Source: an uncultured Bacilli bacterium
GTDB taxonomy: Bacteria > Bacillota_I > Bacilli_A > RF39 > UBA660
Direction of reading: 5' to 3'
NCBI GenBank assembly: GCA_944329425.1
Contig: CALVIG010000004.1
Location: forward strand, 59,323 to 91,322
DNA length: 32,000 nt
Made by a program: the position numbers and the translations under genes. Of this stretch, positions 1 to 32,000 are shown in pieces; position 1 is the stretch's first letter, and each line of letters opens with the position of its first letter. The notes below the pieces were generated by a model. The model was not told the DNA's origin, ran no database searches, and saw only the letters and a list, made by a program, of their open reading frames with translations.

Positions 1-201
1 TAATAAAGCTATCATTCTAGCTCTTTTAATTTGTTGTGCAATATGTCTTTGGTGTTTTGAGCAAGCTCCAGTAACCCTTCTTGGTAAAATTTTACCTTTT
101 TCATTTATGTATTTTTTTAATATTTCAGGTTCTTTATAATCAACGCTTTTACCAGCACACATTTGACAAACTTTCTTTTTCTTTCTAAAAAATTCTGCCA
201 T
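1..201 (-). CDS. rpsR: 30S ribosomal protein S18 (3' end runs off the window start)
   Basis: Hand translation of the reverse strand from the ATG at 199-201 gives [67 protein letters not shown]..., which is S18-like (GKILPRR.TG...QR.L..AIKRAR..ALL). It completes the conserved rpsF-ssb-rpsR operon. It is absent from the ORF track because it is truncated. Confidence 0.9.
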
Positions 202-222
202 TAGTATTCCTCCTTATCATAA

Positions 223-699
223 TTAAAATGCGATATCATCATCACTTATCTCTATACTACTACCAAAATCTGCAAACACATCATCAGAAACATTAGTTTC
301 TTTTTGAGGTTCGCTTTCTTGAAAATCCGCAGGTGAAACATTATTAGTCTCATCAGTTGAAACGTTCATAGAATTACCAGAATTTCTAGAATCAAGGAAT
401 TGAACTCGGTCTGCTACAACTTCTGTAACATATACCCTTTTCCCATCCTTATCTTCATAATTTCTAGTTTGAATTCTTCCATCTACCGCTACTAAAGAAC
501 CCTTAGTAACGTATTTTTTTATGTTTTCTGCTTGCTTTTGGAAAGCAACGATGTTAATAAAATCCGTATCTCTGCCACCCTGGCTATTAGTATATTGTCT
601 ATCAATCGCAATCGAAAAATTTACTATTGCAGCATTACTAGATGAATATCTTAGCTCAGGATCCCTTGTTAATCTACCAATTAAAAATGCTTTGTTCAT
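223..699 (-). CDS. ssb: single-stranded DNA-binding protein
   Basis: N-terminal OB fold (MNKAFLIGRLTRDPELRY...) and acidic C-terminal tip DDDIAF. ATG at 697-699 preceded by a GAGGAAG RBS. Lies between rpsF and rpsR. Confidence 0.95.
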   Translation of the reverse strand: MNKAFLIGRLTRDPELRYSSSNAAIVNFSIAIDRQYTNSQGGRDTDFINIVAFQKQAENIKKYVTKGSLVAVDGRIQTRNYEDKDGKRVYVTEVVADRVQFLDSRNSGNSMNVSTDETNNVSPADFQESEPQKETNVSDDVFADFGSSIEISDDDIAF

Positions 700-719
700 T
701 TTTACTTCCTCGTTTCTTA

Positions 720-1004
720 TTAATCTTCTTTTACAATTATGTGACGAATAACATCTTCACTTATTAACGCTAGACGATCAAATTCATTAATCGCTTTTGC
801 ATCATTTGATTCAATGTTAAATAAGAAATAATATCCAGTTTTAAAACCTTTTACTTCATATGCTAATTCTTTTTGCCCTAAATCTTTTGAAGAAGTTATT
901 GTAGCACCATTATCTGCTAAAATCTTTTCAAAACTTTTAGCAACTTCCTTTATGGCGTTTTCTTCAAGATTTGGTCTAACGATGAACATAATTTCGTATT
1001 TCAT
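720..1004 (-). CDS. rpsF: 30S ribosomal protein S6
   Basis: MKYEIMFIVRPNLEE... is a typical S6 N-terminus. GGAGGA RBS upstream. First gene of the rpsF-ssb-rpsR operon. Confidence 0.95.
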   Translation of the reverse strand: MKYEIMFIVRPNLEENAIKEVAKSFEKILADNGATITSSKDLGQKELAYEVKGFKTGYYFLFNIESNDAKAINEFDRLALISEDVIRHIIVKED

Positions 1005-1094
1005 ATTATATTTTCCTCCTCTTCTGGTCTATTCGGCTCTTAATCTTGTTAAGAGCAAGAGAGTAAATTCATTTACTCGCTTTGTATTATAACA
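1005..1094 (-). promoter_or_regulatory. rpsF promoter (extended -10 TGTTATAAT, plus-strand 1086..1094) and structured 5' leader with two hairpins
   Basis: Minus-strand leader: ...gagtaaa-tgaa-tttactc... and gctcttaa-caaga-ttaagagc (plus 1041..1061), then GGAGGA and ATG. This is the position where S6:S18-binding autoregulatory leaders are described in other bacteria. Confidence 0.35.
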
Positions 1095-1122
1095 AAAAAG
1101 ATAGGTATTGTAAACTATCTTT
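1094..1122 (-). terminator. rho-independent terminator after the 377-aa orphan gene
   Basis: Stem aaagatag (1097..1104) pairs with ctatcttt (1115..1122) across a 10-nt loop. A T-run follows on the minus strand. Confidence 0.6.
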
Positions 1123-1149
1123 ATTTAATTATAATTTAATTATTTTATT

Positions 1150-2283
1150 TTATGTTTCTTTTTGTGAGTTAAACGTTATTATTTTTGCAGGAATCTTTCC
1201 TTCTTCTTGATTTATGTATCCATCATCACAATCTAAATTTTCATCTATAAACAAATCATGAGCTTTTTTTAGAGCCAAGTTGCAAAATTTTATATCAACT
1301 ATATTTTCGCTGTCTGAAAGATCTCTACTATAATCGGCATCAAAATAAATTTGAGAAGTTCTAAAAGAATAATAATATAAATTATCTTTAAATACTTGAG
1401 CAAGATTCATTCTTCTTATTACAAATTCTTCAAGTTGCGTTTCGGTAAAACTTGGCTTTATTTTAGCATCATCAAAAAGTTTTTCTATATATTCTTCAAA
1501 GATGTCTACTTTATTAGAATTATTACATCTAACAAAGGAATCCCAAATATTATATATTCTTTTTAAATCAGCTTTTATTTTAGTTAAAAGATCTGTATGA
1601 CATGATAAATACCAAGATAAATTTAAATCATGTTTAGAAACATAATTAATTATAAAAGAATTAATGTTTTTATCTTCAAGTTCACTTTTATCCTTAGCTA
1701 TTCTATGAATAAGCATTTCAAAATTATGCTTTTTATTTCGATAAAAAATTTCTTCAATACACTGTTTAGCATAGTAATCCAGTATTATGTATCTACTTTG
1801 AAACATATACTCAAAGTAACAAAAACCCAATCCAAAATTATTATTTTTTTTGACATCAGAATTACTTTCATGTGACGCCAAAAACTCTACTAACAATCTG
1901 TTATACATAGCTTTATTTAACAATATAAATTTATCAAATTTGCCATTTTTAGAACTTGATAGTAAACCTTCCATTATTATTGCTAATTCTACGCAATTAG
2001 CGTCTATTTCTTCAGCTTGATTATTATGCTTTTTTAAATAATCATCCGCCAGCATAACAATAAAATCTTTATCATTCTGAAATTTATATATCATAAATTT
2101 AATAAATTCATAATCATCTTTAACTTTTGAAGAACAAAATTCATACATTTTTTTATCATTTGTTTTATCAATAACTTGCATCATAAATTGAGAATCATTT
2201 TCTAATTCCTCAACATCATATTTGTCTATATCATTACCTTGTACATAGTCTTCAACCAATTTATCATCATACATCTTTTTCAT
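1150..2283 (-). CDS. hypothetical cytoplasmic protein (377 aa), no domain recognised
   Basis: Long ORF with an ATG and a GGGGAG RBS, its own TATAAT-like -10, and terminators on both sides. No TM segments or catalytic motifs recognised. Confidence 0.7.
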   Translation of the reverse strand: MKKMYDDKLVEDYVQGNDIDKYDVEELENDSQFMMQVIDKTNDKKMYEFCSSKVKDDYEFIKFMIYKFQNDKDFIVMLADDYLKKHNNQAEEIDANCVELAIIMEGLLSSSKNGKFDKFILLNKAMYNRLLVEFLASHESNSDVKKNNNFGLGFCYFEYMFQSRYIILDYYAKQCIEEIFYRNKKHNFEMLIHRIAKDKSELEDKNINSFIINYVSKHDLNLSWYLSCHTDLLTKIKADLKRIYNIWDSFVRCNNSNKVDIFEEYIEKLFDDAKIKPSFTETQLEEFVIRRMNLAQVFKDNLYYYSFRTSQIYFDADYSRDLSDSENIVDIKFCNLALKKAHDLFIDENLDCDDGYINQEEGKIPAKIITFNSQKET

Positions 2284-2323
2284 TTTAAAACTCCCCTTTT
2301 AAAAATGTGATTATAATAACAAA

Positions 2324-2351
2324 GAAAAAAAAGAAAGTCAACAAACTTTCT
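2324..2351 (-). terminator. rho-independent terminator of ychF
   Basis: agaaagt (2332..2338) pairs with actttct (2345..2351) across a 6-nt loop, followed by T8 on the minus strand. Confidence 0.65.
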
Positions 2352-3448
2352 TAATTATTAAACCTAAACAAGCAAACATCACCATCTTGCATAACGTATT
2401 CCTTGCCTTCGCTTCTAAGTTTTCCCGCTTCTTTAGCTCCTTTTTCACCATTATACTTTTTATAATCTTCAAAAGATATTACTTCTGCTCTAATGAATCC
2501 TTTTTCAAAATCACTGTGAATAATTCCCGCACAAGCCGGAGCTTTCATTCCCTTTTTAAAGGTCCAAGCCCTAACCTCTTTAGGACCAGCCGTAAAATAA
2601 GTTTGAAGACCTAACAAATTATAAGAAGCTTTTATTAACTTATCTAAACCACTTTCTTCTATGCCCAATTCCTTTAAATATTCTTTTTTCTCTTCATCAT
2701 CAAAACCACTTAATTCTTCTTCTATTTTTGCACATAAAGTAATTACTTCAGAATTATCTTTATCAGCATATTCCTTTACTTGCTTTACATATTGATTTTC
2801 TTTTCCAATTTCATCTTCTTTTATATTAGCCACGTATATAACTGGTTTCATCGTAAGAAGATTAAAAGCCTTTAATAATTTTAGCTCATCTTTATCATAT
2901 TCTAATTTTCTACAAGGCACGTTATTTTCCAAAGCTTCTTTTATTTTTTTTAACAAAGCAACCTCTTTTAATGCTTCTTTATCCTTAGTAGAAATAGCTT
3001 TTTTTTCTATTTTTGCTAATCTGTTATCAACAACTTCTAAATCGCAAAAAATAAACTCTACTTCAATTATTTCGATATCCCTAACCGGATTAGTACTACC
3101 TTCAACGTGCGTTATGTTGGCATCATCAAAACATCTTATAACCTCAACTATCGCATCCACGTTCCTTATGTGAGATAAAAACTTATTACCTAATCCTTCA
3201 CCATTAGAAGCTCCCTTAACCAAACCTGCTATGTCGGTAAATTCAAACATTGTTGGAACTAAGCTTTTAGGTTTAATTAATTCGTTTAAAAAATCTAACC
3301 TTTTATCTGGTACCATTACCATACCAACATTAGGCTCAATGGTAGCAAACGGATAATTTGCTGCTAAAATATTTTTTTTGGTTATCACATTAAATAACGT
3401 TGATTTACCTACGTTTGGTAACCCGACAATTCCTGCTGTAAGCCCCAC
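2351..3448 (-). CDS. ychF: ribosome-binding ATPase YchF (Obg-family GTPase)
   Basis: MGLTAGIVGLPNVGKSTLFN P-loop, TGS/YchF C-terminal domain, 365 aa. GTG start with a GAAGGAAG RBS. Confidence 0.95.
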   Translation of the reverse strand: MGLTAGIVGLPNVGKSTLFNVITKKNILAANYPFATIEPNVGMVMVPDKRLDFLNELIKPKSLVPTMFEFTDIAGLVKGASNGEGLGNKFLSHIRNVDAIVEVIRCFDDANITHVEGSTNPVRDIEIIEVEFIFCDLEVVDNRLAKIEKKAISTKDKEALKEVALLKKIKEALENNVPCRKLEYDKDELKLLKAFNLLTMKPVIYVANIKEDEIGKENQYVKQVKEYADKDNSEVITLCAKIEEELSGFDDEEKKEYLKELGIEESGLDKLIKASYNLLGLQTYFTAGPKEVRAWTFKKGMKAPACAGIIHSDFEKGFIRAEVISFEDYKKYNGEKGAKEAGKLRSEGKEYVMQDGDVCLFRFNN

Positions 3449-3507
3449 AAAATCACTTCCTTCGCCTATGTATTATACCATTTATAAAATCTCGTGTAAA
3501 TTATGAA

Positions 3508-3536
3508 AAGAAAAAACAGTAAAAATATACTGTTTT
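3508..3536 (-). terminator. rho-independent terminator
   Basis: aaaacagta (3513..3521) pairs with tactgtttt (3528..3536), followed by a T-run on the minus strand. Confidence 0.6.
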
Positions 3537-4632
3537 AATATAATTTAACCAAAACTGCTATTAAAGCACCAGATATAATTCCTAATAAAATTACCGACCA
3601 CAGCAAGCTAATGAACGCTGCCTGTTTTTTTCTTTTCTGCCAAGGTGCTTTTGGCACCATGGCTTGGCCTACTTCTTTATCGATATCATCTTCTTCTTGA
3701 ATTACCTCAGGATCATTTTCACTTTTTTCCTCTTTATTTGGTTCTTGAGATTCATTTTTTGTATTTTGATAATTATTATCCGGGTTGTATCTATAGCCCG
3801 TTTCGTCTAACGGCTTTAAACTATAAACGTTTATTCGTCTACCATCTTCGGTAACATGGTTTTTTACGCTTAAAGTTTTAGTTTCATCCTTGGATGGATT
3901 ACTTTTATCGCATATAACAACGATGTTTTCAGAAGGTGAAATATAAATTTTTTTATTAAGTATTTGTAGTAAAGTCTGCACTGGTTTTGTACTCAGTTCT
4001 CTTTTTACATCGTCTGCTACCGGCAAACTAGAAACCAAAGCTCTAACAGTCCCATACACCCTTTGTTTTTCTTCGTGTGATAATTTTTTATATTCAGTTG
4101 AAGTCGAAACATCTTTAATATCCATCATGTTTATTTCTATACAATCTTTTACCAAAGATTGTTCAAAAATAGACGTTGCGTTAATAACACCATCAACACT
4201 CATAGCACCTTGGGATTGTAAGATAGACTCAAACCTTTCTTTTCCCGTTTGGTGAGGATTAGTTCTATTTTCAATAATTCTTACAACATCAGAAGGATAT
4301 GGATAACGTATTTTTATATAACTTTTCCCATCTTTTTCAAAATCGGTAACGTTTTCTAAAGAAAGAGTATACTCCGTTTTTTTAGTAACATTATCTTTTG
4401 ATATATCTTCTTTTACTTTTTCATCAGTAGCTAACATTTTTTGCAAAAAGTTCATATCAAACCTAAGTTTATTAATCTCTTCATGAATTAAACCATATGG
4501 CCTGACGTCATTTTTATATAAATTATATAATTTATCCTTTTGCTCAGAATTTTTTAATACGCCATCGTTCAATAATTTTTGTAGTGCCAAATCAAGAGAT
4601 TTTAATTCAAACTCACTTTTCAAATTAATCAC
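3535..4632 (-). CDS. hypothetical tail-anchored membrane protein with an acidic linker (about 365 aa; start uncertain, GTG 4632 or TTG 4623)
   Basis: Single C-terminal TM helix (AAFISLLWSVILLGIISGALIAVLV) preceded by an E/D/K-rich low-complexity segment. No recognisable domain. Confidence 0.65.
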   Translation of the reverse strand: MINLKSEFELKSLDLALQKLLNDGVLKNSEQKDKLYNLYKNDVRPYGLIHEEINKLRFDMNFLQKMLATDEKVKEDISKDNVTKKTEYTLSLENVTDFEKDGKSYIKIRYPYPSDVVRIIENRTNPHQTGKERFESILQSQGAMSVDGVINATSIFEQSLVKDCIEINMMDIKDVSTSTEYKKLSHEEKQRVYGTVRALVSSLPVADDVKRELSTKPVQTLLQILNKKIYISPSENIVVICDKSNPSKDETKTLSVKNHVTEDGRRINVYSLKPLDETGYRYNPDNNYQNTKNESQEPNKEEKSENDPEVIQEEDDIDKEVGQAMVPKAPWQKRKKQAAFISLLWSVILLGIISGALIAVLVKLY

Positions 4633-4701
4633 CTCTATTTTAATTATAGATAAAAGTATTTAATTATCAAATTAAACGAAATAAGAATGTAAATTAAAAG
4701 T

Positions 4702-4725
4702 AAAAAATGCAGTTATTGCATTTTT
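4702..4725 (-). terminator. rho-independent terminator after the AbgT-family gene
   Basis: aaaaatgca (4703..4711) pairs with tgcattttt (4717..4725) across a 5-nt loop. Confidence 0.55.
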
Positions 4726-6265
4726 AAACCGTAGGATATATACCAGGACCTATAGGTAAACCTATTATATACCAACAAACTATCATAAATATCCACATAC
4801 CTGCTATTACCGCAAAATATGGTAGTATTAACCTATAACAATTTCTAATACTAAAGTCATTTTTGTTTTTTGTATAAACTTCTATAAAACCAATAAAGAT
4901 TACGAAATATGAAAATAACGGAGTTATACAATTCGTAATTGAATCACCAGCTCTAAATACTAATTGTGCAAATTCAGGTGTAATATTAGCCTTCATCACT
5001 GACGTCATTATATTAGGGGCCATTATTGACCACTTAGCAACTGGTGCTGGCGTAAGAATATTCGCTAGCATGGTAACAACTAATACTAGCAAAATAAGCG
5101 GTATAAAGGAAAAATCAGACGCAGCTATTAAATTTGATAATGTTCCAGTTACAACAACTCCTAAATTTGATTCTTTAAGAATAGCGCACAATTGAGCTGC
5201 AAAAAATACTAATACGAATATTCCCCCAATGCTTTTTAAATAATCTGTTGAGAAATTCACCATGTCACGAATTCTTTTTATCGTACCAGTTATAACGCCA
5301 AAGACAAATCCTTGAACAGCAAATAACATTGATATAATACCAACCAAATTAGTCATTAAAAGAGCATCACTCGAAAATAACATTTTAGGATAAGTATCTT
5401 GAGATTTATCCAATAGTAATCCAATAAAACCATCTTTACTTGAAGGAATAATCATAAGAATTATTGGTATCAAAAAAATTATGGTTGCAATTAAAACTCC
5501 TATTAAACCCTTTTTCTCATCTTTTTCATCAAGCATTAATTCATCGTCTTCGTCTATGTTATTTCTGCCTAATTTTCTTGAAACTATCTTTTCGGTTATA
5601 AACGTACATATTGAAGCGATTAATAAAGCTGCTACGATAACAAAAATTAAATTACTACTTTGTGAAACAGTATATTCTGTATCAAGTAATTTTGCACTTG
5701 CTTCAGTATAACTAGATAAATTATAATCCAGGGAATTTATGAAAAGTCCTGCTCCATGACCAGAAGCAATCGATGCAAAACCTAGGGCCAAACCACCTAA
5801 TGGGTTTCTGTTCATACTCATGAACAGAACTGCACCAAAAGGAAGCAATAAAACATAACCAACGTTTTCATCAATACTTAAAACTATGCACAATAATGAA
5901 TATAAAAACACAATTAAAAACTTTGGTATTTTTTTAGTTAATTTATTAGATAAAGTTTTTAAAAAACCAGATTTTAGTGCTATACCAAAAGCAATGGCCG
6001 CAATTAATAAAGCACCAAAAGGAACAAATGATATTAAATTATCATACGCTGATGTTATTAAAAATTTTAATCCATCCAAACTAAGAAGAGAATTAACAGC
6101 TACCGTAGTTGTTTCTACCTCGCCCGCTATTGTTGTTAATTTATCATAGGTAACCTGAAAATTCAGTGCATTAGCAATTCCACTAATTAAAATAAGCAAA
6201 ATTGACATATATATAAAAAACATGACGGGATGAGATGATCTTTTTGCTTTTTTATCTTTAATCAT
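4724..6265 (-). CDS. AbgT-family transporter (p-aminobenzoyl-glutamate/antimetabolite exporter family)
   Basis: 513-aa polytopic membrane protein. VAVNSLLSLDGLKFLITSAYDNLISFVPFGALLIAAIAFGIALKSGF matches the conserved AbgT N-terminal block. GGAGG RBS. Confidence 0.7.
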   Translation of the reverse strand: MIKDKKAKRSSHPVMFFIYMSILLILISGIANALNFQVTYDKLTTIAGEVETTTVAVNSLLSLDGLKFLITSAYDNLISFVPFGALLIAAIAFGIALKSGFLKTLSNKLTKKIPKFLIVFLYSLLCIVLSIDENVGYVLLLPFGAVLFMSMNRNPLGGLALGFASIASGHGAGLFINSLDYNLSSYTEASAKLLDTEYTVSQSSNLIFVIVAALLIASICTFITEKIVSRKLGRNNIDEDDELMLDEKDEKKGLIGVLIATIIFLIPIILMIIPSSKDGFIGLLLDKSQDTYPKMLFSSDALLMTNLVGIISMLFAVQGFVFGVITGTIKRIRDMVNFSTDYLKSIGGIFVLVFFAAQLCAILKESNLGVVVTGTLSNLIAASDFSFIPLILLVLVVTMLANILTPAPVAKWSIMAPNIMTSVMKANITPEFAQLVFRAGDSITNCITPLFSYFVIFIGFIEVYTKNKNDFSIRNCYRLILPYFAVIAGMWIFMIVCWYIIGLPIGPGIYPTV

Positions 6266-6452
6266 TTTGAACCTCCAACACCTTTTTAATCTTTTTGTTT
6301 AAGTCTACGCGCGGTATCATTATCGTTCTACCACACTGTTCACATCTTATTTTGATGTCAACGCCTACCCTTATTATCTTAAATTTATTACATCCGCAAG
6401 GATGATTTTTTTTCATTTCTACCGTAGAACCTAAATCATAACTATTTTTCAT
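6258..6452 (-). CDS. DUF951 family small protein (YyzM-like)
   Basis: 64 aa with paired Cys motifs (HPCGCNKF...CEQCGR). Sits in the conserved position near ychF/parB as in Bacillus. Overlaps both neighbours, consistent with translational coupling. Confidence 0.8.
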   Translation of the reverse strand: MKNSYDLGSTVEMKKNHPCGCNKFKIIRVGVDIKIRCEQCGRTIMIPRVDLNKKIKKVLEVQND

Positions 6453-7248
6453 GATGAACCTCTATTTGCTGATAAGGAATCTTAATTCCGTTTTTATCTA
6501 AAGAATTTTTAAACTCTCTTTTCATTTGTCTTTCTACTTCAAAATGTTTAGCAGGTTTACACTTTCCCACCAATCTAAATATTACCGCAGAATCAGAAAG
6601 TTCTTGAACCCCTAGCAATTCAATTTCTCCAACTAAAGCAGGTATTTTATCTTTTAAAGTGGCCGCGGTTACCATAAGTATTTTTTCCACTTTTTCTATT
6701 TTGGACTCATAACTGATGGGTATATCAACAACCGCTAAAGTCTCGTCCATACTATAATTAATAACCTCAGTTATATTTCTATTAGATATTATCTTAATTT
6801 CACCTGTATATGCTTGTAACCTAGTTGTTTTAAGCCCTAAAGCTATAACGGTACCTTCAAAATCCCCAATTTTTACCAAATCACCAACAGCAAATTGATT
6901 TTCAAAAAGGATTGATGTACCAACAAGTATATCTTTTAAAATATCTTGAAAAGCTAGTCCTATTACCAAGCTAGCAACCCCTAATCCAGTTATAATTGCA
7001 GCAGTATTAATACCAAACACGCTAAGAATTGATAAAATAGCAATTACCCAAACAACGTACTTAATAACATTGCATAATAAACTTCTTATAGTTCTTAATT
7101 TTCTAGAATCAAACCTATGATGTTTCTTGTTTGGATTGAAAGTTTTCTTTACGATAAATTTTAAAAACTTTTCAACTACTATTGCAATTAAAACAATGAT
7201 TACTGGTAAGTAAACTTCTTTTGGAATGATAATACCAAATAATTTCAT
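6442..7248 (-). CDS. mechanosensitive ion channel, MscS family
   Basis: Three N-terminal TM helices followed by GDLVKIGDFEGTVIALGLKTTRLQAYTGEIKIISNRNI, the MscS beta-domain signature. Confidence 0.85.
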   Translation of the reverse strand: MKLFGIIIPKEVYLPVIIVLIAIVVEKFLKFIVKKTFNPNKKHHRFDSRKLRTIRSLLCNVIKYVVWVIAILSILSVFGINTAAIITGLGVASLVIGLAFQDILKDILVGTSILFENQFAVGDLVKIGDFEGTVIALGLKTTRLQAYTGEIKIISNRNITEVINYSMDETLAVVDIPISYESKIEKVEKILMVTAATLKDKIPALVGEIELLGVQELSDSAVIFRLVGKCKPAKHFEVERQMKREFKNSLDKNGIKIPYQQIEVHHEK

Positions 7249-7258
7249 GATAATCCCT

Positions 7259-8155
7259 CTATTCTACCTCTATATTTAAAATTTCTAATATTCTATTAAG
7301 ATCTTCTTTAGTAGAAAAAGAAATTTTTATTTTATTATCCGAAATAGAAACCTTAGTTCCTAATTTTTCCTTCATAGCGTTTTCAACATACTTATACTCT
7401 TTACTTTTTGGTGCTTTTTTAACGGGGATAGCCCTCAAAAATGAATTAGACTCCGCTAAATTTTCAAGCTCCCTTACGCTTAGGTTTTCTTTTATGATTT
7501 TATCAGATAATTCCATTATTTGAGCTGGATCTTGAAGTTTACTTAATACCCTTGCATGACCCATGGAAATTTTATTGTGTAAAACTTCATTTTGAACTGA
7601 TAATGGCAATCTAAGTAAACCAAGCATATTAGTAATATGGCTCCTTGATTTTCCTAGCCTTTTTGCAAGTTCATCTTGCGTTAAACGCATAGCTTCTATT
7701 ATTGATTTGTAAGCCTTCGCTTCTTCTATAGCAGTTAAATCTTCCCTTTGTAAATTTTCTAATAAAGCAACTTGCATCATTTCATCATCAGTGAAATCTC
7801 TTACAATTGCTGGAATAGTAGTTAGACCTGCAATTTGAGAGGCCTTAACTCTTCTTTCACCCGCTATTATGTTATATCCTTTAACACTTTTTTTAACAAT
7901 TATCGGTTGAAAAACGCCATGTTCTTTTATTGACTCAGCTAATTCTTGTAATGCAGAATCATCAAATATTTTTCTTGGCTGATATGGGTTACTCATCAAA
8001 TCACTTATGTTTACCTGGATGATTTCATCTTTAGGCGTAGTATCAACTATTTGTTTTTCTACCTTATCAAAATCAAGCATTTCTGAATTAAATAACTGTT
8101 CTAAGCCCATCCCTAACGCTCTTCTTTTATTGTTCTCTTCTTTCATTATGTTCAA
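7259..8155 (-). CDS. parB: chromosome partitioning protein ParB/Spo0J (start either TTG 8155 or ATG 8146)
   Basis: ParB box IIAGERRVKASQIAGL and an HTH (QDELAKRLGKSRSHITNMLGLLRL). Directly downstream of parA. Confidence 0.9.
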   Translation of the reverse strand: MNIMKEENNKRRALGMGLEQLFNSEMLDFDKVEKQIVDTTPKDEIIQVNISDLMSNPYQPRKIFDDSALQELAESIKEHGVFQPIIVKKSVKGYNIIAGERRVKASQIAGLTTIPAIVRDFTDDEMMQVALLENLQREDLTAIEEAKAYKSIIEAMRLTQDELAKRLGKSRSHITNMLGLLRLPLSVQNEVLHNKISMGHARVLSKLQDPAQIMELSDKIIKENLSVRELENLAESNSFLRAIPVKKAPKSKEYKYVENAMKEKLGTKVSISDNKIKISFSTKEDLNRILEILNIEVE

Positions 8156-8921
8156 TTACCTCCTTAGCTAAATTAAGGTATGCCTCCGTTCCACGACTCA
8201 TTGGATCATATGCTATTATTGGTTTGCCATGTGATGGCGCTTCAGTTAACCTTATTAATCTTGGAATAAGCGTGTTATATACTCTTTCTTTAAAAAACCC
8301 CCTTATTTCTTCAACAACTTCTAAACCCAAATTTGTTCTAGAGTCTAACATCGTAAGTAGTACTCCTTCTATTTCTAAACCTGGATTAAGTTTTTTTTGT
8401 GCCAACATTATTGAATTTAGTAATTGCATTATTCCTTCTAATGCAAAAAATTCACATTGTACGGGTATTAAAACCGAATTAGCCGCCGTTAGGGCGTTTG
8501 TTGTTAAAAGTCCAAGAGATGGTGGACAATCGATTATTATAAAATCATAATCATTTATGATTGGTGACAAAGCTATTTTAAGCTGCATATTCTTTTGAAA
8601 CTCAGGATTCTGCTTACTTTTTTCTATAAGTTCTATATCTGCTCCCGCTAAATTTATCGTAGCTGGTATAATACTTAAATTTTTAAAATTAGTTCGTATT
8701 ATAGCTTGATTTGCATTACATCTACCAAGAAGTAAATCATAAATACTCTTATCCACGTCGCCTTTATTAATTCCAACTCCCGTTGATGCATTACCTTGAG
8801 GATCCAAGTCAATGAGCAAAACTTTTTTATTTTGCACGCCCAAAGATGCAGATAAATTAATACTTGTTGTTGTTTTTCCAACGCCGCCTTTTTGATTTAC
8901 TAAAGCAATTACTTTGCCCAT
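8127..8921 (-). CDS. parA: chromosome partitioning ATPase ParA/Soj
   Basis: Deviant Walker A (NQKGGVGKTTT). ATG at 8919-8921 with a GAGGGGAAG RBS; the ORF-track start at 8939 is probably too far upstream. Confidence 0.9.
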   Translation of the reverse strand: MGKVIALVNQKGGVGKTTTSINLSASLGVQNKKVLLIDLDPQGNASTGVGINKGDVDKSIYDLLLGRCNANQAIIRTNFKNLSIIPATINLAGADIELIEKSKQNPEFQKNMQLKIALSPIINDYDFIIIDCPPSLGLLTTNALTAANSVLIPVQCEFFALEGIMQLLNSIMLAQKKLNPGLEIEGVLLTMLDSRTNLGLEVVEEIRGFFKERVYNTLIPRLIRLTEAPSHGKPIIAYDPMSRGTEAYLNLAKEVIEHNERREQ

Positions 8922-9009
8922 TATTACACTTCCCCTCACTACTCGTGTATTATTATTTTAACATCTATATTCTATCAAAAAAAAACTTTTTTTTAAAGAC
9001 TTAATTAAC

Positions 9010-9942
9010 TTAATTTCTTTTTCTTATGTTATCAGCTAATTGTTTTATTTTTCTAAATCTATGATTTAAGCATGATTTACTTATCTTACTACCAGTCTCA
9101 ATCGTCATAATATTACTTAATTCCAATAATGATGATTCCGGATACTTTTCTCTATAAACAGCACTTTCTTTTATTTTATCATCAAGTAAATCAAACATAT
9201 CATTTTCTTTTATAAGGTTAATGTCGTTTATAAGTTTGTTTGATGTTGCCATGGTTTTTTCAACGTTAGCCTGTTCACAATTATTAAGTCTGTTAGTCAT
9301 GTTTATCTTTTCGCGAAAAACCCTTATCTCCTCATAATACATAACTCCGTTATAAGCCCTAATAAGTCTTAAAAAGTCACTTATTTTTTCTGCTTCTTTA
9401 ACGTATATCATATAACCCTTTTTTCGGTGAAGTATTTTACTATTAAGTCCATTATCATTAAGTAAATTGTTTAAAAATTTAGAATATTCAGTATCACCGA
9501 TTAAAAATTCCAAATGATACCTTGAAGTTTTTGGATCATTCAAACTACCACTAACCAAAAAAACGCCTCTTAAATAAGCTCTTTTTAGTTCCTCATCAGA
9601 TAATAAAGACTCACTAGGTATTCTAAGAAGTTGATTTTTTTCGTTTATGATTCCAAGGTCTCTTAGTACTTTTAAAGTATCTTTTTTTAATTCTAATACG
9701 TAAATTTCGTTTTTCTTAAAATTATAGTTTTTTCTAAGAGTAATATTCAAATTTATGTCATAAAGAATTTTAAATAATCCAAAAATTCTGTTTGCCACAA
9801 ATTTATTTTCTGTTTGAATTTTTATATTATATATTTTGATTTCAGCATTTGTTCTAATAATACCAGATAACTCGGATAAGTATTCAGCACGCGTACATTC
9901 AGTTGTACTTATTTCTTTTTTTATTTTACTAGAAAACGTCAT
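9010..9942 (-). CDS. whiA: DNA-binding protein WhiA
   Basis: About 310 aa. MTFSSKIKKEI... start with a GAAGGTGA RBS. LAGLIDADG-like core (YLRGVFLVSGSLNDP) and a C-terminal HTH. Confidence 0.85.
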   Translation of the reverse strand: MTFSSKIKKEISTTECTRAEYLSELSGIIRTNAEIKIYNIKIQTENKFVANRIFGLFKILYDINLNITLRKNYNFKKNEIYVLELKKDTLKVLRDLGIINEKNQLLRIPSESLLSDEELKRAYLRGVFLVSGSLNDPKTSRYHLEFLIGDTEYSKFLNNLLNDNGLNSKILHRKKGYMIYVKEAEKISDFLRLIRAYNGVMYYEEIRVFREKINMTNRLNNCEQANVEKTMATSNKLINDINLIKENDMFDLLDDKIKESAVYREKYPESSLLELSNIMTIETGSKISKSCLNHRFRKIKQLADNIRKRN

Positions 9943-10038
9943 ATTACCAATCACCTTCTTTATTATTATAATCATTATATCAAATAACGTTTTCTTTTTC
10001 AACATATCCAGGTGTTTTTATTATATTTAAAAAGAAGC

Positions 10039-10950
10039 TTACTTGCTTCTTACTAACTTAATTATATTACTTGCAACCATTGCACCCTCACTTGTTGCAG
10101 TAACAACTTGATATAAATCTTTACTAATAGAATCACCGCACGCATACACGTTATTAGCGGTGGTTTTTAAATCTTTGTCAACCACTATTCCCCTGTTATC
10201 GGTTTTTAAATTTAAGTTTTGATAAAACGCCGAATTATTTGTTTGACCAATACAAACAAAAATTCCGCTTAGATTAATTTCAGTCCCATCTTCCAGTACA
10301 ACACCTTGAACACCAGTATCATCTCCAATAATATCTTTTAGCTTAGTATTGTATAAGACGTTTACGTTTTCGAGCTTTTTTATTTCTTCTTGGCCTTTTT
10401 GATCTGCCCTTAAATTGCTTGATCTATTAATTATGTATATTTTATTTGCAATATTACTCATATAATTAGCAGTATCGATAGCAGTGTTACCTCCGCCTAC
10501 TATAGCAATATCTTTATTTCTATATAATGCCCCATCACAAACAGCGCAGTAAGAAATACCTTTACCCTCATATTTTTCTGAGTTTTTAACTTCTAACTTT
10601 TTTGGAGTTCTTCCGGTAGCTATAATAATGTATTTAGAAACAAAAACGTTATTTTTAGTAAATACCTCATATGAACCATTGGTACTTTTTATGTTTATAA
10701 CCTTTTCAATCTTTAAATCTATTCCAAGGCTTTCTACTTGGCTGTACATTCTAAAAGCCAGAATCGAACCAGTATCATCAGTAAAACCAGGATAATTTTC
10801 AATTTTATGAATCTTATTTAAAAGCCCTCCCGGAGCCTCTGATTCAAGTAATAAACAATTAACATTAGCTCTTTTAAGATAAATACTAGCTGAAATTCCA
10901 GCTGGGCCTGCGCCTATTATGATAACATCATATTTAGTATTTGATTTCAT
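10039..10950 (-). CDS. trxB: thioredoxin-disulfide reductase
   Basis: FAD motif IIGAGPAG, redox CAVCDG, NADPH motif VGGGNTA, and C-terminal GD motif (ACGD). Confidence 0.9.
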   Translation of the reverse strand: MKSNTKYDVIIIGAGPAGISASIYLKRANVNCLLLESEAPGGLLNKIHKIENYPGFTDDTGSILAFRMYSQVESLGIDLKIEKVINIKSTNGSYEVFTKNNVFVSKYIIIATGRTPKKLEVKNSEKYEGKGISYCAVCDGALYRNKDIAIVGGGNTAIDTANYMSNIANKIYIINRSSNLRADQKGQEEIKKLENVNVLYNTKLKDIIGDDTGVQGVVLEDGTEINLSGIFVCIGQTNNSAFYQNLNLKTDNRGIVVDKDLKTTANNVYACGDSISKDLYQVVTATSEGAMVASNIIKLVRSK

Positions 10951-11743
10951 TTTTAGCCGCCTTTTCTTCGTTATAATTATTACACTTAATTTTAGTAATT
11001 ATAAACATTATTATTCCTAATATAACCATAAAAACAGATATTAATTGTGCCATTTTTATATTTCCTAACATTAAACTATCGGTTCGTAAAGACTCAACAA
11101 AAAACCTTACTAAGCCATACCAAATAAGATATATTGACGTAGTCGCGCCCAATTTAGTGTTTTTTAAACTTCTAACCCCAATTAACACAAAGAACCCTAT
11201 CAGACACAAAATAGATTCATATAAAAACGTAGGATGATAATAATTACCATTTATGTGCATCCCGTTAATGATAAATTCCGGTAGGTGTAAACCTTCTAAA
11301 AAAGCTCTCGATACGGCACCACCATGTGCTTCCGCGTTAAAGAAATTTCCCCATCTACCAATAGCTTGTGCTAATATAAGTCCTGGAGCTGCTATATCAA
11401 TCATTTTAAGAACGTTAACACCGTATTTTTTGCAATAAATTATTAACGTTATTACCCCCGCAATTATACCACCATGAATTGCAAGGCCTCCATTCCATAC
11501 CTTTATTATTTCTATTGGAGCGGCACTATAATAATCCAAATTAAATAATACATAATATATTCTTGCGCCTAGTATACCAAAAACCACACACCAAAAAACT
11601 AAATTAGTTACAAAAGCACTAGAAATGTTATTTTTCTTTGCCTCTTTATTAATTACTATACCTGCCAAAATTATACCAGTAAGTATACAAATTGAATACC
11701 AAGTTATTGAAACTGGACCTATGTTTATAGCTATTTTACTCAT
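10934..11743 (-). CDS. lgt: prolipoprotein diacylglyceryl transferase
   Basis: Polytopic membrane protein with the GRWGNFFNAEAHG signature and a typical HGG block. Confidence 0.9.
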   Translation of the reverse strand: MSKIAINIGPVSITWYSICILTGIILAGIVINKEAKKNNISSAFVTNLVFWCVVFGILGARIYYVLFNLDYYSAAPIEIIKVWNGGLAIHGGIIAGVITLIIYCKKYGVNVLKMIDIAAPGLILAQAIGRWGNFFNAEAHGGAVSRAFLEGLHLPEFIINGMHINGNYYHPTFLYESILCLIGFFVLIGVRSLKNTKLGATTSIYLIWYGLVRFFVESLRTDSLMLGNIKMAQLISVFMVILGIIMFIITKIKCNNYNEEKAAKNEIKY

Positions 11744-11744
11744 A

Positions 11745-12188
11745 TTATCTTTTACACCTTTCTATTAATGGTTTTATAATAATGTTTTCCATAAGAACGT
11801 TCATGAAACTTATGAATATTGAGACCACAAAAGGCGAAAGAAAACCCGTCAAATAAAAGTGCTTACCTAAAATTACGTTTACTAATAATAAAATAAATAC
11901 GTTTATAACAAAATAAAATAATCCCAAAGACATTCCAATAAGAGGTAATGTTAAAGTAACCAATATTGGTTTTATTGTTTTATTAAGAACGTATATTATA
12001 ATTGCTGCTAAAATACCATACCAAAAATTTTCTACGTATAATGACCTAAATAAATTTGAAGTTATTAATAATACTAAGGCATAACCAAACATATATATTA
12101 ACCATTCTAAAAATAAATTCAAACGATACTCAATATTTTGACCATTAACTTTTTTCTTTTTATTATCATTAACCACGATTACTTTCAT
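11745..12188 (-). CDS. YvlD-like / phage-holin-4_2 family membrane protein
   Basis: 147 aa with 4 TM helices. FW..ILAAIIIYVLNKTIKPILVTLTLPLIGMSLGLFYFVINVF matches the family consensus. Adjacent to lgt. Confidence 0.65.
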   Translation of the reverse strand: MKVIVVNDNKKKKVNGQNIEYRLNLFLEWLIYMFGYALVLLITSNLFRSLYVENFWYGILAAIIIYVLNKTIKPILVTLTLPLIGMSLGLFYFVINVFILLLVNVILGKHFYLTGFLSPFVVSIFISFMNVLMENIIIKPLIERCKR

Positions 12189-12323
12189 ATTATCACCAGT
12201 ATAATTATATCATAACCTTGCTAATTTAATCATGCTTTTTTGTCAAATTATTTATTACTAGTTATAAGAAAACTTGCGCGTTATATTTATCTACTTTAAA
12301 TTTAATAAAATAATATTATTTTA

Positions 12324-12782
12324 TTAATCAAGTGTACAGCTCATAATAAGTTTATTAACTTTGAAACCAAAAAAATTATAAAGTTTTAATGCGTTTTTAT
12401 TTTGATCACATACTTTAAGTTCCATATACTTTGCATTTTTAAGTTTAGCCCATTTTTTAAACTCAAATACTAGTTGACTACCAATACCTTTTTTTCTATG
12501 TTCTTCTAATACGTATAGTGCGTCAAGTACGCAAACAACATCTTTTTTTGTATCTCCATTATCCTGAACATAACCATATACGTACCCAACCACAGTATTT
12601 TCTTGCTTTGCAATTAAAAGACACACTGATTGTTCATTATAAAATTTTTCGTATAATGATTTAACAACGCAATATTCATTTATATTATCATCGTATTTTT
12701 TTTCATCTTTTATTAACTTTGTTAACAGTTCATTTGCAACTAAAGCTGTTTTTCGATCTGCTTTTACTATTTTAATTGCCAT
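12324..12782 (-). CDS. GNAT family N-acetyltransferase
   Basis: Acetyl-CoA binding motif HRKKGIGSQL, 152 aa, AAGAGGA RBS. Confidence 0.8.
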   Translation of the reverse strand: MAIKIVKADRKTALVANELLTKLIKDEKKYDDNINEYCVVKSLYEKFYNEQSVCLLIAKQENTVVGYVYGYVQDNGDTKKDVVCVLDALYVLEEHRKKGIGSQLVFEFKKWAKLKNAKYMELKVCDQNKNALKLYNFFGFKVNKLIMSCTLD

Positions 12783-12816
12783 TTTATCATCCTCTTACGA
12801 TTATCTTAGCATACTT

Positions 12817-13245
12817 TTAACACTTTTTATCATTAAACTCCTCGGCGCCCAAACAGTATGCAAACCTTATTATTGTTTCCTTCTTTTTAATGTAATAATA
12901 TCCTAATGAAAAACCTAAATTATTTGCAATATATCTATCATCATAATTATTTTCTTTATCAAGGTAAGTCCAATAAATTATCTTTTTTTCATCCGTAGTT
13001 AGTTTATTAAATGAAAACCTAAAATAATTTACAAAATCAATCCTTCTTTTTTGTTCGACCGTATCTATTTTAGTATACTTATTATCAATGCCGTTAATGT
13101 CTAATGAAGAAAAAGTAAACGTATCATTAACAAAACTCGTAGAACTGTTATCCACGGATAAGTTATAATAAACATACGTTGATATTATTTGTTCAACATT
13201 CTTTTTCGTCTTTGACCACGAAATATTTAATGGTTGTATCTTCAC
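12817..13245 (-). CDS. putative ArpU-family / sigma-70 region-4-like transcriptional regulator (likely GTG start at 13245)
   Basis: C-terminal LTTDEKKIIYWTYLD...YIANNLGFSLGYYYIKKKETIIRFAYCLG resembles the ArpU/sigma r4 HTH pattern. An AAAGGAG RBS lies 8 nt before the GTG. Confidence 0.4.
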   Translation of the reverse strand: MKIQPLNISWSKTKKNVEQIISTYVYYNLSVDNSSTSFVNDTFTFSSLDINGIDNKYTKIDTVEQKRRIDFVNYFRFSFNKLTTDEKKIIYWTYLDKENNYDDRYIANNLGFSLGYYYIKKKETIIRFAYCLGAEEFNDKKC

Positions 13246-13321
13246 GATAACAGCTCCTTTCAAAGTTATTTTAGCATTTATAAAGTTATAAAAGTTAATG
13301 TAAAAATAATAAATTAATCAT

Positions 13322-13360
13322 AAAAAATTAAAATAGAGATATTATTTTTATCTCTATTTT
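13322..13360 (-). terminator. rho-independent (bidirectional-looking) terminator of uvrA
   Basis: 10-bp stem aaatagagat (13331..13340) pairs with atctctattt (13350..13359), with T-runs flanking. Confidence 0.65.
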
Positions 13361-13389
13361 ATTTTTATTTTTTATTTATTAAAAACCCT

Positions 13390-16209
13390 TTAATTTATTT
13401 TTAATATTTCTTTTAAATACGCTCCAGTATATGAAGGTTTACACTTAGCAATTTGTTCTGGTGTTCCCTCACAAACTATGGTTCCACCTTCATCTCCGCC
13501 TTCAGGGCCTAAATCAATTATATGATCCGCAACTTTTATAACGTCTAAATTATGTTCAATAACTATTACCGTGTCGCCATTATCAACTATTCTATTTAAT
13601 ATTACAAGTAATTTTTTTATGTCATCACTATGAAGTCCAGTTGTTGGTTCATCTAGAATAAAGATGCTTTTACCCGTTGGCTTTTTTTGTAATTCTTTAG
13701 CTAGCTTAACCCTTGAAGCCTCGCCTCCAGATAAAGTAGGAGCACTTTGACCAAGTTTAATATAGCCAAGCCCAACGTCAATTAAAACTTGTAACTTTCG
13801 TTTTATTTTTGGATGGTTTTCAAAGAAAGTAACAGCTTCTTCTACCCTCATTTGTAATACATCGTATATTGTTTTTCCTTTGTATTTTACCTCTAACGTT
13901 TCTTTATTAAATCTGGTGCCACCACAAACCTCACATGGTACATATACATCTGGTAAAAAGTTCATGGATATTTTTTTTACTCCATCACCCCAACAAGCTT
14001 CGCATCTTCCTCCTTTTACGTTAAAAGAAAACCTTCCTTTATCATATCCCCTTATTTTAGCTTCCTTTGTTTGTGCAAAAACATCCCTAATATCATCAAA
14101 CACACCTACATAAGTTGCTGGATTACTTCTAGGAGTTCTTCCTATCGGATCTTGAGTTATGTCTATTACTTTATCAACGTTTTCCAATCCTTTTATACTT
14201 TTATGTTTTCCTGGTACAACTTTAGATCCATAAACGTTTAATGCCAGTGCTTTATAAAGTATTTGATTAACTAAACTTGATTTACCACTACCTGATACAC
14301 CCGTTACAACAATAAATTTACCAAGAGGAAACTTAACGTTTATGTTTTTTAAATTATTTTCCTTGGCTCCCTTTATCTCAATATATTTGCCATTCCCTTT
14401 TCTTCTTTTTTTAGGAACTTCTATTCGTTTTCTTCCGCTTAAATAGTCTCCAGTTATACTGTTAGTATTTTGCATAACTTCACTTGGTGTTCCACATGCT
14501 ACTATTTCTCCTCCATGGTCTCCAGCTCCCGGCCCAACATCAACTAAGTAATCCGCCTGAAGCATAGTATCCGTATCATGTTCAACTACTATAAGGGTAT
14601 TACCTAAATCCCTCATCTTTATTAAAGAATCTATTAATCTTTGGTTATCTCTTTGATGAAGCCCAATGCTTGGTTCGTCAAGAACGTATAAAACCCCTGT
14701 TAATTGAGAACCTATTTGCGTTGCAAGTCTTATTCTTTGAGCCTCTCCTCCAGATAATGTTCCAGCACTTCTGGATAAGGTTAAATACCCAAGACCAACG
14801 TTATGCAAAAATTCTAACCTTGATTTTATCTCTTTAATTAAAAGTCTAGCTATTTCTTCTTTTTCCTTAGTTAATTTTAGTTTATCAAAGAAGTCATATA
14901 ATTTATCTATGTTCATATCAGTTAAATCAATGATGTTCTTTTTGTTAATTAACACGGATAGAACGCTTGGTTTAAGCCTTTTTCCATGACAAATAGGGCA
15001 AGTAAGTTCCACCATGTATTTTCCAAGCCATTCTCTTATAAATTCACTATTAGTTTCAAAATAACGTCTTTCAAGGTTATTTAAAACTCCTTCATAAGGC
15101 TCATAACTATTCATCTGGTTACCACTTCTTGTTTTAAACTTAAACTCAATAGGTTCCTTGGTACCTCTAAGAATTATATCTAACTCTTTTTTCGTAAAAT
15201 CCTTCATTTTTTTATTCATGTCTATGTTATATTTATCACAAACAATTTCTAGTTTTTTTATATAAATATTTTGATCATCCATGCCTGCTAGTGGTTCTAT
15301 ACCGCCTCTTGCAAGAGTTTTTTCTTTATCTGGAATTATTAAATCTTCGCTTATTTTTTGCTTAAAACCTAATCCTTTACAATCTGGACATGAGCCATAA
15401 GGGGCATTAAAAGAGAACATTCTAGGTTCTAATTCTTCTAAAGAAAAATCACAATGAGGACACGCAAAAGACTCACTCATAACGATTTCTTTGCTACCTG
15501 GAATTTCTACTACAGCTTTACCTTTAGACAATTTACAAGCAACTTCTATAGCCTCATAAATTCTGCTTCTTGATTCTTCTTTCTTTATTATTCTATCTAT
15601 TACTACTAAAATATTATGTTTTTTATTTTTATCTAAGTTAATTTCTTCACTTAGATCTTTTACTTCATCATCTATTTTTATCCTTACGTAACCATCTTTC
15701 CTTAAATTATCCATCAAATCCTTAAACGTTCCTTTTTGCCCATAAACTACCGGAGACATAATTATTAATTTTGTACCATCGGCTTCATTCATTATTTGGG
15801 TTGTCATTTCCTCTATTGATTGACTAACTATAGGAATATTGTGATTAGGGCAATAAGGCACGCCAATACGAGCGTACAAAAGTCTTAAGTAATCATATAT
15901 TTCAGTTACGGTACCAACCGTTGACCTTGGGTTATTATTAGTCGTTTTTTGATCTATCGAAATAGATGGACTAAGGCCTTCTATCGAATCAACGTCTGGT
16001 TTTGTTGTACCACCTAAAAATTGCCTTGCATAAGCTGACAAACTCTCAACGTATCTTCTTTGGCCTTCAGCATATATCGTATCAAAAGCAAGCGATGATT
16101 TTCCACTTCCTGATACTCCAGTCATAACCGTTAATTTATTTTTAGGTATTTCTATATTTATATTTTTTAAATTGTTTTCCCTAGCACCTTTTACTATAAT
16201 CTTATCCAT
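13390..16209 (-). CDS. uvrA: excinuclease ABC subunit A
   Basis: Two ABC modules (GVSGSGKSSL twice, LSGGE twice) and zinc-finger Cys clusters. ATG at 16207-16209 with an AAAGGTGA RBS. Confidence 0.97.
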   Translation of the reverse strand: MDKIIVKGARENNLKNINIEIPKNKLTVMTGVSGSGKSSLAFDTIYAEGQRRYVESLSAYARQFLGGTTKPDVDSIEGLSPSISIDQKTTNNNPRSTVGTVTEIYDYLRLLYARIGVPYCPNHNIPIVSQSIEEMTTQIMNEADGTKLIIMSPVVYGQKGTFKDLMDNLRKDGYVRIKIDDEVKDLSEEINLDKNKKHNILVVIDRIIKKEESRSRIYEAIEVACKLSKGKAVVEIPGSKEIVMSESFACPHCDFSLEELEPRMFSFNAPYGSCPDCKGLGFKQKISEDLIIPDKEKTLARGGIEPLAGMDDQNIYIKKLEIVCDKYNIDMNKKMKDFTKKELDIILRGTKEPIEFKFKTRSGNQMNSYEPYEGVLNNLERRYFETNSEFIREWLGKYMVELTCPICHGKRLKPSVLSVLINKKNIIDLTDMNIDKLYDFFDKLKLTKEKEEIARLLIKEIKSRLEFLHNVGLGYLTLSRSAGTLSGGEAQRIRLATQIGSQLTGVLYVLDEPSIGLHQRDNQRLIDSLIKMRDLGNTLIVVEHDTDTMLQADYLVDVGPGAGDHGGEIVACGTPSEVMQNTNSITGDYLSGRKRIEVPKKRRKGNGKYIEIKGAKENNLKNINVKFPLGKFIVVTGVSGSGKSSLVNQILYKALALNVYGSKVVPGKHKSIKGLENVDKVIDITQDPIGRTPRSNPATYVGVFDDIRDVFAQTKEAKIRGYDKGRFSFNVKGGRCEACWGDGVKKISMNFLPDVYVPCEVCGGTRFNKETLEVKYKGKTIYDVLQMRVEEAVTFFENHPKIKRKLQVLIDVGLGYIKLGQSAPTLSGGEASRVKLAKELQKKPTGKSIFILDEPTTGLHSDDIKKLLVILNRIVDNGDTVIVIEHNLDVIKVADHIIDLGPEGGDEGGTIVCEGTPEQIAKCKPSYTGAYLKEILKIN

Positions 16210-16263
16210 ATACATCACCTTTTCTAATAATAATTCTAACACAAAAAAGTAATTTAATAACTT

Positions 16264-17181
16264 TTATTTTCTTTTGTTAGGTTTATAGTAAGTAATTGTC
16301 ATACCATGCGATTGTTTCTCAAAAAAGCAGCTTTTATTAGCATCAACAAACCTAGTATCAAGGCCTCTTTTTCCTATGTTAAAATCATTATTATTACGTT
16401 TTTTTACACCGTAACCCGCCTGAATCAAACCCCTGCAAGTAAGCTTTAGCTCTAACTGTTTTAATAATTTTAAAAATTTTTCTAATTCGCATTTACTAAA
16501 ATAACTACTTATATTAGAAAACACCATTGCAGAATATTTTTCATCTCCAAGATTTTTGTTTAAATCAAAGATATTACAGTCAACAAAATCTACCGAAGTC
16601 AATTTTTTCATATTTTCTTGTAATTTCTCATAGTTTTTACGTGTTAAATAACCTGATAATTTTGGATAATGTTTGACGTTTATTAAATTAAATTTTTCAC
16701 AAATAGTAGCGTTAATCATAACATCAAAAAGCAACTCAAAAAAAAGTGCAACAGTATTTTCTAAATTAGAACATACTTTTTCGTATAAATACGTATCTAC
16801 GTTTGTTAAAAAACCACCTGCTACATAATTAGAAAAGGGTTTATTAATTTTATATAGCTTTATAAATTCATCATACGATAAGCATGATACCGCGGAAAAT
16901 TTAAACAATGCAAAATATTTTGCTAATTTATTAATATCAAACATCTTAACGTTTTTAGCACCTTTTAAAATTGCCATTAAAGCTTGATCACCCGAGCCAG
17001 TCACCGTAAGAATACCTTGAGTAACATCTAACGGTTCAAAAATATCTTTTAGCCTATCATTAGTAAATAGATAAATATTATCGTAAGTGGAAAAGTATGA
17101 TGGAGTCGAATCATTTCCAACTTTCATTAATCCTTTTAATTGCATAAAATCATTATCAACGTCATTCCTTGTGATATTCAT
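16264..17181 (-). CDS. DUF3419-like (BtaA C-terminal-domain-like) SAM-dependent methyltransferase-fold protein
   Basis: ILTVTGSGDQALMAILKGAKNVKMFDINKLAKYFALFKFSAVSCLSYDEFIKLY resembles the DUF3419 N-terminal block (SxGxNaL...V.aVDlNp.Q..LleLK...L.yeeF). Only 21 nt upstream of uvrA. Confidence 0.5.
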   Translation of the reverse strand: MNITRNDVDNDFMQLKGLMKVGNDSTPSYFSTYDNIYLFTNDRLKDIFEPLDVTQGILTVTGSGDQALMAILKGAKNVKMFDINKLAKYFALFKFSAVSCLSYDEFIKLYKINKPFSNYVAGGFLTNVDTYLYEKVCSNLENTVALFFELLFDVMINATICEKFNLINVKHYPKLSGYLTRKNYEKLQENMKKLTSVDFVDCNIFDLNKNLGDEKYSAMVFSNISSYFSKCELEKFLKLLKQLELKLTCRGLIQAGYGVKKRNNNDFNIGKRGLDTRFVDANKSCFFEKQSHGMTITYYKPNKRK

Positions 17182-17263
17182 AATACTTCATTCCTTAGTG
17201 ATTAAATATACTAACACATTATTAAATAAAACTCAATAAAATCATAAAAACTTGTATATTATA

Positions 17264-17296
17264 AAAAGGTTTTGTCTTCAAAACCTTTTTTAAAAT
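17264..17296 (-). terminator. rho-independent terminator of uvrB
   Basis: aaggtttt (17266..17273) pairs with aaaacctt (17280..17287) across a 6-nt loop, followed by a T-run. Confidence 0.7.
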
Positions 17297-17299
17297 AAT

Positions 17300-19255
17300 C
17301 TAATTAACCTTCATCTCGAATATGATGTCACGAAGTTCCATAGCGCGCTCAAAATCCAATTCTTTAGCAGCTTTTTGCATTTCTTCTTCCAGCTGTTTAA
17401 TTAATTTATCATTGTTAATTTCTTCACGTTTTGGGCGTTTTTTATTAGCAGAAGAATCATCATCGTTTATACTTACAACATCCATTATTTTCTTTTTTAT
17501 TGTTTTAGGAACGATATTATGTTCCTTATTATATTTAACTTGAATCGCACGTCTTCTTTGTGTTTCTTCAATTGCGGTTTTCATGGCATCACTTATTATA
17601 TCACCATACATTATAACCCTACCATCAGAGTTCCTTGCACACCTTCCGATGGTTTGAATAAGACTTCTATGACTTCTTAAGAAGCCTTGTTTATCGGCAT
17701 CTAAAATAGCCACTAAGCTAACCTCAGGGATATCAAGTCCCTCACGGAGCAAATTAATTCCAACCAGAACATCATATTTTCCAGTTCTTAAATCATGTAT
17801 AATTCTAAGTCGTTCTAAAGTTTTTACCTCACTATGTAAATAAGCAACTTTAATGTTTAAATCTTTTAAGTAAGAAGTTAATTCTTCTGCCATGCGAATC
17901 GTTAAAGTAGTAACTAAAGTCCTATCACCTTTTTTTATTTGTTTTTGAATTTCTTCTATTAAATCATCAATTTGATTATTGGACTTTCTAACCTCAATTA
18001 AAGGATCTAATAATCCAGTTGGCCTTATTATCTGTTCAATAACCTCATTGTTTACCTTTTGCAATTCTTCGTCTCCTGGTGTTGCAGAAACGTATATTAC
18101 TTGATTTATTTTTTTCTCAAACTCCTCGTACCTCAAAGGTCTATTATCTAAAGCACTTGGTAACCTAAACCCATAATCAACAAGCATCTGTTTTCTGTTT
18201 CGGTCTCCATTATACATTGCTTTTACCTGAGGTAACGTTACGTGTGATTCATCTATAACCATAAGATAATCTTTAGGGAAGAAATCTAAAAGACAAGTAG
18301 GAGTGGCTCCTTCTGGTTTTAACGCTAAATGTCTTGAATAATTTTCAACCCCAGAGCAAAAACCAGTTTCTGCAAGCATTTCCAAGTCATACTTACACCT
18401 TCCTTCCAGGCGTTCAGCTTCTAATAGTTTTCCATTTTCCCTAAAATATTTTAATCTATCATCCAATTCTTCTTTTATATTAATAATAGCTTTCTTTAAT
18501 TTTTCTTCACTGGTTACGAAATGAGAGGCCGGCATGATTGATATTATTTTTTTATCATTTATAACAACACCCGTTAATACATCAAATAAAGAAATTCTAT
18601 CTATTTCATCTCCAAACAATTCTATTCTTATGCCATGACTTTTTTCATAAACCGGAATAACCTCGATCACGTCACCTTTTGCTCTAAAAGTTCCTCTCGC
18701 TAAGTCAATATTATTTCTTTCATACATCATATCCACTAATTTACTTAGTATATTGTTTCTATCTATTGTTTGGCCAACCTCTAAAGTAAGCATCTGGTGT
18801 TCATATTCTTCTTTATCACCAATTCCGTATATACAGGAAACAGATGCCACTACTATTACATCTTTGTAGTTTATCAAAGAACTTGTAGCAAAGTGTCTTA
18901 ATTCATCTATTTCATCATTTATAGATGAGTCTTTTTCAATGTAAGTATCACTTGAAGGAACGTATGCTTCAGGCTGATAATAATCGTAGTACGAAACAAA
19001 GTAACAAACGTGATTGTTTGGAAAGATTTCCTTTAGCTCTGAGTACAACTGGCCCGCTAGCGTTTTGTTGTGTGCTAAAACTAGTGTAGGCTTGTTTACT
19101 TCTTTAATTACGTTTGCTATTGTAAATGTTTTACCAGTACCCGTTGCCCCTAGTAAAACCTGGTATTTCTTACCATCTTTTATCCCATCAGAAAGCTCTT
19201 TTATTGCTTCTGGCTGATCGCCTGATGGTTTAAATTTAGACACTAAATCAAACAT
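17300..19255 (-). CDS. uvrB: excinuclease ABC subunit B (intact)
   Basis: [18 protein letters not shown] start (ATG 19253-19255, GGAGG RBS), Walker [13 protein letters not shown] box, helicase motifs and a C-terminal UVR domain. The ORF-track start at 19306 is too far upstream. Confidence 0.97.
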
Positions 19256-19301
19256 TTTGTCCTCCTTACTATGATTACTATCAACCTCAAAAATTCGTAT
19301 T

Positions 19302-19315
19302 TTCAAAATTTTGAA
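19302..19315. promoter_or_regulatory. 14-bp perfect palindrome TTCAAAATTTTGAA upstream of intact uvrB (candidate operator; contains a TTGAAA -35-like hexamer on the minus strand)
   Basis: Read directly from the sequence. Lies 47-60 nt upstream of the uvrB ATG. Confidence 0.3.
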
Positions 19316-19343
19316 GTTTGGCTGATACGTGCCGAAAACACTA

Positions 19344-19368
19344 AAATACGCCTCTCGGCCACAAATTT
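19344..19368 (+). repeat. left copy of the island-flanking direct repeat AAATACGCCTCTCGGCCACAAATTT
   Basis: 23/25 identical to 23644..23668. Preceded by CTGATACG and followed by TAAATAACACTAAT (19371..19384), which recurs inverted at 23680..23693. Confidence 0.7.
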
Positions 19369-19548
19369 AATAAATAACACTAATTAACATGAAATAAACC
19401 TTATTAATCTATTCTAACACTTATTTTATAAGGAATCAACAAGGTTTACTAATTTTGATTTAGACGATTTTTAGGCTGTTTTTATATATCTCTTCGCAAT
19501 CAAATTCGTATCCAACTTTTATCTTGTCGTTAAAATAATAATTTCACC

Positions 19549-19581
19549 TCAAAAAAAATGCAAAATATCAAATTGCATTTT
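19549..19581 (-). terminator. rho-independent terminator closing the island operon
   Basis: aaaatgcaa (19555..19563) pairs with ttgcatttt (19573..19581) across a 9-nt loop, followed by T8 on the minus strand. Confidence 0.65.
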
Positions 19582-19606
19582 TCTTATATATTAATTATGA
19601 TAATAT

Positions 19607-20164
19607 TCATTCATTAACAGAACATTCTTCACATTCAGAAGTTTTTAGAGAACATCTCATATATAATTGATTACCACGAAAAGCTGTTTGCCCTTCAAAA
19701 TAGACATAACCATTTTTTACATCTTTAATCTTTGTACCATACATTACAACTTTTTCTGACAAATCTTTTTTCTTTGTATTACCTCCATCTAATGTATACT
19801 CATACACAACTGAACCGAATAATCTAGTAATATATAACTTATCTACAGAAAAATAATTTTGATCTTCAAATTTATAATCGTCTGGACCTGAAGAGTCAAA
19901 CTCATCAAGTTTAATATAATCATTATCAGAAACTTTATAAAACAACCCATTTATCGCTACTTCACTACCTTCTGGAGTAATATCAGTAACCACATAAGTT
20001 TCTTCTTGTTTTGTCTTATCATTTACAATTTGATAACTCATAGTTTTTGTATCTCTATCATTCAAATCATAATGTTCAAAATTTTCATATTCATTATTAC
20101 TCTTATCAAAAATACAGCCACAAACACAAACAGTTAAAATAAAAATTAATAATATTCTTTTCAT
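19607..20164 (-). CDS. putative lipoprotein (185 aa from the ATG at 20164)
   Basis: MKRILLIFILTVCVCGC is a signal peptide with a lipobox-like VCGC. GAGG RBS 6 nt upstream of the ATG. No recognisable domain; the C-terminus is Cys-rich. Confidence 0.6.
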   Translation of the reverse strand: MKRILLIFILTVCVCGCIFDKSNNEYENFEHYDLNDRDTKTMSYQIVNDKTKQEETYVVTDITPEGSEVAINGLFYKVSDNDYIKLDEFDSSGPDDYKFEDQNYFSVDKLYITRLFGSVVYEYTLDGGNTKKKDLSEKVVMYGTKIKDVKNGYVYFEGQTAFRGNQLYMRCSLKTSECEECSVNE

Positions 20165-20187
20165 ACTTAACCTCACTTAATATTTAT

Positions 20188-20466
20188 TTAATAATATAAT
20201 TCTTTTGGAACATCTTTTTCTTCTATATATTTAACCGTTGATAAATCTAAACTTATTCTTGCATAAAATTCATCTGCAACATAAGTATATTGATAATAAA
20301 TAAAACCATTACAAAATCCTAAAACTCTATTCATTCTTCCTGGAGTACCATTAAATAATGACGAACTATTGTGATCTATTATTTTTCCGGTAGACAAATC
20401 GTATGATTTAACATCAAAGTTTAATATATATAATAGAATCAAGTTGTTTAACTTACTTCCAATCAT
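20188..20466 (-). CDS. small hypothetical protein (92 aa from the ATG at 20466; the ORF track extends to a TTG at 20505); possibly a gene fragment
   Basis: ORF only, with no convincing RBS. The sequence is beta-strand-rich (GFCNGFIYYQYTYVADEFYARISLDL). Confidence 0.35.
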   Translation of the reverse strand: MIGSKLNNLILLYILNFDVKSYDLSTGKIIDHNSSSLFNGTPGRMNRVLGFCNGFIYYQYTYVADEFYARISLDLSTVKYIEEKDVPKELYY

Positions 20467-20534
20467 GGATAGATACCATTTATACAGATTTTCTTGTGCT
20501 CTCAAAACTCGTAAAAATCACAAGGCTTACTTTT

Positions 20535-20933
20535 TTATTTTTTATTTAAATCAATTTTTATTTCCTCTAATATATGGCCTATATTTCCTTCCCCCGCATA
20601 TTTGCTCATATCAAAGAAGTCATCACTAGCACTCACCCATTCTAATTTATTAACCTCTTCAACCAACTGGACATCCTTATTCAATATTCCATAATATACT
20701 TCTAATTCTTTATTCCATTTAACATAAACAATGTCCATAAAGTAAGTTAAATCAATATCACTTTTATGAATATTAGTTTCTTCTTCCAACTCTCTATAAG
20801 CCTCATTTAGGCCATCGTCAGGAACCTCTATTTTTCCACCAACCAAATTATACATACCTTTATATGGTTCTTTTGTTCTTTTACACATCAAAGTTTTACT
20901 CAAATCTTTGTTAAAAACTACTATTACGTTCAT
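20535..20933 (-). CDS. Nudix hydrolase (ATG at 20933; the ORF-track TTG is at 20942)
   Basis: Nudix box at 20769..20837: GKIEVPDDGLNEAYRELEEETNI, i.e. G-x5-D-x7-REL-x-EE-x-N-I, slightly degenerate relative to GX5EX7REUXEEXGU. Confidence 0.75.
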   Translation of the reverse strand: MNVIVVFNKDLSKTLMCKRTKEPYKGMYNLVGGKIEVPDDGLNEAYRELEEETNIHKSDIDLTYFMDIVYVKWNKELEVYYGILNKDVQLVEEVNKLEWVSASDDFFDMSKYAGEGNIGHILEEIKIDLNKK

Positions 20934-20996
20934 CTTTTTCAAGTTTAATCAACTCATGTACATTTTAACATAAAAACATGACAAAATTAACTATGT

Positions 20997-22847
20997 TTAC
21001 TTAATAACTTTAATTATTTCATTTTTCAAATGTTCTCTTAACGGCTCGTCATCACAGTATATATAGCAACCTTTGATACCTCTAGTCAACAAAACTCTAT
21101 ACGTATTTTTAATTAAAGTGTCAGCAATATTATCAGCCTTTTTATAATTTTGCTTATATAACTTTTTTATACCCTTAAATGACGGATCAGCTGATCCGTG
21201 ACCAAAAAAATCACTTACTACTTTCCCATCGCGATATTTCAAATCACTTCCTATTATTACTCCTACATAATCAAACTCTAACCCTTGTACAGAATGAATA
21301 CATCCCGCTTCATTTATTGAATCATCAATTGCGAATGTTTGACCTTGACCTAAATTCCAACTCATCTCAAAGTCTTTTATAACAATATCATGAAAATCAG
21401 GATTATTGATTTCCTTTTTATTCCAATTCCAACAATATCCAGCTACGACTCTCGATAAATCAGTTTTATTTTTTTCTTTTATTAATCTAACAAGTTCTTG
21501 AGGACTATCAATAATTTTTAAATCATAATTAATATTTGCACCATTATACAAATCATTTATTCCCAAAAGATAATCAACAAAATTGATATAATCATTAGAA
21601 TTATTGCACCTGAATTGAGATTCAAGATTTAGAATATGAACTTTCGAATTTAAATCTTGAGAAAATTTTTTAATATTTTCTATTGTTCCAATATCATTAA
21701 AATGAACTCTTTGATTTTCATCTATAAAGAAAACAGAAGTCTTTGAAGAATTTATAATCTCTTTAATTTGGTTTTCGCCATAATTATTAAACAAACCGGA
21801 TTTTTCAGTCAAACAATGTGCCTCATCAACAAGTAAAACATCAAAAATATTTTTATCTGTTTCGGTATAGCTCCCTGACGATTTAAACAGATTATCAATA
21901 CTACTTTTTTTCATATTTCCCTTTAACTTAAATGAATATATTACACGCGGAGCAGTATTTCTAGAAACATATTGGCATAATTTTCTTTTATTAATAAAAT
22001 AATTCAATAAATTAATAGCAATTACAGATTTTCCGGTTCCAGGATTTCCTTTGACAATAATAGTACTTTTTTCTTCGCTTTCTTCTGCCAATACTATTTT
22101 ACTAAAAGCCTCCATTTGTTCATCGATCAGCGTAAAATAATCATTATTAACTATTAAACTATTAATTTTTTCTTGTAATTTAGGAGATGGAGTCATAGTA
22201 GAATTATCGATGTTACTTATAATAACTCCATTATCTCCTTTTGATAAATTACCCTCAATATATTTTTTTAATTCTGTTTCATTATTTTTTCCGAAAATCT
22301 CAACTTCTTTATTAAACGTGTCAAACTTTTCATTCAACAAAACATCATTTTTTTCCAAATCATAATTGTGCAATAAAACCGCTAGAGAAACAGATATTTC
22401 ATTATCCTGAATATAAGTATTAAAATCTTTTAACAATTGTCCATACGACCATACCTGATAACCCGGATGCAAAACCTGTCTTAATCCGCCGTTAATAAAT
22501 GTCTCAACTAAATAATCACTACTAGGAACATCATTCACTTTTTCCCATTGTTTCAATTCAAAAACAATTAATTTTTCCTTATTGTTTTTATCATAGCCTG
22601 ATAATATCAAGTCAATCCGATTAGAAGTCATTGGCAAGTTATATTCAAGTGTAATAGCACAATTTTCATCTAAATTACATTCATTAAGAATTTTTGAAAA
22701 ATAGTTTAATGAGGAATTCCATGATTCAATCTCTGATTTTCCAGAGAATTTAAACATTTTTTTCTTTATCAAATCATTTAAGATTTTAGATATTCCAAAA
22801 CTAATGTCTCTGTTAAACTCTTTTATATTCTTACTATATATAATCAT
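20997..22847 (-). CDS. DUF2075-type protein: N-terminal PD-(D/E)xK-like nuclease module plus P-loop NTPase plus UvrD_C-like helicase C-terminal module
   Basis: ATG at 22847 with an AGGTGG RBS. Nuclease-like motif E..LP....RIDLIL (D at 22611..22613) and IVFELKQW (E-x-K at 22551..22559). Walker A GNPGTGKS (22026..22049). Walker B LLVDEAH (21816..21827). IHSVQGLEFDYVGVIIG (21270..21299). Confidence 0.75.
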   Translation of the reverse strand: MIIYSKNIKEFNRDISFGISKILNDLIKKKMFKFSGKSEIESWNSSLNYFSKILNECNLDENCAITLEYNLPMTSNRIDLILSGYDKNNKEKLIVFELKQWEKVNDVPSSDYLVETFINGGLRQVLHPGYQVWSYGQLLKDFNTYIQDNEISVSLAVLLHNYDLEKNDVLLNEKFDTFNKEVEIFGKNNETELKKYIEGNLSKGDNGVIISNIDNSTMTPSPKLQEKINSLIVNNDYFTLIDEQMEAFSKIVLAEESEEKSTIIVKGNPGTGKSVIAINLLNYFINKRKLCQYVSRNTAPRVIYSFKLKGNMKKSSIDNLFKSSGSYTETDKNIFDVLLVDEAHCLTEKSGLFNNYGENQIKEIINSSKTSVFFIDENQRVHFNDIGTIENIKKFSQDLNSKVHILNLESQFRCNNSNDYINFVDYLLGINDLYNGANINYDLKIIDSPQELVRLIKEKNKTDLSRVVAGYCWNWNKKEINNPDFHDIVIKDFEMSWNLGQGQTFAIDDSINEAGCIHSVQGLEFDYVGVIIGSDLKYRDGKVVSDFFGHGSADPSFKGIKKLYKQNYKKADNIADTLIKNTYRVLLTRGIKGCYIYCDDEPLREHLKNEIIKVIK

Positions 22848-22849
22848 AT

Positions 22850-23476
22850 TTACCACCTGTTTAAAATTTTATTTTTATCAACACAGTTATACGTCAAATA
22901 TTCACCAGTTATAAATTTACTATCATTAAAGCGTTTCATTACAACATCATTAAATTCTAAGCTCCAATCCTCATCCGAATAATTAAGGATTTTTTGATAA
23001 GTACCTATACTTTTCAAATAATTCAAATACATTTCATAAGTATTAAACGTCATTAAAAAATTATTTCTAGAAGCAGACATTGCATAAAGTCCAGCCTCGC
23101 TTACTATTTCGTCCGTCTGTTCTATACTATACCTTCCATTCAATTCGTCATCCATAAATGTTTCTTTTAAATAATTATTTCCTGGTACTGAAAATAAAAT
23201 TCTACCATCACTAGACAATAAATTTTTAGCTTTCCTTAAAGATTCAATGGGATCAGCCATATGATGCAATACATAACTAAATATTATTATATCAAATTTA
23301 CTATCAGAATCATACTTCATAAAATCTTTATTCATAAATATCGCTTTATTGTGGTTGATTTTTTCAAAACTTTTTTATGTTTTTTAATAATTAGGAATAG
23401 CATAACCATATATATACTTACTGTTTATAGAGTATTTCTTTTGTTTGAATTTATCTCTTGAATTACCCTCAAACAT
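22850..23476 (-). pseudogene. decayed class I SAM-dependent methyltransferase (Methyltransf_11/25-like)
   Basis: The 161-aa ORF (22850..23335) retains the post-motif-I part (FDIIIFSYVLHHMADPIESLRKAKNLLSSDGRILFSVPG) but has no GxGxG motif and no RBS. An in-frame upstream ATG at 23476 (MFEGNSRDKF...) is cut by two TAA stops (23384..23386 and 23375..23377). Confidence 0.6.
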
Positions 23477-23643
23477 ATATACATCTCATACCTCTTTTCA
23501 ATCTTTTTGGAAAAGAAAAAACATATAAAAAATTACATGTTATTGGAAATATAATTTAAACACCTGGATACGTTTTATACATAGCCGGTATCATATAAAT
23601 ATTTTAATTAATTAACAAACATATCTAATAACTGGATACGAAT

Positions 23644-23668
23644 AAATACGCCTGTCGGCCATAAATTT
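23644..23668 (+). repeat. right copy of the island-flanking direct repeat AAATACGCCTGTCGGCCATAAATTT
   Basis: 23/25 identical to 19344..19368. CTGGATACG occurs at 23632..23640 and again at 23564..23572. Confidence 0.7.
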
Positions 23669-23715
23669 CTTTTTTAACTATTAGTGTTATTTAAGTTTAA
23701 TTAAGTATTTCAACG

Positions 23716-24027
23716 TTATTTGATAACACTAAATAATAATGATTTCAATAGGTTATCATAATAAGATACAAAGTAACATACATGATTATTAGGAAATAGT
23801 TCTTTTAGTTCACTATAAAGTTGCCCCGCAAGCGTTTTATTATGAGCTAAAACAAGGGTAGGTTTATTAACTTTTTTAATAACATTTGCAATCGTAAACG
23901 TTTTTCCGGTTCCGGTGGCGCCTAACAAAACCTGATATTTTTTCTTTTCTTCAATTCCTTCAGCCAGCTTTTCTATAGCTTCTGGTTGATCACCAGACGG
24001 TTTAAAATTAGATACTAAATCAAACAT
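23716..24027 (-). pseudogene. uvrB: truncated uvrB 5' fragment (codons 1-91 plus a 12-codon unrelated tail)
   Basis: [18 protein letters not shown]...GATGTGKT...CYFVSYYD matches intact UvrB at 81/91 residues. Homology stops at 23755, then [12 protein letters not shown] and a stop. Confidence 0.9.
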
Positions 24028-24058
24028 AATATCACCTTTATAATTTTATTATTGTTTT

Positions 24059-24067
24059 ATTATATCA
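24059..24067 (-). promoter_or_regulatory. extended -10 (TGATATAAT) of the displaced uvrB promoter
   Basis: The reverse complement of attatatca reads TGATATAAT. An AAAGGTGAT RBS lies at 24031..24039 and the ATG at 24025..24027. Confidence 0.5.
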
Positions 24068-24075
24068 TACATAAT

Positions 24076-24102
24076 AAAAAAACATAAGTATGCTACTTAT
24101 GT
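24076..24102 (-). terminator. rho-independent terminator of the pilin-like gene
   Basis: acataagta (24082..24090) pairs with tacttatgt (24094..24102) across a 3-nt loop, followed by T7 on the minus strand. Confidence 0.7.
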
Positions 24103-24924
24103 TTAATTACAGTTGTTTTCTCTTGTTATTTGATTAATAGAGCATAATCCAACACCAGCATTTTTAACTATTCCACAATCAAGGTCATTAACTATACCGT
24201 CAAAATTCACGTCTGCTGATTTTAAATATGCACTACTTAGTTTATTTGCCCCAGAAGCTTGTAACTCAACTGCTGAAGTATCAAAGGAATCAATTACTCC
24301 ATCTCCATTTACATCTCCAAAGCCAACAAATTGATATTCTTTATATATTTCACCAGTTGAATCTTTTAAAATAATCTTACTTCCGGTAGCATAAATACCA
24401 TTTTTATTTTTTTCAAAACTAAGTGAACCATTTGATACTTTAAAATAAGAAGAAAAATCTGAATAGTATAATTTATTATCTATCGAATATATTAATCCAT
24501 TAGCATTATCTATAACCCCATTTTCACCTTTTAAGGTTAATGTCGGCACCTTTGATTTTTCTTCTGCGGTTATTTTGGTTCCTGATATCGCATACTTATC
24601 ATTACTAATGTCAAGATAATATGAATAACTTCCATCTGCTTCTTCTTTAACGGTTACCGTCCCTGAAACTTCTTCTTTATTATCTATATCCAAATCTTTT
24701 ACATCAACCACTTTTGGTAAGTTGTCATATTTTTCTGGCATTGATACCATTTCTAATTCAACCGCTTTAACAATGCTTTTAGCGGTTGTTTCAAACGCTG
24801 ACTTTTCAGATTTTTTTATTGCTTTATTTACTTGTTGAGTTGCAATAACCATTATAATTGCTAAAACCACAATTACTGCTAAAAGCTCTATCAAAGTAAA
24901 TCCATAAATATTTTTATTTTTCAT
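24103..24924 (-). CDS. type IV pilin/pseudopilin-like protein with a C-terminal dockerin-type module
   Basis: Prepilin class III signal MKNKNIYG|FTLIELLAVIVVLAIIM. C-terminal duplicated Ca-binding loops GDVNGDGVIDSFD and ADVNFDGIVNDLD (24148..24318). Confidence 0.75.
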   Translation of the reverse strand: MKNKNIYGFTLIELLAVIVVLAIIMVIATQQVNKAIKKSEKSAFETTAKSIVKAVELEMVSMPEKYDNLPKVVDVKDLDIDNKEEVSGTVTVKEEADGSYSYYLDISNDKYAISGTKITAEEKSKVPTLTLKGENGVIDNANGLIYSIDNKLYYSDFSSYFKVSNGSLSFEKNKNGIYATGSKIILKDSTGEIYKEYQFVGFGDVNGDGVIDSFDTSAVELQASGANKLSSAYLKSADVNFDGIVNDLDCGIVKNAGVGLCSINQITRENNCN

Positions 24925-24947
24925 ACACTCTCCATTAAATTAATAAA

Positions 24948-26117
24948 TTATCTATTTGACCAACTTTTTGATCCTGATGGGAATATAATTACATCCCTTG
25001 GATTGATTGCGTGACTACCGAAGCTATTAGAACCATAATAATTATAATAATCTACATACCATCTTCCGGTTGCTATACCAAGATGCAAGTGAGGTCCGGT
25101 TGAATTACCAGTATTACCTGATTTACCAATTACCGTATTTTTAGTTACTACATCTCCTTTTTTTACGTTTATCGCTGATAAATGACAATAATAAGAAGTA
25201 TAATACTTTCCGTTTACTTTGTGGTGTACAATTATTTGATTACCACCGCCTTTATTACTATATATCACTTTCATAACCGTTCCAGACGCTACTGAGTAAA
25301 CCGGAGTTCCAATTCCCACTCCTATATCAACCGCATAATGGTATGAACCAAATGAAGGCCTATATCCAAAGTTACTGGTTATGCGTCCAGTTGCCGTTGG
25401 TCTATAAAACGTAGAACCTGAAGGTATAACTTGAACCCTATTTGCACACTGAGTCAACGTTTCATTTGATTTACAACCCAACTTTTTAAAATCTGCTAAA
25501 GTATTTTTCATTTCTTTTATTGATTCTGATAAAGAATGTCCTTCTTCACTAAGGCTTGATTTGGTTTTATTTAATTCTGCAAGCTGAACTGAAAGATCGG
25601 TTTGTAACTTTGATAATTCTTTCTTTTTATTATCTAAATCCTCTTTAATCTTTTCGTTTTCTTTTATCATTTCGTTCATTTGTTTTATGGATTTTTTATT
25701 ATAATTTGAAATTTGTTCTGTTATTGATAAACGATATATTAAATCAGTTATTGATTCAGCTCCCATAATGTATTCTAACATTGATGAGCCACTGGTTGAA
25801 ACTTGATAATATCTCATTAAATCCTCTATTTGCTTGTTTTTTTCTACGATGTCTTTTTCTAGCTGTTCACTTTCTTTTGTTTTGTTATCTATCTCAGTAG
25901 TAATATTTGCCATTTGTGAATATATGTTATTTATTTTTTGCTGAGTATTATTTATTTCTGTTTGGTTTTGATTTTGTTGTTGTTGGTTTTCGTTTAATTC
26001 TTGTTGTTTCTTATTTAATTCTTTTTCTAATTCTCCTAGCGTTTGGGCTTTAACCCCCATTAATGGCATAACTAACGCTATAGTTATTAAAATAAATAAT
26101 GTTATCTTCTTTTTCAT
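24948..26117 (-). CDS. M23 family metallopeptidase with an N-terminal coiled coil (PcsB/EnvC-like FtsEX partner)
   Basis: Signal peptide, long coiled coil, and LytM motifs HYAVDIG and HLHLG. The start overlaps the ftsX stop (TAATG). Confidence 0.85.
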   Translation of the reverse strand: MKKKITLFILITIALVMPLMGVKAQTLGELEKELNKKQQELNENQQQQNQNQTEINNTQQKINNIYSQMANITTEIDNKTKESEQLEKDIVEKNKQIEDLMRYYQVSTSGSSMLEYIMGAESITDLIYRLSITEQISNYNKKSIKQMNEMIKENEKIKEDLDNKKKELSKLQTDLSVQLAELNKTKSSLSEEGHSLSESIKEMKNTLADFKKLGCKSNETLTQCANRVQVIPSGSTFYRPTATGRITSNFGYRPSFGSYHYAVDIGVGIGTPVYSVASGTVMKVIYSNKGGGNQIIVHHKVNGKYYTSYYCHLSAINVKKGDVVTKNTVIGKSGNTGNSTGPHLHLGIATGRWYVDYYNYYGSNSFGSHAINPRDVIIFPSGSKSWSNR

Positions 26118-27016
26118 TATATCTTCAAATACTTTCTTACCGCTCTATAGCTTCCAAACATACCAACAACAATACCCAAACCAATTAATACAATTGATAC
26201 AACGTATATAAATGGTTCTGCTTCAACCAGCTTAATAAACGGCGAAAATAACTGTCCACCAAAATGTTCATATAAAGCTGAGTAACCATATAATGTTACA
26301 CCAACCGGTATCAATGATCCTAAAAAGCCTAAACACAATCCTTCAATAACAAACGGCTGCTTAATTGAAAAGTTAGAAGCTCCTACTAACCTCATTATTT
26401 CTATTTCTCTTTTTCTTGAAAAAATGGTTATTTTTATCGTATTTGTTATTAAGAAAAGTGTTACCAATACAAGTGCAATCATTGCAACTATCATAGCTTT
26501 TTCTAAGAACTTAAATACCACAAGTAATTCTTCTACCATTTCTTTACCATACTTTACGTCTTCTACTAATTCTAATTTTTCAATTTGTTTAGCGGTATCG
26601 GAAATTTTTTCAGTATCCTTCACCTTAACCAATAAAGTATCATATAAAGGATTAGTTTCTTCTGACCATGTATCTATTATATTAGCAAGATCATCAGACG
26701 TGTTTTTCATTTCATCTGCTATTTGAGTTTTTGTTTCGTGCTCAATTGACTCCACGTTTTTATATTTTTTTATCTCATCTTCCAAATCTTTTATTTGCTC
26801 ATCCGTTGCGGAAGTATTTATAAAAGTAACAATTGTAAAATCTTCTCTTATAAGTTTTGTCATGTTTTCAACATTATATGAAACCACTATTGCAGTAGCT
26901 ACTATTAATAAAGTAATTGTAATACAAGAGATTGAAGCTATAGATAAACTAAGATTTCTTCCAACACTTTTAAAACCATCTCTTATGTTTCTTAAAAATA
27001 TTCTAATTGCTTTCAT
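26117..27016 (-). CDS. ftsX: cell division permease-like protein FtsX
   Basis: Four-TM FtsX topology with a large extracellular loop. Probable ATG at 27016 (MKAIRIFLRNIRDGF). Follows ftsE. Confidence 0.85.
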   Translation of the reverse strand: MKAIRIFLRNIRDGFKSVGRNLSLSIASISCITITLLIVATAIVVSYNVENMTKLIREDFTIVTFINTSATDEQIKDLEDEIKKYKNVESIEHETKTQIADEMKNTSDDLANIIDTWSEETNPLYDTLLVKVKDTEKISDTAKQIEKLELVEDVKYGKEMVEELLVVFKFLEKAMIVAMIALVLVTLFLITNTIKITIFSRKREIEIMRLVGASNFSIKQPFVIEGLCLGFLGSLIPVGVTLYGYSALYEHFGGQLFSPFIKLVEAEPFIYVVSIVLIGLGIVVGMFGSYRAVRKYLKI

Positions 27017-27701
27017 AACTACTATAACTTCCTTTCTCATAATCTTTAACCAATTTACCATTATCAAGTAATACTACACGTTTTTTCATTTTATTTACCA
27101 TTTCTCTATCATGTGTAGCCATTACTATGGTAGTACCCAAATCATTTATTTTTTCAATTACCTTCATTACTTCTAAACTAGTATCAGGATCTAGATTACC
27201 AGTTGGTTCATCACAAATAAGTAATTTTGGAGAATTAACAATGGCTCTTGCGATTGCAACACGTTGTTGTTCACCACCTGATAACTGATCCGGATAACTT
27301 TTAGTTCTTGATTTTAAACCAACTAAATCAAGTGCTTTTAATACTTTCTTTCTTACTTCTTCAGTTGGTAATCCATAAATTTCAAGCGCAAAAGCTACGT
27401 TTTCATACACGGTAAGTTTAGGTAATAATTTATAATCTTGGAAAACAATTCCAATTTTTCTTCTTAATTTATATACCTTACTATTTTTTACCTTTGCCAC
27501 GTTAACACCGCCAACATAAATTTCTCCTTTAGAAGGCTTTTCTTCTCGGTATAACATTTTTATTAAAGTTGATTTCCCCGAACCGGAAGCACCTATTATA
27601 AAAACGAATTCGCCTTTTTTTATTTCTAAATTCATATCATATACGGCATTAACACCATTTTTATACGTTTTTTCAACATCTCTAAATTTTATAAATTCCA
27701 T
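27003..27701 (-). CDS. ftsE: cell division ATP-binding protein FtsE
   Basis: ABC ATPase with GASGSGKST, LSGGEQQR and LLICDEPTGNLD. 232 aa. Confidence 0.9.
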   Translation of the reverse strand: MEFIKFRDVEKTYKNGVNAVYDMNLEIKKGEFVFIIGASGSGKSTLIKMLYREEKPSKGEIYVGGVNVAKVKNSKVYKLRRKIGIVFQDYKLLPKLTVYENVAFALEIYGLPTEEVRKKVLKALDLVGLKSRTKSYPDQLSGGEQQRVAIARAIVNSPKLLICDEPTGNLDPDTSLEVMKVIEKINDLGTTIVMATHDREMVNKMKKRVVLLDNGKLVKDYEKGSYSSYESN

Positions 27702-27724
27702 TTATATCCCTTCCTTTACTTCTT

Positions 27725-28627
27725 TTAAATATTACTATTTCCGCTATATGTACCAGAAGTTTGATAAGCATCAGTTACCAAAACTACTGCTTTTGGATCA
27801 ATTTGTCCAATACCTTCTTTTACTTTAAAATAATCACCAGTAGGAACAACACACATAATTATTTGGTCTTTTTTATTTGTATAACCACCTCTTGTTTCAA
27901 TTAAAGTAATACCAAGTTTTAATTCATTTAATAAATAATTGCATACCCTATCATCTTCATCAGTTGTAATGTAAACAGCCTTATTACCCGATATACCAAG
28001 AACAACTTTATCAACCATTATGTTTATTATGTATAAAACAATCATTGCATATAGCACTCTTGTCCAACCAAAGAAAAATCCTCCTAGTATTACAATCAAA
28101 CCATCAGTCATTAACATTGAAGTTCCTATAGAGATTTTAAAATATTTTGAAACAATTTGATTTAATATATCTGTACCCCCGGTTGTAAATCCACTTTTAA
28201 ACACAATCCCAGAAGCAAATCCCACACAAACGCCACCTATTATTGTTATAAGTAGTAAATCCGAATTATCTATGTTTATATAACTATCTATATTAACCGT
28301 TAATTTTACAAATATAGGAAATAGAAGTGAACCAACAATTGAGTCTAGTGTTTGTTTTTTTCCAAGCATAAAATAACTTAAAACCAAGAAAAATACGTTA
28401 ATAATTAAAATCATTATTGAAGGATCTATCAATTTTTGTGTTATTATTGATATTCCGCTGGCACCACCATAAACAATGTTATTCTTAAAAAAGAATAAAT
28501 TATAAGCAACAGCATATATAAGTACCGCAATTATTAACAAAACATACCTTTTTAATAAGTGAGCTTTTTCAACAATTGGAAGTATATTGCTACTTCTTTT
28601 AGCCCTTAATTTTTTAAGCCATCCCAT
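27725..28627 (-). CDS. YitT family membrane protein (DUF2179 C-terminal domain)
   Basis: Five to six TM helices (GGASGISII, GFTTGGTDIL) plus a soluble C-terminal domain. Confidence 0.75.
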   Translation of the reverse strand: MGWLKKLRAKRSSNILPIVEKAHLLKRYVLLIIAVLIYAVAYNLFFFKNNIVYGGASGISIITQKLIDPSIMILIINVFFLVLSYFMLGKKQTLDSIVGSLLFPIFVKLTVNIDSYINIDNSDLLLITIIGGVCVGFASGIVFKSGFTTGGTDILNQIVSKYFKISIGTSMLMTDGLIVILGGFFFGWTRVLYAMIVLYIINIMVDKVVLGISGNKAVYITTDEDDRVCNYLLNELKLGITLIETRGGYTNKKDQIIMCVVPTGDYFKVKEGIGQIDPKAVVLVTDAYQTSGTYSGNSNI

Positions 28628-29721
28628 TTTTATTTTCCTTTCTTAAATAACTATCAACAAATTCATCTATGTTGCCATTAAGAACTTTATCAACGTTTGA
28701 CGTCTCGTAACCTGTTCTATGATCTTTAACCATAGAATACGGATGAAGCACATAACTTCTTATTTGAGAACCAAACTCTATGTTACTATTACTGCTTTTA
28801 ATTGAGTTTATTTTATCCTGGTTTTCTTTTTGCTTTAAAGCATATAATTTACTACGTAAAACTTGTAGTGCAATCTCCTTGTTTTTTATTTGACTTCGCT
28901 CATTTTGGCAAGTAACCACGATACCAGTAGGTATGTGTGTTATTCGTACGGCAGAATCAGTTGTATTAACTCCTTGACCACCAGCACCACTACTTCTGTA
29001 AACATCTACCCTAATATCAGAATCATCTATATTAATATCTATATCATTATCAAATTCCGGTATTACCTCAACAGCCGCAAACGAAGTATGTCTTCTATTA
29101 TTTGCATCAAATGGTGAAAGTCTAACGAGCCTATGAACTCCTTTTTCTGATTTTAAATATCCATACGCATAACTTCCTTTAACTATGTATGAAACGCTTT
29201 TTATTCCAACTTCTTCTCCTGGTTGTTCATCAATAAGTTCATATTTAAAACCTTTTTTATCAAAGTATCTCAAATACATTCTAAGAAGCATTTGAGCCCA
29301 ATCCTGACTTTCAGTTCCACCAGCTCCAGCATGTATTTCAAAAATAGCGTTCTTACCATCAAATTCTTCTCCTAAAAACGCAACCGTTTCTTGCTCTTTC
29401 AAGAGTTTTAAGGTTTCTTCATATATTTGTTGGTACTGTTCAGACAAATTATTATTTTCTTCTTTTAAAGAAAAATCATCATATAAAGATAAAAACTCAA
29501 TATTATCCTTTATTATTAAAACAGGGTTAATAATTTCTTTTAAATGATTTATCTCCTTTATTTTTTCTTCAGCTTGCTTTCTGTCGTTCCAAAATTCTGG
29601 ATTGTTATACTCTTTTTCAAGCAAATTTAATTTTTTAGTTTTTTCGTCTAAGTCAAAGAGACCTCCAAATATTATTATATGATTCATTTAAACTAACAAT
29701 GTCTTTGTTTGTAATCTCCAT
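28614..29721 (-). CDS. prfB: peptide chain release factor 2, requiring a programmed +1 frameshift
   Basis: Frame 0 is MEITNKDIVSLNESYNNIWRSL, then in-frame TGA. The +1 frame continues DLDEKTKK... with SPF and GGQ motifs (RLSPFD, SGAGGQGVN). Confidence 0.95.
29652..29666 (-). promoter_or_regulatory. RF2 autoregulatory +1 frameshift site: GGAGG-tct-CTT TGA C
   Basis: On the minus strand the internal SD-like GGAGG is at 29662..29666, CTT at 29656..29658, TGA at 29653..29655 and C at 29652. Confidence 0.9.
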
Positions 29722-29738
29722 ATAATCACCTATTATTA

Positions 29739-29747
29739 ATTATAACA
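29739..29747 (-). promoter_or_regulatory. candidate extended -10 (TGTTATAAT) for prfB
   Basis: Reverse complement of attataaca. An AGGTGA RBS lies just downstream. Confidence 0.4.
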
Positions 29748-29778
29748 TAAAATTTTGATTAATGAAATTAAAGTGTAT

Positions 29779-29810
29779 TAAAAAATGCTGGGATTATTTT
29801 CCACAGCATT
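29779..29810 (-). terminator. rho-independent terminator attached to the secA relic
   Basis: aatgctg (29784..29790) pairs with cagcatt (29804..29810) across a 13-nt loop, followed by T5-6 on the minus strand. Confidence 0.5.
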
Positions 29811-29856
29811 GTTTGTACTTTTTACCCGAACCACATGGACTGAGTGATACTATTTT
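29794..29856 (-). pseudogene. secA: relic of the SecA C-terminal zinc-binding tail (no start; preceded by an in-frame TAG)
   Basis: Hand translation gives (TAG) KIVSLSPCGSGKKYKQCCGK (TAA). PCGSGKKYK.CCG is the SecA/SEC-C tail motif. It sits immediately upstream of prfB, where secA lies in Bacillus-like genomes. Confidence 0.6.
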
Positions 29857-30043
29857 CTAGCAATAACTTGCGAATAAGTTGTAATTAATGTAACTATTTT
29901 GTAAGATTTTCAACAAAATTTCAAAAAATTCTCTCAGAAGTTATCTAAAAAGGTATCTAAAATACTTTTTTAATAGTTTTTCGCATTTTTTTTGTAAGAT
30001 TTGCAAAAAATGATCTTTTTTATATTTAAAACTGTTTCTAAAA

Positions 30044-30760
30044 TCAAGTCCAAAATGTTAATAAATCTATTTCATATCCCTTTTTCTTTACCTCATCAAC
30101 TATTTTTTTGTAAGTATCTGATTTCATATTTTTCATTCTTCTATATCCACCAAACGATTTTGGGGCAATATTAGGTAAATTTTCAAGCAACCAATAATAT
30201 TGCTCTCGAACCTTTGACTCTTCTATATATGGATCTATTATTCTTTTTTGATAATCCTCTTTTGTTTCATCTCCCATTTTTGCACAAAAATCTTGTAAAT
30301 TATGAAGCTCATCCAATCTAGTACCATGAAGTTTATCAATATTATTATGTTCTATTCTAGCTTCATCAAATCTTCCAGCCAAAATCAAAAAATCAACCAG
30401 TCTTTCGTAATTATCTCTCGTATACTGATAAAAAGATAAAGGATATAATTCATTAACCTTTCTTAAGCATTCAATTGCCAAATCATATTGTTGATTATTC
30501 TTATATTCAGTTGCTTGTCTACTTAATATTTGCTCTGGCATATATACAACGCTTCTTCCACCATCAGAATATCTTTTTGCTTCTTCAACAGGTATTGATC
30601 TTATACCAGCTACAGATGTTAAATCATATCTATCTTTAAATTCTTTTATACGTTCGTTATTATATTTATCATATTCTTCTTGATTAAAATTATCATCACT
30701 TTGATAACTATTCTTAACAATCGCATTAAGAGATTCAGATATTTTGCCAAAAAGAGACAT
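30044..30760 (-). CDS. hypothetical helical protein (238 aa), possibly TPR-like
   Basis: ATG with an AAGGAG RBS, 14 nt after the upstream gene's stop. No catalytic motif recognised. Confidence 0.65.
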   Translation of the reverse strand: MSLFGKISESLNAIVKNSYQSDDNFNQEEYDKYNNERIKEFKDRYDLTSVAGIRSIPVEEAKRYSDGGRSVVYMPEQILSRQATEYKNNQQYDLAIECLRKVNELYPLSFYQYTRDNYERLVDFLILAGRFDEARIEHNNIDKLHGTRLDELHNLQDFCAKMGDETKEDYQKRIIDPYIEESKVREQYYWLLENLPNIAPKSFGGYRRMKNMKSDTYKKIVDEVKKKGYEIDLLTFWT

Positions 30761-30774
30761 ATAATCACTCCTTT

Positions 30775-32000
30775 TTAATCATCATATGGTTCTATTGCTT
30801 TTAAAGAATTATTAGCATTTACATTACAACGATTTTCAAAATTCATACATATATTAAATGAATCACCTTTAATTAAATTCATTTCACTTAATTTATCTCT
30901 ATCAAATTTTATTGAATAAACATAATCATCATTTATTTGGCCTTTTCTATCTCTTCTTTGAGTATAAGAGGAAATGGTTATTTTATGAATCTTAGGACTA
31001 ATATTAAAAATATTTCCAACTACAAAAAGCGCTAATCCAAAAACATAATTCTTATAATCACTATATAATTCTGCTTGAGTTTTATCTTTCAATTTCATAT
31101 TACCATTAGCTAATTGAACTGCTTTCTGGTTTGGGAAATCTTCTATTTCTGGTAAATCCAGGTCAATTAGTAATAGATTTTCATTTTTTCTATAATCATA
31201 ACTAATATTACACTCAAATGGCATTTCTAATTCTGAAAACCATAAATCAATATCATTACATACGTAATCCCTATCGCCAGCAATAATGTTTTTTAAATAT
31301 TTTTTTGTATTTTCATATTTTTCTTTAAACTTTATATTATTTTCTATTTCTAACTTTTTCTCATTTTCTTCAAATTCTTCTTTTTGTTTTTTCCAATAAT
31401 CATATCTGATTTTATATATCTCATCATATTTACTGTTTACATATTCTTCTCTTTTTTTCTTTAAAGACCATACAGCTATACTTTTTATTTCCTTTATTGC
31501 AATTTTTAATAAATCAGCTTTTACACTGTCTTCTGTTGGCATAGGCATATCAAATTCTTTCTTATGATATTCTTCAGCCTTTAAATTGTTCAATTCATCA
31601 ATATAATCTTGTTCGTTAAAAATTTTTTCAGGACATAATTTATTAATATTAATTAAATCATTATTAGTTTTATTATGTTCTATAACTTTATTTAACATTT
31701 CTTGATTATGTTCTCTTTGCATTCTATCTTTTTCAGCTTTAAACTCATCAGTTCTTTTAATTTTGTTAATTAAACTTTGATCAGTTATTTCAGTGCCATT
31801 CGGATAAAAATAGGTCATGTTTCCATCATCATCCATATGTAGTCTAATAGTTGTTTGAACAATAGTTGGTTGAGATTTTGTTCTAGGCTTGCTATAACTT
31901 TTAGGAGATGAAGAAGTTACATAGGACAAGCCAGTTCCAGGTATTCCTATATGTTTTGTTTGTCTACCTTTTGAGTTAAAAGAATATCCATATCCTCTTC
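30775..32000 (-). CDS. DUF4236-domain protein (5' end beyond the window)
   Basis: The frame stays open upstream of the ORF-track TTG. Hand translation of 31930..31998 gives RGYGYSFNSKGRQTKHIGIPGTGLSY, matching the C-terminal part of the DUF4236 motif (...G.R.T.GIPGTGLSY). Followed by a K/E-rich coiled coil and an unknown C-terminal domain. Confidence 0.6.
   Translation of the reverse strand, partial: RGYGYSFNSKGRQTKHIGIPGTGLSYVTSSSPKSYSKPRTKSQPTIVQTTIRLHMDDDGNMTYFYPNGTEITDQSLINKIKRTDEFKAEKDRMQREHNQEMLNKVIEHNKTNNDLININKLCPEKIFNEQDYIDELNNLKAEEYHKKEFDMPMPTEDSVKADLLKIAIKEIKSIAVWSLKKKREEYVNSKYDEIYKIRYDYWKKQKEEFEENEKKLEIENNIKFKEKYENTKKYLKNIIAGDRDYVCNDIDLWFSELEMPFECNISYDYRKNENLLLIDLDLPEIEDFPNQKAVQLANGNMKLKDKTQAELYSDYKNYVFGLALFVVGNIFNISPKIHKITISSYTQRRDRKGQINDDYVYSIKFDRDKLSEMNLIKGDSFNICMNFENRCNVNANNSLKAIEPYDD

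Follow-up and report, generated by a model that had tools for sequence, protein, structure and literature searches.

The uvrB gene of the window (the whole 32,000-nucleotide stretch of DNA analysed here) appears to have been entered by a site-specific integrative element, the remnant of which, at 18996..23767, now forms a CIME-like island that has displaced the native first codons of the gene; we put the probability of this reading at about 0.88. The gene itself is full length and retains all of its domains. Its present 5' end is of the kind that the element brought in, the original one lying on the other side of the island.

All genes at the uvrB locus lie on the minus strand, and uvrB codons 1-91 are present twice: copy A (18983-19255) begins the intact uvrB, and copy B (23755-24027) continues for 12 codons to a stop, giving a stub ORF of 103 aa (23716..24027). 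Ungapped alignment of the two copies yields 64 mismatches in 273 nt (76.6% identity), with 52 at third, 10 at first and 2 at second codon positions; 81 of the 91 residues are the same, and 48 codons differ synonymously and 10 non-synonymously. By NG86, dN is 0.075 and dS is saturated and undefined. The mismatch and residue counts agree exactly with those in the original prediction (about 64 of 273 nt, mostly third positions; 81/91 residues). That prediction also placed a cassette of ~4.5 kb between the copies: the cassette is real, but a repeat search spaces the pair by 4,772 nt, and the element size is corrected to 4,772 bp. By alignment, no similarity between A and B exists 5' of the two ATGs or past codon 91. 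The earlier claim that homology ends after FVSYYD holds as far as similarity is concerned, but the crossover lies at codons 84-87 and not at D91. The A/B arrangement is present in every contig read with the exact UvrB or the exact stub (23 contigs per look-up, from many samples), and is no assembly artefact.

The copies also differ in composition. Over codons 1-91, GC3 is 0.34 in A and 0.20 in B, compared with 0.23 in the rest of uvrB and 0.14-0.26 in other window genes; in codons 53-91 of copy A it reaches 19/39. Copy A is 92-94% identical to the uvrB 5' copies of contig L101 (a sister species), and its GC3 exceeds that of other L101 genes as well; GC3 thus marks A as atypical for the window genome, but does not identify the donor.

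The native copy is revealed by an empty site. Contig L193, a 975-bp metagenome contig from another strain, was located through a partial UvrB in a protein search and is the one same-species empty site: the pilin-like gene, terminator, promoter and uvrB are contiguous. It matches window positions 24510..23755 at 96.6%. From the ATG onwards L193 tracks copy B with 1 mismatch in 260 nt, and then continues into the sequence downstream of copy A; copy A has 60 mismatches to L193 over nt 1-257. Downstream of the core, L193 nt 265-491 and the window uvrB show one differing position, and overall the divergence of the L193 strain from the window is ~0.4% across copy B and the part of uvrB 3' of the core. 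L193 changes from B-type to A-downstream sequence somewhere between nt 249 and nt 261. The 11-nt core TGTTACTTTGT occupies nt 250-260 (codons 84-87) and is identical at 11/11 positions in A and B; it is one of only two A/B identical runs of at least 10 nt, the other being nt 1-14. The empty site indicates that copy B is native, that copy A is element-borne, and that the crossover occurred within TGTTACTTTGT. The final 13 nt of the uvrB-like part of copy B (ATCTTATTATGAT) are element-derived, whereas copy A ends in 13 nt of host origin. One detail is not explained by simple crossover: the Ser87 codon is AGT in L193 and TCG in the window attR, such that all three bases differ.

The original prediction had proposed that an element brought a surrogate 5' end and promoter while displacing the resident 5' end, and that one copy was xenologous and not a recent local duplication. 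L193 supports both proposals, copy A being foreign by comparison. It also supplies the empty site that was to be sought, and identifies the species-typical segment as the displaced stub and not the uvrB-fused copy. Unoccupied sites are present in other relatives too: in L020 and L021 an M23 peptidase gene abuts uvrB, and these sites were never occupied. A full-UvrB search of genome contigs gave no close empty site; among the matches listed, relatives show at most ~72% amino acid identity and the window species is absent. Hence, unoccupied sites exist in relatives, and both window junctions fall in one short core. The locus, read from the pilin-like gene to uvrB, comprises the following features:

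24081..24103, minus strand: terminator hairpin and T-run of the pilin-like/dockerin gene (24103..24924); fold -11.9 kcal/mol.
24031..24067, minus strand: native uvrB promoter and RBS, with extended -10 TGATATAAT at 24059..24067 and RBS AAAGGTGAT at 24031..24039; identical in L193.
23779..24027, minus strand: host side of attL, native uvrB codons 1-83 (copy B); assigned by the L193 match and genome-typical GC3.
23768..23778, minus strand: core TGTTACTTTGT in attL, codons 84-87; assigned by A/B identity and the L193 switch point.
23716..23767, minus strand: element side of attL, the left end of the element, encoding S-Y-Y-D, a 12-codon tail and a stop; differs from L193 at nt 261-270.
23681..23732, minus strand: left-arm inverted repeat TTAGTGTTAT ... 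ATAACACTAA; also found after the stubs of L099, L101 and L102.
23644..23668, minus strand: left copy of a 25-nt direct repeat, AAATTTATGGCCGACAGGCGTATTT; 23 of 25 nt identical to 19344..19368.
23634..23644 and 23566..23576, plus strand: two GGATACGAAT-like boxes in the left arm, candidate integrase arm-type sites.
22850..23335, minus strand: C-terminal 161 aa of a guanylate-kinase/methyltransferase fusion, 5'-truncated; Pfam matches begin at about profile position 58-77.
20997..22856, minus strand: DUF2075/Schlafen group 3 helicase-like protein, 619 aa; PF09848 E = 1.7e-93, PADLOC candidate PDC-S41 E = 5e-18.
20535..20942, minus strand: NUDIX hydrolase, 135 aa; PF00293, PADLOC PDC-S07 E = 5e-9.
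19607..20505, minus strand: two small genes without family assignment, one of 105 aa (20188..20505) and one lipoprotein-like of 189 aa (19607..20176).
19554..19582, minus strand: candidate terminator-like hairpin AAAAATGCAA-N9-TTGCATTTTT with T-run, after the last cargo gene; read from sequence.
19256..19513, minus strand: right arm/leader of the element, containing a GGATACGAATT box (19503..19513), a promoter-like element TTGATT-17-TGTTAGAAT (19411..19439), the right 25-nt repeat (19344..19368), a box AAATACGAATT (19292..19302) and the RBS AAGGAGG.
19007..19255, minus strand: element side of attR, surrogate uvrB codons 1-83 (copy A); assigned by mismatches to L193, GC3 and identity to L101.
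18996..19006, minus strand: core TGTTACTTTGT in attR; assigned by the L193 alignment and the A/B identical run.
17300..18995, minus strand: native remainder of uvrB, codon 87 to stop; matches L193 and retains every UvrB Pfam domain.

The stub keeps the native context that had been claimed for it: the pilin-gene terminator, extended -10, RBS and ATG are all there, and the same terminator hairpin (with another loop) and the same promoter precede the intact uvrB of L193. Judging from these signals, the native uvrB promoter and RBS would now drive the stub. A terminator scan overlooked both AT-rich hairpins; an Rfam scan of 18900..24200 returned nothing real, and the window holds no tRNA genes.

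Both arms of the island carry repeated motifs. The two copies of the 25-nt repeat are its only matches in the 32 kb (0 expected). Boxes resembling GGATACGAAT with at most one mismatch occur in the window only at 23634..23644 and 19503..19513, in opposite orientation, and 5 of the 15 with at most two mismatches lie within the two end regions of 350-420 bp. These motifs may well be the arm sites of an integrase family. The leader is kept 5' of the uvrB-fused copy in L101, L099, L102 and L105; it is 90-94% identical between the window and L101, compared with 81% for the rest of uvrB. Its promoter probably drives uvrB in the window.

The same junction recurs widely. Among the 120 best stub matches, 97 show the same break after FVSYY, followed by a related, conserved tail; the original prediction had suggested a search for other elements carrying a uvrB 5' surrogate, and they are abundant. 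Across these 97 stub clusters the tail consensus is x-N-T/L-L-K-x-L-L-F-S-x-F, with K5, L8 and F9 nearly invariant. The junction is the same at the DNA level in L086, L099, L101, L102, L105 and L194, the window stub tail is identical to that of L101, and the exact 103-aa stub protein has index entries in 57 blocks of the collection. In L099 and L102, tandem cassette arrays occupy the same att site, each array unit carrying its own promoter and uvrB 5' copy; this is what a 5'-end site would dictate, since every unit must bring both. The L102 array includes degenerate stubs (8496..8627 and 11879..12031), and paired 5' copies in L099 and L194 are 98-100% identical.

In the sister species L101, a homologous island lies in the same place. 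Identity to the window falls into successive blocks of ~92%, 97.7%, 79% and 92%. The 97.7% block spans 2.8 kb of cargo, whereas among the flanking housekeeping genes identity ranges from 72%, in those upstream of the island, to 83%, in uvrA; some parts of the island therefore moved later than the split of the species. The mosaic further implies that the later history of the island included other recombination, too.

The window cargo (18996..23767) contains no recombinase, relaxase or T4SS genes by Pfam, and the called genes of conspecific contigs jointly covering most of the window (secA through parB) include no recombinase, in agreement with the original prediction. Phage structural and replication genes are likewise absent from the cargo by Pfam, and the island is not classed as a prophage or phage satellite. 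What remains looks defence-related. The methyltransferase fragment is 97.5% identical to the C-terminus of a 455-aa L101 protein, and ~1.1 kb of L101 (10104..11200) is missing from the window at this point; the two small cargo genes have L101 homologues of 79% nucleotide identity. A recurring 377-379-aa gene was considered as an integrase on account of its size and position, and was rejected: Pfam shows only a weak DUF3298 match.

An integrase beside the target is found in relatives. In L079, a 430-aa tyrosine integrase (Phage_integrase, SAM-like and Arm-DNA-binding domains) lies ~300 bp upstream of uvrB, and tyrosine integrases also lie directly upstream of uvrB in L106 and L107. The L079 protein has 1,231 homologues. 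At 55 of the 61 loci with enough downstream sequence, uvrB is found within 1.6 kb downstream of the integrase: a same-strand uvrB start lies 256-451 bp past it at 46 loci, and 0.8-1.6 kb past it at nine more. A second tyrosine recombinase usually sits directly upstream of the integrase, and some intact relatives carry conjugation-type genes (TraG P-loop/AAA_10, Peptidase_C39_2). In both L099 and L194, uvrB 5' copies are directly preceded by integrase C-terminal remnants. The pattern GTGRCY-N3-AKKYGT, contained in the window 25-nt repeat and defined after L079 and L086 had been seen, occurs at a fixed distance in 26 of 55 integrase-to-uvrB leaders, ~300 times the background of 0.0045 per kb.

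From these observations we infer that the window insertion was made by this uvrB-adjacent integrase family. An nhmmer profile of Erysipelotrichales leaders did not detect Clostridia leaders, and the case for linking window and integrase is consequently made by the remnants, the common target position and the short motif. The remnant search for an Erysipelotrichales-type integrase, which was word-indexed and may let full-length relatives escape, yielded nothing longer than C-terminal pieces of 71-216 aa; one of these is part of an integrase copy called as two ORFs (265 + 186 aa; L196, L197). No single contig yielded an intact element with its two ends and a complete integrase, Clostridia elements exceeding the 10-kb flanks, and IMG/VR scans with the integrase (as single sequence and as alignment) gave no true relatives.

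The proposed sequence of events is as follows. A single reciprocal (Campbell-type) crossover would have taken place in TGTTACTTTGT, at codons 84-87 of uvrB, with an element whose att site carried its own promoter, RBS and foreign uvrB codons 1-87. The resulting uvrB would consist of element codons 1-87 (10 amino acid changes, Walker A unchanged) and native codons 88-651, transcribed from the element leader. The native promoter and codons 1-83 would have been displaced 4.8 kb upstream; there the reading frame would close with 16 codons from the element and a stop, which accounts for the 103-aa stub. A lambda-type tyrosine integrase carrying an arm-binding domain is the most likely recombinase; its gene lies at the right end of intact relatives, reading towards uvrB, and would have been lost from the window together with the start of the first cargo gene, leaving attL and attR intact. 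Excision would restore attB and release a circle whose attP has the predicted junction ...CACGTTTGTTACTTTGTATCTTATTATGATAACC..., and the island may still be mobilised in trans.

Could the island have arrived without any site-specific recombinase, by homologous or homology-facilitated illegitimate recombination with DNA of a related species in which cargo genes already lay upstream of uvrB? The window lacks an integrase, and the 79% to 97.7% mosaic against the co-located L101 island shows that recombination other than a single integration did shape it. Yet both junctions fall in the same 11-nt stretch, B being native to nt 260 and A foreign to nt 249, which is the signature of one reciprocal circle crossover and not of two independent crossovers. 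Homologous recombination within 11 nt between partners of 77% identity is implausible, and many species whose uvrB sequences differ show this very junction and tail. We therefore consider such an origin very improbable. Even less credible is that the uvrB 5' end underwent a local tandem duplication long ago, diverged in place and later received unrelated genes between the copies. The copies are direct repeats in one genome, and the near-identical pairs of L099 and L194 could suggest local duplication; however, L193 is only ~0.4% from the window in copy B and in uvrB past the core, whereas A and B differ by 23% with synonymous sites saturated. In addition, A groups with another species' copies at 92-94%, and the regions upstream of A and B are unrelated. 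Unless L193 is chimeric, it refutes local duplication.

A further proposal supplements integration of an element into uvrB and does not replace it: the stub may be a maintained gene, whose UvrB N-terminal Walker-A peptide modulates nucleotide excision repair or serves the element. In keeping with this, the stub retains its native promoter, RBS and open frame, its exact protein recurs in the 57 blocks, and the tail stays in frame in the 97 clusters. However, the make-up of the att site by itself entails an open frame and a tail, integrase binding to the tail DNA would explain tail conservation equally well, and stubs have degenerated in the L102 arrays. A maintained function is thus unlikely.

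The kind of element to which we assign the island is known, as dusA-type 5'-end replacement and as CIMEs, and the uvrB target appears to be undescribed; a full-text literature search found no paper naming uvrB as an integration target. In islands and prophages with dusA-specific integrases, integration occurs at a conserved site in the 5' part of dusA and the 5' end is replaced by element sequence; a putative promoter is provided after integration, the original 5' remnant lies at the far side, and the two att sites form imperfect direct repeats (Farrugia et al. 2015, PMC4482086). The uvrB element is alike in replacing the 5' end of a housekeeping gene at a conserved site, in bringing a putative promoter, in leaving a displaced remnant and in having imperfect direct repeats as attL and attR. 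It differs in (i) its target, (ii) its hosts (Firmicutes, not Proteobacteria), (iii) the longer replaced segment (~260 nt coding plus a ~250-nt leader), and (iv) the second tyrosine recombinase that usually accompanies the integrase in the family, the window copy having no integrase.

CIMEs are described, in a review (PMC5704250, citing Pavlovic 2004 and Bellanger 2011), as keeping attL and attR while having lost integration genes, and as taking part in tandem accretion of ICEs/IMEs. The window island resembles them: both att sites are retained (cores identical at 11/11 positions, 25-nt repeat and boxes in both arms), genes for integration, excision and transfer are absent from the cargo by Pfam, and the truncated methyltransferase and the relatives' integrase remnants point to decay of an integrative element by deletion, with arrays in L099 and L102. 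Classic CIMEs lie at gene 3' ends (fda, tRNA-Lys), whereas the uvrB island lies at a 5' end.

The arrays of L099 and L102 are similar to integron cassette arrays in layout only, with short, often single-gene units that conserved recombination sites delimit, beside a tyrosine recombinase. In the uvrB family, neither an intI/attI/Pc platform nor an attC-type site was identified, each unit brings a promoter and a uvrB 5' copy of its own, the window has no integrase, and the relatives' integrases score 48 and 24 bits against NCBIfam integron-integrase models with cut-offs of 265 and 435. A parallel for entry into a coding gene is phage 21/e14 in E. coli icd, which integrates inside the gene and supplies a synonymously diverged gene end, leaving the protein functional. 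There, it is the 3' end that is replaced, no promoter is needed, and the element is of prophage type with its own integrase.

More tentatively, and with somewhat less than even odds, the first 87 codons of uvrB may serve gut Erysipelotrichales and Clostridia as a platform for integron-like accretion, on which a module of Xis and two tandem tyrosine recombinases stacks units, integrase-less ones being exchanged in trans. If so, each inserted unit would rebuild the uvrB promoter and 5' end, the stubs of an array would have between them one gene or a few, often with defence-like or nucleotide-metabolism roles (TIR, Schlafen-like helicase, NUDIX, Tmk/UDG/MazG), and the whole would be an undescribed, very common chromosomal cassette system tied to a DNA-repair gene.

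Through this large family of integrative elements, the universal DNA-repair gene uvrB serves as a dedicated landing site in gut Firmicutes; the family also provides a natural case of a gene's 5' end being replaced by a long surrogate, with a two-recombinase module. uvrB in these bacteria is often chimeric, its promoter and first 87 codons coming from a mobile element; the 5' end can accordingly differ in history from the remainder of the gene in phylogenies, and the element leader may rewire uvrB expression. The site gathers defence-like cargo and can be recognized in gene discovery by the signature of FVSYY followed by the tail. Hundreds of public 102-aa 'helicase' ORFs are att-site scars of this type.

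The duplicated uvrB 5' end lies in a run of genes on the - strand which, in gene direction, reads prfB, yitT, ftsE, ftsX, an M23/PcsB peptidase gene, a pilin-like gene, a 103-aa ORF (the stub), five cargo genes, uvrB, a DUF3419 gene and uvrA. The features at the core of the analysis are:

24103..24924, - strand: pilin-like protein with a dockerin domain
23716..24027, - strand: 103-aa ORF (stub)
23755..24027, - strand: copy B, the first 273 nt of the 103-aa ORF
17300..19255, - strand: uvrB
18983..19255, - strand: copy A, the first 273 nt of uvrB

Copies A and B align without gaps and mismatch at 64 of 273 nt (52 at third, 10 at first and 2 at second codon positions), with 81 of 91 residues identical; the original prediction had given about 64 mismatches and 81/91 residues, figures that proved exact on recount. 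At the codon level there are 48 synonymous and 10 non-synonymous differences, giving a dN of 0.075 and a saturated, undefined dS (NG86). No similarity between the copies was detected 5' of either ATG or past codon 91. The stub-island-uvrB layout was present on every contig read that carries an exact UvrB or an exact stub (each look-up covered 23 contigs, drawn from numerous gut metagenomes), and is therefore not an assembly artefact.

A search with the stub protein led to a site without the island. The search returned P0005, a 151-aa partial UvrB that is identical to copy B over residues 1–91 and then continues as normal UvrB. In its contig, L193 (975 bp, from a different sample than the window), the 3' part of the pilin-like gene is followed by a terminator hairpin that matches the window's except in its loop, then by the same promoter as in the window and an unbroken uvrB 5' region—that is, the contiguous empty site that the original prediction had proposed to look for. 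Counted from the ATG, L193 shows 1 mismatch to copy B over nt 1–260 and 60 mismatches to copy A over nt 1–257, making B the species-typical copy; over nt 265–491, it shows 1 mismatch to the window sequence 3' of copy A. The switch from B-type to A-downstream sequence thus falls between nt 249 and nt 261, an interval consisting of TGTTACTTTGT (codons 84–87); A and B share just one other identical stretch of 10 nt or more. Three junctions can be written around this core: attB (B-type sequence ending in TGTTACTTTGT, then TAGTTACTACGATTATTAT), attL at copy B (B-type sequence ending in TGTTACTTTGT, then ATCTTATTATGATAACCTATTG) and attR at copy A (A-type sequence ending in TGTTACTTTGT, then TTCGTACTACGATTATTAT). 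Together they are the trace left by a single reciprocal crossover of a circular element with uvrB. The element spans 18996..23767, and its 4,772 bp equal the spacing of the A/B repeat. Hence the proposal that an integrative element replaced the uvrB 5' end is supported, with the exception of its breakpoint: the crossover occurred at codons 84–87, rather than after D91.

The empty-site evidence consists of one short contig. Three points argue against L193 being a chimera of island-bearing reads: (i) the pilin region of L193 is 5% diverged from the window, (ii) neither copy in the window has AGT, the Ser87 codon of L193, and (iii) a repeat of only 11 nt would not lead an assembler astray. The Ser87 codon, beside the core, is TCG in the window attR (18992–18994), AGT in L193 (746–748) and TCT in attL; AGT and TCG differ at all three bases, more than a simple crossover would account for, the surrounding sequence being 99.6% identical. 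Two more distant relatives, L020 and L021, have no stub: their M23 gene abuts uvrB on its 5' side, an arrangement that shows the ancestral synteny. On these sequence comparisons, copy B is the native 5' end and copy A was brought in by the element. Base composition supports the same assignment. Copy A has a GC3 of 0.34 (19/39 over codons 53–91) and copy B one of 0.20; the remainder of uvrB stands at 0.23 and the window's other genes at 0.14–0.26.

The island entered by a Campbell-type insertion at the 11-nt core. Insertion left uvrB chimeric yet full-length, with 87 element codons and an unchanged Walker A; the 10 substitutions in the element codons are at positions that vary among relatives. 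The native promoter and the stub were displaced, and the element has since lost its integrase and had one cargo gene truncated. Its parts are as follows:

23767 down to about 23340: left arm, starting with 13 nt that still encode S-Y-Y-D, a 12-codon tail and a stop; contains the inverted repeat TTAGTGTTAT...ATAACACTAA and two GGATACGAAT-like boxes
23644..23668: 25-nt motif of the left arm, AAATTTATGGCCGACAGGCGTATTT
cargo: methyltransferase (C-terminal 161 aa); DUF2075/Schlafen-group-3 helicase-like protein (PF09848, E = 1.7e-93; PADLOC candidate PDC-S41); NUDIX protein (PADLOC PDC-S07); two small genes without family assignment
19513..19256: right arm (leader), with a GGATACGAATT box that is inverted relative to the left-arm boxes, one further box and a strong RBS
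19411..19439: promoter-like TTGATT-17-TGTTAGAAT in the right arm
19344..19368: second copy of the 25-nt motif, 23/25 identical to the left copy

The 25-mer occurs in the 32 kb only as these two copies (0 expected by chance), and 5 of 15 loose box matches fall within the two end regions, which jointly make up 2.4% of the window. As first stated, no recombinase was found in the element; the genes called on conspecific contigs, which jointly cover most of the window (secA through parB), include none either. Excision would generate an attP junction joining A-type ...AATCACGTTTGTTACTTTGT to ATCTTATTATGATAACCTATTG, and an attB junction joining B-type ...CATGTATGTTACTTTGT to T[TCG]TACTACGATTATTATCAG. 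Expression of uvrB is presumably now driven from the element's leader promoter, and the island may be a unit resembling a cis-mobilizable element (CIME), still movable by a related integrase.

Similar arrangements are found elsewhere. Among the best 120 stub matches, 97 are ORFs whose match to uvrB ends immediately after FVSYY and gives way to a related tail (mostly 11–12 residues, about 102 aa in total; consensus x-N-T/L-L-K-x-L-L-F-S-x-F), bearing out the expectation that other uvrB 5' surrogates exist; a further 18 are partial normal uvrB genes. The order stub, cargo, conserved leader, uvrB was read at six loci: L101 (the same island in a sister species), L105, L194 (GCA_947629815.1; 302-10481), L086 (Acutalibacteraceae; a one-gene unit with the same breakpoint as the window), L099 (10235-14210) and L102 (8496-13517). 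The last two are tandem arrays, in which two or three stubs, each with a one- or two-gene cassette, lie 5' of an intact uvrB; the second stub of L099 is 100% identical to the intact copy from -130 to +270, and L102 has two degenerate stubs besides. The cargo of L105 (10001-15189) comprises Tmk (thymidylate kinase), UDG, a MazG-like protein and a nucleoside deoxyribosyltransferase, and that of L194 a DUF1016 nuclease, TIR_2 and Band_7, followed by an integrase remnant directly 5' of uvrB; the cargo at both looks defence- or nucleotide-related. Recurrent as cassette cargo beside uvrB stubs is a conserved protein of 377–379 aa (L099 10729-11862; L105 8779-9918; and twice within the single L102 array, 8728-9864 and 10495-11628), with no NCBIfam match and only a weak DUF3298 hit. 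In an Erysipelotrichaceae MAG (L019, 5612-10001), 4.4 kb separates the M23 peptidase gene from uvrB, and this interval contains neither a uvrB stub nor a homologue of the window cargo.

Relatives also carry a candidate catalyst. In front of the leftmost stub of L099, and in the same reading frame, sits a 127-aa C-terminal piece of a tyrosine recombinase (HDLRHT...LGHS...NVY). This piece shares 56% identity with an integrase of L079 that is complete at 430 aa (Phage_integrase, SAM-like and Arm-DNA-binding domains) and is encoded some 300 bp 5' of uvrB. Homologues of the L079 integrase number 1,231 at E <= 1e-30; a scan of IMG/VR returned no relatives, which speaks against a phage family. We counted linkage at 80 metagenome loci, 61 of which have at least 700 bp downstream of the integrase: 46 of these have uvrB on the same strand, starting 256–451 bp 3' of the integrase, and in a further 9 it starts at 0.8–1.6 kb. 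Where enough upstream sequence was available, a second tyrosine recombinase (~400 aa) lies directly 5' of the integrase (32/33 loci), often itself preceded by an HTH_17 Xis-like gene. This recombinase-pair module was read at L107 (8543-11287), among L110-L189 and at L196 (5853-8561); L196 and L197 have the module with its second integrase split into two ORF calls. Several integrase loci have conjugation-type genes nearby (TraG P-loop/AAA_10, Peptidase_C39_2). The motif GTGRCY-N3-AKKYGT, which sits within the window's 25-nt repeat, occurs in 26 of 55 integrase-to-uvrB leaders, 124–147 nt upstream of uvrB (background 0.0045 per kb; the pattern was defined after two of these loci had been seen). 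This shared motif ties the integrase-less element of the window to the integrase-bearing ones. A whole-leader nhmmer profile did not cross between the two host groups. We infer that an integrase of this uvrB-linked, arm-binding family catalysed the insertion, and that the repeated end motifs are candidate arm sites for it.

Comparison with the homologous island at the same site in the sister species (L101) provides a history of the window copy. There, the first cargo gene is complete, encoding a 455-aa guanylate kinase-methyltransferase fusion, of which the window lacks about 1.1 kb. Nucleotide identity between the two is a mosaic:

Nucleotide identity of the window to the sister species locus
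Upstream housekeeping genes: 72%
Tail region: about 92%
Methyltransferase-DUF2075-NUDIX block: 97.7%
Two small cargo genes: 79%
Leader and first 180 nt of uvrB: 90-94%
Remainder of uvrB: about 81%
uvrA: 83%

Parts of the island have thus been exchanged between the species after their divergence. Copy A matches both L101 5' copies at 92–94% of nucleotides, with identical amino acids, while copy B is the outlier at 73–78%; the source of the element was probably an L101-like relative. The paired 5' copies of L099 and L194 are 98–100% identical, which suggests that homogenisation of such pairs is common. A surrogate could come to match its host's native 5' end by attL/attR conversion, or by excision through homologous recombination.

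Elements of this kind are already known, and the mechanism is familiar: integrative and mobilizable elements integrate at the 3' ends of housekeeping genes and, more rarely, at 5' ends, and their decay to CIMEs and tandem accretion have been reviewed (PMC5704250). New here are (i) uvrB as the target, and its hosts, (ii) the long surrogate, which comprises a leader and about 260 coding nt, (iii) the paired recombinases and (iv) arrays whose units each rebuild the 5' end of the gene. The literature searched, coverage of which was incomplete, yielded no account of integration into uvrB; the feature is a decayed member of an apparently undescribed uvrB-targeting family.

Other differences were seen along the window. 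The pilin-like gene (24103-24924) lies between the M23 peptidase gene and uvrB and encodes a prepilin N-terminal methylation motif as well as its dockerin domain. L101, L020 and L021 lack this gene, and in the conspecific contig L015 it is split; the L193 copy is 5% diverged, against 0.4% for its flanks. It looks like a separate, fast-evolving insertion. A low-GC DUF3419 gene (16264-17181) separates uvrB from uvrA, which are directly adjacent in L101. Between secA and prfB, a DUF4236 gene and its 238-aa neighbour (30044-31929) are missing from conspecific L013 (4234-4341) and so constitute a presence/absence polymorphism. Finally, at a position between acetyltransferase and holin-like genes where the window has no insert (11745-12782), conspecific L002 carries an extra block (16946-19461) encoding a radical-SAM/SPASM protein, a 59-aa ORF and a 318-aa protein.

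Follow-up and report, generated by a model that had tools for sequence, protein, structure and literature searches.

A mobile nuclease-helicase family of Nhi-type architecture and its nucleotide pyrophosphohydrolase partners

A window of 32,000 nucleotides from an uncultured Bacilli bacterium (contig CALVIG010000004.1, positions 59,323 to 91,322) carries, close to uvrB, a gene for a large DUF2075 protein, followed by a Nudix hydrolase gene and preceded by a piece of a methyltransferase gene. Do these three belong together, and if so, do they form an anti-phage module, as the original prediction from the sequence had proposed?

The nuclease-helicase

20997..22847 (stop codon included), minus strand: DUF2075 nuclease-helicase, intact ORF of 616 aa (PF09848)
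22143..22847, minus strand: N-terminal PD-(D/E)xK nuclease domain, residues 1-235 (invariant motif residues, AlphaFold model, Foldseek)
20997..22142, minus strand: SF1B helicase/DUF2075 core, residues 236-616 (conserved motifs, Foldseek)

The length of 616 aa is counted from the ATG; a longer ORF call reaches a GTG at 22856, and the ATG was preferred since the homologues all begin MI[IVL]YS. The three-part layout proposed earlier was found as described, with its coordinates and its motifs (LEYNLPMTSNRIDLIL, IVFELKQW, GNPGTGKS, VDEAH and IHSVQGLEFDYV), and the Pfam match as well as the structural model and Foldseek agree with it. PF09848 (DUF2075/SLFN-g3_helicase) is matched with E=1.7e-93 and 314.2 bits against a cutoff of 24, over model positions 1-354 of 354 and protein residues 263-603. 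A 16-sequence alignment (55-84% identity) shows E68, D79, E97, K99, G267-K273, D341-E342 and Q521-V528 to be invariant. In the same alignment the helicase core is conserved at Walker A (GNPGTGKS), Walker B (VDEAH), FFIDENQ, SQFRC, HSVQGLEFDYV and YRVLLTRG, with helicase motifs III-VI invariant alongside Walker A and B.

The restriction-endonuclease-like character of the N-terminus found support in the AlphaFold model of residues 1-237 (pLDDT 92.6, high confidence), whose top PDB matches in Foldseek, Card1, Can2, BstEII, EcoO109I, EndoMS, Shedu and HamA, are PD-(D/E)xK nucleases. Card1 is the top match (E=5.8e-4, prob 0.99). The TM-scores with the nuclease domains of Card1 and Can2, the best structural matches, are low (~0.3), so that the common part is the restriction-endonuclease core only, and the window protein is without a CARF sensor domain or a CRISPR context. 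The remainder of the protein resembles the SF1B helicases DSH9, SLFN11, RecD2, nsp13, Dna2, Upf1, Dda and Pif1, with Foldseek E values of 8e-9 to 6e-6 for DSH9, SLFN11, RecD2, Dna2, Upf1 and Dda. The earlier assignment to SF1 is thus borne out by motifs and Foldseek; its UvrD_C-like part is not, as the helicase is of SF1B type (Dda/RecD2/Upf1-like).

The gene is under constraint, with dN/dS of 0.08-0.09 against orthologues 84-85% identical; the Nudix gene gives 0.06-0.09, and the values across both genes are about 0.06-0.14. Both genes are intact and under purifying selection in the window.

Comparison with Nhi and other known systems

Single-gene defence by a protein of nuclease and helicase architecture has been validated for Nhi (Bari et al. 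2022) and for Nhi-like (Millman et al. 2022). Like the window protein, Nhi (SERP2475 of Staphylococcus epidermidis; Bari et al. 2022) carries an N-terminal PD-(D/E)xK domain and a DUF2075/SF1B helicase in one chain. It also shares with the window family the predicted structural neighbours Dda, Upf1 and Dna2 and an accessory, horizontally spread, partly plasmid-borne distribution, which makes the likeness to Nhi in the original prediction apt at the level of architecture.

At the level of sequence the two part. The window protein is matched by neither the Nhi nor the AbiO model of PADLOC, nor by any PADLOC model of a validated system (E<=0.01); these two models match relatives over the first RecA-like domain only (model positions ~175-430 of 470, E 1e-8 to 1e-16). 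The window protein is also longer, ~616 aa against the 470 positions of the Nhi model, and its family has a pyrophosphohydrolase partner, which is unreported for Nhi. Nhi-like, compared here by its description, has an N-terminal nuclease and PF09848, is defensive alone and lacks sequence identity to Nhi (Millman et al. 2022); the closest lead to it would be the relatives in the B. thuringiensis/cereus group, at 26% identity.

The sole PADLOC models matched by the nuclease-helicase and its Nudix neighbour are the candidates PDC-S41 and PDC-S07, both unvalidated and each listed as a single gene, without a pairing of the two. Over its N-terminal nuclease region the window protein is matched partially by PDC-S41 (657 positions; 62.7 bits, E=5e-18, best stretch residues 5-287 against model positions 4-259), which matches relatives at both ends, while PDC-S07 (135 positions) matches the window Nudix over positions 3-110 (E=5e-9). 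These matches are partial and low-scoring and indicate sister families.

Schlafen proteins of group III (SLFN5/11/13/14) have the PF09848 helicase domain in common with the window protein, and SLFN11 is among its best structural matches; a profile search against PDB sequences did not match SLFN. Unlike them, the window protein is without the Slfn/AlbA_2 RNase domain (Pfam) and has a restriction-endonuclease fold at its N-terminus instead.

The nucleotide hydrolase partner

20535..20942, minus strand: Nudix hydrolase, 135 aa, NTP-pyrophosphohydrolase partner (PF00293, PADLOC PDC-S07)

The Nudix gene starts 54 nt past the stop codon of the nuclease-helicase, and no terminator-like site was found anywhere in 19200..24200, in keeping with the arrangement first described. 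PF00293 is matched with E=4.6e-8 and 33.6 bits against a cutoff of 21.1. The Nudix box, G36-x5-D42-x7-R50-E51-L52-x-E54-E55-x-N57-I58, is slightly degenerate, as had been noticed: two non-catalytic positions are substituted with respect to the consensus GX5EX7REUXEEXGU, and REx2EE is intact. The Nudix falls short of the NCBIfam equivalogs for MutT (8-oxo-dGTPase), with 19.5 bits against the cutoff of 97.9 for TIGR00586 and 18.1 bits against 148 for PRK10776; the best PDB match is a MutT, at only E=6e-4.

Conservation of the adjacency in other genomes was one preset test of the pairing, and it did not refute it. Of 13 close loci retrieved via DUF2075, 11 have a Nudix gene on the same strand no more than 2.2 kb away, and in six of them the two genes are directly adjacent; in L001-L006, L008 and L009 it is 73-79% identical and on the same strand, either upstream or downstream of DUF2075. 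Nudix partners DUF2075 only in this close clade of gut Bacilli. Elsewhere a MazG-like gene (PF12643) takes the place: of 68 distant loci, from bacteria and archaea, 48 have it on the same strand within 100 nt of the DUF2075 gene, and if only loci with sequence on both sides are counted, the figure is 42 of 58. It is downstream in 38 of the 48 and upstream in 10, often overlapping the DUF2075 gene, and its best PDB match is DCTPP1/RS21-C6 (E=2e-17). Existing annotations show this pairing on Halalkalicoccus and Priestia plasmids, and a Microcystis phage record has it too. In B. thuringiensis plasmids, a 26%-identical relative occurs with an HNH protein and a PRA-PH-type NTP-PPase, one gene away. 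About 28% of the distant loci are without any adjacent pyrophosphohydrolase.

A two-gene module in the sense of a nuclease-helicase with a same-strand adjacent NTP pyrophosphohydrolase, conserved across lineages, is therefore present, with a gap of 54 nt in the window. That three different NTP-pyrophosphohydrolase lineages occupy one slot argues for a functional link, which comparative genomics strongly supports. Across the family at large the partner is a MazG/DCTPP1-like pyrophosphohydrolase, and the Nudix pairing is clade-specific; the proposed link to a hydrolase stands, with the Nudix as partner in one gut Bacilli clade only. We found no description of the partnership in the literature.

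Moreover, the Nudix is dispensable or separable from the nuclease-helicase and not obligatory, since the sibling contig L084 (97% identical) has a nonsense codon inside the Nudix box with the DUF2075 gene intact, and since a 93.5%-identical Nudix gene occurs without DUF2075 in related genomes; a 95%-identical one, likewise without DUF2075, stands between the M23 peptidase gene and uvrB. The Nudix is absent from L007. These observations feed the reading that the nuclease-helicase is on its own a single-gene system like Nhi, with the Nudix and the (kinase-)methyltransferase as a separate, co-mobilised nucleotide-metabolism pair, so that the adjacency of DUF2075 and Nudix in the window would be mechanistically meaningless. 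Besides the broken, missing or solitary Nudix genes, this reading can draw on a homologous Nudix (35% identical) paired with a stand-alone methyltransferase (~39% identical to the C-terminal half of the fusion described below) beside ogt/tag-type genes without DUF2075, and on the sufficiency of single genes for Nhi and Nhi-like. We hold it unlikely, because MazG, PRA-PH-type and Nudix enzymes all partner the same helicase family across phyla, adjacent or one gene away; the partners often overlap it or lie within 30 nt, on either side, which is hard to explain without selection; and Nudix, fusion and DUF2075 shift as one block between chromosomal contexts.

The methyltransferase remnant

22850..23356, minus strand: remnant, C-terminal ~165 residues of a guanylate-kinase and class-I SAM-methyltransferase fusion gene (tblastn)

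The ORF upstream of the nuclease-helicase (22850..23335, 161 aa) matches the distal part alone of Pfam class-I SAM-methyltransferase models, and motif I of these models is missing from it. Its final codons, AGG TGG TAA, end 2 nt before the ATG of the nuclease-helicase gene and serve as the RBS of that gene, confirming the overlap seen originally. Intact fusions of 456 aa are found in L001, L002 and L008, with PF00625 and Methyltransf_11/12/25/31 (Pfam), and in tblastn their residues ~290-456 alone align to window positions 23356..22856. On this alignment, the window methyltransferase is the C-terminal third of a fusion of guanylate kinase and a small-molecule-type methyltransferase, of which the first ~290 codons are lost. 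The decay suggested earlier is accordingly real, with the gene truncated and motif I gone. The reading as a DNA methylase of restriction-modification type was rejected, as the class-I domain is of the small-molecule type and is fused to guanylate kinase.

The methyltransferase is truncated, split or absent in the window and in L084, L004, L005, L007, L009, L081 and L082, and the nuclease-helicase is intact at all of these loci except L009, where the gene runs off the contig end. This does not fit a restriction-modification system, in which a DNA methylase that protects self DNA would be required alongside the nuclease.

The insertion site and the mobility of the family

23716..24027, minus strand: uvrB 5' pseudo-copy, 103 codons, left flank of the insertion (direct repeat)
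23644..23668, no strand assigned: 25-nt repeat copy AAATACGCCTGTCGGCCATAAATTT, possible recombination-site remnant (92% identical to 19344-19368)
19607..20505, minus strand: two function-unassigned ORFs of 105 aa and 189 aa, island cargo between Nudix and uvrB
19344..19368, no strand assigned: 25-nt repeat copy in the leader of the intact uvrB (also in the L085 uvrB leader)
17300..19255, minus strand: intact uvrB, full length, right flank (ORF)

The island had been thought to disrupt a DNA-repair locus. This was not upheld, as full-length uvrB is retained and only a 103-codon 5' pseudo-copy lies upstream. The pseudo-copy and the intact gene are linked by a 286-nt direct repeat of 76% identity (23755-24040 and 18983-19268), and the pseudo-copy is 76% identical to the resident uvrB and likewise to L085 uvrB. 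The 5' 273 nt of the intact uvrB are 88.6% identical to L085 uvrB, with a 220-nt leader also similar to that of L085. The 25-nt repeat at 23644..23668 follows the stop codon of the uvrB fragment ORF at a distance of 47 nt and the 286-nt repeat at a distance of 87 nt. The window copy is a decayed, recombinase-less island remnant, inserted at the 5' end of uvrB, between the uvrB 5' pseudo-copy and the intact uvrB. The neighbourhood of uvrB is an insertion hot spot, neither an operon nor a disrupted gene, since related genomes carry there the Nudix and an unrelated 279-aa gene. The 189-aa cargo ORF has a lipoprotein-like N-terminus. Neither cargo ORF has a Pfam match above the curated cutoff or a match in PADLOC, NCBIfam or PHROG, and both are absent from all related loci.

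The nuclease-helicase has 7650 homologues, with at least 554 representatives of 50%-identity clusters (E<=1e-30). They are spread patchily, at just 40-50% identity, over Bacillota, Bacteroidota, Spirochaetota, Fibrobacterota, Pseudomonadota, Actinomycetota, methanogens and haloarchaea, and on plasmids too. In related loci the module directly adjoins large serine recombinases, tyrosine integrases or MobL/T4CP genes, and the set of Nudix, fusion and DUF2075 has moved together, as a block, to many different chromosomal contexts. Some family members have an N6 DNA methylase or a LexA-type S24 peptidase domain fused to them, the Priestia copy is flanked by a type IV-like MrcB_N protein on one side and a type I R-M system on the other, and the PADLOC models PDC-S41, AbiO and Nhi all pick up relatives. 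We conclude that the family, though of Nhi-type architecture, stands apart from Nhi in sequence; it is large and horizontally mobile. Among 148 neighbours sampled at distant loci, the top families are HNH_4 (4), integrase (3) and methyltransferases (3). These neighbourhoods vary in content and show no obvious enrichment in classical defence genes, which counts against the defence reading.

The place beside uvrB-uvrA would also fit a module of DNA repair or damage tolerance, in which a helicase-nuclease processes forks or ends and a MutT/MazG-type enzyme sanitises the nucleotide pool. MutT, MazG and DCTPP1 are classical house-cleaning enzymes, Dna2, RecD2 and Pif1 are among the structural neighbours, some family members carry the LexA/UmuD-type S24 peptidase domain, Y-family polymerases make up 2 of the 148 neighbours, and the Nudix-methyltransferase pair occurs near ogt/tag in L098-L100. 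Nevertheless, such a role is quite unlikely, given the patchy accessory distribution at 40-50% identity across phyla and archaea, contexts that differ per lineage with recombinases, plasmids, frequent pseudogenisation and tandem duplication, a uvrB site that is an insertion hot spot occupied elsewhere by the Nudix with the unrelated 279-aa gene, and other members fused to N6 DNA methylase or placed inside R-M clusters. Very improbable is a selfish function by which small integrative mobilisable elements would replicate, transfer or maintain themselves (addiction), with the hydrolase as antidote or metabolic helper, for although the module lies beside serine/tyrosine recombinases and, in L081, beside a MobL relaxase and TraG-type coupling proteins, most distant loci are without recombinase or transfer genes within 6 kb, purifying selection has kept the gene intact where the island remnant has no recombinase, as in the window, and loss of the hydrolase with DUF2075 intact speaks against a toxin-antidote pair.

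Proposed mechanism and implications

The explanation towards which we lean, as a whole, is a mobile nuclease-helicase family of Nhi architecture with a selected NTP-pyrophosphohydrolase partner. From the analogy with Nhi, we infer a defence function: the helicase would load on foreign DNA or replication intermediates and translocate using ATP, and the N-terminal nuclease would degrade the DNA bound by it. The partnership with a small nucleoside-triphosphate pyrophosphohydrolase would be selected, the partner being mostly a DCTPP1-like MazG, a PRA-PH-type enzyme in Bacillus thuringiensis plasmids and a Nudix in the gut Bacilli clade, where the module would originally have included the guanylate-kinase/methyltransferase fusion.

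The hydrolase probably acts as an editor of the dNTP pool while the conflict lasts. Its targets could be the non-canonical or modified dNTPs with which phages build nuclease-resistant DNA, and also nucleotides of this kind that are set free by DNA degradation and then salvaged. DCTPP1, a close sequence relative of the usual MazG-like partner (E=2e-17), prefers 5-modified dCTPs.

If the pairing is functional, it would extend Nhi-type single-protein immunity and link DNA degradation to dNTP-pool editing. In gene order, the simple rule is that a nucleotide pyrophosphohydrolase is kept beside the nuclease-helicase, whichever fold supplies the activity, and it applies to a large uncharacterised family of more than 7,600 proteins in at least 554 clusters (50% identity, E<=1e-30) from bacteria and archaea. 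MazG domains, predicted as defence domains and not validated, gain a concrete setting. The local reading is corrected as well, with the methyltransferase as the relic of a kinase-methyltransferase fusion and uvrB as an insertion hot spot.

A bolder extension, which we consider quite unlikely, is that the Nudix and the kinase/methyltransferase fusion constitute a nucleotide-editing pathway and, more generally, that DUF2075 nuclease-helicases with MazG, PRA-PH or Nudix partners are an unrecognised class of defence in which dNTP-pool editing is mechanistically coupled to DNA degradation. The order would be NTP to NMP, methylation and re-phosphorylation, and the product made or destroyed could be a methylated guanine nucleotide that serves as an antiviral nucleotide analogue, or that signals to or licenses the nuclease-helicase. 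The T4 gp56 dCTPase, gp42 and the gp1 kinase represent phage-type dNTP-pool logic. Nudix, nucleotide kinase and methyltransferase are the enzyme classes of phage dNTP-pool pathways (NTP to NMP, base modification, re-phosphorylation), whereas in the gut Bacilli clade these enzymes adjoin a nuclease-helicase on cellular mobile islands, outside a phage replication module.

The nuclease-helicase and its family

The original prediction for this locus, a two-component defence made of a nuclease-helicase and a Nudix hydrolase, pointed to a real feature; the unit that appears conserved, however, is the nuclease-helicase with an NTP pyrophosphohydrolase and not with Nudix specifically. On balance we lean towards an Nhi-type nuclease-helicase immunity enzyme for which the Nudix protein is a local substitute partner. 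All genes of the window lie on the minus strand, the principal features being:

17300..19255 (-), full uvrB
20535..20942 (-), Nudix hydrolase gene, 135 aa
20997..22847 (-), 616-aa PD-(D/E)xK nuclease and SF1B helicase (DUF2075 protein)
22850..23335 (-), 161-aa ORF, remnant of a kinase-methyltransferase fusion
23716..24027 (-), 103-codon uvrB 5′ fragment

The 616-aa ORF begins at an ATG (MI[IVL]YS...) in all homologues and the upstream GTG is not used. Each of the motifs quoted in the prediction was found in the protein. In a 16-sequence alignment (55–84% identity) E68, D79 and E97-x-K99 are invariant, and so are Walker A (G267-K273), Walker B (D341-E342), FFIDENQ, SQFRC, HSVQGLEFDYV and YRVLLTRG. 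The profile search assigned residues 263–603 to PF09848 (DUF2075 / Schlafen group-3 helicase; Pfam, E=1.7e-93), while Foldseek, also suggested with the prediction, gave a restriction-endonuclease fold for residues 1–237. Sequence searches of the PDB were uninformative, the single-sequence search returning nothing and the profile search chance-level matches only, and the fold was therefore taken from AlphaFold and Foldseek. The whole-chain model (pLDDT 76.6, pTM 0.75) resembles the SF1B helicases DSH9, SLFN11, RecD2, nsp13, Dna2, Upf1, Dda and Pif1. The helicase had been described as UvrD_C-like; from the matches to DSH9, SLFN11, RecD2, Upf1 and Dda it is evident that it belongs to SF1B instead, and a UvrD-like helicase was rejected. 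A Schlafen RNase was rejected as well, since that domain is absent from the large protein. Residues 1–237 modelled separately gave a confident structure (pLDDT 92.6) with Card1 as the best match (E=5.8e-4, prob 0.99), followed by other proteins of restriction-endonuclease fold, namely Can2, BstEII, EcoO109I, EndoMS, Shedu and Hachiman HamA. The TM-scores of these matches are low, and therefore the nuclease core alone is held in common.

Among 8000 candidates scored, 7650 are homologues of the large protein, mostly of 614–620 aa. Clustering at 50% identity gives 554 representatives with E<=1e-30 and 2053 with E<=1e-10, and at least 570 genome loci carry confirmed matches, 80 of which were examined. 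NCBIfam has no family for the protein. PHROGs gave weak helicase matches only, so that the protein is not typical of phages. Measured against orthologues of 84–85% identity, dN/dS is 0.08–0.09 for the DUF2075 gene and 0.06–0.09 for the Nudix gene; these low values indicate that both are kept by selection. The genes of the module are intact except the kinase-methyltransferase.

Several members of the family carry additional domains. A C-terminal LexA/UmuD-type S24 peptidase domain was present in all six members tested of the 785–817-aa class (P0355, P0358, P0368, P0371, P0426 and P0452), an N-terminal N6 DNA methylase in one member (P0488) and an extra PIF1-like helicase in another (P0407). Such additions suggest a protein that acts on DNA with a restriction-like logic, possibly under RecA/ssDNA-dependent control. 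Tandem paralogous copies of the nuclease-helicase, side by side, were also observed, in Oxalobacter (L067) and on a Hymenobacter plasmid (L095, 3501-7487).

Relation to known systems

Nhi combines a PD-(D/E)xK domain with a DUF2075 helicase, with Dda, Upf1 and DNA2 as predicted neighbours (Bari et al. 2022), and this architecture is common to Nhi and the window protein. The architecture reported for Nhi-like (Millman et al. 2022) is also that of the window protein, the likeness being one of description. The PADLOC search proposed with the prediction yielded candidate models only: PDC-S41 for the N-terminal half of the large protein (E=5e-18) and PDC-S07 for the Nudix protein (E=5e-9). Relatives matched the AbiO and Nhi models partially, mainly over the first RecA-like domain (1e-8 to 1e-16). 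Because these matches are partial or to candidates, the family is regarded as an Nhi relative in the DUF2075 superfamily and not as a member of the Nhi family. Predicted but unvalidated defence domains named in a 2026 study include MazG and a MazG-associated kinase. In the literature, we found no paper pairing DUF2075 or Nhi-like with MazG or a nucleotide pyrophosphohydrolase, nor one combining MazG, Schlafen and a helicase.

Pyrophosphohydrolase partners

The distant set comprised 68 loci at 44–55% identity to the window protein, from Lachnospiraceae, Ruminococcus, Selenomonadales, Treponema, Bacteroidaceae, Fibrobacter, Oxalobacter, Coriobacteriia, Methanobrevibacter and others. The conserved neighbour in these loci is a 101–123-aa MazG-like protein (PF12643), whose nearest solved structures are dCTP pyrophosphatase 1 / RS21-C6 (E=2e-17) and an archaeal or bacterial pyrophosphatase (E=3e-22). 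Its gene lies on the same strand within 100 nt of the DUF2075 gene in 48 of the 68 loci (42/58 where both flanks were available), downstream in 38 and upstream in 10, and overlap is frequent. Pseudobutyrivibrio ruminis AD2017 (L012) carries one such MazG-type pair. Similar pairs were found in annotated records. On Halalkalicoccus jeotgali plasmid 1 a "nucleotide pyrophosphohydrolase" is directly followed by the DUF2075 gene, and this pair is also annotated in a record of a Microcystis phage. On a Priestia plasmid (L096) the order is restriction endonuclease, MutT, MrcB_N (type IV-like), pyrophosphohydrolase, DUF2075 and type I R-M, while B. thuringiensis plasmids carry a 26%-identical relative with a PRA-PH-type NTP pyrophosphohydrolase and an HNH protein. 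Thus one helicase family is accompanied by three pyrophosphohydrolase lineages, all-alpha DCTPP1-like, all-alpha PRA-PH-like and the unrelated Nudix fold. This is read as functional displacement, which suggests that NTP pyrophosphohydrolase activity is the thing selected beside the nuclease-helicase. About 28% of the distant loci have no hydrolase, and evidently the large protein can stand alone.

The three-gene arrangement of B. thuringiensis plasmid pSY27.1_12 (L097, 1823-5414; PRA-PH-type NTP pyrophosphohydrolase, HNH_4 endonuclease-domain protein, DUF2075 helicase) recurs in about 69 Bacillus plasmid records and is common among the megaplasmids of B. thuringiensis. A Treponema MAG (L057, 2240-10585) and a Bacteroidaceae MAG (L059, 1-8346) have 8.3 kb in common at 99.6% identity, including a DUF2075 and MazG pair; either the segment passed between the phyla very recently or the binning is at fault. 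No defence-island enrichment was visible near the distant relatives, the 148 sampled neighbours being heterogeneous.

The close set consisted of 13 loci (56–99% identity), all from uncultured gut Bacilli/Mycoplasmatota-like MAGs, retrieved through the DUF2075 protein and three added contig look-ups; L085–L093, retrieved through the Nudix protein, were left out of the adjacency frequency. In the window the Nudix ORF starts 54 nt past the DUF2075 stop with nothing terminator-like in 19200-24200, and its box keeps the REx2EE core with two peripheral positions substituted, all as predicted. A same-strand Nudix gene, 73–100% identical to that of the window, accompanies DUF2075 in 11 of the 13, directly downstream in L001–L003, L081, L082 and L084, and upstream in L004–L006, L008 and L009. 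L007 is without Nudix, and the contig of L083 ends 46 codons into the ORF downstream of DUF2075. Outside the close clade, a search with a relaxed Nudix-box regex brought up no partner of this kind save one unrelated gene 2.4 kb off; inside the clade no MazG was found beside DUF2075. The DUF2075–Nudix adjacency is therefore kept among close relatives but gives way to the MazG-like partner in distant ones; of the two-component idea, the hydrolase partner stands and the Nudix identity does not.

A sibling contig, L084, contains the same island (97.3% nucleotide identity over window ~17800-24150) with an intact DUF2075 protein (99% amino acid identity), while its Nudix gene (9422-9829) is interrupted within the box, where a nonsense codon (GAA to TAA) replaces E54. 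This, taken with L007 and the hydrolase-free distant loci, disfavours the hydrolase as an essential antidote, and a toxin–antitoxin pair was rejected, as the hydrolase is lost with the nuclease-helicase still intact.

The nonsense codon also supports a solo effector with which the Nudix–methyltransferase pair is merely co-mobilised, and so do the Nudix genes found elsewhere. In L085–L088, four related loci, the slot between an M23 peptidase gene and uvrB holds only Nudix and an unrelated 279-aa ORF (no Pfam match above curated cutoff and none in PADLOC, NCBIfam or PHROG), without DUF2075. The L085 Nudix (6001-6399) is 95% identical to that of the window, and since the DNA identity of 93.5% exceeds the 74–81% of the flanking core genes, it has been recently mobile. 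In L098–L100 (e.g. L098, 4488-5777) a 142-aa Nudix protein, 35% identical to the window's, precedes a 258-aa stand-alone methyltransferase about 39% identical to the methyltransferase half of the fusion; this pair is chromosomal, adjoins ogt-/tag-type alkylation-repair genes and lacks DUF2075. The arrangement suggests that Nudix–methyltransferase is an older functional unit. We nevertheless consider a solo effector unlikely.

The kinase-methyltransferase fusion

The 161-aa upstream ORF ends in AGG TGG TAA, 2 nt ahead of the DUF2075 ATG, which places the ribosome-binding site of the large gene inside it, as had been noted from the stop codon overlap. In intact close loci the corresponding protein lies directly upstream of DUF2075, with a 2-nt gap or overlapping, and joins a guanylate-kinase domain (PF00625, E=9e-25) to a class-I SAM-methyltransferase domain:

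L002, 4628-5998 (also in L001, L006, L008, L083 and L089–L093), guanylate-kinase and methyltransferase fusion, 454–461 aa

Intact trios with Nudix and DUF2075 lie, for example, at L002 4628-8319 and L089 6001-9688. The window ORF aligns to residues ~290–456 of the fusion only. As homology ends at 23356, SAM-binding motif I and the whole kinase domain are missing; the ORF called a decayed SAM-methyltransferase is indeed decayed, but as the remnant of a kinase-methyltransferase fusion. The fusion, whose kinase motifs appear to be complete, makes up a small family (some 50 clusters of full-length proteins); it appears confined to the gut Bacilli clade and stands beside a DUF2075 gene in every locus examined. 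In about half of the close loci, where DUF2075 is intact, the fusion is truncated, split or missing, which excludes a restriction-modification relationship; the methyltransferase is moreover of the wrong class for one and dispensable.

Possible function

By analogy with Nhi, the large protein would translocate on foreign or replicating DNA at the expense of ATP and couple this movement to PD-(D/E)xK cleavage. DCTPP1 prefers 5-modified dCTPs. Judging by what the partners are, editing of the dNTP pool is the probable task of the hydrolase, which might act in three ways: first, by clearing non-canonical dNTPs that phages need for nuclease-resistant DNA; second, by clearing modified nucleotides salvaged out of degraded DNA; third, by lowering dNTP levels. 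A repair or pool-sanitation module appears rather improbable. Y-family polymerases were sought by regex, and none was found. In the Bacilli clade a nucleotide kinase and a methyltransferase come in addition, both of them classes of enzyme found in the pathways by which phages remodel the dNTP pool. That this variant edits nucleotides in a pathway linked to the nuclease-helicase is conceivable, though distinctly doubtful.

Mobility and the uvrB island

The immediate neighbours of the module in close relatives are large serine recombinases (L003–L006 and L008) or tyrosine integrases (L089–L093); in L081 it is found within tandem mobilisable elements that also encode a MobL relaxase and TraG-type coupling proteins. 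The window island is without a recombinase. A selfish mobile-element function is considered very improbable.

The module is flanked by the uvrB fragment and the full uvrB. The 5′ end of uvrB is duplicated here (window 17300-19368 and 23644-24040), and the two copies have a 286-nt repeat in common at 76% identity. The full uvrB, the resident copy, is 88.6% identical over its 5′ 273 nt to that of L085, with a closely similar 220-nt leader; the fragment matches each of these two genes at 76%. A 25-nt repeat, AAATACGCCT(C/G)TCGGCCA(C/T)AAATTT, found towards each end of the insert (19344-19368 and 23644-23668), could be left over from a recombination site. Since the cargo between the M23 peptidase gene and uvrB differs among related genomes, this slot behaves as an integration hot spot. 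The island had been thought to disrupt a DNA-repair locus; the full uvrB is kept, and it is the uvrB 5′ region that takes up insertions.

The two ORFs between Nudix and uvrB have no Pfam match above curated cutoff and none in PADLOC, NCBIfam or PHROG. No RNA family was detected in 19000-24300 (Rfam, E<=0.1) and no tRNA in the whole window, and promoter-like sites are at chance level (37 found, 36.7 expected). Three further genes were observed around the island:

24103-24924 (-), 273 aa, N-terminal type IV pilin-like methylation motif (PF07963) and C-terminal dockerin type I (PF00404)
16264-17181 (-), 305-aa DUF3419-like protein, between uvrB and the 950-aa ORF
13390..16242 (-), 950-aa ORF, alignable with the first part of uvrA in L085

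The first, with its unusual domain pairing, lies in a variable slot upstream of the uvrB fragment. In place of the DUF3419-like protein L085 has a DUF4190 protein, and by this difference the uvr locus has a second variable slot.
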